NCBI RefSeq assembly: GCF_003704095.1
Contig: NW_020847607.1
Location: 620,001 to 684,000 of the forward strand
Reading direction: 5' to 3'
DNA from: Pocillopora damicornis
Lineage: Eukaryota
Length of the DNA: 64,000 bases
Made by a program: the position numbers and the translations under genes. Below the pieces are notes generated by a model. The model ran no database searches. It was not told the origin of the DNA and saw only the letters and a list, made by a program, of their open reading frames with translations. The first letter of the stretch is position 1. The number at the start of each line of letters is the position of its first letter. Below are positions 1 to 64,000 of this stretch, piece by piece.

Positions 1-1203
1 AGCAAACAGTGGGCAAGCCAAAGCAAAGGCAGACTTCTCTTTCCATTCAATGTTATACGCATAAAAAGCCCTCTTGAACAATTCCTCATCGATAACAATC
101 AATTCCGTCATCTCATCGGCGATCACGGTGGCATTTCGTTCCTTCTTGTCGCTCATTAGAACCATCTCACCAAAACTCTTTCCACTTTTCAGATTTCCTA
201 GCTCATTTCCAAAGTACGCCACTCTTTCCTGGGCGCCGCGGACTGCACCCATGTCATGATGATGGTGGTAATCGGTGTGATGATCATCTTCCTTTCTGGC
301 GTAAATTGACACTACACCCTTAAGAATGACGTAGAAACTGCCAGAGAGTAATCGCATATTCAGATCATATTTTATTTCGAAGCAATAAATGCAAGTTCAT
401 AAACTATTCAACTGATGGATAGCGCGGAGCAGATAATAGAAGTAAATCAATGAACATACCCCTTATTTGATGGTTTAAAAAATTTTAAGCAGATATTTTC
501 CGTTACGTTGTATTTTCCAAGGGGCAAGAAAAAACACGAGCAATGAGCCGGAAGAGCCCTGAGAACGACCCTGAAGAGTACTCACCAGTTTCCCTTCTCC
601 CCCTGTCGTACGATGACATGATCTTTCTTTACTTTGATCAACTGCACATGTTTTATTAAGTTGACTAAAGTCTCTGTTAAAAAGGAACAAATAGTCTTAA
701 CCCCAACTCAAAATCGGAGTGTCTAGAGTACATTCTTCAAACAGATAACCATATAAATGTATACTTCTTACTAACCGAGTTAAATGTCCGTACTGTAAGT
801 TACGGATCCAGTTTCTTACTCTCGTATTTATGCATATTAGCCGTCAAGGAGGTTCCGTAATTTACAGTACATACCCAGAAAACGGTATAAGATATAAGAT
901 ATAAGGAAAATGTTTATCTTGATAACCCATGGGAGTTAAAGAAATTTTGTCTGTTCCAAATCACAAAGAAAACGGGTTCATTTCCAGCTGAAAAAACTAA
1001 ATCAGATCTATATAAAAAGAGTCTGTTGAGAGTGTGAGCACAGCCATACATTTACCATCTTCCAGGTTTTTAAACAAACTACTCCTGTGTCGAATCCATG
1101 GAAGAATACGCTGTATGTCGTCGATGCTTCTCTCTTCTGGTCTTCTACAGAGTAACTCCTCGGACAACTGCAATGTGGCTTGTAACAGAGGGTCGTTCGA
1201 CAT
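1..1203 (-). CDS. Cyclic nucleotide-binding domain protein (CNBD2-like), 5' part; exons 1203-1056, 673-586, 337-<1; continues beyond window
   Basis: Phase-compatible GT-AG splicing gives MSNDPLL...FKNLEDETLVNLIKHVQLIKVKKDHVIVRQGEKGNCFYVILKGVVSIY...GKSFGEMVLMSDKKERNATVIADEMTELIVIDEELF, a canonical CNB beta-roll with FGE...R.ATV phosphate-binding cassette. Confidence 0.85.
762..890. mobile_element. Degenerate palindromic MITE-like element in CNBD intron 1
   Basis: Inverted arms gtactgtaagttacgga / tccgtaatttacagtac. Confidence 0.45.
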
Positions 1204-3711
1204 GACGAGAGTACTACAAAAAAAGGATTTCTGACTCGACCAGCGTTAGGCCTTTTACGTCATAAAGATACCAGTCGAATTGCGCGCGCAACATGCATAC
1301 CTTCCATACAGTTTTGCGGGTGAAAATTAGCCTTGGTACGCCCGCTGGAATAGTCGCTATTTCTGTTTACATTTCAAAGTGGATGAAAACAAAGTATTAT
1401 CATTCGACTCACCGTGTAATTACTTCACATGTGGATCGGGACCTTCTGACTGCTTACCGCTGGTCTTTCTCGGGACGTGAGGTTGATTGGTTGCTTTTCA
1501 ACGACTGTGATGCAGATTTCGCTGAAGCCTTCCCTCTGCATATTCACAAAGCGTTACTCTCGGAGAAAGATGAGGGAGGGGAGGGCGAAGTGCGATCGTT
1601 TTGATGCAGACCTCAAGGATTGCCTTTCTAAATTAGTTCCCTCACCCTCCCCTATAAAAGCCACTCATGAAGGCTATTAAGGTACAAGGAAGGTATAGCT
1701 ATAAGTTTTAGCCCTAGTACTAAACTTTATGACCAACCTAGGCCGAATTAATTGAAGACATTAGATTTTTCCACCATAAAATGAATCAGAAAATAAAATA
1801 TGACTGAAAATATAAAATTCAAGGAAAGTAAGTTTCTTTCCTTGTTTTCCTTGCTTTGCCACAGATAATTGATAATACTTACCCAGTCTTTCCTCATCAA
1901 ATAAAAGACATTAACTCCGCTTTTTTCCCCAGTACGTCAAAGTGAGTTGAGTTCGACCTCTGATATGGATTGCGTAAAGTTTCGGAAATTGCGCAAGTAA
2001 GTGGCGTGTCTCAGTGTCGCTTCAAGTTCATGTCAGACATGTCGAGTACCTACTGTTTTGGGATTCCCAAAAGCCAGATATACCCTGATTAGCTGCCTGC
2101 TCTTGACCCAGAAAACGAAATAAAATCGCGTGCATTTTTATCATTTCATTTCGTTCAAGTCGAGTTTTTGGCAGCTAAAGTATTACAAGTGCAGGCCTTG
2201 GCGAGTGTAATTTAATTAACACGTGTTTAGGTGAAAAGTTCGATACTGTAAATATTCTCAGCATACTTTAAGGAGGTTGTTTCACTAAGTATCATTATTC
2301 TAAGCCAATTATTTTTTTTGGAGTCAGAAAGTGCCAGAAAGTGATCACAGTTTAATCCTGTGTTTTTTCATATCCACATATTTACTGATTTTTTTTTCGA
2401 GAAGCGTTTGAGGGCTTTAAACCAGCGAACGGCAAATAGCACGAATTTGTTGTACGCTTTATTCGCAGTTTTCACAGCATTCATTTCAATGGCAAATGGA
2501 AAACGACAAAAAATATATCTGATCAATTCAATATCTTATACAATAAATCACATAATTAAAGATATATTTTTTTTTGCATTAAACGCAACAACCATTAGTC
2601 CTTAAACCCTGGTTTAAAAAAAGGTTAGCGATTAACATCAAAAAATAACCATACCATGGTGGGTCATAACACACTACATCGGTGGTGGAGCCAGGTTGCC
2701 AAATTGAAGTTACAGTGTTTTTATTTAAAAAATTTCTCACGTTATTTTAGGAAGACTTTGCACTTACTATGACAGCTTCTTGCCTTAAACTCATGCACTT
2801 TTCATGACACTTCTTCCGGTCTACAGCGTCTGGTAATAAATTACACACACGCACTGCTATTCATTAAAAATAACAAATCCTAAAGTATTCACTCCGCTCG
2901 GGTTACAGACTGAATAGATTATTTATAGCAAGCCTCACGCGGGTGAAGAGAGAATATNNNNNNNNNNNNNNNNNNNNNNNNNNNNNNNNNNNNNNNNNNN
3001 NNNNNNNNNNNNNNNNNNNNNNNNNNNNNNNNNNNNNNNNNNNNNNNNNNNNNNNNNAGTGAGTTACTACCCTGCTGTGATGTTTTTTCTTTTTAGAAAT
3101 AAGAATTAGCTTATTGGTATTAGAAAAATTATATATTTTTGACCAATCAGAGTGCGCATAGTTTCTCAGCTATGTTAAAAGGCAATATACCTTGCACTTT
3201 CTGTAGATTTATCACGCGGAATTTTGCCAGAAAACGAGTGAAACTTGTAAAACACGAGTTCCTCTTTTGACTCCTTAGAGCAACTATCGATAAACCGATC
3301 GAGGGCGCCGTCAAGTAATTCTGTAAAATAACCACGGCTTTCACAGATACGAGAAATGACGGCTTTTTTACCATTCACGCCAGACAATTGAACTTTTCAG
3401 TTCAAACGGACATGTTTTTTTGTTCTTTGTCTTTTTTTTTGTTTTTTGTTTTTTTTTTTTTGAGACAATATAATATAAGTATTTATTCTCGTTTTACTTA
3501 CTCCAATGGCTAGTACAGCTAATACATTCAGAAAAATAATCCCTATCTCCTGTAGCCTGTGAAACAGGCGTAATTTTATTTGATCTGAGTATTATTGCAA
3601 TCGGTGGTAAGCACGAAGCGAGTGCGAGGCAAGTGCGAGGTGAGCGATGCAAAAAAAAGAAGCTTGTCCTTCATGGTTTACTGACCGGACTTTTCTTTTC
3701 TTCTTGTAAAG

Positions 3712-6700
3712 ATGCCTTTAAGCAGCTGAATCAGAGTGTTGATCCTTGTGAGGATTTTTACGAGTATGTGTGCGGCGGATGGGAAAACGAGAACCCTTTA
3801 GGAGATAGTGAGACGTTTGTTACTGGCCTTACATTGGCTAGAGAGAGAAGCTACAATACACTCAGGGCCGCTTTAGAAAATGCCAACAGAAACTACTTAC
3901 AAGTAAGTAAAATTATGGGCTGTTTTTCTTCCCTCGTTGTGGTCTTTTCTGCTGACCAAGGCATATCACTTTCATTTCCAGAATGACGCTGTTATGAAGA
4001 CACTGGGTTTCTTCAACGCCTGCAATAACACAGCGGCTGTCGAGGCTCTGGGAGATGATCCGCTCAAGAAGTTGATTGACCAAATGGGGGGATGGAACGT
4101 GACTGGTAACATGACACCCTTGTCACTGATGAGCATCACAGAGAGGATTGCTAAAGTAACAAGGGAATTGTTTATCAAACCTTTTGTTGACATTGGAGTG
4201 TCTGTAGATCCTCATAACTCCAACAAACACATTCTGCAGGTCAGTTGTTATCTCTAACGCTCTTGAAAGAAAAGTATGTTTAATCTAAAGGAATATTAAG
4301 TCATAACTTACCACTTTTGACATTCCTAAGAGTGATCTAATTTCTAACCGGTCGGGAGTGGTCTTTTGATGCGTTAAAAATCTGACTATGGAGGCTGCCA
4401 TTTTGTGAAAAATAACTTAGTAACCTGGCTGCACAATTCACCAACGGCTGCTGCTTTGGTTATTGCGAATAGGAATAAAATCAAAATCATTATTCGAGCC
4501 AAGATGGAAAGACTTCTCGACCAATTTCAAATAAGAATGGAAATTCACGCGAGTGGATTTTGAGTAAAAGAACAAATTTTTATCAGAAATCATTCGATTG
4601 AGTGATAATGATTTGGAGATTAAGAGATTATCCTAAGGAAGGGAACTTGCCCTATCTTCATAATTTGATATAAATCTATTGTAGTTTCGTGAGGGACAAC
4701 TTGGTATGGTTAAATCCTATTACGCGAAGAGTACAACCGAACATCAAGCTGTAAGTACACGCATGCGTAATCAAAGAAACCCTTAAGGTTAGTGTACAGT
4801 TATTATCAGATCTCTCGTAGGACATTGCGCACACGTTGTGAGGACATCCAACGACGTTCACTGTCTTCTAAATGGTTGTAGTTGCNNNNNNNNNNNNNNN
4901 NNNNNNNNNNNNNNNNNNNNNNNNNNNNNNNNNNNNNNNNNNNNNNNNNNNNNNNNNNNNNNNNNNNNNNNNNNNNNNNNNNNNNGCGTGGCCTATGTCA
5001 CTTTATTCCTTGTCTTTTGAATAAAGATGTTATTGTGTTTCCTCATTTGAATTTCTTTCTGTGTTTTTCCCCTCGTTATTCAGCTCGAAAACCTTGTGGA
5101 CTTGGTAAATGCAGTTTTTAAAAAACAGGGTCGGAAATTCAAGAAAGACGAGTTAATTGTCGCGTATCCCATAGATTTTTACGTCAGAATTTTCAAGTTT
5201 TACGAGGAAAAAACAAGAACGTAAGTGTTTGGGATTTTATCTTGTTCAGCATTTATTACATCATTCAGAAAACCGCGAAACGGAAAATGTTGTCCATGTT
5301 GGATTAATTAATTTACATATGGTAGTCATTTTACTTCACGTAATTACATTTTGTGTTAACTGACTATGCAGCTGAAACTTGCGATAAAGATGAGCAATTC
5401 GTGAAATACAGACGGCGCGGTTTAAACCTATGAAATTGCTTGCGGATTGCTTACAAAGAGAGAAAAAAAATTTTGGGATGAAGTATGAAAGGTAGTTCAT
5501 CAGTACTATGCACGGTCGTTGAATGAAGAGAGATTTGGTGATTAAGTTGTCACGAGCGAAGGACAAAGAAGAAACGTGAGCTTCCCACGAAGCTTGGAAC
5601 CTCAGACCTTTTGTTTTCGCGGTCGGATGTGGTATCAACTTGATAAACTTTAATGTCACCCACCAACGAAGCTTCGTTAATAGCTTAGTGTCCATCAAAT
5701 ACAAATCCATCATCTTGATAGCTTACATTTCAACAAATAAGAGCTGTGTAGAGTTGTAGATTGAAAAGGTTAAATATTGCATCACGAAATATTAAAAGAG
5801 CGGTTAATTATCCCTCACCAGCCGAACTTTTCCAGCAGTTTGCAATAACTTGTAACTTGTAACGTGATGGAAGAGCGCTCAATGTTTCCTAGTAAAGTAT
5901 TGAGCGAAATTTTGGAGGTGAGTTATCGCTATCTCATGACGCGAATTTACGCTCCCCACGGTGACTTCTACGTACATGGCTGAAATTCATTTGCAGCCGA
6001 AATAACGTATCGACGCCGAAATGTCAACTTTTTTTTATTTGGTCGAACGTAAGGGGAATTCGTTTTCTTGATAAGGTCTATCTTAATTCGAACTGAGTGT
6101 GACCTATCAGATTTTTGGCGTCTCAACTTGGAAATTCCTTTCGTGACCCTTTGAGGTAAGGATACATTTACATTTTCCTGATTTCTTTCATCATTTAAAT
6201 TTGCATGCAGGGATCCCTTGGTTGTTGTTAATTACATCATTTGGACTGTTATCAATAACTTTATCGAAACAATGCCGCGAAAATACCGAGAGGCCCGGGA
6301 CGAGTATGTGACCGCCATGTCAGGAAACAGCACCAGATACCGCTGGAAAGATTGCATTGACAGAATGCAGCCAGTATTTGGAATGCCGCTTGGCTTGCTG
6401 TTTGTGGACGTAGCATTCGATGAAAAAAGCAAGGAAACGGTAAAAAGGATAACTCAAAAAGTTAACCCCGGTATTATAGTTTTACCACAATATCCGGAAA
6501 TGAGTGAAGTTAGTTGTATGCGCATGCGTGACGATAGAAATACGATGACTTCGCAATAAAATGACGTCAACAAGGAATTTAAAACTTGTAAAGAAAATGT
6601 TCCACTGAATAAGTTGCCCTCTTCCGTGTGTTTCTGATATTTATTCTATACTATTTAATACTACAGATATTATCCTAGTCTTTCTGTCATTTGTTACAAT

Positions 6701-9700
6701 GATGTAGTTGTCATTTCTTCCAGATAACGCAAATGACCAGACTCATAAAGGATGAGTTTTTCAAGAGTGTTGATGCTCTTCCTTGGATGTCAGACGAGAC
6801 GAAGGCAAAGGCGAAAGAGAAGGTTAGAAGTTATTAAAGTTGTAGGATCTAGGTCACGAATTAGTTTTAAATTGTGAAGCTCGTCATTTCCATTTCGTGT
6901 TATTCTTGCAATTTGAGTATCGAAAGTAATCCGGGGATTGCTTTAGTTTTGCTTTACTTCGCTGTGTGATTGGTTCAGGAAACCCGCGTCACTTTTTCAT
7001 CCAATCAGATGCAAAGCTAAAACCGATCACGACTTGAACACCCCCATTTTCCCGCGCTTTAGGCAGTTCGGTTGTGTTAAATTTGATTGGCCGTTGTGAT
7101 AACTTTGGTTTTTGTTTTTACCACACTCAATAAAAAAGCTCTCTATACATTTTCAGCCATCCCTATCGCTTCTTGGTTTTTTATTCCTCTTTTTTGTTTG
7201 TTTGTTTTTTTTTTTAACTCACTGAAGTAATATTTTTTAAGGCTTCAACCAGCAAGATGAAGATATTTTGACAGGGTTCGGAAGCATGATGTAAGGAGTG
7301 ACTCAACTCAACTCAATTTTCCCAGTTAACACTCTAACAACTTTCAAGGTACTAGTCTTTCTCCTTTGCAGGCCAATGCTATTGCCGAAGACATAGGTTA
7401 CCCAAGCTACATCAAAGACCCGTCAAAGCTAGCCGCTACGCTTAAAGGAGTAAGTTGTTCTTGATCAAACTGGAGTCCGAGTGATGCTTTGAATATATCT
7501 GATATTATGTTTCAGAAAAAGCTTCGACAGACTCTATTGCATATCAACAACTTTTATGTAATTTAAACAAAAGTGTAATTGAGAAAAAAGCAGTGTTTGC
7601 TCAGATGACAAAAACCTTGACACCAAGAGTGTCAACTGGCGAGACCCATTATTGACTCCGACCGCTGTACCTTTTTTTTTTACAGCTGAAGGTTGGCGAT
7701 AACCTATTTGAGAACACCGTTAGTGCCATGGCGTTTGCCGCTAACCAATCATACAGTGTATTGGACAAACCTGTGGACAGAGACAAGTGAGACTACGTTA
7801 CATCATAAATTAGCTAACAATGATATTCCTTGCGTAGTCATAGGGTGTGGCCAATTTAAAATGTCCTCTGACGTCATCGCTGCATAGTCAAATAAAAACG
7901 CTAGAATAACTGAGACCACCTACCGGAAATACGTATATTGAACGAGTTTATGGTTAGTTGTAAGTGGAATTACAACAGAACCTTCATCCAGAAGGGACAC
8001 TCGCAGGAGTAGAAAAAAGTGTTCCAGAAATAGTGCTGTCCTACTCACTCATTGGAGGTAACAGATACAAAAGTTATACAGTGTAACCTCCATTCGAGGG
8101 ACATTTTCGGTACTAAAAAAAAAATCTTCCAAGACGGAGGAGGCGTCTCAAAAGATAAATTCCCTATTAGTATTTGGGCCTTAAACGGTTTTGTCTTCCT
8201 TTGATTCCCGGCAGGTGGTTCCTAGGCCCCTCGCAAGTAAATGGTTACTATTCACCAAGACAAAACCGCATTGGTAAGCCTCACTGCAAAAAAGCATGAT
8301 CAACAAATAGGCAAATAAATAGGGATGTTACGCAAAAGCCTTTTTTACCCGGTTGGACGAACTTCGGTTGTTACCTCTGCAAAACACATGCAGTTTTATT
8401 ACAAACTGAATGAGCACTAAAAGTTTGTGACATAAAAAAAATACCGAAGCATGATGAAGATATTTTTAGGCTGTATCTGTACGCTGTAAGCATATAATGA
8501 TATTATTTGATTTTGTTCTTTGATGTTCCAGTGTTCCTGGCGGCCATTTTACAACCCCCTTTTTACAATCCGGATTACCCAAAGTAAGTACAATAATAAC
8601 GACAAACAAACCAAAAAGAACCTCTTAACCTTCTTGAAGAATCGATTCTGACCAAATACAACTGACCTCGATCTTTACCTAAGTCTTTACTTAAGTAATT
8701 AGTCAATCATCAATTAAATCTTTATTATCTCGAATTGCTTTGGCTTTGTTTTACTTCGCTCTGTGATTGGTCCAGAAAAAGTGCCACTCTCTCAACCAAT
8801 CAGATGCAAAGCCAAAACCAGTCGCCCCTTGGTCACTCGCTTTTTCCCGCGCTTTACGCGGTTTACTCCTTTTTTACTATACCTTCTCATTGGCTCGTTA
8901 TGANNNNNNNNNNNNNNNNNNNNNNNNNNNNNNNNNNNNNNNNNNNNNNNNNNNNNNNNNNNNNNNNNNNNNNNNNNNNNNNNNNNNNNNNNNNNNNNNN
9001 NNNNNNNNNNNNNNNNNNNNNNNNNNNNNNNNNNNNNNNNNNNNNNNNNNNNNNNNNNNNNNNNNNNNNNNNNNNNNNNNNNNNNNNNNNNNNNNNNNNN
9101 NNNNNNNNNNNNNNNNNNNNNNNNNNNNNNNNNNNNNNNNNNNNNNNNNNNNNNNNNNNNNNNNNNNNNNNNNNNNNNNNNNNNNNNNNNNNNNNNNNNN
9201 NNNNNNNNNNNNNNNNNNNNNNNNNNNNNNNNNNNNNNNNNNNNNNNNNNNNNNNNNNNNNNNNNNNNNNNNNNNNNNNNNNNNNNNNNNNNNNNNNNNN
9301 NNNNNNNNNNNNACTTTTTGGGGAATGGTTTTTACTCGTTAGTAAAAATATGACCAATATCCGTAAAAATATGACCGATATCCATATTGACCTCACATCC
9401 GGTCGATAACGCGTATCTACATCTACATGATGTTTAGTTTGACTAGAACGTTTAAACAAATGAGTTTTTCATATTTTTCAGGAAAATTTTTCGATAAGGA
9501 TGGTAACATAAAAAACTGGTGGTCCATCGTCTCTCATTTAGGTTTTAGTAAAAGGACAGAGTGTTTTGCTAAACAGTATTCACAGTACGAAGTTTATGGT
9601 AAAAAGGTAAACTAATTTTGCTCTTCTTTTGAACATTGCATAACAAGCGCTAGATTCAGCGCTAGATTCAGTCATCTACCCATGCAAGCGCGAGCGAAAT

Positions 9701-11509
9701 TTCATGCGCGCATGACGTTTCTGCTCTTTCTTGTGCATGTTACGTTTTTGAAGCGACAGAGCTGTTTAAAATCTGGTCAAACCACATTAGAAAAATTAGT
9801 TTGGCGAAAAGCATCGAGACTTGTGCGTATCGATGCTGGTATTTCGGGATAAGTGTTCTACACGTGATTCCTAACTCTCATATCAGCGAGAAAGTGGAAA
9901 CTTCAGAAAGCCCACAGATTGTTTTGTATTCTTAACCCAGGTCCAACCTACCGAAATGAGCTACAGAGTAAGACGAACTTATTATATATTTACTTTTTTA
10001 TTTGTTATCTGCAGATAAATGGAAATAAGACAAAGAACGAGAACATCGCCGACAACGGAGGGATCAAACTGGCATACAAAGTACGACTATTCCATAATTT
10101 TGAATTCAAAGCGAACCTAAAATAACCCGGCTAATCTTGAAATAAATATGTTCCATTTTGTATTTGTTCCCTCTCAGGCGTATGAGGCACTTGTCCAAAA
10201 AGAAGGAACCGAGGGGGCTCTGCCAGGACTGGGACTAACAGAAGAACAATTGTTTTTTGTGGGTTTCGCGCGGGTTTGTACACCACAGTTAAACTCTTTA
10301 CGCACTATTACAACAGAGCTTAGCTGAGGAATCGAGTCTCGTTACAATTTGTTTTACCACAAGATCAAAATTTCCCTTTGGGCTACGCCCCAAATTAAGT
10401 TGGCTGCAACAGACTTGAGAGGAGGAAGCTGCAGTGGTTAGATCGCACGCCTCCGTCCGCAAAGGCCTGGGTTCGATTCCCGAACCTGACGTCACATATG
10501 AAGCCAGTTATTATTTAAAGATGGCTCTTGCCCTTAATCCAAAGTTTTGTTCACATTCTTTGGTTGTTCTTGCTACACACGAACAAAAACTCCAAATTCC
10601 GAATGACTCTCAGGGAAAACCGTTTTTTTTAATCAAGCGAGAAAGCATGCCCCCAACAAACGAATGTTCTTGTATAGTTTTTAAGCTTTACATTTATTCA
10701 TTTTTAGCCGTGGTGTAGTATCTTCAGGAAGAAAGCAGCGCATCTTCAACTTGAAACTGATAAACACACGTTTTCTAAATACAGGTAATAACATTTGTCA
10801 GTGTGTCAGAACAAGGGGAATCCCACCGGAATCAAGCTGATATCCCGGCCACCACTGTGCCAGGAATTCCGACAGAAATCCCGTCAGGGATCGCGCCGGA
10901 ATCCTGCTAGAGATTGTGTTGTGAATCCCGCCTCGGATCGCACCCGGAATAGTCCCCAAATTTCCCCCCTGGGTCGTGCTGGGAATCCTGTTTAGAATCG
11001 TTCCTGAGATCCGTTCAGGATCGCGCCTGTGATCACGCCTGGGTTCTCACCGAGGTTCCCGCCAAGAGCCCTGCTTGCGATCGTTTCAGGGTTACTATCC
11101 GGGATTGCGCCGGGAATCCAGCCTTAAGTCCCGTCTGGGATTGCGCTGGAAATCACGCCAGGAATCCACTTTAGTATGGTGCCTGTTATCCCACAGGGAT
11201 AAGAGGAAGATACTATAGTAATAATAGGGTACTAACACTACTACTGATAATAATAATGATAATAGTGATAAGTAATAATAGAAGATAATAGGAGCCGTAA
11301 TAGCGCCTGATGACCTACTGGGATTTCTCTGGATTTTGCTGCAATTTAGTCGGGTGCTGGCCAGATTCGTGCCCATATAAACTAGTATTATTCGTCGTTC
11401 TTCTTACAGAATTATTGGCACGCTCCATAACTATGACAAGTTCGCAGAGGTTTTCAGCTGCAAGCCAGGATCTGCCATGAACCCCCAGAATAAATGCACC
11501 TTGTGGTAA
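3712..11509 (+). CDS. M13 family zinc metallopeptidase (neprilysin/endothelin-converting enzyme-like), partial; visible exons 3712-3902, 3982-4239, 5084-5220, 6211-6439, 6724-6822, 7372-7449, 7686-7786, 8215-8273, 8532-8583, 9482-9606, 10015-10080, 10178-10273, 10708-10784, 11410-11509
   Basis: Motifs DPCEDFYEYVCGGW, WMSDETKAKAKEK, IGYP, VNGYYSP, ILQPPFY, FDKDGNIKNWWS, ENIADNGG, QLFFVGFA and terminal MNPQNKCTLW*. The 5' exon(s), part of the middle and the HExxH exon are missing and probably lie in gaps 2958-3057, 4886-4985 and 8904-9312. Confidence 0.92.
6910..7145. mobile_element. CCAAT-rich MITE-like interspersed repeat (family copies also at 8733-8903, 35231-35494, ~39850-39965)
   Basis: Shared blocks tgtgattggt(t/c)cag, ccaatcagatgcaaa and ttttcccgcgc in several introns; loosely inverted termini. 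Confidence 0.7.
8733..8903. mobile_element. CCAAT-rich MITE-like repeat copy, truncated by gap
   Basis: Aligns with 6935-7070. Confidence 0.65.
10425..10600 (+). mobile_element. tRNA-derived SINE remnant
   Basis: A-box-like gcagtggttagatcgc and B-box gggttcgattccc, but no complete cloverleaf. Confidence 0.55.
10815..11170. repeat. GC-rich degenerate minisatellite (ggatcgcgccgg(g)aatcc-like units) in last M13 intron
   Basis: Many variants of ggatcgcgccggaatcc / gggattgcgccgggaatcc; related unit at ~13695-13712. Confidence 0.6.
11213..11290. repeat. (TAA/TAG/TAC)n trinucleotide low-complexity tract
   Basis: taataataatgataatagtgataagtaataata. Confidence 0.6.
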
Positions 11510-12803
11510 TCAAGGTACGATTGAACCCAGCCTTTTACTCGATATAATCGTGGTAACATCAGAGCGCACTGCAAACTTGAGCTGACGAGCAATATATTGG
11601 TATGGTTCGGATGTCGATAACTTGTCAAGTGCTGATGCAAATTAGGCCTGAGCCCGTAGTCTCATTCATACCAGGACAGTGCCATCAGTACCAATACTGT
11701 AACCATGGAACTATTGATTGAATGATATCCTAACGTAGAATAATGATAACTTTCTTTTGTTAATAATAATCCGGTCTTTCAAATATTTCTTCTATTATTC
11801 TTTTGGATGGTGAAATCGTGACATTGCTATACTGAGGGTCCCAACCTATCCGCGTTTTTGAAAATACACTATAAATTTCCACATTTTGTGTCGTACTTGA
11901 ATGTGAGATTTATGAAAAGCAGTTATTGAATCTTAGTGTTTGAGGAAGGAACAGCTGCTTTTCCATTTAACAAATAAGTCTCACGAGCATTTTATTTGAA
12001 CAAACATAGCCATAGCGTATAGAGTACAATTACCTCACAGTTTTAAATTAGGCATATTGTACTTTGAAGGCTGTCGAAAAAACTGCTTTCATAGTTTAAA
12101 CGGTAAACTCTTTGAGTGCCTCTCAATCGCAAGTAATAAGGTATAATGTTTAAACTTAGGATTACTAAGAAATGGTTGATGTTTAAGACAAAAGATTTCT
12201 CTTTATTTATCTTCCATAAACATATTCATGTAAATAAAGTTCACTTATTCTTGGAGACATGAACTTATTTATTTTCCTTTGGCTGCATTCCTTTTTCTTC
12301 TCAAAAGTGTATTATTTGAAAACGCTTGCAATATGTTTTGGTACGATATCTGCACAGCGCCATACTTCATGATACAGAAAGTTCTTAGACAAAGAAAAGA
12401 TGGCGAAAACAATAGATCACCTTTGAGACCACAGCCTTATTTTATAATAGTATGGGACTTTGCAGAAATCTTGCCCGCGATGTTTTTGTTAGGATTATAA
12501 AATTGCTATTGGATTTTATTTGCACAAAAAGTAAAACAAACTTTCTATCTTCAAGTCTTTACCGTCCTACCGCGGAAGAAATTACGACTCACGCGGAGCT
12601 ATCAAAGCTGTCTTGCCCTACAAATAAAAAGTGAAATAACTTTCCCGGTGGCACAATAAATCAATGATAAAAAAAAATCTACACATTGTCTGTATTTGTA
12701 GAGATTCACACACAAAGAGCCCAGTCAAACAGAAAATGAAACATAAACGAACCAAACCCAGCTAGAATCCGTAAAAGTCTCGTTCAAACCGTCAGTGTCT
12801 ACG

Positions 12804-13640
12804 ATGTCAAACACTTTGTTTCTGGCACGCATTATTGTTGTTCTTATCGAAGGATCTCTAATCTTCATCGGGAATGCCTTCACAATTTTTGTTTTCTGGA
12901 ACCAGAAGCAGAGTTTAAAACGCGCGTGTTACCTCCTTCTCAACCTTGCACTTGCTGATTTTCTTGTAGGAGCAACAGAGATGATCGTCATAGTAACAGA
13001 GACTATTCCTCGGCGTAACTTATCCTTTACTGATGGAAGTTTGGCATCTGCCGTTGCAGCCCCTTTATCAAACATCTCAGTGTTTACTTTGGCAGTAATC
13101 TCGCTGGAGCGAGCTTGTGCGGTGTTGTGGCCTTTTCGTCACCGGACTGCAGGAAATCGAGCGTATATTTTCAGCATTAGTGCGATCTGGTTTTCTGGTT
13201 TTTGTATAACAACAGTGAATTTGTTAGCAGTACATAGGCTTATAGAAGAATTGAGTCCTTTTTACGTGTTGACATCTACAGTTTTCATCCCCTTATGTGT
13301 GGTGTTAGCGTCATACATTAAGATACGAACGAAGTTGAGAACCGGTCTTTCTGTGTGCGCAGATCAAGATATTCACAACAGAAAACTCACTGAACGGAAC
13401 ATCAAATTGTCAAAGATTCTGTTTATTGTGATAGGGTTATCGTTTTTGTTTTGGATGCCAGCAGCTACGATTTATTTCATAATACCTTTCTGTAACGAAT
13501 GCATTCCACAAAAGGATCTTGTAATGTTGATTGTAACAGTCTTGCACATGGCAAATTCTCTCGTTAATCCAATTGTGTATAGTTTTAGAATAACTATGTT
13601 TAAGTTGGCACTGAAGAAATTGTTTAAAAAAGGAGACTGA
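12804..13640 (+). CDS. Class A (rhodopsin-like) orphan GPCR 1, single coding exon
   Basis: GN(TM1), NLALAD(TM2), SLERA(TM3), FWMP(TM6), NPIVY(TM7); first ATG 12804. Confidence 0.9.
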   Translation: MSNTLFLARIIVVLIEGSLIFIGNAFTIFVFWNQKQSLKRACYLLLNLALADFLVGATEMIVIVTETIPRRNLSFTDGSLASAVAAPLSNISVFTLAVISLERACAVLWPFRHRTAGNRAYIFSISAIWFSGFCITTVNLLAVHRLIEELSPFYVLTSTVFIPLCVVLASYIKIRTKLRTGLSVCADQDIHNRKLTERNIKLSKILFIVIGLSFLFWMPAATIYFIIPFCNECIPQKDLVMLIVTVLHMANSLVNPIVYSFRITMFKLALKKLFKKGD

Positions 13641-13956
13641 CTTTGATAGTATGTCTTTGAGCCATTCAGGAACCTTGCCAGAAAATTCCTTTGGATCTGG
13701 GATCGCGCTGGAAAACTACAATTTCCATGAATATGTCGGGAAATTTTCGAAATGAATACAGAAGTTAGGATTGAAAATGAGCACTAAGANNNNNNNNNNN
13801 NNNNNNNNNNNNNNNNNNNNNNNNNNNNNNNNNNNNNNNNNNNNNNNNNNNNNNNNNNNNNNNNNNNNNNNNNNNNNNNNNNNNNNNNNATTGTTAGCTC
13901 TTCCTAAAGATTATAAAAGCTATAATCCTCTGCTTTATTATAGAAGACTGAACAAG

Positions 13957-14922
13957 ATGAATATCAACGACATCTCAGCGTTGAAAAAGACATTTCCTGT
14001 AACCGTGACATTTTGTGTAATTTATCTTCTGGAAGGAGTGTTGATCCTTCTGGGTAATACTTTCACCGTCTTTGTTTTTTGGAAGCGTCGAGCAGAGCTA
14101 CAACGAACATCGTATCTTCTCGTAAATTTAGCTCTTGCCGATCTTTTGGTGGCAGTCGGCGTTTCACTAAGTTTGAGCAGTCAAGTCAAAATTTTTGTCA
14201 CCAATGAATTTTCAACACAAGAGGAGTTTTTAAGCCTTTTCACCTGGGATGTGTTTTGTGAAGGATCTTCGCTGCTTAGTTTACTGGTAATATCTTTGGA
14301 GCGCCTCTATGCAGTTCGATGGCCTTTCCGACACCGTACTTTGCGCACCAGCAGCTATATCTACAGCATCGCATTTGCATGGATAACGTCAATAATCATG
14401 TCTGCTACTTTCTTCGCTCTGCTCTACCAAGAAGGTTCCCTCGCTGTCTTTGCTATATCTCCACTCCTTTTTGTTTTTCTGGTGCTCCTCTGTGTTGCAA
14501 ATATTCTCATTTGCGTTCAGATGCGTAAAAATGTTCCTGAAGGAGTGAACCAAAAGCGAGCCTTGCAAAACAAGAAACTAAATAAGACTTTGTTGATTGT
14601 TACAATTCTTTCTCTCATTTTCTGGTTGCCTGGTGTTGTGATGGTGTCTGTTGTTAATGCGTTCGGCCCTGAATGTGCAATCAAAACATATGATGTATAT
14701 CGCGGCCTAAAGATTTTGAATTTGGCAAATTCTATTGTAAATCCCTTAGTTTATGCATTTCGAATGCCATTATTCAAGTCTGAAATCAAGGAATGCTTTT
14801 CTAAAATTTGTCGCGCAAATAGAAATCGGATTGAGATTCGTAACCGCGATACAGCAACACAAGTGTGCGATGAAAATGTTCAAGGAGATGGATATTCAGA
14901 ATGTCACGAAACCAAATTGTAA
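13957..14922 (+). CDS. Class A orphan GPCR 2
   Basis: GN, NLALAD, SLERLY, FWLP, NPLVY; ends ETKL. Confidence 0.92.
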   Translation: MNINDISALKKTFPVTVTFCVIYLLEGVLILLGNTFTVFVFWKRRAELQRTSYLLVNLALADLLVAVGVSLSLSSQVKIFVTNEFSTQEEFLSLFTWDVFCEGSSLLSLLVISLERLYAVRWPFRHRTLRTSSYIYSIAFAWITSIIMSATFFALLYQEGSLAVFAISPLLFVFLVLLCVANILICVQMRKNVPEGVNQKRALQNKKLNKTLLIVTILSLIFWLPGVVMVSVVNAFGPECAIKTYDVYRGLKILNLANSIVNPLVYAFRMPLFKSEIKECFSKICRANRNRIEIRNRDTATQVCDENVQGDGYSECHETKL

Positions 14923-15735
14923 TTTTTTCCCATATGATTTTTCCTCTCGACTGAGAAGTAAACTGTATTCTGCTGAGTAGCCTTTATTGTGCCAATGATC
15001 GGCAGCCTTCCAGAGTTTTATTGTAAGTTAGAGAAATATTAAAAGTGTTGAATCAATGATATACTCCACCAGGACCTCTGTTAGTCGCATAGTCAAGTGA
15101 AATGGCGTAGTTTTTAACAGACTGAGGCTCCAGCGAACATTCGCTTTCTGAAAAAAAGGGTGTAACGGCGCTTATGCATCGATCTCGCCACTTTATTTGC
15201 ACTACAAAGAACACCAAAAAGAATATAGCGCAGCTGTTAATGATTGAAGGACGTTCTAATGGTAAGAAATCTAGATTCACATTTTTATGATCAAACATTA
15301 CATTTTGTCTGCTGTTGACAAAATAAACGACAATATAAAAGATTGTCATGTACATTAGTGCTATGAACATGCAAAGGATATTTAACTCTTCAACTTTTAG
15401 TCAACGATTATGAAAAATTAGTTTTCCAAAAAAGGGTCTCACAAGTCAGTTGTTTAGGAACATCTCGAAATTCGATTTTCTACAAGCTTAGGATCTGATA
15501 TTAAATTCTGATGTTGAAAATAAACTCGCCTCTATTAAATTGCAGCTGTCATCAAAACGAAGCAGGTTTAATGACATGAAAATTGTGATGAGGGCCTGAT
15601 AATAAATTATTTAAATTGCAAATGTCTTATGCTCGGGCATCAACAGCGTGAGTACCGCTTTAACAGTACAATGCCATCGATTTCCACACCCTTTGTAAGA
15701 GAACAAAACTCAGCTATTCGGATTCATCTCTGAGG

Positions 15736-16810
15736 ATGAAGACTTCTTTGCCACCTGCGTTTAGCGTAGTATTTTTTTTGGAAGGAGTGTCAATCCTTTT
15801 AGGAAATATTTTTACTATCTTCGTTTTCTGGAAACATCGAGCGGAGTTGAAAAGAACTTCGTATCTTCTTGCGAATTTAGCTGTTGCTGATCTGTTAGTG
15901 GCAATCAGCATTTTGATCGTTTTGGGCCGCGAAGTGCAAAACCTGGCTGAAGGCCATAATAATTTGATAAAACGATGGCAATTTATCTTTTTTATGATTT
16001 GGGACACGCTATGTGAAACAGCCTCGCTGCTAAATTTACTAGTGATATCACTGGAGCGTCTTTNNNNNNNNNNNNNNNNNNNNNNNNNNNNNNNNNNNNN
16101 NNNNNNNNNNNNNNNNNNNNNNNNNNNNNNNNNNNNNNNNNNNNNNNNNNNNNNNNNNNNNNNNNNNNNNNNNNNNNNNNNNNNNNNNNNNNNNNNNNNN
16201 NNNNNNNNNNNNNNNNNNNNNNNNNNNNNNNNNNNNNNNNNNNNNNNNNNNNNNNNNNNNNNNNNNNNNNNNNNNNNNNNNNNNNNNNNNNNNNNNNNNN
16301 NNNNNNNNNNNNNNNNNNNNNNNNNNNNNNNNNNNNNNNNNNNNNNNNNNNNNNNNNNNNNNNNNNNNNNNNNNNNNNNNNNNNNNNNNNNNNNNNNNNN
16401 NNNNNNNNNNNNNNNNNNNNNNNNNNNNNNNNNNNNNNNNNNNNNNNNNNNNNNNNNNNNNNNNNNNNNNNNNNNNNNNNNNNNNNNNNNNNNNNNNNNN
16501 NNNNNNNNNNNNNNNNNNNNNNNNNNNNNNNNNNNNNNNNNNNNNNNNNNNNNNNNNNNNNNNNNNNNNNNNNNNNNNNNNNNNNNNNNNNNNTCTTCTT
16601 TTCAAGGTCATGCAATACGGGAACTCCCTCGTTAATCCTATAGTCTACAGCTTTCGAATGCCATTGTTCAAGTCAGAGATCAAGGAGTGCTTTATTAAAA
16701 TTTTTGGGGCAAGGAAAACTATCATCAGTGTAAATCAACAGATAGCTACGCGTCCTGAGCCAAGCAGAAAAAAAATTATTGATTTAGGATTTTACGATAC
16801 GAAACTATAA
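15736..16810 (+). CDS. Class A orphan GPCR 3 (TM4-TM6 hidden in gap 16064-16593)
   Basis: TM1-TM3 (GN, NLAVAD, SLERL) before the gap; KVMQYGNSLVNPIVY...YDTKL* after it. Confidence 0.85.
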
Positions 16811-17084
16811 TGACTTTATACANNNNNNNNNNNNNNNNNNNNNNNNNNNNNNNNNNNNNNNNNNNNNNNNNNNNNNNNNNNNNNNNNNNNNNNNNNNNNN
16901 NNNNNNNNNNNNNNNNNNNNNNTTTTTTTGCGCTTTATACTCTTGCCGGTTTTAAATCATACTTAATTGGTAACGTTAGACAGCGGTTTTTTTCTTCAGC
17001 AGAGCCTTTCCAATATTTCCGCGATGTTCCTTCTTTCTTCAGATCTAAAATAGATGAGTTCTTGGCAATACTACACGGAGCAAA

Positions 17085-17300
17085 GTACATCGCGGTTTCC
17101 ATTGCATAAAGCGAACGGGAGTTTACTACTCCTCCTCGAGGGATACCAATCTATCAAATGTCACCCCCTCCCCAGATTGTTCTTCTTGTACTTAATTATA
17201 TTTGTGGCTGTATAGATGCACTGTAGAACTTAAGTGTCCTCCTGTCCACGAATAAAACGCACTGAACCTTCAGGACTGAAACCTATTATTTTTCACCTGA
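17085..17300 (-). mobile_element. Degenerate tRNA-derived SINE copy
   Basis: Weak similarity to 32450-32745 (gcataaagcga...ctactcctcct...aagtgtcctcc). Confidence 0.4.
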
Positions 17301-17735
17301 TGTGCAGCCTGGGAATCATTTGGCCACTGAGTCTGTACGATCCCACAATAAATGTGACACAAAAGTCGCGAGTCGCCGAGCCCCACAAAATCAAAAGAAA
17401 ACCGACAAGCAACAAACCTGTGGGTCCAAAAGACAGCTTAAAATCAGTGGTGGGAGCTCCGTCGTGATTTGATATCTTACGAGTTTTATCCTGAATTTCC
17501 TAGCTAATAATTTACAATTCGTGTTAATTTTCTCCATCCAAAAGTTAGCTCCATTGAGTCATATTCCCCTTAGTGCTATCGAGTGGGTGAGGAGAAATAT
17601 GTGAAATTGTCACTTGTAGTTTGAAAGACCACACCTCATCACAAATTAAATCTGCCACGGCAGTATTAGTTATGAATAACTGATAGGCGAATCCGTTCGC
17701 CATCAAATCTAAGTACTTCTCCTAGAACTGAAAAG

Positions 17736-18701
17736 TTATAGCTTAGTATTATAGTTATGTGAATTAGTGATGTCCACATTTGTTCGTTGTGCGGAAACTC
17801 TGACTCTATCTTGATAAGGATTTTTGTTGCCATCAAATTCCTTCGAAGGGAAAAACTTAGAGCAGCATTTTTTAAGCTCTAATTTGAACATGGGTAACCG
17901 AAAGGCATAAAGTATAGGATTTACCATAGAATTCGAGTATTGTAAAGTTTTTACAATTAGTAAAGTGTAGTATGAGTGGTTACTGGCTACATCTTCAATT
18001 AAAGACCATCCAAATACAGCGGTACAATATATTATTAGAGGTAGCCAACAGAAAACAGAAACAACAGTTACAATTAACAACGTGTTAGTTAGTTTCTTGT
18101 TTTGCTGCGCTCGAATTCCGGGAATATTCTGACGCGTTTGTTGGCGAATGAGTACGTACGAGGCACAGGTGATCGCTAAGGAAAAAGATGTCACTAATGC
18201 CACAATTATGGAAGAGGCTTTGGAAAGACCAATCGCTTCATTGTGGAAAAAAACTGAGAGAAAATCAAAAATGAACATTATTCCTGCCAGTATCCACACA
18301 AATGCAACGCTGTAGATATAACTTCTGATGCTCATCGTGCGGTGACGGAAAGGCCATCGAATTGCATAAAGACGTTCTAATGTCATTGCTAGTAAACTGA
18401 TTAGTGCAACGAATGCAGAGAAAGAATCAAACCCATTGGTAATGATGAACTTCCGAAACCTGGATTGCTGGTGTGAAGCCAGATGTTGTATTCCGTTAGC
18501 AGCAACATGCAAAACGCTGATTCCCACTAAAAGATCAGCGAAGGCTAAGTTCAACAGGAGATACGAAGTTCGTTTTAACTCGCCCCGATGTTTCCAAAAC
18601 ACAAAGATGGTTGAAATGTTACCCAGAAGGATAAAAAACGCCACTAGGAAGTAAATCACACTAAAGGTGCATGTCACTATAGTGGCAGAGGAAATTTCCA
18701 T
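17736..18701 (-). CDS. Class A orphan GPCR 4
   Basis: GN, NLAFAD, TLERLY, CWLP, NPILY; ends NTKL; first ATG 18701. Confidence 0.92.
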   Translation of the reverse strand: MEISSATIVTCTFSVIYFLVAFFILLGNISTIFVFWKHRGELKRTSYLLLNLAFADLLVGISVLHVAANGIQHLASHQQSRFRKFIITNGFDSFSAFVALISLLAMTLERLYAIRWPFRHRTMSIRSYIYSVAFVWILAGIMFIFDFLSVFFHNEAIGLSKASSIIVALVTSFSLAITCASYVLIRQQTRQNIPGIRAQQNKKLTNTLLIVTVVSVFCWLPLIIYCTAVFGWSLIEDVASNHSYYTLLIVKTLQYSNSMVNPILYAFRLPMFKLELKKCCSKFFPSKEFDGNKNPYQDRVRVSAQRTNVDITNSHNYNTKL

Positions 18702-19567
18702 TAGTAAAAATCTTTCCTGGTTCTCTTCCGTCAAACGAATGATCCAATAAATTCTGTGCTGTGCATTTTTTCAAGCTTGGCTTGATTTTGACAAAAACAG
18801 CAATCGCTCCTTACAGTCATGGACAGTATTTATAAAGTTGGAGTTATCAATCTTCCAAACAAGTCGAGCGGGCCAGATTTGCAGGTTCTTAAATAAATAG
18901 GTTCTTCTTTACGAAAATGAAACCTACCCGAAAATGATTCCAAATACTCACAGGTGATTTAATCACATTTAATAAATGTGATTACATTCAAATCAACCTG
19001 GTCGAAAAATTAAAATTGCAATGTTTTGAAACCGAATTAGGTAAACCGAGGAACAAATAACGCGTTAGGCCTTTCTTTGTTTTAACACAAACAGCTTCCA
19101 AAAAGGTATTTACGAAATGTTGCCCCATTGTAAATTGTAAATTTAAAAACTAAAAACCATGCAATTACACGCCACGGGAAAAAACAGTTGGTGCAAAAAC
19201 AAGCATTGCTACATTTATCACGAACTTTATTACAAAAGAAATCTCATGAGAGAAATCAATTGATAAACATGCTTTCATTCATCAAGTCAAAAGAAATCTT
19301 TATTTTTCTTGCTATTTCGCCTGAACAAACATGTCTAAAATGAATTTAATTTATAAAAATTTGCATGCAAGAGACAATTTTTCTGCAATAGAAGAAGGGT
19401 AAAAGGTATCCAATCAGCTTTCATCCTCTCATACTTCAATCCTATTGTGGAAATAACAGGAAATAATAATATTCCTCGCATATCATTTAATTCTCCTTAT
19501 CAGCGGATGTCAGTTCCAAAACTAATGCTCGGTTTTTGCAAAACATTTTACAGGGTATATTCCCTGT

Positions 19568-20518
19568 TTACAGTCTTGTCTCAAACTTCTGTAAAGTTAC
19601 TTCTTTTTTTTTCCTATGAGCTGTTGCATCTAACTCTTTTGCACGACTTGTATCATGACTTCGTTTCTTCTTGGGCGAGATTTTAGAAAATATTTCCACG
19701 ATTTTCCTCTTAATCAGTGGCATTCGAAATGCGTAGACGATCGGGTCTACAACAGAATTTAAATATTGAAACATTTTCGCAAGTAGGATAGCTCTAAGTC
19801 CACTAATGTGGGTTGTCATCACATCGTCAGTGAAATAAGTGCAAATCGATAGGACAATTCCCGGCAGCCAACATATGATTGATAGTCCTGTTACAATACA
19901 CAAAGTCTTCGTCAATTTTTTGTTCTGCTGGTCTCGTCTGTCGTTGAAACCTTCGGGATTATTCCGACGTGTTTGCCTACAGATGAACATGTATGCCGCA
20001 ATGATGATAACCAACGCAGAAACAGCTATTAGGACTAATGTTAAGGGACAAGCAACCCCTAGCTGGAAATAGTTATAGATTGTCTCGTGGTATAAAAAAA
20101 CACAACCTGCCGCAGTTAGCCATATAAATAAAATAGTGACGATATAACTTCTAGTGTTTAATATACGGTGACGGAAAGGCCAGCGAACTGCATAGAGACG
20201 CTCCAAGGCTACTACTAGTAAACTAAGCAGCGAGGCCATCCCGAAAAAGGCGTCCAAAGTAAAGATCATGATAAACAACCAATCTTCCTGAATTACTCTC
20301 TTTGTGGTGAGATATTTTATTCCGCTGCCGACGAGAAATGAAATGTCGACTGTAACTAAGAGATCAGCGACAGCCAAATTTACCAGGAGATATGAAGTTC
20401 TTTTCAGTTCAGCGCGATGTTTCCAGAAAGCAAAGATGGAAAAAATGTTTCCCGCGAGGATGAACACTCCTTCGAGGAAAAAGATTACGGAAAAGATCAC
20501 TATAGTAGAAATTTCCAT
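19568..20518 (-). CDS. Class A orphan GPCR 5
   Basis: GN, NLAVAD, ALERLY, CWLP, DPIVY; ends ETRL; first ATG 20518. Confidence 0.92.
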   Translation of the reverse strand: MEISTIVIFSVIFFLEGVFILAGNIFSIFAFWKHRAELKRTSYLLVNLAVADLLVTVDISFLVGSGIKYLTTKRVIQEDWLFIMIFTLDAFFGMASLLSLLVVALERLYAVRWPFRHRILNTRSYIVTILFIWLTAAGCVFLYHETIYNYFQLGVACPLTLVLIAVSALVIIIAAYMFICRQTRRNNPEGFNDRRDQQNKKLTKTLCIVTGLSIICWLPGIVLSICTYFTDDVMTTHISGLRAILLAKMFQYLNSVVDPIVYAFRMPLIKRKIVEIFSKISPKKKRSHDTSRAKELDATAHRKKKEVTLQKFETRL

Positions 20519-21415
20519 ATCATAGGCAGAGAGAAGGGCAGTCACCTTCGTAGTCGTTGTTTGGTCTCGTCATGCAACGTTTTCTCCCTTACTGCAAGTG
20601 GATCTTACGGCGAGTATTGTTCCAATGCATTAGTATTTCTAACGAAAAAAAATAACAATCAAAAAGAGGAATAGAAACCTTTGTTAAGGAGTGCATGAAT
20701 TTCTACCAGGTGATAATAAACGTCCAATTGAGTCTCCTATTATTGTTAATTTTCCCTTTCCTCCACCTTTCCTCAGACTAACAAAGAACATGCATACAAT
20801 GGAGCTAAAATAACAATTTCATGAGTTTTAGTTATGTTTAAACAACCTAGGGCTGTTTTTGAGCATTTCAAATGATCTTTTGATCAAAGTTTAGAATAGT
20901 GATCAAAATGAATCATATTCATATTCTCTTACACCACAGGAAATCTCTTCATTGTTAATGAGTTTTTTAATTTCCAAGTTCTATATTGATATATAACGGG
21001 TGAATTTGTATTGACTTGTGCAATTGCTTTTCATGACAAAAAGAGGCACTGAACACCTGCTATTTGCCTCTCGTTTGAGTAATAATCGCAAGGCTCTCTA
21101 ATTAGAACCTTCATAGTGTCGCGATGACAATTTTTCTCGCCTAAACGTGTGATGACCACAAATTCCCTGTTCTAACCTATAAAAATCATGACCTATGGTG
21201 GAGAATACCCATTCAGATAACACGCTTAGGGGACCCCACCCTTCCCCCTATAGGGTGTACATTAACTTTGTAGAACGCAGTGTAAATGAGGTCATGACAA
21301 ATGTGCTGATCATTTGGCGTATACGTTTTATTGATGATTTCCGATTTCAAGAACAACTTTAGAATCAATGTAAATATGTTCTTACGGCAGATACAGGAAA
21401 CGAATGAAGTTGTAT

Positions 21416-22276
21416 TTATCCATTTCCTCTGTGTTCTTGCACTCTAAATAGTCTCCTCAAAGATTCCCTAAATATGGGCATTCTGAAACTATATGTAACT
21501 GGATTCACTGCTGAGTTGGCGAGATGTAGAACCCTCCCTGTCAGCATCACTGGTGCCGAGATACAAACAGGACAAAAATCACCCAGTGTGTACAAAATTA
21601 GACCTGGCAGCCAACAGACAAGCGACAATCCTATGACGAGTAACAACGTTTGGGAAAGTTTCTTGTTTCTTTCCAAATAACTCCTGTTTTGATTTCAAGA
21701 GTACGGATGCGTGCGTTTCAAGTACTTGCATATAGTCAGGTAGCCTGTACAAACAAGACTTACAGAGAGCAGATAAACTACATTTACAGCCACGGTTGAC
21801 GGCATTTTATCGGACGCAGAGAAAACTGGTATCAAAAAGATCAATGATGTGCCCATCCCAGCGGTCCAGGCGAAGGTAATGGCGCCAAAATAAACTCTTA
21901 GGCTCACTGTTCGGTGGCGAATTGGCCTCAGAACGGAGAAAGCTCGTTCGATTGATATAAGAGCGAGGCAACAACTAGATGAAGAAGAGAAAAAAATTGT
22001 CAAAGACGTCGTGATGAAGTTTACCAGGGGAATCAGGGTATCTTTGAGAAAAGACACGCCGAAAAGGTTTGGAACCTGTCCAGAAGCGAGTGATATTAAT
22101 TCCCATACGCCTACCAGAAGATCAGAAACTGCGAGGTTGATTAACAGATACGAGGTTTGTCGCAAAGTAAGCCTCTTCTGCCAAAAAACAAAAATAGCAA
22201 ATGCATTTCCAATGGAAATGACAAGGGCCTCGACTGAGAGTAGAAAACAAAATAGCATGAAGAGTGTTTGAGGCAT
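21416..22276 (-). pseudogene. Class A orphan GPCR 6 with a single in-frame TGA (21697-21695) in ICL3
   Basis: ORFs 22276-21695 (TM1-5) and 21676-21416 (TM6-7) share one frame: ...THPYS*NQNRSYLERNKKLSQ...CWLP...NPVTY. Confidence 0.8.
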
Positions 22277-23395
22277 TTGTGCTCTGACTGTGGTCGGAAT
22301 TCGCCGAACTTATGACCGGGTACTACCTTTAAAAAGCTAAATTAACTTATATGAGTGCGACATTGCTATACCTTGATTAAAAATTTAAAATAAATGAATT
22401 GTGCAAATAATTGTTTGTTCTTGCAGAGAGGCTACTACTGTTGTCGACCTGTTTTAATAAAACTGGATGCAAATTTATCTTAGACTGAGATAAAATAAGC
22501 AAGGCGGAATTTTGATTGGTCAAGACTTGAACGTCATTTTGTATAGTTATGGTTGGGTTTTTTAATTTTTTCAATTAAATATGGCATGCATGAAAAAATA
22601 ATAACAAGACAATTTCATAACAAGATTAAGATCTTTGTACAAGCTCACCCTTTATTTTCCTTTCACGTCCTCTGTTAAGATATATAGCAAAATTCTCTCT
22701 TTATACATTCTCATGACTAGTTAAATTGATTTAAAATGCCTGCAGAACATTGCAACTTGCCTAATTTTGGCACTTGTTGCTCATTCTAAGGATCAGCAGG
22801 AAAGCTTTATGTTTTTTAGAGAGGCTTGTAGATGCCTCCTATAACTTTCATCATAGGTCCTTTTGGGCTCCTACATGTTTTTGTCGTCGTTGCTTTTCAA
22901 CATAACTTTGTAATAAATATAGTATAGGCTTATTCCGCCATATGTAACCTTTTTTTCTGTTTTTTTTTTGAACCGTTATGTTTTTGTTTTTTTCTTTGAA
23001 TTGCAAGCAATTACTCAGTAACGTCTGCCTTATTTCTCAAGTTCTTCTATTAGTTACTTTTTGCTGACTGTGCGAGCAAGTTTAAGTTAATCATGACATC
23101 TTAAAGATCTTTACGTTATATATTAGACAAAGTTGCATTTCAAAAAAATTACAATTAAGCAGGGGGTTTTCAATATACACATGATAATCTAAACTATTAC
23201 TTCTCTGCGTACTATCCACGTTCTCTCAGTTCTAACCTGATGAAGTTTCTATGTATGTACACTTCTGCTTACTACTTTCTAAAACCTTGCTTTGGAATCA
23301 TACATGATCTTTCATTTGCAGATCCTCCCGCTCGTAGAAAACAGAGAGCATCAGTCGAACGTCTTTTTTATACAAATTCATCTCAGACCTGCTTG

Positions 23396-24301
23396 CTAAA
23401 GATGGCTATTAAAACATTCCAACTGACCAGACTGAACTGTATTCTCGCTCGAGATACATCTAAAGCATCTAATTTTGTTCAGGAATTTTTTCATCTCTTC
23501 TCTAAACATAGGCATACGATAACTGTAGACAACTGGGTTAACTATAGAATTCGACAGATGTAATACCCTTGTACTGGAGACAATTTGTAGTCTAACCATT
23601 GCTTCAGAACAAGGGTTGCAGTTTACTTGAACGCCGGTAACCACGATGGCGGGGACCCAAAGTAGGAGAGACAAAGTTGTAACTATGATCAATGTACGGG
23701 ATAGTTTCATGTTTTGTTCCTCTGTGTGACGATTGTGAGCATCGAGTGACAGCACAGTTTTGTTCATTCGGGTGCGAATCGCCCTGTACGATGCAACAAA
23801 AATGGCTAACGAACAAAGCAGTGCTAATTCGGTGGGGATGTTAGCTTCTTTATCAATTACATCTAATGAGACCAGTGTGTAGAGTACTCCAATAGTTATT
23901 CCAGCAATCCAAGCTAAAGCAATGTTCACGATGTAAAATTTTGTACTTATGGTTCGATGACGATATGGCCAGAGTACTGCATAAACACGCTCTAAAGATA
24001 TTCCCACCAAGCAGAATAACGACGAACACGAAAATGAAATCTGAAATGCGGAGAATGGCTCGTCGTAAATGATCGCCTTCACAGTCATTTCCCGAAATGA
24101 GAGGAAAATTATTTCTAACAATGCTGCAGCGCCTATGAGAAAATCCGTCACAGCCAGATTTATCAAAAGAAAAGCAGTTCTTTTTAAGCAGAGTTTTCGT
24201 TGAACAAATACATAAATGGTAAAAGCGTTACTAGCTAATATCACTAATGCCTGGATGATATTGATGACGGAAAAAAATAAGGCAGTTGTCGAGGCTGACA
24301 T
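23396..24301 (-). CDS. Class A orphan GPCR 7
   Basis: SN(TM1), NLAVTD, SLERVY, LWVP, NPVVY; ends NSHL; first ATG 24301. Confidence 0.9.
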   Translation of the reverse strand: MSASTTALFFSVINIIQALVILASNAFTIYVFVQRKLCLKRTAFLLINLAVTDFLIGAAALLEIIFLSFREMTVKAIIYDEPFSAFQISFSCSSLFCLVGISLERVYAVLWPYRHRTISTKFYIVNIALAWIAGITIGVLYTLVSLDVIDKEANIPTELALLCSLAIFVASYRAIRTRMNKTVLSLDAHNRHTEEQNMKLSRTLIIVTTLSLLLWVPAIVVTGVQVNCNPCSEAMVRLQIVSSTRVLHLSNSIVNPVVYSYRMPMFREEMKKFLNKIRCFRCISSENTVQSGQLECFNSHL

Positions 24302-25401
24302 GGCTCCCAAAACCGGATCAATTTCAGAATAGAATCTTTGACACAACTCAGCCTTGACCGTTAACTAACAACGAACCTCCACCCGATCGCAACGGAAACT
24401 TTGAGGTTATACGAAGCACAGAGCCCCCAATTTGAATTTTATATGTTGGGACACCGCACTGCGTCATGGATAAATAACACATGCGCCGGAAGAGGAGCTA
24501 TACACATTACAAGCTATATGTTCGCCTAAAATGGTATTTTTTTTTAAGAAAGATGAGCAGTTTGACCACTTTAAAACTGATTTTGTCTCTGTCTAATTCG
24601 CCTAAAGCACAGTGCATGTAATCTGATTGACTAAAATGAAACAGCGCCATTTTCTAAAACAATTTAGCATAAAGTGAAATCTTTTCAGGACTTGATCACG
24701 AAAATTTCAGAATAAAACCCCTGTCGGCTTTTCATCAACCATTCGATCTGTTTTTATTTGCATGATTTCTCCGCTCTGTTGGATAATCAAGCAACAAGAG
24801 TGAAACAATCGAGTGAGTAATGAAAAAGGTTCATACCATAAAAGGCTAATAGGTTTCAAAGTAAAAAAAAAAAGGGGAAGGCGTGAAAGACTTCTCCTTG
24901 TCATATTTTAGGCAAAATGTTTTCCTCTTTAATTAATACGTTTTTTAAGATTTGATTATTTAGAAGCGAGTAAATCGACAAAGAGAAAATTATTTGAACT
25001 TATCTGGAAGCAGATCACATTAAAAGCAGATTAATTACTTATCTATTAAATTGCACGTCCAGAGAAATGAAAGTACAAATTTCCTAATGAGTTGTTTCCT
25101 TCCGCGAAAACGTCCCTCAGGCTCCGCCGAATACATAGAGAAATAATAACTGTTTTCTGGATTTCACCGATAATTACTACGTCTGTGTACTTCACTTTTA
25201 GATTTGAGATGTTGGTCAGCCTAGAGCCTGGTTTCATTTTCCCAAGTACGGCTGTCATATTTGTTGAACGTTTCTGGCGAAAAATAAACTTGGGTAACAT
25301 TGAATTACATTGACATCGATTAGCTCAGTGCATTTGCTGTATAAGTAATTTACGAATGTTGAAAATTTCCTTTCTTGAGCATAGAGAGGGTGGTACTTTC
25401 C

Positions 25402-26335
25402 TTAACTATAGGGAATTTCATTGAAATCCAGCATTGCTACTGGTTTGGACAGATCGTTTGGGCTTTTTACACCAGCCTTTGAACTTCTCCTGTTATTCCG
25501 TGTCCTTCTCGGTTTTAACTTACTGAGTGGCTCTTTAAAGATAGGCATCCTAAAGCTATAAATAACTGGATTTACGAACGAGCTCGCTATATTAAAAAGT
25601 GTTGTAGCATAGAGAGCACCCATAGATATACGACATTTACATACGGCGTACACAAAGTATAGAATGCTCCCCGGCAGCCAACAAACACAAGAGGCAGCTG
25701 TTACGATGCACAAAGTCTTCGATAGTTTTATGTTTTGTTCGACGTTATTTCGACTATTTCGATTGATAGCCGGGACATCTCTGGAATAAAGTTTATTCCG
25801 AATGCTCCAATAGCTGCCGCAGATTATGGCCAGAGCGGAAAATATCATAGAGCAAATAATGTACTGAGAGATTTCATGACTCCACATTTTGGCTGTATCT
25901 AATAAAAGTAATGCACCCACGAATCCGCCGATAACCCAAACGGTGACAATACACCAAATGTACGATTTGTTCGAGGCGAGCCGATGGCGAAGAGGACAAA
26001 CCACAGCATACGCACGTTCCAATGAGATAAGAACAAGAAAAAATAAGGACGAACACGAAAACATAGTAGGAATTATTGCAGAAAAATCATCTTGGTTTGA
26101 TACGAGGACTTCGTCTGTTTTATTTCCTTGAAATTGCCCCTGTTCCAATGGCGATTGGTTCAGTAGCGCCAACAAGGAGGTCAGCAATGGCCAGGTTTAT
26201 TAGAAGAAACGAGGTTCGCTTCAGACGAGCACGATAAATCCAGAACACATAAATTGTAAAAATGTTCCCGATTAGAATAAAAACGCTTTCAACAGAAATT
26301 ATGCTGCAAATAATGACTACTGCAACGTTTGTCAT
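25402..26335 (-). pseudogene. Class A orphan GPCR 8 with frameshift after TM2 (~26145-26120)
   Basis: TM1-2 (GN, NLAIAD) in ORF 26335-26120; TM3-7 (SLERAY, CWLP, NPVIY) in a different frame, ORF 26187-25402. Confidence 0.8.
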
Positions 26336-26589
26336 TGTACGACACGCAGTTAAATTTCGTCTTCAAGATTTTTCTATAACGCTGCAGTGAACAGTTTTGA
26401 TGCGTGCTTTTTAGAAGAGACGAACGTAACAGCAATACAATGATAATAATTCAAAATCACATGGTGTGATATCTGATTTTCTCTCTACAGTCTTTTAACG
26501 CAGTTATTTGCATAACCACTACAAGATCACTTTTTCAGCCAAATCCTTTGATTTCATTGGCTTCTCGACTTGCTAAATATACAAATGAC

Positions 26590-26591
26590 TG

Positions 26592-26627
<36 letters not shown>

Positions 26628-26742
26628 TCAGGGGGAGAGTATAACAGGTAATTTGGTACTATCAGCTGAGTTGATAACGTAAATAGGCCACCGCAAAACG
26701 TTTCAAAGCCGACGTTTCGAGCGTTAGCCCCTCGTCAGAGCC
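26590..26742 (-). mobile_element. ~150-bp repeat carrying a hammerhead ribozyme core (Penelope-like/retrozyme-type)
   Basis: Reverse complement aligns with 57494-57645 over its whole length. Confidence 0.75.
26707..26742 (-). ncRNA. Minimal type I hammerhead ribozyme motif
   Basis: GGCU-CUGACGA-G-GGGC-UAAC-GCUC-GAAA-C-GUC^-GGCU: intact CUGANGA and GAAA boxes, 4-bp stem II, palindromic ACGU helix III, GUC cleavage triplet. Confidence 0.7.
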
Positions 26743-27713
26743 AAATATACATTTATCCTAATAAATGTAGCTCGTGAGTACTGCATACATCAATCAAATC
26801 TGAAATTGTTTTAAATTACTTGTCAAGGATAACACTACAAAAAGCATTTGCGCTTGATCGCCAACATCGTAGGAACATCATAGGCCATTTCCTCAAACAT
26901 CACATCTCCACATTTGCTGCTTTTCCAGCGAAAATTTATTGATTTGCATATAAAAATTTGGAATCACACTTTTTTTATGCAGCTCGTCAGATTATAAAGA
27001 AGGTTCACAGATTTAGCTAAAAGGGCAGCTGAGTGGTATAAATTCATTATAGAACCGAGAGAACTAAAATATCGAAAGTTTTCTTGGCTAAGAAGAATGC
27101 ACGTTTTTTTCATTTCCACTTCGCTATATAAGTCAGATTGCATAATAATTTATCCGAATGAGAAGTGGAAGGAAATTCTCAAGTGGGACTCCACATTTAG
27201 AATCTGGAGCAACTGGTTATACTTGAGGGAGTCCCCACAAGACCAAACCATCATTCATAGGTACAGTTAGCAGTTGAACGTTCCGTCGACCATGTTTATA
27301 ATAGGTCAGTTCCCAGGCCCTCTCATATAGGTGTCTCGATGACTTAGCCCACATAGCTGGTAAATTCGTGTGCTTAAACTCAATTGCGCAAGCGTGCCGC
27401 TTTGTATTCCCATTATGCAAGTTGACGACGTTTGTAGATGCACTGAAGCACGGGAGGAATTTCTGTTAACGTAGCATGTAAATAACCACGTTAAAAATGT
27501 TATGAAACTATTGATCCATGCGTCAGTTGTATTTTAATCTAGATACGAATTACTTGAGAAGTTTGAAGAGCAATCGAGAATTATTTAACCCCTGAGCATC
27601 TTTCTCTCACTCCGAACTTTCTGCGTGCCTCGTGTCACAGTGAACGCGCAATAAAGCATGACCCACTTTTAAATTACGAACCAAGACGAGGGGAACCTTT
27701 ATAAAGAGCTTTA

Positions 27714-28134
27714 GAGCCTATTTATACGGTCTCCGGTACCTTAGGAGACAACCCCCCAAGTCGAGTTACCCTGGCCGAGCTAACTTGTTACTAATCTGTT
27801 TAAGAATTCAACCAATCGCGTAAATGACATTACACGAAAATGGAAAACCTGTCTCGGGGAGCAAGACAACTCGGGAGAGAGAGGTATCTCGCCTTAGCAG
27901 ATAGGGTAATCCTATCACGGGGGACAACTTTTTTTCACATGAACAGTTTAGCTCGTCTGCACGAGTCGACACGGCTTAAATTTTGTCCAATATGTTTCCT
28001 GCATAGGTTTTACGTTTTGGACTATGGAAGGGGCAGCTGCTACAACTCGTAACTCCATGTAAACGCTCCATACAGGTGTTTCGCGCAGGAGGGTTGTCTG
28101 AATAAGTATCCAGCTTGACTATATAAATAGGGTC
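27714..28134. mobile_element. Non-autonomous PIF/Harbinger-like MITE
   Basis: Termini gagcctatttata / tataaatagggtc are near-perfect inverted repeats flanked by TTA on both sides (27711-13, 28135-37). Confidence 0.6.
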
Positions 28135-31100
28135 TTATAATGTAAGAATCAGTCAAAATTCGTCATCTTACGGTTAGTTACGAATTTAAGTAACGTGAAA
28201 TAATGTAACGAATCTCTCTATTAATTTTGGCTTTCTTGAGGTACTTACAAAAAGATAAATAAATAAACATCAGAAAGTAATTTAAAACCAACCGTTAGGA
28301 AAACCGAATATTTTCGCCTCCATTTCACACGACATCACTACATGTACACCTTACCTATGAAGGAACAGGCGGGTCATTGATGAAAACTGATGAAATTGGG
28401 TTGGACTATTTTGGAAGAATTTTGGAAAAGCTCCTCCCTCATGGCACGTTCTTGACAGAAATACCGTATTCAGATCATTTACATATCAACTCATTAATCA
28501 GTATGAATTTAACTCCTAACAATTCTTCGGTAAAAAGTTCAAATTTGCAACATGCACTGACGGAAAATGTTAGCAGACGTTTAGGAATAACGTCGGTTAC
28601 TGAATTGTACCTCTTTCAGTTTGAGTATGTTGCCTATTGCCCAAGCTGATTGACTTTCTCTATCTCTGTGATAACGAATATACCGCTAATGAAGAGGTCC
28701 TATGACGAAATATAAAAAATTAGTTTTCATTCGAAATGCGCAATAGTTATTAAATGTACAGAGTCAGGCTTAAATTAGTGTCATGTTTTACTGGTAGTTG
28801 TAATTAAGTCTTGATGTACACATTATTTAAAAGATGAAAATGAAATGATCAACAATTGTATTTTCAATTTTTTTTTTCATTTTTGACAGTATCGCACAAA
28901 CGGATTCCCTTTAATCTCCTGATGATTCTGGTGTAATTCGAATGAAAACCAGATTACCTTCCAATAAGGCTCTCATGAGGCTGAATATGGTCTTCATTTT
29001 CAATTATTTCGTTACAGTGGTGTCAGGTGTTGTAAGTTAAATTGCAAATACGCTAAGAAGTTTTAATCACGTTTTAACGCCCCTTACAGCTTACGAGCTA
29101 TAATCTAAAAGCTATTCCAGGTCCTGTTCTGAACATATCAAAAATAATAAGATCCCCGACGCAAGTCCTCAAAAAATTTTTTGTTTCTTTCATCGACTCA
29201 GTTTTGAGTTTTGAGAAGCGAATGAGATACGTGTTTATATTACGTAAATTTGCAGGTGGAAAAATGCGGTCGGCTTTTAGAAAAGAATGGACCATTTAAT
29301 GAGTATTGTGTGACAATTATGTATTCCTCTTTTGACAGCTTTCGTAGATAAGGCACATTCTGTACCTCACGTATAGGAAAACGTATCGCCCCATATTCAA
29401 TTTCACCAGCATGGTGGAGGTTTGTAAGGTAAGTATAAAAACAGCAGTTGAAGACTGAACACGAACGTGAGTCATCTTAAAAATGAGAAATCATGTTTTA
29501 TGTTACCTTTGTTACAAACTGTATTTTCCTCTGCGCCACTGTAAGCCAATTTTGAGCGCAAATCTTAATTACCAAGTTAGAGTTAATCATATTCTAAAAT
29601 ATCCGTTAAGCTGAAGAGCCTGTTTCTAGTTTTAAAAAACTGAAAATTCTTTAACATCACAAAGAACCGCCTCTTTGAAAACTGACAAAGGTTGAATGAA
29701 AGGTTTTGCCGTAAATTCTGTCATTAACGACAGGTTTACAGAGCTTATAGTTTTAATATTTTGCCAATTTTACAATAGTAGTCAGCGAGTATTCATGTGT
29801 TGATTGCGATAGTCTTACATACAGCTTTTTTTCTCTTTCTCTCTCATTTAGTTTTTTTCAGTTTAATCTTTGCTGAAACAACGTACTGACATTTCACAGC
29901 TGTCAGAGACAATTTCATTATCGAAAATTTTACAAAAGGCAGTATTTCACAGCAACAAAATGCCAAATAACGGTTTCCGAGGTGTTGCTAAAGTCACTGC
30001 AATATAGCTACGGTAATACAGTGCGATCAATTGAATTCGTAATTACTTATTCTTTTTAAGCGAAAGAAAAGCTCTTTGCAAATAACGTGACCATTCCAAA
30101 AAAAAATTTAGTCATCAGTTTATTTATTATTCAGTATCAAACACCGCTCTCCATACAACCGACCGAAAATACGCCCTCTTAGTTAAGGTCTGTAGTTCAT
30201 TCGATCTTATTGAGAGGCAAATTAATGCGGAGGCCATTACGGTTGAATGTTTCATGCAAAATGACACGATCTAACTTTCTTTTCATATTTATTAGTAGGT
30301 TTCCCACTGTATTTAGACCTACTGTATTATTTTTCCCGCAAACTATTAGTTCAGAGTGAGTTCAACTACTTAAACAAATGAGATCGAAAAGGCAAAGTGA
30401 AGCTGGTTGTTGCATGAATATTTCATGTTGAGTTGACAAATACCCGAACATTGCTTAACCGAACTTCTCACCATTATCGAGGAGATATTAAAAAGTGTAA
30501 ACTCTTAAAATAGTACGAAGGAAATTGAAAGACAAAGAATAAAAAACAACTTTTCCTCTTATCATCGTAGAGGCTTTAAAATTCGTTATCTTAAAGTTCA
30601 AATTTTGAGGTGGCATTTCATTTGTTTGTTTATATTCATTTCTACAAGCAAAATTCATATTTGTAAGTTTGGAAAACTTGTGAAGCTACAATGCAGGCAC
30701 TTGCAGTTTCGAGCGAAGAATTAATCATTTATATATATCTATTGGTAAAGCATAAAGTACAGGTTAATAGGTTCACTCTTGCAAACCTTTGAAATCTAAT
30801 GCAGATATTTTCCAGCTGGTTAAATAGTGTGACATATTACATGTTTTAATTTCTACAGGACATAATTAGCCTTGGTAAGTTAACTTGATGATTTTAAAGC
30901 TCAAACTCTAAAAACTCAAATTGTAAAAGAGAAGGTTCCAACAATGCTATCTTTACCAGCAGTATTTAACAAATAAAGCCTTGAGAAAGCTAGAGTTTAA
31001 ATACATCCAAAATATTTATTGCGCGACCGAGCTACGTTTTAACTAAAGCTGCACAGAATAGTATGATAGCATAATGTAGTTGTAGCATCATCTATTATTC

Positions 31101-31169
31101 ATGAGTAAATTATATAACCATTTTCAGCCTTTAACAGTGTTTTCCTTCATGCGAATCCTTGTTTTGCAG

Positions 31170-34100
31170 ATGCAGCGAGTTGCTTTGTTGCTCCTGGGAT
31201 TCATGGCCAGCTGTGAAGGTAAGGCAACAAACGTTTTAAAATATTGGATCACGTTGAAGGCTCATGATCACAGGGTTTAATTTGTTAGTTTATTTTTTAT
31301 TGTTTGTTTGTTTGTTTTCATATATGTTCCTTTCATTTTAAGATTATTTATTGAAGATTCAACTATAGTAAAATTCCGGACTAAGGGCCGACGGATAATA
31401 TCAGAAAACAATTTTCCTTCAAACTGACCTCTCTAAAGAAATTCCTGAGAGAAATTTGGACAAAGCGATACGAAGACTGATTTTAACGTTCGAGTCCAGA
31501 ATTGGAGTACAAAGTTTAAGATCCAAACACCAAATCATTATCGTTTAGTTTTCGTTTGTTTTTCCTTTTTACGCTGTTAAATGTTCATTTTGTATGGCCC
31601 GTGTGGAATTTATCAGGACAAAAAAATATTATGTAATTTATTCGTATTAGTATTCAACGTTAGGTTTAGTCATTTTCCGTTGATAGAGTTAGTTTTTCAG
31701 TCATTTTAGTTTCGCTTGTTATTAGCGGTGGTTTGTTTTCGCAAATCGCGGTTTGGAATTGCATGAAATGGATCCGAAAAACATGATACAGCAACTAATT
31801 TGTGTGTTTCGTTAAGTTCACTCTTTTCTTTTATTAGCTATATTTCGAAATTTTGTGTTTAAAGCTTTCTGTTTTAGTTTTAATCACAATTTAATCTCTA
31901 CACCATAAACGGAGTGGCCATCAGGGTAGAATCTTGAATAAAAGAGAGTTAAAATTGTATGGTAGATATATTACTCGTCTAAAACTTAGCAACAAAATAA
32001 GGTCTCGTTTAAAATTTTTCTCGGGTACAAGTGCACCCTGTTAGGTTACTTACTCGACTCGATATTTCTCAGGGAATAGATAGCGAGTACTATAGCCAGT
32101 AAGGATGCAGCATTTGTTTTAGAACGCCAGTGGATCTATATTAATTATTACATTCGTGTCTGTCATTCTAGGACTTTCACATCTTGTTGGATACTACCCC
32201 CTGAATTTCTCAAGTAAAGCAAATGACTACAGTCCGTCTAAGAATCCAGCAGGGATCATCTCCAATGCTCAGCCTGCACTGGGGCATTATGGCGAAGTTG
32301 GTGGATCGTATCAGTTCACGGGAGCGCGCTCACCGCCAAGTTATATCTATCTTAATGAGTCATATCATTTAAATACGAGGTAAATTAGGTGTTTTTATCA
32401 TATAATATCTATTCGGAAAGGTAATGTAAGGCTGAGAGGCCATTTGCCAAACCCAGCCGAGCTTATGTCAGTTTCTGTAGCATGAAGCGACGAGGGTTTT
32501 TTCCACCTCCCTCTCCTCTCCTCCCCTTCCCCCTCCCCTCCCCTCCGCTGGAAGGGATGCTAGTCCATCGCAAGTGACCCACTCCTGATCTCCCTGACAG
32601 CTATCCGGTGCCCTCCTATAATCGTGAATGGACAGACGTAAGGGTAAAATGGCTTCCTAAGAGCACAACACAATTATCTGGCCAGGGGTGGGAGTTGGAT
32701 ATTTTGATCCGGAGTACACCTTTTCCACTGGCTCGTCGCGCTCCCTTCAATCAGGAAGGTACTTGTAACATAATTTCGAGGCGCATGACCAGATATTTTG
32801 AGTCTAACAATAATTTAAGAGATAGAGGGCAGGATTTCCCTAAGATTCAGTCTCCAAACGTAATGCTCTCCTGGTGTTTGACAAAGAGACTCTTTGCTGA
32901 AGCGAAAGACGATATTACTTTTATACCATATCGAGTAAATAAGCTAACATGATGACTCAGTCGTCAAATAAGTTTACCGTGTTAATACGCAAACGTTTCA
33001 ACTGGCACCAGTGACGACAATGTCTGTCGCATGGAGAACTCTTAAAATTAGATGAGAACGATAAAACTTATGCCCCTTCGAAGCAATTGAAATCCTTCCT
33101 GTATTGTGCCCTCCTTATCTTGCTTTTCAGATTCTCTATTACACTTCTCGTCTGGGTTTTTCCACAAGGCAGAGATGGAGAAATTATTTCCTACTGGAAA
33201 AACTCAAATTACGGAGTGAGTATAACACTTGAAAACTCTCGCCCAGTCTTCCACGTCAATTCTCTTGATCGGATCACGAAGTACTCCGTAAAAAGTAAAA
33301 ACAACCTGTTGCTGAATGAATGGAGTCACATCGCTGGGGCATATGACAATGAGAGTCAAGTGGCAAAACTTTACGTGGATGGAATAGAAGTGGCAAACGC
33401 AACAGCAAAATGGATTCCGGAATTAGCGACAGAGTCCCCTTTGTGGCTTGGGTACCTGTTCAAGGGAAGGCTGTCCCAAGTTTGGGTTTTCAAGAATGCT
33501 CTTTCTTTGTATGATGTATCTCAAATAAAAGATTACCATAGACCATCAAGCTCAAGTAAGCAGACATCCAGTTTTGTTAATTTGTCTTGCTTGGTTTGTC
33601 TCAATGTATATGTTTTGCGGGGTATCACTCCTTAGTGTATGTATGATTCAAACAAAAGACAAATACAGCTGAGCTACGGTAATTTACTTATGAGTTTTCT
33701 TTAGTTAAACAAACTCGAAACACTACTCAAGAGGACTTTTTTAAATTTTACAGGTTTATCGACTGCTATTTTAACACCAGTTGAATTATTACCAACATCA
33801 TCTATGACACCCTCCAACAATCCATTTCCAAACACGATTATCAATCCAACGATAGTCAAGGTACCCAATCCAACGAAAAACACGGAACTCAATCCAACGA
33901 TTACAAGATTGTCCTATCAAGCGACGATTCATAACACGTCAACTGTCAATCAAAGCTTTACGTACGCCACACCCGCTGTCAATCAAACTTTTCAGTACTT
34001 TACGCCCACTGTAAATCAAACTCTTCCGCTGACCGCCTTCCAGACGGCACCATCGGATGCATCGGCAACAGTAAAACAGAATGCTACGTCGGCAAGTCTA

Positions 34101-37100
34101 ACTTTCAACATTACACCATCTCGTACGATTGCTTCGCAATCGATACTTGGAAGTAGTATAAGTCAAGGTAGGGTTAGTGTATTTATTGTGTATTTACGTG
34201 TTAAATACTAACAAACATGTAAAAGGGAAGTTTCGATTCTAGGGAACGGGTAAACACCGCATGCGATCGTCTCGTTAATCGTGCTATGTGAAGTTAATTA
34301 TTACTCCCTCAGATAAGATATTGTGCCATCAAAGGGCATGGCCTCTCCTCTCGTATTTCGTCAGGTTTACTTGACAGTTGGTTGGCACACTGATTTTAGG
34401 CCGAGAGAGGCATGGTGAGAGTAAAGTGTCCTCCCTAAGAACATAAGTGTGAAGGTACTTATTTGAGTAATCTCGAGTTCAAGGCCTATACCCAGAGGCC
34501 ACCGCGTCTCTTGCGATTAATGTACCGGGAGATTTTTCCGGATTTTTAATGCAGATTAAAGAAGGCGGGTATGGTGATAAAAAAAAACCTGTGATTGCGG
34601 ATGCATGATTCTCGGACCGTACTCTTCAAAATTTGTGTTATCAGTCCTGAATCCGAGGGAGGTCCAAAATGGTACTTTTAATTTCAAAAACTAGGAGCCA
34701 AGTTTGACACGCGTTATTTCTTTTGTCTCACAGTCCAGCCCCTCAGGTGTTATGAGTCCTTATGCCAAGGATCAATGATCAATTGCAGTGAAAATAACTT
34801 GAAACAAAGAGTTTGTGAGCCGAGTGACGATCGATGTGCCTGGGCCTATACGCGACTTAATTCAAGTTTTCAAGTTCTGCACATGAACTGCACTTCAAGC
34901 AATTTATGCAAAGACGCTGGCCCGTCATGTGATCTGCTGATGAAAAACAGAGATGTGTGCTGCGACTATTTGTGTTGTGACTCACCACTTTGCAACAAGC
35001 CGAAATATTTGCAAGGTAGGCTAAGTTCGCGTAAAAAGCCTACAACGAAGGCGTCTTTGCATACACTGATTGTGGCTCCTTTGACCGGCTGCGGGGACTA
35101 AAGGGGGAGGAGAGGCAGTAATAAAAAACACAGGTTCAAAAAAAAGGAACTTACGTCTCACGTGTAGTATTATCGTTCCTATAATTTCTAAACCAATTCG
35201 GAATAGAGAAGTTTTTCGAATGAGTGTCGCTAGCGCAGTTTTTAAATGAGTGTCGAACGTAATCTGAAATTTCTTTGGTTTTGCCTCATTTTGCTTTGTG
35301 ATTGGTCCAGGAAAAATCGCGTCAACCAATCAGATGCAAAACTAAAACCAATCACGTCTTAGTCGCCCGCGTTTTCCCGCGCGTTTTTTTACTTTGAACC
35401 CTCATCGGTTCTTCAAGGTGTTTTCCTTATTTCTGATTGGCTGTTGTAATTGGTTTGGTTTTGGCTTTACGACAATCCAATCAAAAAGCTCTCTAGCTGA
35501 TATCAAGTGCAGAGAAACACAAGGGACTAAGTCGCGCTTGAATTCAGTTTTGCAATTGATTGATTCATAAGCGAGGGAGCAGGAGTTCAAGTTAAACAAT
35601 CAGAGAGCGTAGAAAAGCAAAACCAATGCAATCGCGGGTTATTTTCAAAACATGAGTGAAAAGGGCTTAAAATTATGTGTAGTCTGGTTGATCGATTGCT
35701 CTGAGCCGGAACAAAAAATACAACAAAAGAAACAAAAAGAATAGAGCCTAATTTTTGAATGGTCTAACCCATCAATTAGCAAGTTTTTTTCATTCACACT
35801 TTTTTCAGGTGGGAAGTCGTGCAAAAGAAAACCCGATCTCGTCGCGGTCATCTACGGAGGCATTGAGGTCATCCGAGGACATAACGAAAGCATCACAATG
35901 AATGCGTCGCTTTCATATGACCCGGACGTTGGCATCGGTGACTACTCGGGAATGAACTTTACCTGGTTTTATGGCGAGATTACAGGCAATTACACCGGCC
36001 TACAGACAGCTACGAATGATAGTCAGACAGGGTTAGACGAGTCGATTATTCGTTATTTTGGGAACGATTCTGGTATAGAAATCACCTTTAATACAGCACC
36101 ACTGCTCCTCAACAGGACATACGTGGTTAAACTGGTTGTCTCTAAAGACTATCGCGACTCGAGTGCATATCAAATTATTCAGTTGGTGAAAGGAGACCCA
36201 CCTGAAATATACCAACGGTAAGCGAGTTGTTTTGTGCCGTTCAGTCAGATTGAATTAAGCAACTGTTAACAAAATTCGTTGTATTTACATACACAGTTTT
36301 AGATTGCCGCTGGTTAAGTGCAGTGGGCGCGGTTTCCCACACCATTTTTACCAAGTTTTTTTGACGGAACGATTTTAAGGTAGTTCTGAGAACGTAGTAA
36401 CTACGAATCATGGGATAGCTCCTCATAAGTAGAATGCTGTAGTCGTTGTTAAAAAAGTTCAAGCATTCTGGACGCATTCAAGTGATTGTGTTTCTTTCCC
36501 CTAAGCGCAGCTGTCCGCCACACAACCGTTAAGGTTAGAAATGAATATTGTTTACGTTAGAAATTTTTCTCCCTCGTCAAAAGCAATTGAAATACTTAAT
36601 TGACTATTAACTTGCCTATCCTTGACGAGCAAGTTTCGTCATGCACCTGAGCCAAGAGCCATCCAGCTTAAGCCGGCGACATACCCGGCGATTTAAACGC
36701 CGATCGGCAAAAATCGCCAGGTGTGCTCGATGCAATGATTGCGATTTTCCCCGATCGCGGCGATCAAATTTGCCGCGATTGGCCGATAAAATCGCCAGGT
36801 GTGTCGCCGACTTAACTCTCCAGTTATTTGTCATAATGTTTTGCCATTTTTTATTTTTAAGATGCCTAGTAAACTGTGGACTGAAAGTTGTTCCACAAGT
36901 TAAACTCAGTATTCAGTCACAATGCCAGGGGTCCCTGTGCTCCAATATATCTTCGTATGAGTGGATACTCTATGAACAATCCTCTTCATCTGCAAACAAC
37001 GGCATCTGGATTCGAAAACAACATTTACAGCTTATCACAGACACACCACTCGGTTCAAGTAATATCGTCATCAAAAAAGGTTCCCTCTCTGGGAGAACAA

Positions 37101-40100
37101 ATTACCGTCTGGCATTGTTTGTTCAAACTACCGCCGGCTTACCAGGGATGAGTGCATACGACATATCCACTACGTCAGCGCCTACAGGGGGCACATGCAC
37201 GATCACTCCCTCCAGCGGCATCTCTCTGAAAACTGACTTCAACCTGACATGCAGTAACTGGAAAAGTGACAGCATACCTCTGTCCTACCAGTTTCAACAT
37301 CAACTAGAGAACGGTCTATACAGTATGTTGTTTCATGGTTTTAACAACACGGTTAGCTCTTGGTTACTGCCTGGTAATCTGTCGGAAAACTTCACTGTAA
37401 AGGTCAAAGTGATAATAACTGATTATGTTGGTGCCTCTGCTGCGGTGACAAATTTGTCTGTGCAGGTACGACTTTATGTTTCCAGTTGTTTTGGTCATGA
37501 CGTCATTAGGAAGAACTGATGACGTTATAAAATTATGATATCATTGCGAAGTGACCATTTTTGTGAAATTAACACCCATATTTTCCATTTCTTCAGCTGT
37601 AAAGAAGGTTCGAGGTATTCGTTTAGTAGAGGGGGCGTGAGTTTTGAACGATTCGTTATCCGTTATCCGAACCTCCCTTATTTTTTCTTATTTCTTAAAG
37701 AAAAGCCTGGAAAAAGCAAGCGTTTATATTTTGTAGCATGATTATTTTGATTGCTAACACAAGCGAGTTGGTCAGTGAATTGTGATCGTATAGATTGTAG
37801 AAATTTTTAGAATGTCATTACTTTGTTGAAGCGAAGGGGATTTTTCTTCAAATCCCCCAAGGGGTAGAACTATTCCTATTGACTCTGAGATATAGTAAGA
37901 TTAGTTTCTGCTGTGGCCTTTATTTTTTCTTTTCTTACAGTCGATTGGTTCATGTTTGACTTTCTGTAGGTGAAGCCATCGGAGCTTTTGAGACCAGAAA
38001 ACATCAGCAGCTTTTTGACAGCTAATGATAGTTTACTTAATGACGTCATCCAGGATGGAGACTTAAGTAGAGCTGCACAAATTGCAAATTCTGTCCTCCA
38101 GACTGTTTCCCAGGATAGCACCGTGAGTTTACAGAATAAGGCTAAAGTAAGTCAGCTTGATGTTGAGTTAGTGATTGAGGTGAAAATTGCTCCGTAAACA
38201 GCACAATTCTTTTATCCTCGTTACTCTCACCATTGTAGTTAAAATTTTGTCTTTTTGGTAAGGGGGGAGGGGTGGTGAGCAAATTTCAATCCATACAACT
38301 ACGATTAAATTGATTCATGAAACTTACACAGTGTCTCAGAAGTGTCTTCTTTCATCTCCACAGATTCAAGATTTTCTGATCAAAAAGATCATCTCTCTAC
38401 CCGTGCAAAATCTTCCAGACCTTCTCCAAAGCACGTCTGTAATTGGCTCTGCTTTACAGGTTTCGGAGAGAGTGTCCTCCAACACTCTGGTATGGAAATT
38501 GTTTAAAAAAAAATGAGCATTTGATAATGAGTATTATCAACATTTACGATTGCTCTCTATCTTTGAAATTTTAGGAGTCCGCGATGTCTGCTGTTGGTTC
38601 AATGACATCACTTCTCTGGAGAACCGCCCAGTTAAAAGAAGTGGCCTATATACCGCTAGTCACGCAGTCTGCAGAGAACCTGGGCACATGTCTCAATAGT
38701 GTGTTGAAAACTGGAGCAGTAATAGCGTCAGGAGATTTCGGCTCTGGGCTTCAAGAGCAGGTATAATGTTAAGAACACCTGAGCGATCATACATATTTCA
38801 TACAATAGGCTAACTCATACATGTGTTTTGATTGGTTCTTGTCTATACAACCTATTAGAGGACAGACGCATAGATGGCGTCACCGTCAACAGATTTTGTT
38901 TCTTTATTATATAGAAAAAAATATTCTCTGTCTTTGTGGGTCTGTGCAATTGGAGATCACAGAAGACATAGAAATGTGCTAAGACAAAGAGTCTGAAATG
39001 ATCAAGGAACATGGGAATGAGAATGGGAAGAGAACCTATGATACTCACAAACTTTTCAGCTAAGATTGGTCGACAGGCGTTGTTGCTACGTTATACGATC
39101 ACTTTGATGATCGAATAATGACCGAATTTTGAGTATTTTCAAGGGCAAAAGGATAATGCTTCTACTTCGTAAAAGTCGTTCATTTTAAGTGCAAATTGTG
39201 GATACATCTTTAATCTTCAAAAAACCGTGTGTTTATTTAGAAGTACGCACTTTTAAAACTCCGAACAGTAAGTTTTATGAAGCCTGGTGGGCCAATTTTG
39301 GCCCATTCTTCTCTAGTTTAGGGCTCTTCAAAGCGAGGTCGCGATCAAATTTGCCGCTTTATTCTGCCCGATGTTTTTAAGATTTGATAAACTGCCTGTG
39401 TGCTTATCTTTACAGGGTGTGAAATTCGTTAAGACCGCGATGCAAACAATTAGTTTAGTTGCTGACGCAGTATTAGCTGTTAGAGCCCCGGATGAGGGCA
39501 TGATCTCCATATCAACGAGGGAGCTGAGCATGACCTTAGGACGCCACAGCCCCGAGAAACTTGCGGGGTTGAGGATCGAAGCAGCGGGCGGGGTAATTGT
39601 TCTTCCTTCTGACAGCCAATCATTACAATTTACTGTCACTGCAAAAGGTTACATTGATACTCAGGTAAGCATGCTTATCAAAGTATTCTCAGAGTCATCT
39701 TAAGAGCGAATAAGACATGCTATTGACTGTGTGTGTGGGGGGGGGGGGGTCAGTCAGGAAAAAGTTTTGGTTCGTGGTCTTGGGAACCAATTGGATTTTT
39801 CTTAAGAATGTAACTCAAGGGCAAAAAGATGTAGGTGACCGAGCCACGATTTACTTTTGCATCTGATTAGTGGAGGGTGGCGCATAAGTTTTACTTGACC
39901 AATCACAGACCTTTGTAAGGTAAAATAGTAGCAATGTCTGTTACTTTTTACACTCAATTGAATTCTATTTTTAGCTTTTAATCATTCATTTATGGCAGAT
40001 GTTGTCAATTCCATTCAACCCCTACACTTGGGACGGAACAAGGAAGCGAGTCAACTCTGATGTCTTAGCTCTCGACTTAAAAGACGAAACGCGTAATGTG

Positions 40101-43100
40101 ATTAAAGTGTCAAATCTCTCAAGCGACATCATCATCGTTACATCACTACAGCCTCAAGTCATCGCCTTGGAGAAGCCGCAGTATTTTACCAAAAATGAAA
40201 ATCTACGTTTTCATGAGATAGATGTTGAGTTCGAAAACACTCTGGTAAAGCTGGAAATCACTCCACAAGAGTCCACTGTAAGTCTGTTTGTTTACTTGCA
40301 GTATGATCAGCGGCCAACTACAAAAGTGCATGAACTCAACGCTACTATGTCTAAGTACTCAAGATGTGTTTGGACGTCAAGTGCGCAAGACAAAAACGAG
40401 GGCGAAACTGAGTGTTCATTTAGTCCATTTGAACCCATCGAATTCTTAGCTAAGAGTCCTGGAAAATACTTTCTTGGTGTAAAGATTTCCAATGCCAGCT
40501 TGATTATTCCCATTAAGAGGCGTAAAAGATCTTGTTTCGGACAGGGACGGCAAAAGCGCTCCTGCGTCGAAGTCAAGGACCCACCGCCCACCCCATCCCG
40601 GGGCGAAAATGTATCAGTGGTGCCAGTTTATGACTCTCGAACGGATTATAACTATACTCTGAAGGTAGCCCAAGAGAGCTGTGTGCACTGGTCAGAGGAG
40701 CGAGAAATGTGGATAACGGACGGCTGTCAGGTACGCTTAGGTCATATCAACTCGAAAAACGCGAGAGATCTCCAAAGGCATGTCCCTATGCCTACTGAAG
40801 GCATGTCCGTATGCCTGCTGAAGGCATGTCCGTATGCCCTCTGAAGGCATGTCCGTATGCCTTCTGAAGATGATCGCAGTTGCTAAAAGAACTGTAGTCT
40901 GATTTTTCGTACTTTCCAAAATTATTTTGTACTGTTCAGTATTTTCATATAATCATCATATGTAGTCTGAAAGAAAGTGACGAATAAATTTTTTTGCTTT
41001 TACTTGCAGGTTTTATCTGCACAATTAAATGGATATCTCAACTGTTCTTGCAATCATTTAACTTCGTTTGGGGGAAGCCTTTTAGTGAAACCGAATCCCA
41101 TCGACTTCGACAAGGTCCTGATCGAATTCAAGAAACTGGGAGAGACTGGAAATGTTGCCGTAATTGTAACAGTGGCCGTAGTTTTTCTAATCTATATTTT
41201 CGTGCTTGTTATCGTCCGGAAAGCAGATAAAAAAGACAAGAGGAATGTAAGTATGATTGATAGCAATATGTTTTTATTTGTTTATGGGATAAAAATACAT
41301 TTCCTATGTTACAAGTTAAAATCTAAAGTGTACAGTGTATAAAAGATGTAAAAAGATCCCCTATTCTAGTGCTAAATTATATTTAAAGACTAATCTATTT
41401 ACATAGGTACTCTTAGAGTGGACCGTGTTGAACCCGGGTTTTTCAGAGGATTTCCTACTAAGGTTATAATGGGTCGATTTTATTCTAAGTAGAAAAGGCA
41501 GGAGAGGATAATTCACAGTGTTAGATACTTTCTTGAAAATGTTACGGTCTTGTGTTTCCAGAAGGTTATGGACAGTGATATGTTAGAACAGAACTGACAG
41601 CCACATAGTATACTCTATGCACAAATTTGTCTACGCTGAGTGGCAAAAGTGCCAGGAATATTCCGTCCCTTGACTAAAAAAGGCTTTTGACTGCGGAGAT
41701 TTTTATTCAGTTTTAAACCCTTCCTACCCCCGAAAACAAAAAAAAAGCAAACAATTCTGTATATTAGTGAATTCTCAGGTCTGATAGAAAATGAGAAACA
41801 TTGTATTCGAGTGGGAAACTACGGGTTCAACCAGAAAGGAAAACAATATGGCGTGCCCGGACTTTTGACGCTGATTGAAGCCATTTTAGAAACTGACCCT
41901 TGTCCCCTCCCAAAAAAAACTAACAAAACAAAAACAAAGAAAACAAACAAACAAACAAAAAACCAAACAGAATGAACCATAACTGCCCATAATTACCTTT
42001 AACTCGTTAAGTGAATGAAATTATCTAACTCTAGGTTGGAGGATATTTCATTTTTAGGAAAAGGCGCCTGTTCATAGAATTGTTAATGAATATCTTCATT
42101 TGTATTGCTTTCTAGAATGGTGCGCCGATTCAGTTACCTTCGGCGTCGAATAACTTGCAAGAATTCGAGATAACCATTTCTACAGGTGTCTGGAGAAATT
42201 CTGGCACAACGGCCAGGGTTGCAATAGAAATTTACGGAACTAATGAAAGCACTGGTATTCTTGAGCTCAGCCCGGAAGAGCCTGGTGCAGAGAATTTGTT
42301 ATTTTCTCGAGCTAACACAGACGTGTTCGTTCTTAAGGTTAGCAATCCTCTTGGCACGATTCAAGGAGTGCGCATCGGTCATGATATCTCTGGAGAGAGT
42401 CCTTCGTGGTTTCTAGAAGAAATTATGATTTTAGACAAGCAGTTTAACAACTCTTGGACATTTACGGTTAATCAGTGGTTTGCCCTTGAACGAGGTGACG
42501 GTCGAATCGAGCGTACCTTTGAATTAACGCCCAGTCAACTAGATTTCAACCAGGAGGTCATGAAGCGATGGTGGAAAGGCCTCACTGAATCACATATTTG
42601 GGTTTCAGTTGCAGCAAAGCCACGAAAAAGCCGCTTTACAAGAATACAGCGGGCGTCATGCTGCCTCTCTGTGCTATTAACGGCTATGCTCGCTAATGCG
42701 ATGTTCTATCAATTGGATGGTGGCACTGAAGAGGTCTTTCAAATTGGACCTCTAAAATTTTCGTGGAGACAAGTAATTATTGGTATTGAAAGCGCGTTAA
42801 TTGTGGCACCAATTAACGTTCTCATAGTATTCCTGTTTCAAAAAGGAGGAGAGAGGTCAGAGACCAGCACTGGTCGTTTTTCTAAAGCAACCCTGTTGAT
42901 ATATCTTGCTTGGTTTTTGATCATCTGCGCATGTGCAGTTTCGGCGGTGTTTTCAGTCTTCTACAGTCTGATGTGGGGAAAGAGTATCAGTGAAAAGTGG
43001 CTTTCCTCAATGCTGATATCGTTCAGCCAGGATGTAGTAGTCACTGAGCCTGTGAAAGTTTTCTTCATGGCGATGTTTGTAGCGGCTATTTTCAAAAGGA

Positions 43101-46100
43101 AAGAAAGCAGAGGAAAAGGATATGAAAGCATCGAGGAACCCCAAAGTAGCCCCTCAAAACAAAGGTTATGGAATCTAGAATTATCCAAAGTGGAAGAGAT
43201 GAGAAAGAATCAAGCCAGAAAACAAAACATTTCGCAGTTTTTTGTGGACCTTTTTCTTTATCTTATTTTCATTTTTTTGCTAATGGTGGTTTGTTATGGT
43301 AACAGAAATGACCATCGATATCTCATGACAAAGTCCATCCGAGAAGGATTACCAAAGTTTAGCACGGTGGGTAATTTCATTACAAGAATTGCTGTAGTTT
43401 ATCATCAAAAGAAGTCGCATCCATTATCACAACCCTTTACACTCGGTTTTCTGCCTTTGTTGATATACCAAAAATAGAGAGAGGATGAAAGCAGACTAGA
43501 ATGAATCAACTTTGGAAAATTATTTTGTATCACTTGCTCAGTCTTTCTTATCACCTTTACAATCCGTTTCCTTGGCTCTACTCCTGTTTAAAAAATTAAT
43601 TACGCGAACTCTGCCATATTTGAACCAGCTTATTTGCGCGCAAAATGTTTTTACGTACAAACGATAATTTTCATCGTGTTCTTACGAAACACATTGCTTT
43701 CTCTTACTTCATCACCCAGGTACTGAACGATAAGGAGTTTTGGAGGTGGTTAAACGATGTTTTCATACCTGGCGTGTTTGTTGGCAAATGGTACAATGGC
43801 CAAGAGGAGAATCAAACCATGTACATAGGTGATAAACATTCTCTGCTTGTAGGAATGGCGCGAGTAAGGCAGCTGAGGGTGAAATCAAGTAAGTTTCGTC
43901 GTCAGTTTTCCCAAGACCTACCAAACAACCCCATTTAACCCATACGTCATCCAGTGGCTTCAAACTCATGGATAAATTAGTTTATACGACATTGGGTAAA
44001 ACTTAGTCGTGTACACAACACAGAGTTTAGCATAAGATATATTCATGTATGCTGCACGGGATGAAATACTGTCAAGAACTACAATCTTAGTTGTTCATTA
44101 CTGCCACAGCTTATTCCATTTGCTATACCATTGAGGAAGAAGTATGCGTATGGTCTACAAACTATACAACTTTTCATCTACACCCATGAGAGGTTTATTG
44201 CAAATTATAGCACTGATCACGTTTTGTGATTCCAAAACATGACATTACTTAATGAAAATTGTCTCCAAATAAGCGATGATCATGCGATAAACGCCCCCAT
44301 TTTTAATCTTGCCTAGCAACCAGGCCGTTTTCCTGTTAGATTACCAACTTTTATCATGTCCCAGATCCTAGCAATCTGTTTTAATAATAAGGATTTACTC
44401 TAGAAGGCATCCTAGCCCTTGACTCGAATAATGATCTGACGACTAAGTGTGAACCGCTTTCTTTGCTTTTTATCGTGGATAGTGGTCTGTGGAGGAAAAA
44501 ACATTTTATTCCTCCACAGACCGCTCAAAGGGCAAAAAATCGAGTCAAAACTGATCATCTTTCCTTTTATGTTATTTTTTAATTTTTTCAGCCCCGTGTA
44601 AAGTCTTGGACTATATGAAAACTACCTTTCCGACATGCTACGAGGGATTCTCGCAAATTAACGAAGACAAGACTGTATTTCATAAACCGGGATGGAACCC
44701 TGTCGATAACTCTACGAGTGATGACGAGCTGCTCCGACTCTGTCCGAAGCCATGGCGATACCAAAATGCTGACACAGCACCAAAGTGGGGAAAGTTCTCG
44801 TTTTATTCAGGGGGAGGATTTGTTGCAGACCTCGGATACGATACTTCCACCGGATATAGCATCGTTGAGAACCTTAAGAGTTATTACTGGCTGGACAAAC
44901 AAACCAGAGTTGTTATGATGGAATTTGCCGCGTTCAACCCATCCGTAAACCTTTTAACTGTTGTGACGTATTTCTATGAAGTGGAAGCATCCGGGTACAA
45001 GGTGCCTTTCACAAGAAGTAATATTATTTCTTTGAATTCGACGGAAACAGCATCTAATGAGTTTTATCTGATCTGCATACTTTTGTTCATCGTGTTCATT
45101 CTGTTCTTCCTCGGAAGAGAATGCTATAAGCTTTATAGGCAACGCTGCAGATATTTCAAGTCCATCTGGAATTGGATCGAAATCGCTCAGATTACTTTCT
45201 CTGTTTCAGCTGTGGTAATGTATATTTTACAAACGATCAGGGTGTCTGCAACGATCCAGAAATTGCAACAAAACATTTATGCGAATGTAAGCTTTCAAGA
45301 AGCTGTCGTTTCGCTGGAAGTGGAGAATGCAACGCTTGGAATTCTCACTTTTATCGTCATTTTGAAACTGTTGAGAATGATTCGGTTTAATTCTCATATT
45401 GCAGTGTTTTCTAAAACTCTTCAGACATCCATGCGTCTTCTTTCATCATTCAGCTTCAATTTATTTATCATTTTTGTTGCTTTCTTGCACTTCGGCATTT
45501 TGATTTTCGGGAATGGATCTGAGTTTTATTCGTCGATTCTTAAGGGAACATACTTTCAACTCGAACTCACTCTGGGACGAGTGAAAGCGAGGCCTATCAA
45601 TACTTTAGCAGAAGCAAATGAAACATTTGGAAGAATCTTCGCTGCTCTACTACTATTAAGCCTTACTATTCTATCCATGAACTTTTTCATCGCTTTAATG
45701 AATGAAGCACTTTTTGAGGCAAAGGATTCAGTGAATCAAAGTGAACTTTATGATCTAGTGGATGCATACGACTGGCCAAGGAATGAGGAGAGGAGGGCTT
45801 TATTCGATGTGGTTAGTAACGCTATGAAACGGATGAAATTCCAGCAAACCTCCACCGCGTTGGAAGAAACAGAAGTAACAAACGTCGCCTTAAATTCTAA
45901 CAGAAACAAGTCAATTCATTTTGATTTAATCAGCAAAGCCATCACAGCTTTAAGGAAACGGAAGGTCCAAGAATCGGTACATGAAAAACCAAGAAACATC
46001 AGAAGAAAATCTCTCTTTGATAGAATAAGTTCTATTATCCAAAAGCGTAGAGATGATAGCTCTGAAGGAAACTACAGACCAAAAATGAAAAAGAAAGTGA

Positions 46101-46309
46101 ACTTTAGAGACGATGTTGTTAAATCTCAACTGAAGAAGTTACATAAAACGAAAAAGGATTTATTTCATCGATTGGATAATATTGTGCAAGGATATTTTGA
46201 GGAGGAAGAGAAATTTCATATAATATGTCACGAAATAAAAGTGTATGGCTCTCAGGATGATCTGGGAAACGTCACGGTCACGGGGACTGAGAACGAATCA
46301 TTTTCTTAA
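31170..46309 (+). CDS. Polycystin-1-like (PKD1L/REJ-type) protein, ~2411 aa; exons 31170-31218, 32172-32379, 33131-33555, 33754-34167, 34734-35015, 35809-36217, 36862-37465, 37970-38146, 38364-38489, 38575-38760, 39416-39664, 39999-40730, 41010-41246, 42116-43366, 43720-43888, 44592-46309
   Basis: Signal peptide MQRVALLLLGFMASCEG; LamG-like; S/T/P-rich; Cys-rich LU-like; REJ (NASLSYDPD, PTGGTCTITP); GAIN/GPS (CVHW...WITDGC...CSCNHL/TSF); TM1; PLAT (TGVWRNSGTTA, SPSWFL); FTRIQRASCCL; polycystin channel domain (YSGGGF, WLDKQTR, MNFFIALMNE). Exons sum to 7236 nt in one open frame. The link of the 5' exons to the REJ core rests on splice phase only. Confidence 0.9.
32450..32745 (-). mobile_element. 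tRNA-derived SINE (MIR/CORE-like central segment)
   Basis: ctgtagcatgaagcgac...gggatgctagtccatcgc...aagagcacaacacaa...gatccggag; same family at 34300-34510 and 60895-61135. Confidence 0.6.
34300..34510 (-). mobile_element. Degenerate tRNA-derived SINE copy
   Basis: gagagaggcatggtgagagtaaagtgtcctccctaagaaca...gaggccaccgcgtctc. Confidence 0.5.
35231..35494. mobile_element. CCAAT-rich MITE-like repeat copy
   Basis: Aligns with 6910-7145. Confidence 0.65.
36672..36811. mobile_element. 140-bp GC-rich MITE with ~23-bp TIRs and TTAA flanks
   Basis: ttaa-gccggcgacatacccggcgattt ... aaatcgccaggtgtgtcgccgac-ttaa. Confidence 0.75.
40774..40869. repeat. Four tandem copies of a 23-bp self-complementary unit
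   Basis: gaaggcatgtccgtatgccNNct x4. Confidence 0.85.
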
Positions 46310-46949
46310 AAGTTTCCAATTTGATAACAGTAAGAATTGAATGTAGAAACTGTAGAGGAGTGAATAAGAGGGAAGAGGAGAACATGGTTGGATCTCGTCG
46401 CTAAGGAACATCAGCAATTAAAATCCAGATATTTTTCAGTTTTTTAAGTTTTTTTTTAATATTTCTTTGTTTTTATCTCATTTTGTTGCTGTTATACACA
46501 AGTCGGAATCAATTTCCCAGCTATTTGACATTATTATAATAAATCTATAAATATGTTTTAAAAGGAGCCAACTTAATTAAACAAATTTTCGTCTTTTGGT
46601 ATCCCCTCCTTATGTATTATTGCCATCGTTGTCGTTGTCGTTGTCACTGGCATCAGAATCGCCTTCTAACTCAAAAAATTTATTCAATTTTGTAATATAT
46701 AAATCTCTTACTTTTCCTATGGCTTCTGAAAGACTGTCATTAACAGGTGTCTTTTGACGGAGCTTAGATCGAGACATTTACGGAACTGATGAAGTTCAGT
46801 TCCGCAGATGTACGGGTAGTCATCGATTTCCGTTCCGGAATCTTCGGAATCGGATTCACATCCATGTCTTCCTCCCCAGTGTAATTACGATTTTGATTCA
46901 AAATCTTCCTTGGATCCTTTTAATGAAGACTTCAATTACGTTTCATTTA

Positions 46950-47345
46950 AGTACGGTATACGATATCCTGATGTCCACTATCGGCAGTTAACATGGCGAT
47001 GTAATAACACGCCAACAATCCATTGAGGCATCAAAATCAGCCCCATATGTACTTGAGAAGAATTCTAACAATATCGAAGTGACCATTTTGATACGCACAA
47101 TGAAAAGGTGTCATTCAATAATTTTTTCCTTGCTCAACTGGCAGCCTCTCATAAAGCAGGAGTGAGATTGACATTTTCCGTATCGCTTTTTGCCGCAGCG
47201 TGATGAAATGGAGAACAATTTCTCCAATCTCTAATATAAACATATGCTTGAAAGTTTTGTTTAAGGAGCGCGAGAACATCATGTGTGTATCTTCGCGGGA
47301 TCTTCCCCGTAAGACAAAATAAACTTGATAACATCAACAGGTCCA
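46950..47345 (-). pseudogene. Decayed ankyrin-repeat gene fragment
   Basis: Frame-broken repeats GPVDVIKFILSYGED / RDWRNCSPFHHAAAKSDTENV / MTPFHCAYQNGHFDIVRILLK(fs)YGADFDA / AMLTADSGHQDIV, with stops and frameshifts. Confidence 0.7.
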
Positions 47346-47515
47346 CATTAAGGCCGTTCTTTAACCGCTGTTTTCCTCTAGTATTTTGAACTTCAAAATT
47401 GCGTCTCTTATAGAGGAATTAATTAAGCTGCCTTACGCTTTCGCGTCTTGCGATCACATAGGAAAGAAAACTTGTTTGAAAGCTTTCTGTTTAGCAGCCC
47501 TGAGTAGTTCTTGGA

Positions 47516-47528
47516 GCTACTTGGTAAC
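47516..47528. promoter_or_regulatory. Candidate RFX X-box upstream of CCDC89
   Basis: GCTACTTGGTAAC ~350 bp 5' of the ATG; fits a relaxed X-box consensus. Confidence 0.3.
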
Positions 47529-47871
47529 ATAAGTAGGGATACCTGTGTCACTGCCGTTCCTGTGGTTTAGGCTGAGACGAGAGGGAGCTGGTAACAAGTT
47601 TGCTTTTCACTTTGTTGCCAAAGCACTCCTGCTTGTTTTGTTCTGCAAACCACAAGATACCGGAATTTTATGGGTTTTTTTTTCAGCAGAGGAAAACGTT
47701 TCGACAAACTAAACCTTACTTTGTAAACAGTCATTACAAGAGATAAGGGATATTTTATTCGTTGTATCAGATGCAATGGACTTAAGACTGCTAAGTGGCC
47801 TGTTTCAGCGCGACCGATTGATAACGTTTGACTTTGGGCACTTCCATTGAAAAAACTTTTTATTTATTTAA

Positions 47872-50800
47872 ATGGCTTCAAGTGGTGGATCTGGAGGGAG
47901 ATCACCTCAAAAGCTACGAGAATTAGTTAACTCTAGTAAGGTAAGGCTAAATTTTAAAAGGTTGACTGTGGTTAGTTGACTTGAAACAAAGCAGCCAAGT
48001 TAATTTTCGACTTGTTGATATATGTCTGAAATGTCTGAAAACATTTCTACTCACACAACCAAGTAGATGCTGGGTTCAAGTTTCTTGTGTACAATTTTTT
48101 TAAAATTTTCTTTTTTATTTTAAGAATCATGCGGGTATCTATGACAGATCACGATTGTACATGTACATATGAATATTATAATTTCCAGTGCATACAGGAG
48201 CCACGTCTAAAGAATATTAAAATTTCTCAGGCTTCTTGAATGCCTTATTTATTATGTTTTATACTTAAGATATATTGAGAAGATATTTCCTTTTCTTCCA
48301 AAAATAATGAAATGTTAGTGAAAGAAATAAGCGTTCTTATATTCAAATTGCCTCTCTTTGTTTTTATATATTGAAAGGTATCGATTTGTTTTCTCAATTT
48401 ATGGACAGGTGGTAATCTTATTTAAAGCTCCCAAAAATCCTCCCAGCTGCTAATAGTTAACACTGTTTTTAAACCTTTACACCATAACATCAGTATCCCT
48501 ACTCTACACACTATTCTCTATACATTACTTTTGGTACTGATAAGGAGAATTTGTTATACAATCAAAGCTTCCTAAGTTTGTGATCATTTCTTTAATTCTC
48601 ATGATCTTAATGAATGATTTAGCACTATTACTGTAAGGAGAAATTAGATGCTGGTCACTCTTAGGGTTGAAAGTTTTTTAGGCAGAGTTCTTTCCTTTTT
48701 CTTACCAAAATAAAAATAAAAAAAACAGACAGCATTGGATGTTGATTAGGAATGTACACTTGAAAATCTTTTCTTCATGTAAACAAATCAAACTAAAGTT
48801 GTGTGTGTGAGCCTCTCATGGTAGGATCCAATAGAATGGGAAATAACCCCAGCACATATCATTGTCACCCTCTAATTGTTTGTTATTTATAATTGTAGTT
48901 TGACAGTGTGGAATTTCCTGAAGAAATGAAAGCAAATCTGGAAAAGCTAAGAGCACTGTCAAAAGATGATTTATCAGAAAATGGATTACTGCGTTCCCGC
49001 ATTGATCAGCAGTGTGAACTGATATGCATTCTAAAACAGCGTGCAGACGAATCTCTGAAGAAGTGCATGACTCTTGAGGAAGAAAACAGTGAGCTTAAAA
49101 AACACAGAGATGAAATATTGACTGCTTTACATAATGAAACAAGAAAGTTTGCTGTGATGGAGAAAAGATTCTTTGTGCTTAATAAGAATCATGAGGAACT
49201 TATTAAAATAAAGGATGAATACAAAACTGAGAATGAAAAATTACGGATGGAAAACACTAATCTGAGGAGGGAAAATGAAGGACTTTTTGGAAGCCTTGTG
49301 CAAGAGCGAGATGCACAAATTAAGCAACTAAGAGATGAGTTGAAAAGTCTCCATGATGAATACCAAGCTGCAAGGGAAAAAGAAAGGTTAGAATAAATAA
49401 ATAAATAATCTATCTTTTTGCCTCAATTAACACACTCCCCCCTGCTGCATATGCAAGAACCTATGTTAACTTAATTCTAAGAGCTTTTTATGATGTAACA
49501 ACTAGTTTCCATTGTCTCACAATAACTTCTACATGTAATTTCAGCATATGGTTTAAGTTATTTGCTAGTGAATTGTTATTTTCCTTTTTAAGGATAGCAT
49601 TGGGAAATCTGTCTGCTATGGAAAAGAAGCATTGTGAACAGACTGAAAAACTTCAGCAAGAAATCAAAGTTTTGCAGAAAGAGGCAGAAGGTTTGTTCAG
49701 GGAAATTCATTTTACATTGTGACTACCATCACCAGGATCACTTGCTCAAAAGAGAGAAATCTTTTTACAGCAAACAAGGATTGAATGCCATCTAAATTCT
49801 CTGTTGTCTTCTTTTGCTTTTTTCTGAAGCACTGATTGGCAAAATTATGGTAGAATCTTTGCTTATTTGCTAATGGTGTGATTGGTTGATATTTTTTTTA
49901 ATCCTTTACATCCAAAATCAGTATGCATATTCTCCATGCTGATCTTTATACATATCCCAAGGTGCTGATAAGGAGAATTTGTTGAAAATCAAGAGCTTCT
50001 TTTGTTGGTGATCATTTCCTTTATTCTCATAAATTTAATGTGTGATTCAGGGGTGATATTGTAAGGAGAAATTAGATGTTAGTCACTCTTAAGGGTCAAA
50101 GGGTTAAGTGATCTCAGTAACAGTGCTGGTACTGTAATTTTTAATTTTCAGCCTTGAAACAATTTATTTTTATTTTTTATTGTGTAATGAAAATGGATTT
50201 CTTATGTTCCTTGTTTTGATGTTCCTATTCTTTAGAGCAGCATAGGAAGTCAGAGGAAAAGTTAAAAATGTCCTCAATAGAGAAAGATGAAACTCAAGCA
50301 AAGGTATTGGGATTGGCCAAGGATAGAGATGAGTTTGCAAAACTGGCTTTAGAAAGAGGGAAAGCTTTAGAAGTAAGAATTTGTTTGCATATTTTTAGAA
50401 AATGATATTTGGTTATATTGTATGCATACTCTTTTGGCACCATTAAGCCTCTGAGGGCTGATGAAGACCTGGACATGGGCCGAAGGTCCTAACAAGCCCC
50501 TGATAGGCTATTTTTTTTCAGAGGCTTCCTATCATAGGGATTTGATTTACTTGTTTTCAACTGCCAATGGTACAACAGGTGGCTGTACCATAATGCAAAA
50601 TGCAAAATTCATGATTAAATTCAAATGCTAATTCATGATTATTATTACTATAATTCAGGAAAAACAAAGAGAAATGAAAGAGATTTGTCAGAAACTAGAA
50701 GAGACTGAAAGATCACTGAAAGAGACTGAAGATAAGTTTGTGTAAGTGTCTAGTATTTTTATATGACAGAGTCTTTCAATTTATTTCTTTATTATCATTA

Positions 50801-51532
50801 TTATTTTTTATTTTTTCTGTGTAAATAACATGATTTATCACCAAGTTTTATTGACTGCTAAGACTGTTTTTGACACACTACAGGTCTGAATTACGCAGCA
50901 TGTCTGTGAATGCACAAGTTCTAAGACTCAAAAAACAGCTTGAAGACTCCGAGAGAAGACAAAGGGAAAGTGCAAAGGTAGGTCATTATGATATTTTGTG
51001 CCATGAATTTATGAAAGACATAACATTTAAACTTAAACGTATACTTGCCGTTTTTCTTTTTCATTTCTGCATTTCTGTTTCCATAGAAAAGCCAAAACAC
51101 CGAATTCGTTCCGTGTTAGACACATAAGGCGATGGTTTCTTGAAATACCCTATCAGAGTTTGTGTAAACACGTTTTAAGCACATATTGCGGATCATTCAC
51201 ATCTAGTGGACGCGATGACAAGTGCATTAAGCGCGATTGGTCGTAGAGCGCGCGTGTAATGTGCGTGTAACTCTCGCGTAATTAGAAAGTAAGTGAAATT
51301 GACAAGCAAGTGTGAAAAAAAGGTACTAGTTTACCATTTATTTTGTGTGATGTAATAATCCGTGATAGAGCAGCAACAGTAGAAATATGTGACCTTAACT
51401 GGCTACACCTTAAAAATTTATCGAAACTTCTCTTTTTTTTGGCAGGAGCACGATGCATATAAACGACATATGTCCACCTTGTTGGGAAAGGAGAAGGAAC
51501 TGAATAACAAGCTCAGAGTTCTTATTGGTTAA
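47872..51532 (+). CDS. CCDC89: Coiled-coil domain-containing protein 89-like, ~351 aa; exons 47872-47940, 48899-49386, 49593-49690, 50236-50372, 50659-50741, 50884-50977, 51446-51532
   Basis: LRSRIDQQCELICILKQRADE, RFFVLNKNHEELIKIKDEYKTENEKLRMEN and C-terminal AYKRHMSTLLGKEKELNNKLR match recalled CCDC89 blocks; 1056 nt open frame. Confidence 0.8.
48469..48675. mobile_element. ~205-bp TTAA-flanked MITE (piggyBac-like), degenerate copy
   Basis: Aligns with 49898-50107 (aaggagaatttg, tgatcattt, gtaaggagaaattagatg..gtcactctta). Confidence 0.7.
49898..50107. mobile_element. ~205-bp TTAA-flanked MITE (piggyBac-like)
   Basis: Termini ttaatccttt ... aaagggttaa; second copy 1.4 kb upstream in the same gene. 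Confidence 0.75.
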
Positions 51533-52069
51533 AATGTTTCGGATTCAGTCATCACGTTCATGGGCTCGGCGTGACAGATGTACGAAAGGCACCAACACGT
51601 GCACATCGATCGCATGACAGAATAAAGTCAGGCGTATAATTATAACCTTAAATTTGGCTGAGGTAGTAATTAAAGTATTGAAATGGCTGTGTATTACTAT
51701 GAGTAGTTTGTCTCTATTTGGTGGATTCAGATCGTAGCTGTCTATCACTTGTTTCGATTCCTCTCATCCGATGATGTACAGTGTACTCAGGCTGTGTTGG
51801 ATTAGCTGTGAGGGTAGAGACTCGCTACTGCGTCTTAGTCTCGATTTCTAAGAATAACTTTCTTCTTCCACATTTTTGTTATTGGATTAATTTTCTGCAT
51901 ATTGTGACTTTCTTTAGTAAAGAATGGTGTTGTCTCATACTTGTGTCTGTGTTTCAAATGGTTTCGTTGAGGTACAGTTCGTTTAGTGGCGATCAATTGT
52001 TAACTGGTCCTTTAATCAAACGACCTGTGTCAGATTATAGATGCTCCCCCTCAACTTCTCTTCCCCCAC

Positions 52070-52840
52070 CTCAGTCAGACGCTATCATAGGATTTGGGAG
52101 GCTTTGGTCTAATTTCGGATGCTATTGTTCGATTTCGGACGCTTCTGTCAAAATTCTGACATGATTGGTCAATTTCAATTATTATCATACTCGGACACTT
52201 TCTTCAGATTATGGAAACCATCGTTCGCAATTTCGGACGATTCCGCCCTCTAACTAAAATTATATATCCAAAATATACCGTATAATGTACACTAGGGTGT
52301 CAATGACAGCCATTATTATAAATAACACTTTGAACATGTATTAAATTTACCAGTCCCTGTGACTCTTGATGTAGAACTAAGTTCGCCTTCTGTATTAGCT
52401 AAATAGAAATACCATTGCGGGGATTTTTTTAAAGCACAATAGAGCTTGCTAGATCTTCTGCCTTATCTCGTACTTTCTAACTGCGTCTAGTAATATCTGT
52501 AATAAAAGACGAAATGTATTAAAGAATTGTGCAATTTCGAACATTATTCTTAGATTTCGCATATTACCGTTGGATCTCACAATTCATCTCTAATTTTGGT
52601 CGCTATCGTCCAATTTCGGACATTTCTGTTTAAAATTGGACACTTAAATTTCCTAATCATTCGACATCTTTTGCTTTTGGACCTTAGCGTCTATTTTTTA
52701 ACGCTTCTCTCTTGTTTCGTGCACTTAAGTTGGATTTTGGATGCAAATGTACGATGACAGATACTTAAGTCAGATTTCGGACGCTATCGTCCAAGTCCGA
52801 GATTGACAGCAACGTTTAACTTTGGACGCTATCATCTTAT
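52070..52840. repeat. Degenerate ~20-bp minisatellite (atttcggacgctatcgtcc-like) in two blocks
   Basis: Recurrent atttcggac/gctatcgtcc at ~52070-52245 and ~52530-52840. Confidence 0.55.
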
Positions 52841-53024
52841 CTCCCTCTTGATCACAAGACAAGATTTATCTGACTTTAGGGGATATTATTCGAAGGGTTA
52901 ACGTTCGCTAGGTGAAATCTTTTGAATGTGGAATTCGCATAAATGATTCCTGTCAGATTTCAGATTCGGGCTGCAACAAGCCTCTCTCTGTCGGGAGACT
53001 GGTGCATACGGAAGCTGTCAAATA

Positions 53025-53092
53025 TCACGTGACCTGTAGGAGTTCCTCGCAGCCATCTTGAATCTCGTAAGGTAAAGCTTTTTGTTTCCGGA
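53025..53092 (+). promoter_or_regulatory. ARPC2 proximal promoter motifs (E-box, YY1-like, ETS-like)
   Basis: TCACGTGA 53025-32, GCCATCTT 53052-59 and TTTCCGG ~53085, all within ~110 bp of the ATG. Confidence 0.4.
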
Positions 53093-53131
53093 TAGAAGGA
53101 TTCTCAAACACCACGGTTTTCTTTAGCCAAA

Positions 53132-56100
53132 ATGATTCTCCTAGAGATCAACAATAGGATTATAGAAGAGACACTGAGAGCCAAGTTCACGGGGTAAGAC
53201 TGTTGTAGCATGGTTTGTTCTTTACTTATGAAATTTGTTTTCGTTTGGGAGGTGTGTGATCGATTCCGGCTTGAAACATTTTTGCTGAAGAATTATAACC
53301 TTTCTCTTACAGTGGGAAGTTTGAGTCCGTGGATATAACGGTGGCAGGTTTGTTTTCTCTAATGTATCATTCTGTTTGTCCAAAGGGTTGATATATTATT
53401 GTAGAAAAAGCGCAGGTATTGCCATACATGAGTTGCATACATCTGGACCAAAAACATACTTAGATACTATGTCTAAATGATTTTACCTTTCCAATTATGT
53501 TCTTTAAGGTTTCTAGGGACCACTGAAGACTTCTAAAAGTCTTGAGCATTGTGAATGGGTGTAGTATATTAAAAGTGAAGCCATGTCATGGAACACTTTT
53601 CGTATAGAAATTCTGTATGCTTGATAATGGCCAGTATAAGTAGTGTAAACATGCAAGCTTTTTATTATAGGAAATTTAGTGACAGAAAAAAAAAGAAGCT
53701 AAAAGAAAAAAAACATCCTCTATGTCTATATAAAAAATGCTTAGGCCTTTGAAATTGAGGTGGAGAATTCTGTGGAATAGCCAGAGAATTCTCTAGTCCT
53801 CAATGTGCACTAAACACCTCAGTGTGTGCAGGTCGTTCTGATTTAAAGTCAGTTAAAGGGTTATTCTTTCCATGTACATGTATGACATGGTAGGTTCAAA
53901 ACCTTTGAAATTTTTAGGCATTTGACAAAGTTGACATTTTTCAGATTTTGATGGAGTGCAGTTTCATATCTCTAACCCCAATGGTGAAAAATCAAAGATC
54001 ATGGTAAGTATTAGAAAAAGTTTTCTCTTTAATGTTTGAATTCTTTGTTTCACTTTTGACTTTCATAATTTAAGAATCATTTTCTCCTCACAGCTCAGCA
54101 TTTCTATGAAATTCTACTCTGATTTACAAAAGTATGGAGCTGATGAGGTATGGTATAATCAAAATTTCTTGTAATAATGATGGGCAACTTTTGGGTTGTT
54201 GACTCTTTTTTATATGAAATGAAAAAGAATACAGAAATACTAAGTTAGGAGCAGAAGATAGATGTGCAGACATTTTGATTCATGTGTAAACTTTTGCTTT
54301 CAAGTGCTGTCTGTACTTTTTCTTTTTCTACTTTTTTAATTATTATAGCTGCTCAAAAAAGTATATGGAAGCTTCATGACAACTCCTGAAGAGGGTAAGT
54401 GGCCATTGCGTACATCTTTTACTCAATTATATAGTCATCAAATATGCAGCACCTTTCAATATGCAGTGCTGGTTGAACAAGAATATTTTTAATCACTGCC
54501 AAGAACAGGGGCTGCATGTGAAAATGAACTCTATCAAGAATTGTATGTAAAACACCAGTAGGGTTCAACTTTGTTGAAACAGTCTCTTTTTTTTTCTGTA
54601 TAACAATATTTTCTATTTAAAAATGACTATAACTCCCCATCTCTCCAGGGAGCTATGAATGTTTGCACACATTATGCAAACAGGGGAAAGCCTATCTTTT
54701 CTGTAAACAGAAAACCTGCTTCTTTTGAGTTGATATTTCCTTGTTATCATTTTTCTAGAAATAGGAGGATTTTTTAATAGGCTACCTCTGCAATAAATCC
54801 CAATAAATAAGTCCCCCCCCCTTAAATAAGCACAGCAATCAAGTCACAAAAAACAAATTGTTTTGGTGCTTATTTAAGTAAATGAAGTCTGTTTTCACCT
54901 AAAAGTATGCTTTTCTTTTATAGCCTATGATGTTTCCCTGTTGATTGACTTAGAGCAATTGCCATCTGATGAGAAGGAAAAAGGTGATTGTCATCAATTT
55001 AATATTTTAAGAGCATTGTGCATACTGTGAGGATCAGTAGTGTTGTTGAAAGGGTGGTCACTACATGTATTTTTTTTCGTTAATAATTATAGTCCTGTAA
55101 CTATGAATTATTTTGGTCTCCTTCCAGAGGAACTTATTCAGAAATTTGCTCTGTTGAAAAGAAACTGCTTTGCCTCAGTGTTTGAGAAATATTTTGACTA
55201 TCAACAAGCTGGCTCTGGTGGAAAAACTCAGGCAGTCATAAATTACAGAGAAGATGAGTCCATGTGAGTTAAAGAAGATTTTTTTAACATGTTTTATTTT
55301 TTCCTCCTTGACCATGGCAGTTCAATCTCTGAGACTGGTACATTCATTTTTAGTTTGTCTTAACCTCTTCCTTCCCAAATTCAAATTGAAAATTGAAATT
55401 CTCTGTTCTGGCTGCTATAAATTTTTAATAAGTGATGATGATGATGGATGATGGTCAAGTTGTTTCTTCCTCTTTCTTTCCAAAGTCTTAATGCTCTCAC
55501 AGCAAATACATGTACAATTTAGTGTTTTAGCATGATAACACCCCCTATATGATAGGTCAGTCTATACTGGTCACCTGCTTACTGAAAGTGTAAGGAGAGG
55601 TTATCTGTTTCTCTCTTCAGGTATGTCCAAGCAACAGATGATCGTGTTACAGTTGTCTTCAGTACTGTATTTAGAGATGATGATGATGTGATCATTGGTA
55701 AAGTCTTCATGCAGGTACAGTTTAGGCTAGCTCTGTGAATGCTTATTTTTTGAAATGTGAGAAAAAATAGTTCACAGAAGCAAAATTATTCCTATCCTTA
55801 ATTCCTTCTCCCATCCTGTCTCATCCCTCTGAGAAGAGAACAAGTTGTATAATTGTAAAAGTAACTAATTTTTATCATAAAGAAGCCACCAAAAAAGAAA
55901 ATTTGTTGATAGGGATGACAGCACCAAAAGTGTTTTAAATTGGAATGTTTATCCATCCGCCTCTACAAAGACAATGGTCCATCCCTTTCATAGGAATTTT
56001 TTGTGACTGAATCTATTGGATTCTGTAGATTTTCTAAAATTTCAGCCTTATCCATTGAACTCCTTTTATCCTACGGTTAAAGTTAGGTTGATACTGTAAT

Positions 56101-57697
56101 ATAATATAATCTTGTAACAGTGTTTTCACATAGCAGTCAGATTTATTTAGACAGATTGTCTACATGTATATTAGAGAATTAAAACTTCCTATTGTGTGTC
56201 AGGAATTCAAAGAGGGCCGTCGTGCAAGCCAGACAGCACCACAAGTCATCTTCAGTCACAAAGAACCCCCACAGGAATTGCAGGGAACTGGTGCCAAGAC
56301 AGGCGATAACATTGGATATATCACCTTTGGTTAGTATCCATTCTTAGACAGAATCTTTTGTTACCCTTGTGAGTGGAAATGATGGAGGATGATCTGACTA
56401 TCTCTTGTAGCAACATGAAACAGTTGGGGAGATTTCGCAGCATTTTGAGGACATACACTGTAGTATTAGCAGAGGGAAAGTGCCAACTTTAGACGGTTTT
56501 TTTTTAAAATTCTAATGTAGAGTAATGGAGCTCAACTTGAGTGAAGAGTACAAGAGTTACCCACCCCTCCCAAAGGAGATTCTATTTAAACTACCCACTA
56601 AGTGATGATGGAAGTGAAAATAGGTCTGGAAACAGACTAGTGCATGCTGAATCATTAATTAAAGTTCTCAGACTCAAACTATTTCTTGTCCTATAAGTAA
56701 GATGAAAATCAATACTAGAAAAGAATGCTAAACTTATCCATTCATTGCCAGTGTTTGCATTGTAACGCTCAGTCAAAAGTAGTTTTGACACACACTTAGA
56801 GGAATTTTGAGCGAGTGATAATCATATTAAACGATGACCATCTTGTACCTTTGTAGTTCTTGAACCACGTCACACAAAGCCTGATGCTCGAGACAGCACC
56901 ATCAATCTTATTCACACCTTCAGGAACTACCTGCATTATCACATCAAATGCTCAAAGGTACTTCTTACCTAATACACGTGTTACAAATTATTAAGATTTT
57001 AATTTTTATGTGGGGATGCAGGCCCCAAAACTAAACCAAAAGACCTTGTTACCACTTGTGAGTAAAAGAAACGCAGTGGTTTAACAGAACGTTCTTGTGT
57101 GTTTTATAAAGGCCTATCTTCATTCGAGGATGAGAGCTAGAACAGCAGAATTCATCAAAGTACTCAACAGAGCCAAACCGGAACAGAAAACAACAGAGAA
57201 GAAAACTGTGAAGTACGTAATACGGGTGTAGTTCTTTATTTATCGTCCATAATTTGGTTATCTGAACGAGCCAAGGGTTTACCTGGTAATTGAAACAGTA
57301 AGAAAGGCTTTTCTTGGGCGGCGGAAAAACGGGATAGCCGTCAACATTGTGGGACGAATTTTTACGAAAACGGTTCAGTGGAAATAAGGGGAAAATCGCA
57401 TCCAGCAAATGTAAAAGGAATTCTTGTTCAAAACAAGCGTTCTGATTTCAAGGCTTCCGTGAATAAGTCAATCGAAATGCGTTGTTGCAAATTGCTCCGA
57501 CGACGGGCTAACGCTCGAAAGGTGAGCTTTGAAACTCTTTACGGTGGCCAATGTACATTATTAACTCAACTCAGATAAACGCAAATTATCTTGTTAACTG
57601 CCCCACCGACGCAGCACCACAGTCTCTTTAGAAACGTGCCCCCTTATTAACTTGCGTTATTGTTTTTTACAGGGGTACGACGTTTGTTCGTCAGTAA
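53132..57697 (+). CDS. ARPC2: Actin-related protein 2/3 complex subunit 2 (p34), 299 aa; exons 53132-53193, 53313-53347, 53945-54003, 54094-54147, 54349-54394, 54924-54983, 55128-55263, 55621-55714, 56203-56329, 56857-56957, 57112-57212, 57673-57697
   Basis: [98 protein letters not shown]; 900 nt open frame. Confidence 0.97.
57494..57645 (+). mobile_element. Second copy of the hammerhead-bearing repeat, catalytic core mutated
   Basis: gctccgacgacgggctaacgctcgaaaggtgagcttt...gacgcagcaccacagtctctttagaaac. Confidence 0.7.
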
Positions 57698-58925
57698 GGA
57701 TCAATTTCTCGTTGGTTTCAACCGCACAACCAATTGCAGGAGCTGAACGCTACGGGCTGATTTGTGGGAAAAGAAACAAAGTTTAATCTTATATCTTGAA
57801 TCTTACGTTTTCTATTGCATTTTATATGTAAAATTAAGAGGAGTCCTTGAAGTAAAGATGTTACGTACGGTAGTTAAGCCCAGTTTGAAGTAAAACGCCA
57901 TTTTGTTATGTATCGTGCATTGGTTTTTACCAGTAGTATTTTGCCATCACAAAGCAATCCTTTTGTTGACATGTTGGAGAAATCTTCTGCCGAGGTTGAA
58001 AAACAATCTGGAGTTACAATGGTTTTGCTAAACTTCGCGCAACTTTATCGCCATTTTGAGGTCCAAAGGCATGAATTTTCATTATTTTTTCTACAATAAA
58101 CAGGTCTTTAACTGAGACAATCTCCCAATCAGGAATTTAAACATTCCCTCGTTTAATTTTCTCCAAAGTAGCTACAAAATTGTCTTTACAATTATTCAAG
58201 ATGTTGGTAACTGGTAGTTGCTACAAAAAAGTAGTTTCGTGCAAATTCTTAGATCAATAAATAAAGTTCCTACTAGTTTAGTGCTTTGTACTTGAAATTT
58301 CCATTCCGACTGTCCCTAAATTAACAGTCCATAGTTACTGTTATTTTTAAATACCATTACTAAAAAAATTCACGAGAAGCTTTTCTGCAAATATATTTTA
58401 CTCAATAGGTAAGTCTGTCCCACACGACCCACCTACGAATAGAAACAAACTCCTGTGCTGTGGTGATGGACTGAGCCTCGCTTATAATGAAAAACATTAT
58501 TTAGTCCATTCCTGGGTTCTATCCATGCGAACCTAAAAATTACTACTGATAAACTGACTGCTAAACTATAAAAAAGGTGTTGAATAAAACTGAGGCGTTT
58601 TTAACTGTGTGCTTAAATTAACGTCTAAGCAAATTATATTTCTACAAGGTTAAAAGATATCCGTCCGTCTCTCGAAACGTCGGCGCATAAGTCTATCGAC
58701 CAGCGGTCGGTAGACTAGTGTCCTCTCGTCTTGCTGGTAAACTCTCTGATAACAATCAAGCATATCGGTGAATTGCGATCAAAAAAGGTGCATTTTAGGG
58801 TATTTAAGAAGCACTAACGTTGACTATAAACTGAAGAATTTGTAATCCGGCGAATGAATTTGTAATCCGGCGGGAAAGAATGCTGCCCATTTAGAATAAC
58901 TTACTTCCTCGCGTAAGTAAATACT

Positions 58926-61900
58926 CTAATACTTAAAGTTTTCGTTCCTAGTGCTTAACACTCCTCTGATCATGGCCTCCTCTTCGTCATCCTCAAGATC
59001 GAGGTCATCATTTGAGATCAGCATCGGTACCGGCTCCCTACGAGCATCGGCCCCGCCGCAGAATTTACGGGCTTTCTCAAAATGAAACAAATGACCACGA
59101 ATCTTGTACGCGAAAGAAGCGTACAGTAAGCCGCCTGTTCCAACTGCGCCCACAGACATCAGTGCCAACAAACCGAACGTCTCAGGCTTGGGAAGAGCTA
59201 TAACTAAGCAGAACATGAGAAGGCTTAAAATTGAGTTGAAAGAGTTTTGCATCCCGCCCACAATTCCTCTCTCTTGTTCTGGTACTGCCTCTTGGGTGAG
59301 TTGGGTGATGGTTAAATCAGACAACCATAATCCAAGGCGGGATGAGACGATCCCTGCAAGTAGCAAGCTGATGGAGACATATGAAAAACTGTTGCTTACG
59401 GCCTGCGGCATAGAGGCTGTTGTCTTCAAACTACAGTTGCGGTTTGAAGGAGAAGAAGTAGAAGGAGAGACGACTGAATTGGAAGGCACCACACTGGGTG
59501 TGGTCTTGGATGGCAAAATGGCTGTTGTGGATGGTATGGCTTGTGTTTTTGATCCATTCACCCGATTAACAACGGACGGCACTGTGACACTTGGTAAGGA
59601 CATTCTTGCCGTCGTTACTGCATTATTACTATAGTTTACAGCTCTTCTCATAAACTGCAAATTTGAAGGATGAACGTTTATAGAGGAATTCCTGGGCCCT
59701 TCATCTATGCAACTGGGAGAGAGAGTTGGTGTGGGAGTTGTCTGCTGAGGTGCCTTACACTGGGGCAGCACAGGTTGCCCTGAATTTCTCGGTAACAAGA
59801 AAAATGGCGAACCAGGAGCAAAGACAGCAGCGACACACAAAAGAAGGCAAGAAAACTGAAGAGACATGGAGAAAAGCCCGCAGCGAACAACACCAACAGC
59901 ATTTCTCAATCGGGGAAAAACAAATGTAGCAAAGACACCAAACAACGAACCAATGCCTCGTATCAGACTCAGAACTGACTCAGACAAACACTGCGTGTAA
60001 GCGTAACCAGTTGTTATGGCGCCAAACGAAATCACAGTGAAATACAACGAAGCCAGGGCAAGCCCAGGTCGGGCTACACTCTGTCTAAAATAAATGTGCC
60101 ATCCTATTTCAAAGGTCAGGATCCTTTTCTTAAATCGTGCATAGACACTTGGCTTGGGTTGTCTTTGAACGGGTCTGACAGTAACAGCTGGGACCAAAAC
60201 CTCAGCGCCATTCTGGCCCCTTTCTTGGTCTTCGTTTTCCATCCTTTCCAAGCGCTCATTAGATCCGTGAGGTTCATCAGCAGACATATCCACGGAAGAG
60301 TTGTCTTCAGTGTTAGAGTTGTGTCTTGTTGTGTCTATGACCTTGTGAGACAGGGCAGCCACGGCTTTGAAAACTGTCCAGAGAAGATAGTACTCTCCAA
60401 AAACCGATACAACATTCCAACCCGCTAAAAACAACACACCTGCCATTTTAGAGATGTAAGTCATCACCTGACCAACTACGATCGGAGCAAGGATCTTGCA
60501 ACAAAGATCAATTCTTCTCATCAATGCATTTGTACCTAAAAAAAATATGTTAAACCGTAGTTAGATCAGCCAGTCTATATGCTTTGGAATACGAAAATAA
60601 AAAGAGAACAAAACCAAAGACTGTCATTAATTTTGCACATAGTTCTATGTGTGATATATTGCTAGAATTTTTTTCAGTGATGTTTGTCATGAAATGACAT
60701 TCAAAGAATTTTTTTCTCATTTTTTTTTCTGGGTGAATCAAGGTTTACCAAGCCACAATCACTGGTTTTGTCAAAACACAGAGACAAGGTCCCAAACCAA
60801 ACTGCAGATGTCTCTGTCAATGCATATAGGGATGGGCCACTCCATTATGGAATGGGGGAATAAACAAGTAAAGGAACAGAAGGAGTGAAGAGGTGAAGTG
60901 GCTCAAGCTACTGGTGCTTATCTTCAGTTTTTGTGGCATGTAGTGACTTAGACTGCTCCATCTGCATGTAATGCAAGTCCATCACAAGCTATCCCATAGA
61001 ATTTTGTTAGGATTTCTGGTCAGTTTGCTGGAACCCATTTATTATACTGTAAGGGTGGAAAGAGGTACTGTGAGTGCAAAGAATCTTGCCATAGAACACA
61101 ATACAGCAACCCCTTGGGGCTCAATCCCAGATCTCTTTGAGAAAAAAAATTGACAAATATGCCTTTTTCAGCTGAAATACAATCATGGAAATTCAAATAT
61201 TTAATTGTCCACTTCCAGCATACTTACTTGCCAGTAGTGATTTATCTGAGCCAGCAATCACTACCACCCAGTCCTTCTCTACAGCAATTTTTGTGCCAAC
61301 ACTAGACAAGTCAGCTACAGAGCCAATGATGATAATGTTGGCTTCCAGCAACATGGTGTATGGATGTTGGATGTGCTCCTCTAATTTTAACATAATCAAC
61401 AGCAAAACTCCACAGATTATCACCGCAACATTTTGAATTATCAATGAAATTTGTGCCACTGAAACAAAAAGTGAATGTAACGCTCAAAATATTTTAATAA
61501 GCTATGTTTTGATGAGCAGTTATTAGGTGGATATTTTTTTTCTTATGTAATTTATACTCTTCAGTAAAACTATATTTTAGTCTTTTGTTCCTGTTTTTCC
61601 ATTTTTAAAGGTTTACTGACCAGCAAGTTATTCAATTCACTAAGAGACTGATCTGCTCAGTTATCAACTGTATTCTTCACTCACTAACTGACAAACTGAC
61701 TGGCTGGCAGACAGGCACACTGACTGACCGCTGGATTGCCTTCATGAAAGCTTGACCACCAAACTCATGGTGAAACTCACTGACTGATTGATGGATTGAC
61801 AGACTGATTAACTGACTGGCTCTAAGAAGAAATGTCTGACTCAGTGACTGACTCACTGACTGATTGACGGACTGAATCATTGATTGACTAGCTGACTGAT

Positions 61901-63135
61901 TGGGTGATTAAATGTCTGACTGACTGACTGACTGTGATGTAATGACTGACTCAGTGACTGACTAACTGATTAATTGACAGACTCAGTGACTGACTGACTG
62001 ACAAACCTTGTGAAAGAATGACTAACTGAGGAACTGATGACCAACCAACCTGCCAAATGATCTGTCTGTCTATTAGCTCAGGTTGCTTGCTGAAGGATTG
62101 GTAACTTAAGCCAGTATCATATTGCTGCATTCAAACTTAACATACCCTTCAGTCGAGGAGTTCCATCCACCCAATCTCCAACTAAAGGTCCAAATATGAT
62201 AATTGACAAGGTACTGATCAGTTGATAGATTGCTGTTAAGCGCAATGATCCTGGAGTGAGTTCAACTAGATACAGTCCAATAGCAAAATGCCACATGCGA
62301 TCTCCCTGCAAAAAACAAATTTTATGCAAGTGATTAACATGATTAAACAATTATAGCACGTCAAGTAGAGTTGGAGAATTTTTCTTAAAATAAAAGCCCA
62401 TCTGCTTTCTCATAACTAGTACATAAGTTGCTAACAAGTTTGTTGACACGTTCCAGAAGTAGGAGACAGATAACGAAATTTATATCTTTATATGACAATA
62501 CCATGCACCCTGGTGGCGTAAATGTCAAAAATAAGCGTCAGATCTGACGATATGGCTATTTTCAATATAATTGCTTTCCTTTAATTAACTTCACATACTT
62601 GCTTTTCTCCAGTTATGAATATGAAAACTAACTTACACTATAGAGCGATATATACCTGGAAATATAAAAAGGAGGAATCAGGAATGATTCAGCGATCAAA
62701 CCGCAGGGAAACTGAGTGTAATTAGCGAAGAACTAAGATAAATTGACGTGAAGCTGTTCACTTACCCAAGCGGAAAACAAATGACTGATACAAACAAGAT
62801 GTAGGGGCGAAATTTTACTACACTTCGCGGTAGCTTGCCTTCCTGCGGATAGGACGTTTAAAAAAGAAAGCTGTAACAAAATGGGATAACTTTGCGTAGA
62901 TTAATTTGGAAATATTTCGATAGCTAAACGGAGCAATAGAATTTTAGGTGAAGAATCTTGGAACTACTTCCTCTGCACTAAAATATATGTAAACTCGAAT
63001 ATTGTCTGCGTTGCAAAAGTGTCATTTGACAACAGCAATAGCCTCCAACTCACCGGCTGGCGTATTCCTCCGTCGCCCGACATCCGATCTCTCGCCGGAT
63101 TCTATTAGCGATTCTTCACTCTGCCCTTGCTCCAT
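58926..63135 (-). CDS. SLC40A1: Ferroportin (solute carrier family 40 member 1), ~719 aa; exons 63135-63054, 62842-62766, 62305-62146, 61458-61228, 60535-58926
   Basis: SHLFSAWGDRMWHFA, GDWVD, EKDWVVVIAG, NALMRRID, ITTGYAYTQ, PGSP, SRLGLWLSDLTITQLTQE, ERGIVGGMQNS; 2160 nt open frame. Confidence 0.95.
60895..61135 (-). mobile_element. tRNA-derived SINE copy in ferroportin intron 4
   Basis: gggtggaaagaggtactgtgagtgcaaagaatcttgccatagaacacaatac. Confidence 0.55.
61675..62045. repeat. Degenerate (ACTG)n tetranucleotide microsatellite in ferroportin intron 3
   Basis: tgactgactgactg runs across ~370 bp. Confidence 0.85.
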
Positions 63136-63183
63136 TTCTCGTCGGAATACAGGAAATATCGCAAAGTATCACAGTGGTATTTA

Positions 63184-63191
63184 CTTATATA
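63184..63191 (-). promoter_or_regulatory. Candidate TATA box of ferroportin
   Basis: TATATAAG on the minus strand ~50 nt upstream of the ATG. Confidence 0.4.
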
Positions 63192-64000
63192 ACTGCTCAG
63201 TCGAGCGCTAACTTGCTCCACACTCGAGGTTCTTTCCTTTCATACTACTCAGCGGTATTGTAACTAACAAATAGAAATGTGGTGTAGTGTTCATATAGTG
63301 GTTTCACTTGTTGAATCTATGAAAACCGACTGGAAAGAAGGAACTACAAGATGAGACGAAACACTGGAGACTCAGGAATTTTTAGAATATTGTATGCCGG
63401 CACCTAATATAAAGGGAGGATAACGATATTAAAAAATAACCAAAAGAGTCAAAATATTTTTTTCTTTCTTCTCCAGTCTTGTTTGTAGAGCTGTTAAAAT
63501 ATTTACAAAAAATATTAATAGCATCAACCGAAAGGGAAAAATGACGATTCGTGACTTTACATTTCGAACTACTGTGTAACTGAGGGGTTTGGGAAACGAT
63601 TTCTGGTCACGCAAAACGACTTGAAGCGACCGAACCCTCCCTTTTGATCCGCAACTGAAACTTTGGTAACGAAGTGAGGCTATAAATATTTATGATCATT
63701 AATGGAGTCAAATAAAGACGGTCAAAATATGTACAGAAAACTTTATTAATCATGACCCAAAGAATTGAATTCATTATGGTTTCATATGTATGCTTTAAAT
63801 AAAGGATAGATCGGAATGACGCTAAGGCAGAAACTTTTCTCAACGTAAACTTACTGTCTCACCTCTTATTGTCACCGAGTATTCGACAAGAGCTAGAAGC
63901 CGTAATGGACCTCTGACATTATGTAAATTCGCAGCCTTAATATGCATGACCAGCTGTATTGTTCAGCAAATTTTGATGTCTGCAGGTGTCTGGCCAAATT

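What the first reader, a model, noticed from the sequence alone, without database searches (positions are those of the whole stretch)
26590..26742. Hammerhead-ribozyme mini-element upstream of, and sense to, GPCR8
Seen on the minus strand: CUGACGA-G-GGGC(UAAC)GCUC-GAAA-CGUC^GGCU with a 4-bp helix I and predicted cleavage between 26711 and 26710, ~375 nt 5' of the GPCR8 ATG. It heads a ~150-bp non-coding repeat with a second copy at 57494-57645. Established: Penelope-like elements and non-autonomous retrozymes carry minimal hammerheads with palindromic helix III that cleave as dimers. Inference: a mobile self-cleaving RNA family whose inserted copies could cut host transcripts, possibly in trans between copies.
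Basis: partly seen in the sequence, partly recalled or inferred. Interest (0 to 1): 0.7.

Follow-up and report, generated by a model that had tools for sequence, protein, structure and literature searches.

The report
Penelope retrotransposon end with minimal hammerhead
This 158-base piece is one of well over a thousand scattered end-fragments of a Penelope-type jumping gene in a likely coral genome; it carries that gene's known minimal self-cutting RNA motif and likely sits outside, and does nothing to, the neighbouring receptor gene's transcript.

Summary
The motif is real: a minimal type-I hammerhead on the minus strand, predicted cut 26711/26710, 375 nt above the GPCR8 ATG. It is not a family of its own. 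It is the terminal repeat (pLTR plus tail) of a Neptune-type Penelope-like retrotransposon. 35 of 39 endonuclease remnants carry it just downstream, and one also holds the reverse transcriptase. The genome has 1,528 core matches, mostly this family. Copies show the known inverted-arm, one-sided-tail and target-duplication footprint. Inserted copies decay neutrally, and copy 2 has a broken core. RNA contigs of GPCR8 stop short of the element, and GPCR8 is a frameshifted allele here. Cutting of host transcripts is unsupported. One side result: 5' ends pile up 31 nt below a TATA box of the parent, with a small second peak at the predicted cut. That suggests mostly uncut and a few ribozyme-cut templates. 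The scan noted similar Penelope stubs and both boundaries before, in other genomes.

The parts
26584..26741 (-). Solo pLTR arm with tail of a Neptune-type Penelope-like element (copy 1)
   Evidence: 88-90% identical to its best genome copies; differs from the majority of its 29 nearest copies at 13 of 158 positions; the same sequence follows the endonuclease ORF in 35 of 39 loci
26707..26742 (-). Minimal type-I hammerhead: core intact, extra base between 9 and 10.1, 4-bp helix II, loopless ACGU helix III, weak helix I with two G.U pairs; predicted cut between 26711 and 26710
   Evidence: Sequence; family columns; matches the motif described in PMC4209133
26584..26645 (-). One-sided 'tail' of about 55-60 nt, with a 6-bp hairpin at 26601-26616
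   Evidence: 48 of 65 inverted arms end at family position 90-102 while tailed arms end at 138-158; hairpin predicted
26741..26751 (-). 5' target-site duplication of copy 1 (11 nt, one mismatch to its partner; supplies the outer G of helix I)
   Evidence: Sequence; family rate of duplications of 10 nt or more is 54 of 95, against 7 of 400 shuffled pairs
26573..26583 (-). 3' target-site duplication of copy 1
   Evidence: Sequence
25402..26335 (-). Rhodopsin-family GPCR gene ('GPCR8'), frameshifted in this assembly by an 11-nt deletion at 26132; a polymorphic null allele
   Evidence: 7tm_1 in two frames; 11 more letters in 4 of 4 RNA runs; deletion in X1, X3, X5; 11 more letters in X12
57488..57652 (+). 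Copy 2: solo pLTR arm with tail, hammerhead core broken, starting at the family's usual 5' boundary
57478..57487 (+). 5' target-site duplication of copy 2 (10 nt, one mismatch; partner at 57653-57662)
   Evidence: Sequence

Best explanation
The element is the terminal repeat (pLTR plus tail) of a Penelope-like retrotransposon, inserted here as a solo 158-bp piece between 11-bp target duplications, likely copied by the parent's reverse transcriptase and GIY-YIG endonuclease from a short RNA and likely decaying without a role for the host. Shown: the same sequence starts about 95 nt after the stop codon of an RT + CxxC linker + GIY-YIG ORF; most short copies are head-to-head pairs with the tail on one arm only; inserted copies mutate evenly across core and flank. 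Inferred: a TATA/initiator promoter in the parent's repeat starts an RNA 6-7 nt before the ribozyme core. The protein cuts both target strands and primes copying at two internal sites (about positions 94 and 150). The copies run off the RNA's 5' end and are joined head to head; a solo arm results when the second copy is very short. The short copies lose the TATA box, so they are likely dead ends rather than masters. The ribozyme is likely maintained only in source elements, where it needs a partner copy or the element's protein; most templates were uncut.
For: Parent: L040 has an endonuclease remnant directly upstream. 35 of the 39 other best genome matches to that remnant carry the element just downstream in the same orientation; the 4 misses are L117, L121 (contig end), L132 and L136. 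L102 holds RVT_1 (E 3.4e-7, above cut-off) and GIY-YIG (E 3.1e-4, just under cut-off), with C3 97 nt after the stop. The window's own subfamily is also endonuclease-linked (L016 84%, L005 78% to the L040 upstream piece). Footprint: of the first 100 of 631 tail-anchored copies, 65 are inverted pairs, 23 solo, 7 extend into the parent, 5 have assembly gaps; duplications of 10 nt or more in 54 of 95 against 7 of 400 controls. None of 152 distinct flanks beyond the tail shared sequence with another. Neutral decay (49 full-length arms, non-CpG sites): private changes 6/438 in the core against 55/3295 downstream, p = 0.84; shared variants at 0 of 21 core and helix sites against 11 of 68 downstream sites. 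Three other GIY-YIG families here keep the core with wholly different paired helices, one with the U3-A8 swap. 5' boundary: 48 of 69 arms that reach position -4 stop within -7 to -4, 17% per base against 0.2-0.8% in most other intervals. TATAAA begins 31 nt above the A at -6 in 18 of 27 parent-type arms; chance for a 6-nt window is 48 of 10,035.
Against: No intact full-length parent was found among 39 loci; shared sequence reaches at most 1.3 kb upstream, so the master is inferred. No tree against named clades was built. The start site is not measured: only contigs were available. The boundary could also come from stalling at the ribozyme fold or from a 2-3-nt microhomology between the arms; a further 45 arms stop at -3 to +5. 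The 27 TATA entries are one family (25 loci), not independent. The site-level contrast 0/21 against 11/68 is small. Arm classes and ends are automatic BLAST calls, good to a base or two, and a few pair calls are loose.
Confidence: 0.9

Rival explanations
1. The short units are a self-propagating non-autonomous family (SINE- or retrozyme-like): short or palindromic copies are themselves transcribed and re-copied by the Penelope protein.
For: Short copies greatly outnumber long ones (7 of 95 gap-free copies are simple extensions into the parent). Hundreds of RNA contigs per run carry the family (429-1,052 laid). D. virilis Penelope has an internal promoter (PMC2377424, passages). A preprint derives animal retrozymes from pLTRs (10.64898/2026.07.22.740005, abstract and introduction).
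Against: Junctions between arms differ from copy to copy rather than being inherited as one form. Short and endonuclease-linked copies share the same diagnostic variants at two sites. Short copies lack the TATA box. No tandem array of the unit was seen in the loci read.
Confidence: 0.2
2. One reading: this copy lies in the GPCR8 5' leader and cuts or destabilises it, alone or by pairing with other copies in trans.
For: Same strand as the gene, core intact at all 11 positions in copy 1, element present at this site in all 4 DNA runs with no empty-site joint listed, and many family RNAs exist as possible partners.
Against: GPCR8 RNA contigs end at 26374, 26407, 26446 and 26532; none listed crosses to 26584 (a weak hint, as contigs cannot show starts and the list is cut). 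34 of 49 full-length copies keep an intact core anyway. Helix I carries a private weakening change. In a 280-nt context helix II forms with probability 0.01 or less, and the active dimer (-12 to -13 kcal/mol) loses to the best co-fold (-26). Minimal hammerheads show no monomer activity and low dimer activity (PMC4209133); the anole one cleaved only with protein (PMC11167929). The seven other GPCR genes of the cluster have no copy (only two copies in the window).
Confidence: 0.04
3. The insertion acts on GPCR8 at the DNA level (promoter or enhancer effect) rather than as a ribozyme.
For: It lies 140-180 nt above where two RNA contigs end (26407, 26446). Penelope pLTRs can drive downstream transcription (PMC2377424, passages).
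Against: This copy starts at family position -1 and so lacks both the TATA box and the initiator-like bases. No empty allele was seen for comparison.
Confidence: 0.06

Closest known systems
Minimal hammerheads in pLTRs of metazoan Penelope-like elements (Cervera and de la Pena 2014, PMC4209133; text parts 1-2 of 4 read)
   Same: Type I, short helix I, extra base between 9 and 10.1, G10.1-C11.1 pair, palindromic 15.2-16.2 with no loop; thousands of mostly single motifs per genome tied to truncated elements; some pairs on opposite strands; cnidarians included.
   Different: Helix II is 4 bp here against 7-8 bp in Schistosoma; helix I is 3 bp. The sharp 5' boundary and the TATA spacing are not described in the parts read.
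Canonical EN+ Penelope-like elements of the Neptune (or Nematis) clade (Craig et al. 2021, PMC8557442 and preprint; passages)
   Same: [quoted passage not shown]
   Different: The tail is about 55-60 nt here against 30-40; most insertions are reduced to the two repeat arms; no intact ORF found.
Adineta vaga Penelope pLTRs (Arkhipova et al. 2013, PMC3846280; passages)
   Same: Head-to-head pLTRs with palindromic junction, optional tail, 8-10-bp duplications, solo pLTRs, putative TATA box plus initiator inside the pLTR.
   Different: There TATA and initiator are 20 bp apart and copies are few; solo pLTRs lacked duplications, whereas both window copies have them.
Poseidon of Anolis carolinensis (Frangieh et al. 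2024, PMC11167929; text parts 1-2 of 4 read)
   Same: Two internal reverse-transcription starts define the tail; uncut RNA is the main substrate; AT-rich targets.
   Different: There the ORF starts inside the ribozyme and no RNA reads ended at the cut site; here the repeat follows the ORF stop and a small class of genomic arms begins at the predicted cut.
Non-LTR retrozymes of corals (Cervera and de la Pena 2020, PMC7229834; passages)
   Same: Short non-coding repeats with type-I hammerheads in stony corals. The paper counts over 6,000 motifs in A. millepora, of which up to 1,508 are canonical and the rest resemble the minimal PLE type.
   Different: Retrozymes are head-to-tail tandems of 220-240 bp with canonical, fast ribozymes and circular RNAs; this family is head-to-head or solo with a minimal ribozyme.

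Membership tests
EN+ Penelope-like element | RT and C-terminal GIY-YIG endonuclease in one ORF linked to the repeat | tested here: met
   L102: RVT_1 E 3.4e-7 and GIY-YIG E 3.1e-4 in order, in two frames of a broken copy, repeat 97 nt after the stop; 35 of 39 endonuclease loci carry the repeat
EN+ Penelope-like element | [quoted passage not shown] | tested here: met
   L100 and L106 read VIYCITCTYCNKLYIG followed by two downstream histidines; feature defined in PMC8557442; the histidines were assigned by eye
EN+ Penelope-like element | Inverted 5'-truncated copy and tail on one end only | tested here: met
   65 of 100 copies are inverted pairs; 48 of 65 inverted arms stop at 90-102; L109, L110, L119, L120, L124, L134 show the same around endonuclease remnants
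EN+ Penelope-like element | Target-site duplication of variable length | tested here: met
   54 of 95 at 10 nt or more against 7 of 400; both window copies have one
EN+ Penelope-like element | Full-length or partial-tandem copy with pLTR-ORF-pLTR | tested here: inconclusive
   None intact among 39 loci; the assembly has 4,393 contigs and gaps inside these repeats
Neptune clade | CX2-5CxxC linker between RT and endonuclease (shared with Nematis) | tested here: met
   CARSRCKTC in L100, L102, L106, L110
Neptune clade | RT phylogeny grouping with named Neptune elements | not tested
   No named reference sequences were fetched
Minimal PLE hammerhead | Intact core, extra base 9/10.1, G10.1-C11.1, palindromic loopless helix III | tested here: met
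   Copy 1 meets all; copy 2 fails at U4, 15.2 and 17
Minimal PLE hammerhead | Self-cleavage as a dimer or with protein | not testable with these tools
   Only energies and an indirect genomic peak at base 1.1
Non-LTR retrozyme | Head-to-tail tandem repeats, each with a hammerhead | tested here: not met
   100 copies were inverted pairs, solo, parent-extended or gapped; no shared sequence beyond the tail among 152 flanks
Non-LTR retrozyme | Canonical type-I ribozyme with 6-bp helix I and loop 1-loop 2 contacts | tested here: not met
   Family helix I is 3 bp
Non-LTR retrozyme | Abundant circular RNA | not testable with these tools
   Only assembled contigs were available; no joint from the cut site back to itself is possible with one ribozyme per arm, and none was listed

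The most novel reading that the evidence does not exclude
The 5' ends of these stubs are a genomic record of two RNA templates: a major one that starts at a TATA-driven polymerase II start 6-7 nt before the ribozyme core, and a minor one that starts exactly at the ribozyme's cut. That would show that a minimal Penelope hammerhead does cleave in the animal, and that cut RNA can still be reverse transcribed and inserted, sometimes as two cut ends joined bluntly (L204/L206).
Probability: 0.35. Interest if true: 0.5.

Novelty: new member of a known kind. Interest (0 to 1): 0.22.

Why it matters
As a locus it is ordinary: one decaying stub among more than a thousand, beside a broken receptor allele. 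The family is a large natural sample of Penelope insertion products. The role of Penelope hammerheads is still called unclear (PMC8557442 preprint), and in the one reconstituted system cleavage was not needed and no cut ends were found in RNA reads (PMC11167929). A genome-wide map of arm ends, with 5'-end RNA sequencing in this animal, would test whether the ribozyme cuts in vivo and where the template starts.

Tried and rejected
Rfam scan of the window: no hammerhead family at E up to 1, one chance snoRNA hit. Folding of the motif and of the whole element: z-scores -1.3 to 0, no special stability; one of the best monomer folds pairs the core with its own cut site. An early idea that the loop between arms flips between two fixed forms was dropped, because junctions vary from copy to copy. 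The first core-against-flank test showed a better-kept core (2.1% against 7.2%, and 2.4% against 4.7%) but mixed subfamily differences with decay and used local alignments; one search replaced it. A Pfam GIY-YIG search of the genome found 7 loci, none of them this family; the parent was reached through the flank of L040. PDB search with the RT piece: no match. The sigma-70 promoter scan does not apply to an animal and was ignored. The table of 'short arms' wrongly held some parent-type arms and was not used for counts. In one search, 23 of 42 hits examined were intact copies with a shifted T-run and were set aside; the other listed hits were judged by eye to be of that kind and were not fetched. 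Two of the 9 arms at position 29 (L222, L248) look like rearranged whole copies. Summed read depth over the element was not used as a copy number or expression level. RNA contigs without cover at 26533-26583 are only a weak hint. Lunse et al. 2017 was not held; it is cited only through the review PMC6765202 (passages). No supplements were read; those of PMC4209133 and PMC7229834 list coral motif families and may contain this very one. Literature searches (listings only beyond the papers named) showed no paper on these 5'-end peaks, which is not proof of absence.

Full report
Observation. The minus strand at 26742-26707 holds a minimal type-I hammerhead as described: CUGACGA, one extra base, a 4-bp helix II, GAAA, a loopless ACGU helix III and C17 at 26711, 375 nt above the ATG at 26335. 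Helix I is weaker than stated. The family has three pairs. Copy 1 has U.G at the first pair through a private change and gains a fourth, G.U, from the flank. Copy 2 (57488-57652) is 81% identical but has U4 to C, a broken helix III palindrome and G17. Rfam does not detect the motif.

Host. The window is from a 234-Mb assembly in 4,393 contigs. Five RNA or DNA runs in the list are labelled coral metagenome or marine metagenome with this stretch, so a stony coral is likely; this is an inference. The window has a cluster of eight rhodopsin-family GPCR genes, polycystin-like exons and a ferroportin.

Copy number. There are 452 exact copies of the commonest 34-nt ribozyme form, 631 of a 28-nt tail motif and 1,528 matches to a looser core pattern, against 7 for the control. 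Most of the first 100 listed are this family.

Parent. Several copies share sequence upstream of the ribozyme, and L040 leads into an endonuclease remnant. Of the 39 other best matches to that remnant, 35 have the element just downstream. L102 holds RT (RVT_1, E 3.4e-7), a CX4CX2C linker and GIY-YIG (E 3.1e-4), with the ribozyme 97 nt after the stop. By the features in PMC8557442 (passages) this is a canonical EN+ element of the Neptune or Nematis type; Neptune is the one reported in a coral. No tree was built. Some copies are 97-98% alike, so one subfamily was active recently; no intact ORF was found. The window's copy belongs to an older subfamily, also endonuclease-linked (L016, L005), and differs from its neighbours' majority at 13 of 158 positions.

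Insertion anatomy. I read the first 100 of the 631 tail-anchored copies: 65 head-to-head pairs, 23 solo arms, 7 extending into the parent, 5 with assembly gaps. In pairs the second arm lacks the tail (48 of 65 end at position 90-102; C3 = 1). Duplications of 10 nt or more flank 54 of 95, against 7 of 400 shuffled pairs. Both window copies are solo arms with 10-11-nt duplications. This is the layout described in PMC3846280 and PMC8557442 (passages), and two priming sites explain the tail in PMC11167929 (parts 1-2 read).

Is the ribozyme under selection? In 49 full-length arms chosen by the tail only, private changes are as common in the core (6/438) as downstream (55/3295), p = 0.84. Variants shared by three or more copies occur at 0 of 21 core and helix sites and 11 of 68 downstream sites. 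Three other GIY-YIG families keep the core with different helices: L061/L065/L067, L062/L066, and L064 with the U3-A8 swap. The motif is therefore likely kept in source elements and left to decay in inserted copies; 34 of 49 still have an intact core, so an intact core at copy 1 is no surprise.

Where copies begin. Of 160 arms (95 tailed, 65 inverted), 69 reach position -4 and 48 of these stop at -7 to -4: 17% per base, against 0.2-0.4% at 11-27 and 30-60, and 0.35-0.8% above -14. A further 45 stop at -3 to +5. In the parent, TATAAA begins 31 nt above the A at -6 in 18 of 27 arms from 25 loci, and the boundary reads CCAAT or CTAAT; TATAWA falls in a random 6-nt window in 48 of 10,035 draws. 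The TATA-to-start spacing of about 30 nt and the initiator consensus are recalled from general knowledge. The likely reading is a promoter in the pLTR whose short uncut RNA is the template. A second peak lies at the predicted cut: 6 of 135 arms stop at 28-29, 2.2% per base. In a separate genome-wide pattern (61 hits, 42 examined), truncated arms began at 28 once, at 29 nine times, at 30 once, at 31 three times and at 32 or later five times. Two of the nine are rearranged whole copies, and some others have microhomology at the AGCT palindrome. L204 (= L206) has two arms joined bluntly, both starting at base 1.1. The two samples overlap in part. This is suggestive only. Earlier notes of the scan report both boundaries in other genomes; I had seen both here and ran after reading them.

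Relation to GPCR8. The gene stops after 71 codons in this assembly. All 4 RNA runs and DNA run X12 have 11 more letters at 26132-26138; DNA runs X1, X3 and X5 match the assembly (X1 may be its source). So it is a segregating null allele of an expressed gene. RNA contigs over the gene end at 26374, 26407, 26446 and 26532, and none listed crosses into the element at 26584; contigs cannot show a start and the list is cut. The element is at this site in all 4 DNA runs, and no empty-site joint is listed. The modelled active dimer is -12 to -13 kcal/mol against -26 for the best co-fold, and helix II barely forms in the local 280-nt context. Published minimal hammerheads are inactive as monomers and slow as dimers (PMC4209133).

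Verdict. A solo pLTR stub of a Neptune-type Penelope-like element: a new member of a known kind, confidence 0.9. Cutting of host RNA, 0.04. Interest 0.22. The in vivo cleavage record is the part worth a follow-up (probability 0.35, interest 0.5 if true).

Noticed in passing
window 25402-26335 (-): GPCR8 carries an 11-nt frameshifting deletion at 26132 in 3 of 4 DNA runs and is intact in the fourth and in all 4 RNA runs; one RNA run (X16) has a different 1-nt deletion at 25887. The gene looks prone to null alleles.
   Followed up: yes
window 21420-22276 (-): A second GPCR of the cluster has an in-frame TGA at 21695-21697 after 193 codons, and the frame continues as receptor sequence beyond it: another likely null allele.
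   Followed up: partly
window 12804-26335: Cluster of eight single-exon rhodopsin-family GPCR genes, three on + and five on -, about 1.8-2 kb apart.
   Followed up: no
L061, L065, L067; L062, L066; L064; L094: Other Penelope-like families in this genome, each with its own minimal hammerhead after the GIY-YIG ORF (L094 seen without ORF check); L064 has the U3-A8 core swap reported for Schistosoma.
   Followed up: partly
window 26601-26616 (-) and about 26657-26675 (-): A 6-bp hairpin near the tail end and an interrupted palindrome shortly before the no-tail end are kept in the family; they may mark the two priming sites.
   Followed up: no
window 6930-7068, 8727-8863, 35262-35393, 39889-39935: Another dispersed repeat with CCAATCA motifs, at least four pieces in the window; not identified.
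   Followed up: no
window 36641-46309 (+) and 58926-60521 (-): Exons of a polycystin-like gene (PKD_channel and Polycystin_dom in the last large ORF) and a ferroportin ORF with a long Ser/Thr/Pro-rich insert; copy 2 lies 1.3 kb beyond the ferroportin stop, on the opposite strand.
   Followed up: no
window 40775-40889 and 61775-62039: A 23-nt tandem repeat (4 copies) and a degenerate TGAC-rich microsatellite.
   Followed up: no
L156: The junction holds several tandem repeats of the first 20 or so bases of the ribozyme, which looks like repeated slippage at the template's 5' end.
   Followed up: no

Follow-up and report, generated by a model that had tools for sequence, protein, structure and literature searches.

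A putative polycystin-1-like receptor gene of the coral Pocillopora damicornis with a laminin-G and predicted three-finger head

The window, a stretch of 64,000 nucleotides from Pocillopora damicornis, carries a polycystin-1-like receptor-channel gene with exons for a LamG domain, an S/T/P-rich stalk, a Ly6/uPAR (LU) domain and REJ. We think it probable that this is a single coral gene encoding a putative 11-TM subunit of the PKD1L/PKDREJ type, in which LamG and LU make up the ligand-binding head of one member of an expanded family. The ectodomain would run from a signal peptide through a concanavalin-like LamG domain, a glycosylated mucin-like stalk of ~137 residues, one LU domain and an N-terminally short REJ to the GAIN/GPS region. 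The features of the locus are as follows:

29399-29428, + strand: 3' end of a 5' exon lying further upstream, with an in-frame ATG at 29411-29413 and a gt donor at 29429 (RNA and sequence)
31170-31218, + strand: exon for the signal peptide (MQRVALLLLGFMASCE-), with a phase-1 3' end (sequence; joint 31218/32172 in runs X1, X4 and X10)
32172-32379, + strand: LamG exon A, coding for the laminin-G/pentraxin-like domain's N-terminal part, with a phase-1 start and a phase-2 end (RNA joints)
33131-33555, + strand: LamG exon B, with a phase-1 3' end (Laminin_G_3, E 1.8e-16; RNA joints)
33754-34167, + strand: mucin-like S/T/P-rich stalk with N-glycosylation sites, phase 1-1 (composition; RNA joints)
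34734-35015, + strand: predicted LU three-finger domain, 13 Cys, phase 1-1 (AlphaFold2, Foldseek, VIA; RNA joints)
35237-35433, no strand assigned: dispersed repeat within intron 5, non-coding (RNA word depth 100-557 and numerous loose ends in each of the four runs)
35809-36217, + strand: first REJ exon, covering positions 81-207 of Pfam REJ, starting in phase 1 (Pfam E 1.9e-23; RNA joints)
36862-37468, + strand: second REJ exon, covering positions 208-416 of Pfam REJ, 3' end approximate (Pfam E 4.2e-38; joint 36217/36862)
37970-39667, + strand: REJ-to-GAIN coding blocks at about 37970-38152, 38343-38492, 38578-38763 and 39413-39667, with boundaries taken from conservation with loci L037, L009 and L034
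39993-40736, + strand: GAIN-like region, with the first half of the GPS motif at its end (E 0.048 over Pfam GPS positions 2-23; conserved block)
40986-41276, + strand: second half of GPS (CSCNHLTSFGG), tethered stalk and TM1 (Pfam GPS E 0.0024; motif; conserved block)
42116-43440, + strand: PLAT and the transmembrane segments after it, 3' end approximate (Pfam PLAT E 1.1e-14; conserved with L034 to 43369)
43700-43900, + strand: putative exon in which the polycystin (TOP) domain begins, ends approximate (from a coding-like ORF at 43624-43935)
44600-46306, + strand: last exon, with the rest of TOP, the six-TM PKD channel and a cytoplasmic tail, 5' end approximate, stop codon at 46304-46306 (Pfam matches)

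The linkage of the 5' exons, which the earlier note on this DNA had taken to be one transcript, is supported at least as far as the second REJ exon by RNA contigs from two studies, in which the signal-peptide, LamG, S/T/P-stalk, 13-Cys and REJ exons are spliced into a single message. All six 5' joints (31218/32172, 32379/33131, 33555/33754, 34167/34734, 35015/35809 and 36217/36862) occur together in one contig of 5804 nt from run X1 and in another of 2423 nt from run X4, and contigs of run X10 hold four of the six. The contigs are mostly 95-99% identical to the window and thus derive from related genotypes or species. They join the 5' exons in frame, all splice sites of these exons are canonical (GT..AG), and no RNA contig was seen to skip or end at the LamG-stalk-LU-REJ exons. 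The X1 contig extends a further ~3.9 kb; this extension, together with genomic continuity and conserved order, suggests that the same gene continues into the GPS, PLAT and channel exons. The 3' end of LamG exon A lies at 32379 (corrected from 32380), and that of the second REJ exon was set from the block conserved with L037, L009 and L034. A 28-nt end of the X4 contig, 5' of 31168, maps uniquely to the 29399-29428 region, where a stop lies in frame at 29375, upstream of the ATG at 29411. With this one contig as support, the ATG at 29411, six codons before that at 31170, is probably the start codon.

The exon at 34734-35015 (in frame 34736-35014) encodes 93 residues, 13 of them Cys, between an LRCY start and a CCDSPLCN end. 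The same signature is recognizable in the orthologues, which read L[KR]CYxC and CCDSD[FL]CN where the window copy has LRCY...C and CCDSPLCN. AlphaFold2 modeled the exon with a pLDDT of 84.2 and a pTM of 0.70, and the third loop region of the model contains a helix. All 50 of the top 50 Foldseek matches of this model were three-finger proteins, with probabilities of 0.99-1.00 for the top dozen, which included uPAR and erabutoxin. The highest VIA Z score was 10.1, to domain D3 of uPAR (rmsd 3.3 over 84 residues), with 41 chains reaching Z>=8, among them LYPD6B (9.4), LYPD6 (9.3), GPIHBP1 (9.1), Lynx1 (8.6), the muscarinic toxins (8.3-8.7) and Lynx2 (8.0). Language-model neighbours of the exon all belonged to uPAR/Ly6/activin-receptor clusters. 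A search of 1.84 billion representatives matched 11 related exon ORFs (E 1e-44 to 1.7e-4), and the exon shows 36-51% identity, its Cys framework being invariant. None of the 13 members of this exon family reached a Pfam gathering score; the best sub-threshold E values among them were 0.0024 for UPAR_LY6, 0.0042 for Activin_recp and 0.0056 for QVR (Quiver), the last family being matched below threshold in five of the 13. The window copy itself matched only PLA2_inh, also below threshold (E 0.07-0.35), and a PDB profile search returned only ALK1 (E 0.21). Since all Pfam LU matches fall below the gathering score, membership of the LU family rests on predicted fold and Cys pattern, which together support the assignment of the exon as a three-finger Ly6/uPAR domain. 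The exon has neither a stop nor a hydrophobic GPI signal of its own, and its frame continues into a phase-1 donor.

The other modules were identified by profile or composition. LamG exon B scored 61.1 bits against Laminin_G_3 (cut-off 27.6) and the LamG exons of the orthologues 40.6-67.1 bits. The stalk of 137 residues is 42% S+T+P and bears six N-x-S/T sequons and a repeated TVNQT motif. Two consecutive exons matched Pfam REJ (PF02010) with 83 and 132 bits (cut-off 25) over positions 81-416 of a profile of 452; the N-terminal end is thus short, and the first REJ exon opens with a conserved Cys (GGKSCKRK). The four blocks between REJ and GAIN had no Pfam match. The GPS match is split across two exons, each half scoring under the 22.5-bit cut-off; the second retains the HL/T site and is followed by a hydrophobic segment. 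PLAT (PF01477) lies in the exon after that of GPS and TM1 (55.6 bits, cut-off 23), and the last exon matched Polycystin_dom (79 bits, E 3.9e-22), PKD_channel (120 bits, E 9.8e-35) and Ion_trans (E 5.4e-9). The earlier note, made from the letters alone, had described the 13-Cys exon with its start and end motifs, a LamG module and an S/T/P stalk rich in N-glycosylation sites before it and a short REJ after it. The sequence, the Pfam matches, the composition and the RNA joints bear out both the exon and this order, and the three-finger fold that the note read from the Cys pattern was recovered in the predicted model.

The LamG-stalk-LU-REJ order is found in three other assemblies (loci L034, L035 and L037), each with homologues of LamG exon A upstream of exon B and an equivalent of the stalk exon, and LU-REJ-PLAT or LU-REJ is found in two more (L009 and L008). 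Between L037 and the window the second REJ exon shows 71% identity, and the L035 orthologue shows similarity to Pentaxin (E 1.1e-4). The LamG-LU polycystin gene is therefore a conserved orthologue in several coral-like genomes. The earlier suggestion of an unfamiliar architecture holds in that no description of an LU domain in a polycystin was found in the literature searched, but not in the sense of a one-off. ORFs 5' of LU in L009 look Ig-like rather than LamG, so the head varies even among LU-type genes.

At least 107 REJ exon matches were found in the genome. In the nearest paralogs the same REJ exon is preceded by a C-type lectin (L011, L013) or a CUB domain (L012), with the position and phase (phase 1) of its acceptor identical in orthologues and paralogs, and REJ profile positions 1-80 are missing from the window gene and its paralogs alike. 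These loci define a large coral-expanded family in which a conserved phase-1 REJ exon follows interchangeable heads (LamG and LU, C-type lectin and stalk, or CUB). All boundaries between modules of the window gene are in phase 1. This applies to the 3' end of the signal exon, to both ends of the stalk and LU exons and to the 5' end of the REJ exon; the LamG module, too, has phase 1 on either side, with a phase-2 intron inside it. The proposal that these boundaries record exon shuffling fits the reuse of one phase-1 acceptor under different heads.

Because the nearest paralogs fill the LU slot with C-type lectin or CUB, LU is best seen as a generic ligand-binding head, and LU domains are as a rule binding modules. 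The reading of LU as a tethered toxin-like modulator acting in cis, folding onto the TOP or pore region to gate or tune the polycystin complex, draws on its resemblance to the channel- and receptor-modulating Lynx1, Lynx2 and muscarinic toxins, on the QVR matches below threshold and on the 36-51% identity with invariant Cys. Lynx1 acts on nicotinic receptors and Quiver/Sleepless on Shaker. However, lectin and CUB are ordinary ligand-binding modules, and non-channel binders (uPAR, LYPD6, GPIHBP1 and TGF-beta receptor II) match the fold equally well or better. Furthermore, LU is N-terminal to the entire REJ/GAIN region, ~1000 residues in gene order, and hence is not adjacent to the pore. We consider this modulator improbable. 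A specific form of it, in which LU docks on the TOP domain of a polycystin-1-like/polycystin-2 complex and is displaced by ligand at LamG or by force on the stalk, thereby gating the channel, is very improbable; if true, this TRP-family receptor would carry its own complete 'tethered toxin' switch. The better reading remains the ligand-binding head.

A mainly structural role, with LU as a disulfide-rich cap that stabilizes the stalk-REJ junction and binds no ligand of its own, is unlikely. The Cys count of the exon is odd and the predicted model does not account for the odd residue. One invariant Cys of the family (C75 of alignment A1) is a candidate for being unpaired, and it may pair with the Cys 4-5 residues into the next exon, which is kept in all five LU-type loci that include that exon (the window, L008, L009, L034 and L037); the absence of REJ positions 1-80 throughout the subfamily would also suit a cap. 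Yet the CUB-type paralog L012 has the REJ-start Cys without LU, the lectin-type paralogs are without this Cys, and LU domains generally act in binding. Moreover, all paralogs share the short REJ, so LU is no substitute for the missing part. Hardly credible, and largely refuted, is a separate secreted or GPI-type LamG-stalk-LU gene whose fusion to the polycystin arose by read-through or misassembly. The deposited models of GCA_029204205.1 do divide the orthologous locus into products of 200 aa (LamG), 93 aa (LU), 355 aa (REJ) and 340 aa. Against them stand in-frame GT..AG joints (LU/REJ and REJ/REJ) that share contigs with the signal-peptide exon, as seen independently in two studies, the lack of a stop or GPI signal in the LU exon, and an order conserved in five other loci.

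In the ligand-binding head that we favor, LamG and LU would probably bind a ligand or matrix component, with the stalk keeping them off the membrane. Engagement or pulling of this head would be transmitted through REJ/GAIN to the tethered stalk, putatively cleaved at HL/T, and from there to the 11-TM core, which would most likely be partnered by a polycystin-2-type (PKD2-like) subunit; a mechanosensory or chemosensory role may follow.

Receptors of the polycystin-1 family are poorly understood sensors with mostly unknown ligands. A conserved, putative REJ-GPS-11TM core under swapped heads (LamG and LU, C-type lectin, CUB) offers a natural experiment on ectodomain function, and LU and LamG are small, defined and expressible domains suited to ligand fishing. 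The predicted LU fold is a new entry in the list of polycystin ectodomain modules. Such architectures are easily missed in protein databases since deposited gene models may split these loci. The number of REJ exon matches hints at a diversified repertoire of coral surface receptors, which may serve in fertilization, in sensing touch or chemicals, or in partner recognition.

With polycystin-1 family members whose C-terminus is channel-like (human PKD1L2, PKD1L3 and PKDREJ; sea urchin SpREJ3-6) the window gene shares REJ, a candidate GPS with HL/T, PLAT after TM1, TOP and the six-TM PKD_channel. It differs from them in that REJ profile positions 1-80, PKD repeats, WSC and LRR are all missing. 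Sea urchin and human polycystin-1 ectodomains are modular and variable, with C-type lectin, SUEL, EGF, PKD repeats and WSC (PMC1934368), and LamG, a mucin stalk and LU are absent from the modules given for the 10 members from sea urchin and the five from human (PMC1934368), as well as from coral and sea anemone PKD1 proteins as described. In its predicted three-finger fold (Z 8-10 over ~75-88 aligned residues) the LU exon resembles uPAR D3, LYPD6/LYPD6B, C4.4A, GPIHBP1, CD59 and Lynx1, and it shares the LxCY start and CCxxxxCN end of LU proteins. However, those proteins are secreted or GPI-anchored and have 8-10 Cys, whereas the window LU sits mid-chain in a multi-pass membrane receptor and has 13, with an extra CC pair.

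The adhesion GPCRs ADGRG4, ADGRD1 and ADGRG6 combine a pentraxin/LamG head, a mucin-like stalk and a GAIN domain. The window gene has the same order of LamG/pentraxin-like head, glycosylated spacer and putative GPS motif with tethered stalk, but in a putative 11-TM polycystin that has PLAT and a TRP-like channel region instead of a 7-TM receptor, and the likeness is one of functional analogy only. The same superfamily and phylum include the classical cnidarian PKD1 proteins, namely the Acropora skeletal REJ protein and the polycystin-1 of Nematostella type II hair cells. The GPS cleavage site is reported to be conserved in coral and sea anemone proteins (PMC4890752), and Nematostella polycystin-1 has a gentle-touch phenotype (bioRxiv 10.1101/2024.11.20.624413). 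The Acropora and Nematostella PKD1 proteins have a complete REJ together with WSC and PKD repeats, while the window gene represents a different paralog, from a short-REJ subfamily with swapped heads.

The 5' exons of this polycystin-1-like gene, through the second REJ exon, were joined by RNA evidence. Sequencing runs that contain the stretch carry coral metagenome or coral transcriptome labels. The genome searched comprised 234.35 Mb in 4393 contigs (the window being C4242:620001-684000), and runs of N were absent from window 29000-47000. Logan contigs from four RNA runs, aligned to window 31100-37000, revealed six GT..AG joints (31218/32172, 32379/33131, 33555/33754, 34167/34734, 35015/35809 and 36217/36862), and canonical splice sites flanked every boundary. 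All six joints were recovered within one 5804-nt contig of run X1 and within one 2423-nt contig of run X4, runs that come from different studies; four of the six appeared in a further run, X10. Frames read across the joints placed a phase-1 intron after the signal exon, a phase-2 intron within the LamG module, and phase-1 introns flanking both the stalk exon and the LU (Ly6/uPAR) exon. No exon-skipping joints were reported in the RNA contigs of 31100-37000, a type of assembly that loses rare forms. Since the X1 contig extends about 3.9 kb beyond 37000, the message reaches well past REJ, and we infer that the 5' exons and the channel exons belong to one message.

The X4 contig also corrected the 5' end of the gene. 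It carries 28 extra letters ahead of 31168 that map uniquely to 29399-29426 and are followed there by AG/gtaagt. This upstream exon holds an ATG (29411) that shares a frame with the one at 31170 and sits in good context (A at -3, G at +4); a stop in the same frame is found at 29375. Translation therefore probably starts at 29411, six codons ahead of ATG 31170, a placement that has one contig behind it. The N-terminus extended by six codons still looks like a signal peptide.

Searches and folding were carried out exon by exon and identified the following features (window coordinates, forward strand, in gene order):

33015-33632, forward strand: Laminin_G_3 (Pfam E 1.8e-16)
33754-34167, forward strand: stalk exon, S+T+P 42%, six sequons
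34734-35015, forward strand: LU exon, phase 1, with an open frame that begins at 34736, two bases past 34734, and from there encodes 93 residues with 13 Cys, LRCY at the start and CCDSPLCN at the end
Two coding exons next after LU, forward strand: REJ (Pfam E 1.9e-23 and 4.2e-38), profile positions 81-416 only
Downstream, forward strand: GPS in two halves (Pfam E 0.048 and 0.0024), motif CSCNHLTSFGG
Downstream, forward strand: PLAT (Pfam E 1.1e-14)
Last exon, stop at 46306, forward strand: Polycystin_dom and PKD_channel (Pfam E 3.9e-22 and 9.8e-35)

An earlier note, made from the sequence alone, had described a LamG module, a glycosylation-rich S/T/P stalk, an LU exon and a short REJ region, linked in one gene and bounded by phase-1 introns. 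The RNA joints and frames bear out the linkage and the phases, the phase-2 intron lying within LamG only, and the Pfam matches together with the composition and sequons of the stalk bear out the LamG, REJ and stalk modules. Polycystin-2 has LGD at the pore-loop position where TLGR is read in this gene; the replacement would fit a PKD1-type rather than a PKD2-type subunit. Judged solely on ORF translations, the neighbours at window 3540-10324 and 12747-28000 look like an upstream peptidase of the M13 (neprilysin/ECE-like) type and a series of GPCR-like ORFs that lack introns.

Several observations concern the introns. In intron 2, which interrupts LamG, low-depth unspliced RNA contigs from three runs fall within window 32440-33071 and represent either pre-mRNA or a repeat; the same intron holds a proline-rich low-complexity stretch (32503-32557). 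Intron 5 harbors a dispersed short repeat (35237-35433) with a word depth of 100-557, compared with 3-34 for exons. Very many RNA contigs contain copies of it with varied loose ends on both sides, and it is probably a SINE/MITE-like element carried in many transcripts. Pieces near 6947-7096 and 8718-8900 resemble this repeat, a likeness assessed visually on ORF translations alone.

The sequence evidence for a three-finger domain in the 13-Cys exon is weak when taken by itself. The only Pfam family matched by the window exon was PLA2_inh (E 0.35 for the 139-aa ORF and 0.07 for the 93-aa exon), which we take to belong to the same Pfam clan as the LU families. The best Pfam values among its relatives (UPAR_LY6 0.0024, QVR 0.0056, Activin_recp 0.0042) all fell below threshold. 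A PDB sequence search with the single exon returned no match at E<=10, and a search with the LU-family profile returned the ALK1 ectodomain alone (E 0.21). Language-model neighbours, a lead only, fell exclusively in uPAR/Ly6 and activin or TGF-beta receptor clusters (0.80-0.85). The predicted fold is well supported. AlphaFold2, given a 13-row alignment of the exon (A1), produced a model with pLDDT 84.2 and pTM 0.70, for which all of the top 50 Foldseek matches were three-finger proteins (uPAR TMq 0.64-0.65, E 7e-3). VIA-align covered residues 1-92 and returned 41 chains at Z>=8, including uPAR D3 (10.1), LYPD6B (9.4), LYPD6 (9.3), GPIHBP1 (9.1), C4.4A (9.1) and Lynx1 (8.6). On these models we accept the three-finger fold that had been proposed from the cysteine pattern. 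Predicted membership in the LU superfamily is based on the fold and the Cys signature, with no significant sequence match.

The window copy is atypical in finger 1 (34736-34790 compared with A1), with C-x4-C (LRCYESLC) where orthologues have C-x2-C (LKCYxC), and carries a five-residue deletion there that leaves the Cys count unchanged. Two cysteines of the alignment, C8 and C10, are both gone in two related orthologues, a pattern that weakly suggests an extra C8-C10 disulfide; the suggestion stays weak because relative P0010 loses only one of them.

A HMMER search of the LU exon against 1.84 billion protein representatives yielded 14 matches, of which 12 were real; the other two were rejected as low-complexity, unrelated proteins. 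All 12 are ORF calls of 93-183 aa that extend into the intron, and so represent the same exon in other genomes; identity was 36-51%, except for P0001 at 95%. The contigs of P0003, P0006 and P0007 were too short to include neighbouring exons. Exon order could be read at five loci:

L034 (ENA ERZ25067538): LamG A, LamG B, S/T/P stalk, LU, REJ, REJ ... PLAT
L035 (ENA ERZ27245416): LamG A, LamG B, stalk sharing the TVNQT motif, LU
L037 (NCBI GCA_029204205.1): LamG A, LamG B, stalk, LU with a frame change, REJ, GPS, PLAT
L009 (ENA ERZ25073751): LU, REJ, REJ, GPS, PLAT; within 10 kb upstream, Ig-like ORFs, not LamG
L008 (Logan SRR31575928): LU, REJ, REJ

The LU-polycystin is thus an orthologous gene whose architecture is conserved. 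The second REJ exons of L037 and the window share 71% identity, and no other sequence in the tree lies closer to the window exon than that of L037. Deposited gene models break the L037 locus into four small products, which accounts for the lack of long proteins carrying this LU type among the 1.84 billion representatives; for the same reason, that result is not evidence that the architecture is absent. Splitting of this kind may also keep the architecture out of protein-level catalogues. At L037 (MU826871.1, 11569-11903) the LU exon shifts frame after LKCYRC, either by assembly error or by a real frameshift, and the next intron is a simple repeat of GCT/GTT type, roughly 1.5 kb long. The Ig-like ORFs of L009, three in number (3180-6252; a weak match to Pfam ig at E 0.03), may be part of the LU gene or of an adjacent one.

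The REJ family is very large in this coral genome, with 107 exon matches to PF02010 above the Pfam cut-off; our literature search found no paper on this expansion. About 20 matches lie within a stretch of about 190 kb (C1535:101000-293700), and several hold stops, which makes pseudogenes likely. The closest paralogs of the window gene share an REJ exon whose match begins at profile position 81, with a phase-1 acceptor at the same codon. Their heads differ:

L011 and L013: C-type lectin and S/T/P repeats (Lectin_C E 2.8e-8 and 1e-13)
L012: CUB domains (E 2e-17 and 6e-13)
L014, a more distant member: classic PKD repeats

None of these four paralogs contains an LU exon, and the sole other match in a genome-wide search for a second LU-polycystin (contig C3511) proved to be an ordinary standalone Ly6 gene beside an Ig/FN3 gene. 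In a further paralog with an unassigned head (L010, G000:C4136:17000-22700), the REJ exon is closely preceded by a retrotransposon-like insertion holding two related sets of gag-protease-RT-like ORFs, seen by eye in ORF translations. In trees of second REJ exons, genes with LU, CUB and lectin heads grouped in a single subfamily (93/90) with unresolved branching within it, and in an AU test on this exon LU-type monophyly was not rejected (p 0.35). As the trees leave a single LU-type clade unresolved, we make no claim on the ancestral head.

The simplest reading of this arrangement is that LamG and LU form a ligand-binding head. A binding role for LU is suggested because sister genes fill the same slot with lectin or CUB modules and because the LU domains of all matched structures (uPAR, LYPD6, GPIHBP1, TGF-beta receptor II) serve in binding. 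The protein would then be a GAIN-containing polycystin receptor in which the mucin stalk serves as a spacer and the signal would travel by way of REJ, GAIN and the tethered stalk to the 11-TM core. The earlier note had proposed either a tethered toxin-like modulator or a ligand-binding module; the first of these, a modulator of the channel in cis, is the less likely, and nothing in the data specifically favours it. A purely structural role would be consistent with the invariance of the odd Cys of the exon (C75 in A1) and with a Cys at the start of the following exon in all five LU-type loci that include it; however, the CUB paralog also keeps a Cys at the start of its REJ exon, and the structural explanation is a weak one. 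A ligand-binding head is therefore the reading we prefer.

In 10 sea urchin and 5 human proteins, the modules of the PKD1 family include C-type lectin, EGF, SUEL, PKD repeats and WSC (PMC1934368), and described coral and sea anemone PKD1 proteins contain WSC, PKD repeats and REJ (PMC4890752; PMC8846589). Our literature search found no paper that connects an LU or Ly6 domain to polycystins or to REJ. The earlier note did not recognise the architecture; the gene is, however, conserved among orthologues, and modular, variable ectodomains are already known as a trait of the polycystin-1 family. Consequently, the LU-bearing polycystin extends this known trait and is not a separate kind of protein.

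What the first reader, a model, noticed from the sequence alone, without database searches (positions are those of the whole stretch)
59210..61320. Ferroportin lacking the entire C-lobe metal/hepcidin site while keeping the N-lobe site
Seen, using recalled human numbering: D39/H43 (GDRMWH) and N174/R178/D181 (NALMRRID) are conserved. GFDCITTG has become SFGAITTG (D325G, C326A; 60018-60023), NYLLDLLHF has become NSILSLLMF (Y501S, D504S, H507M; ~59214-59234), and N144 is D. Established: D325/C326/H507 form the second metal site and hepcidin contact, and variants at N144, C326, Y501, D504 and H507 cause hepcidin resistance. Inference: a naturally hepcidin-independent, single-site transporter, possibly with a different substrate (Ca, Mn, Co, Ni) or coupling. 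It is a natural test of which site is essential.
Basis: partly seen in the sequence, partly recalled or inferred. Interest (0 to 1): 0.7.

Follow-up and report, generated by a model that had tools for sequence, protein, structure and literature searches.

The report
Coral ferroportin missing second metal site
This stony coral's only detected ferroportin gene is intact and spliced and keeps the first metal site and the calcium site of the human iron exporter but has none of the four residues of the second metal site, so it likely exports metals through one site, probably with more room for nickel and cobalt, and could help settle which site human ferroportin needs.

Summary
The residue changes are real. 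The five-exon, 719-aa gene is spliced in 4 of 4 RNA contig sets. It keeps D39/H43 and the Ca2+ site but has G325, A326, S501, S504, M507 and D144. It is the only ferroportin found in this genome. The same ligand-free C-lobe occurs in 33 of 33 scored stony-coral-clade hits.

Hepcidin independence is not news. C326 and hepcidin are vertebrate-only (PMC8235187), and C326 occurs in 3 of 147 family representatives. Plant ferroportins (117 of 117 with G325, none with C326 or H507) transport Fe, Co and Ni.

The full state is less common. Only 18 of 136 representatives lack all four ligands. A vertebrate-type D39/H43 beside an empty C-lobe was seen only in stony corals and one tunicate-like protein. 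Octocorals keep D325/D504/H507, Nematostella keeps only D504, and stony corals keep none.

Best reading: a one-site exporter of Fe/Co/Ni with a likely shift towards Ni/Co, because human D325A loses Fe efflux and gains Ni efflux (PMC6079014). No transport was measured. The scan earlier noted site loss in arthropod-like ferroportin paralogues, a different case.

The parts
63054..63135 (-). Exon 1 (start codon, cytosolic N-terminus)
   Evidence: N-terminus matches the Desmophyllum protein P0017
62766..62842 (-). Exon 2 (start of TM1, S35)
62146..62305 (-). Exon 3: GDRMWH, N-lobe site S1 (D39 62302-62300, H43 62290-62288); motif A G80/D84/R88
61228..61458 (-). Exon 4: Q99/N100 (Ca site), N144D (61312-61310), D157 gate
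58926..60535 (-). Exon 5: TM5-TM12 and C-terminal tail, with N174/R178/D181, N185K (60497), N212, E219, R466, D473, Q481, E486, R489
60018..60023 (-). TM7 unwound region: G325-A326 in place of D325-C326
59958..59960 (-). TM8 Arg at human M346, shared with plants, Nematostella and (by alignment) BbFPN R284
59214..59234 (-). TM11: S501, S504, M507 in place of Y501, D504, H507
59376..59798 (-). Long Ser/Thr-rich TM9-TM10 loop (141 aa, 29% S/T, 4 N-glycosylation sequons); low pLDDT in the orthologue model
58968..58985 (-). Acidic dileucine-like EEEAMI motif in the cytosolic tail (possible endolysosomal sorting signal; motif definition recalled, untested)

Best explanation
This is the intact, spliced SLC40A1 ferroportin of a pocilloporid-type stony coral, and it likely works as a one-site exporter of divalent transition metals (Fe2+, Co2+, Ni2+) with a probably higher Ni/Co-to-Fe ratio than human ferroportin. 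Shown: the N-lobe site (D39/H43), the Ca2+ site (D39, Q99, N100, N212, E219) and the intracellular gate (R88, D157, N174, R178, D473, Q481, E486, R489) are all present. The C-lobe has no side-chain ligand at 325/326/504/507, and it carries the K185 and R346 typical of plant IREGs. Inferred: metal is captured in the inward-open state at D39/H43, helped by D181 and possibly by the coral-specific D144. It is released after the rocker switch without passing to a high-affinity C-lobe site. The C-lobe pocket, still formed by the broken TM7 and R466, would act as a gate or bind an anion or chelate rather than a bare ion. H+ coupling would be weaker, because only H43 is left. Hepcidin control is absent because hepcidin is a vertebrate hormone.
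For: Residues and gene model. Fold and broken TM7 kept in the Orbicella orthologue (75% identical to the window model): mean pLDDT 72.5, Foldseek top 8 hits are human or tarsier ferroportin with target TM-score 0.88-0.93. The state is fixed in 33 of 33 scored stony-coral-clade hits and in all named corals, which fits a maintained working gene. It is the only FPN locus in six searches of the genome. Plant relatives with G325 and no C326/H507 (117 of 117), including the P. gabriellae protein P0275, belong to a family reported to move Fe/Co/Ni (PMC12987785 listing and passages; PMC11890741 section 11). Human C326, D504 and H507 single mutants still export Fe (PMC8232785). The tarsier S2 double mutant still transports Co, more slowly and with weaker H+ coupling (PMC7655804). 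Human D325A/H abolish Fe efflux and raise Ni efflux (PMC6079014).
Against: No transport data exist for any coral protein. Mutating human D325 is not the same as a natural G325 in another background, and D325A also lowers surface expression in HEK cells (PMC8232785). Plants keep D/E504 (116 of 117) and have A39/E43, so they are not an exact analogue. BbFPN has H261 at the D325 position, reported as critical for metal binding. G325 changes to D in 3 of 113 scored stony-coral cluster members (two Montipora proteins and one window-like protein), so the position is not tightly constrained. The raw co-occurrence of R346 and K185 with loss of C-lobe ligands failed the phylogeny-aware test. The role given to D144 is conjecture: D/E144 occurs with an acidic 504 in 12 representatives and without one in 5.
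Confidence: 0.45

Rival explanations
1. An ordinary iron-preferring exporter. The C-lobe ligands serve mainly regulation and fine-tuning in vertebrates and drifted away in hexacorals without changing selectivity.
For: It is the only FPN found in the genome. Human C326, D504 and H507 mutants export Fe normally. Position 325 toggles G/D within corals. Hydra, a nematode and a choanoflagellate also lack all four ligands.
Against: D325 sets Fe versus Ni selectivity in human FPN. Being single copy does not imply iron: the A. fumigatus homologue handles Ni/Co/Ga and not iron (title and passages). No iron-responsive element was found near the gene.
Confidence: 0.27
2. A Ni/Co detoxification or storage transporter that loads an endolysosomal compartment (possibly the symbiosome in symbiotic species) and has little role in iron export, like fungal FpnA or AtIREG2.
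For: G325. Plant-like K185/R346. An acidic dileucine-like tail motif in 39 of 44 hexacoral proteins versus 1 of 77 others. No IRE. The genome has urease-family matches, so a nickel enzyme is likely present.
Against: The sorting motif is recalled and untested. It is also in the non-photosymbiotic Nematostella and Desmophyllum (their lifestyle is recalled), so it is not symbiosis-specific. The main text of the Aiptasia symbiosome proteome preprint does not mention iron, SLC40 or metal; its supplements were closed. Vertebrate-type D39/H43 is kept.
Confidence: 0.18
3. It exports a metal-carboxylate chelate. The more positive cavity (K185, R346, R466; D325 and D504 lost) binds the organic ligand, as the BbFPN pocket binds Ni-EDTA through R348.
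For: BbFPN Ni-EDTA structure and the authors' suggestion of metal-anion co-transport. The R466 equivalent is kept.
Against: No physiological chelate has been shown for any FPN in the papers read. Covariation of the basic residues with ligand loss is not supported once relatedness is counted. I had no coordinates to test whether K185 or R346 face the pocket.
Confidence: 0.06
4. Mainly a Ca2+ uniporter, for example for calcification, with transition-metal export lost.
For: All five Ca-site residues are kept. The human S2 double mutant keeps Ca2+ transport (PMC9883014).
Against: The Ca site is conserved family-wide (N212 in 134 of 144, E219 in 139 of 143 scored representatives), so keeping it says nothing special. 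H43, which Ca2+ transport does not need, is kept in every full-length stony-coral protein compared.
Confidence: 0.04

Closest known systems
Human/tarsier ferroportin SLC40A1 (PDB 6w4s, 6wbv, 8dl6-8, 8bzy, 6vyh)
   Same: Fold with broken TM7, D39/H43, Ca site, intracellular gate, R466; 43% identity to a bat orthologue.
   Different: G325/A326/S501/S504/M507, D144, K185, R346. No hepcidin, no IRE found. TM9-10 loop of 147 versus 66 aa between anchors. Acidic C-terminal tail. 42 of 42 vertebrate-type hits have D325/C326/Y501/D504/H507.
Plant IREG/FPN1-2 (e.g. Psychotria gabriellae protein P0275; AtIREG2 and OsFPN1 from the literature)
   Same: G325 (117 of 117), R346 (117 of 117), K185 (105 of 117), S501 (113 of 117), no C326 or H507.
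   Different: Plants keep D/E504 (116 of 117) and have A39/E43 (109 of 117) instead of D39/H43.
Bdellovibrio BbFPN (5aym, 5ayn, 5ayo, 6btx)
   Same: No Cys at 326 and no D504/H507 equivalents; Arg at the 346 position by sequence alignment. Transports Fe/Co/Ni/Mn in liposomes.
   Different: H261 at the D325 position is a metal ligand; D28 stands in place of H43.
Sea-anemone and octocoral ferroportins (Nematostella P0515, Paramuricea P0055)
   Same: Same cnidarian branch of the tree; Nematostella shares G325/K185/R346 and the tail motif.
   Different: Nematostella keeps D504 and has E43/V144; Paramuricea keeps D325/D504/H507.

Membership tests
Ferroportin / SLC40 (PF06963) | Profile match over the curated cut-off | tested here: met
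   Exon 5: 299.7 bits against a cut-off of 24.6; exons 3 and 4 also over the cut-off
Ferroportin / SLC40 (PF06963) | 12-TM MFS fold with discontinuous TM7 | tested here: met
   AlphaFold2 model of the 75%-identical Orbicella orthologue, not of the window protein itself
Ferroportin / SLC40 (PF06963) | Intracellular gate and Ca2+-site residues | tested here: met
   residue lists
Ferroportin / SLC40 (PF06963) | Export of divalent transition metals | not testable with these tools
   needs flux assays
Vertebrate hepcidin-regulated FPN1 | S1 site D39/H43 | tested here: met
Vertebrate hepcidin-regulated FPN1 | S2 / hepcidin site D325, C326, Y501, D504, H507 | tested here: not met
   0 of 5 present
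Vertebrate hepcidin-regulated FPN1 | Hepcidin gene in the genome | tested here: not met
   best match 20.7 bits, under the 27-bit cut-off; search is exon by exon
Vertebrate hepcidin-regulated FPN1 | 5' iron-responsive element | tested here: not met
   no IRE family match in 58600-64000 at E<=5; no CAGWGH loop in the transcribed UTR stretches
Plant IREG1/2 subgroup | A39/E43 in TM1 and D/E504 | tested here: not met
   the window has D39/H43 and S504; it branches with cnidarians

The most novel reading that the evidence does not exclude
Stony corals carry a natural S1-only ferroportin, a human-type D39/H43 site with a fully disarmed C-lobe. It has switched to nickel and cobalt and is sorted by its acidic dileucine tail to endolysosomes, in symbiotic species the symbiosome, where it meters Ni/Co (and perhaps little Fe) to the algae. 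Reef corals would then lack a conventional iron-exporting ferroportin.
Probability: 0.1. Interest if true: 0.75.

Novelty: new variant of a known kind. Interest (0 to 1): 0.42.

Why it matters
Published work disagrees on whether S1 or S2 drives metal export in ferroportin. One 2025 model makes the S1-to-S2 affinity step the source of outward direction (PMC12594662). A stably folded, naturally selected animal protein with human-type S1 and no S2 ligand is a cleaner test than destabilised point mutants. Montipora (D325) and Nematostella (D504) supply natural intermediates. It also bears on how corals handle iron and nickel. The value is as a test reagent and an evolutionary note; hepcidin independence itself is already known.

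Tried and rejected
Assembly error or pseudogene: rejected. Misalignment: rejected. A second, S2-intact paralogue in the genome: not found in six searches; the only other match was 24% identity, E 0.092, with stops. This is not proof of absence: a control with Nramp returned only one exon-sized match under the cut-off, so many-exon genes can be missed.

Co-evolution of R346 with loss of H/K/R507 or D325, and of K185 with loss of D325: raw tables were strongly skewed (R346 vs H/K/R507 6/33/84/14; K185 vs D325 33/18/28/58). Independent pairs on the tree gave no support (median sign-test p 0.25-1; for R346 vs D325 the trend ran the other way). I dropped it as evidence. D144 as a replacement for D504: no family-wide pattern.

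IRE: none found. Papers on coral ferroportin: searches returned none that discusses its residues or function; the library lacks most subscription papers. Arg284 is not mentioned in the two BbFPN papers. N185, M346 and N144 were not found by those spellings in the vamifeport paper. The window row printed came from a wrong-frame file and was ignored; the correct row is. No complex prediction was run.

Full report
Gene. The region is the minus-strand ferroportin gene (PF06963). Five exons (63135-63054, 62842-62766, 62305-62146, 61458-61228, 60535-58926) give 719 aa with no internal stop. All four introns are skipped in 4 of 4 RNA contig sets from 3 studies. The closest named relatives are Stylophora pistillata (85% over exon 5) and Desmophyllum, so the source is a pocilloporid-type stony coral; this is inferred from homology. 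Searches of the genome with the Pfam family, a salamander, an octocoral and an unnamed divergent FPN, and two conserved exon pieces all returned only this locus. A Nramp control shows such searches can miss many-exon genes.

Observation. Also kept are R40, G80, D84, R88, Q99, N100, D157, N212, S215, E219, Y318, T320, Y333, R466, D473, Q481, E486 and R489. An AlphaFold2 model of the Orbicella orthologue P0225 (75% identical; alignment of 51 sequences) has mean pLDDT 72.5 and keeps the break in TM7. Its 8 best Foldseek hits are human or tarsier ferroportin and the next 4 are BbFPN. No coordinates were available, so nothing here measures distances.

How general is the state? Stony-coral clade: of the first 34 hits, one with an aberrant C-terminus (P0031) was dropped. 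The other 33 read GASSM (25), GASGM (7) or SASSM (1) at 325/326/501/504/507. Named Acropora, Porites, Orbicella, Desmophyllum and Stylophora proteins agree; two Montipora proteins have D325. Among listed members of eight stony-coral clusters, 3 of 113 scored have D325, including one in the window's own cluster. Vertebrate-type hits: 42 of 42 have DCYDH; three of these are unnamed. Plants: of 120 listed hits (295 found), 3 tandem fusions were left out. All 117 have G325 and R346, none has C326, Y501 or H507, 116 keep D/E504, and 109 have A39/E43.

Whole family. The best 150 of 6679 representatives at 50% identity were scored; this set is biased towards animals. Among rows with a residue in the column: D325 81 of 147, C326 3 of 147, D/E504 106 of 141, H507 25 of 141 (K in 62), D39 87 of 114, H43 7 of 126. 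Of 139 rows with all four C-lobe columns filled, 3 misaligned rows were dropped. Of the remaining 136, 2 have C326+H507, 51 lack D325, C326 and H507, and 18 have no D/E/H/C at any of the four. Named ones among the 18 are Hydra vulgaris, Ditylenchus, Salpingoeca and Balamuthia. None of the 100 rows scored at both sites combines D39+H43 with an empty C-lobe; the coral representative lacks its N-terminus there. Outside stony corals I saw that combination only in P0104, an unnamed protein in the tunicate branch.

History. A FastTree tree of 79 sequences and 417 columns, rooted on plants, puts the gene in a hexacoral clade (support 1.0) within a cnidarian clade (0.987). Octocorals have D325/D504/H507, and most medusozoan-branch proteins keep D504/H507. 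Nematostella has G325/D504/I507 with E43. Stony corals also lack D504 and have H43 and D144. Loss of H507 on the hexacoral stem and of D504 on the stony-coral stem is the simplest reading. Whether G325/K185/R346 were kept from a holozoan ancestor (the choanoflagellate and plants have them) or regained is not resolved: deep nodes are weak and no clade test was run. The apparent covariation of R346 and K185 with ligand loss did not survive independent-pair tests.

What is known. Nemeth and Ganz state that hepcidin has no antecedent before fish and that invertebrate ferroportins lack C326 (PMC8235187, passages). No hepcidin passes the Pfam cut-off in this genome. S1 = D39/H43 and S2 = C326/H507, with D325 and D504 adjacent (PMC7655804, passages and section 10; bioRxiv 2020.03.16.993006, passages). 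The tarsier S2 double mutant transports Co more slowly than the S1 mutant, and both lose H+ coupling. Human C326, D504 and H507 single mutants still export iron, while D39A and D325 mutants do so poorly; D325A/H also lower surface expression (PMC8232785, part 1 of 5 and passages). D325A/H abolish Fe efflux and raise Ni efflux in oocytes, and BbFPN binds Ni-EDTA in the C-lobe pocket (PMC6079014, passages and section 9). The Ca2+ site is D39/Q99/N100/N212/E219 and does not depend on S2 (PMC9883014, passages). A 2025 paper proposes that the S1-to-S2 affinity step drives outward flux (PMC12594662, parts 1 and 3 of 6). Plant IREGs move Fe/Co/Ni (PMC12987785, listing and passages), and fungal FpnA handles Ni/Co/Ga but not iron (PMC11890741, passages and section 11). 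That P0275 is the tested PgIREG1 rests on its species name and my recall of the accession. Passages only were seen of PMC11817551, PMC4633820, PMC10030120 and PMC12869516. Searches found no paper on coral ferroportin residues or function.

Mechanism. Shown: an intact transporter scaffold with S1, the Ca site and the gates, and no C-lobe ligand. Inferred: one-site alternating-access export through D39/H43, weaker H+ coupling, and selectivity relaxed towards Ni/Co (0.45). Rivals are human-like Fe export (0.27), Ni/Co loading of an endolysosomal compartment (0.18), metal-chelate export (0.06) and Ca2+ uniport (0.04). For the compartment idea, an acidic dileucine-like motif lies in the last 35 residues of 39 of 44 hexacoral proteins and 1 of 77 others. 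The motif definition is recalled, two of the 44 are one Nematostella gene, and the symbiosome proteome supplement that could test it was not seen.

Verdict. It is a member of SLC40, not of the hepcidin-regulated vertebrate kind. Lack of the hepcidin site is known and general. The complete, fixed loss of D325, D504 and H507 beside a human-type D39/H43 in an apparently single-copy gene is a modest new variant and a usable natural test. Interest 0.42.

Noticed in passing
window 60023-60021; proteins P0128, P0191, P0192: G325 is replaced by Asp in two Montipora proteins and in 1 of 15 listed members of the window's own cluster. In the window's GGC codon this is a one-base change. These look like independent natural gains.
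   Followed up: partly
window 58985-58929 (-): Conserved hexacoral C-terminal tail: acidic run, EEEAMI, then a conserved RNENF-type end.
   Followed up: partly
window 12747-26196: Tandem cluster of about nine single-exon ORFs that look like rhodopsin-family GPCRs; 4 of 4 tested match PF00001.
   Followed up: partly
window 33015-46309 (+): Polycystin-1-like gene: laminin G, REJ, PLAT and PKD channel domains.
   Followed up: partly
window 58843-58865: In two RNA runs a second, deeper contig ends at 58865 and overlaps the ferroportin contig's end by about 23 bases. It is probably the 3' end of a convergent neighbour; contigs do not show strand.
   Followed up: no
window 60201-60274: One RNA run shows a 72-base in-frame skip in the TM6-TM7 loop (letters between not known); it may be an allele or an assembly artefact.
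   Followed up: no
window ~61680-62060: Intron 3 holds a degenerate CAGT/CAAT microsatellite that attracts unrelated contigs.
   Followed up: no
G000:C3382:747756-748212: Two exon-sized matches to the urease alpha family over the cut-off, suggesting a host-encoded nickel enzyme.
   Followed up: no
family representatives: Position 507 is Lys in 62 of 141 representatives, including the named mollusc proteins, and His43 is rare (7 of 126). Neither human metal site is family-wide.
   Followed up: partly
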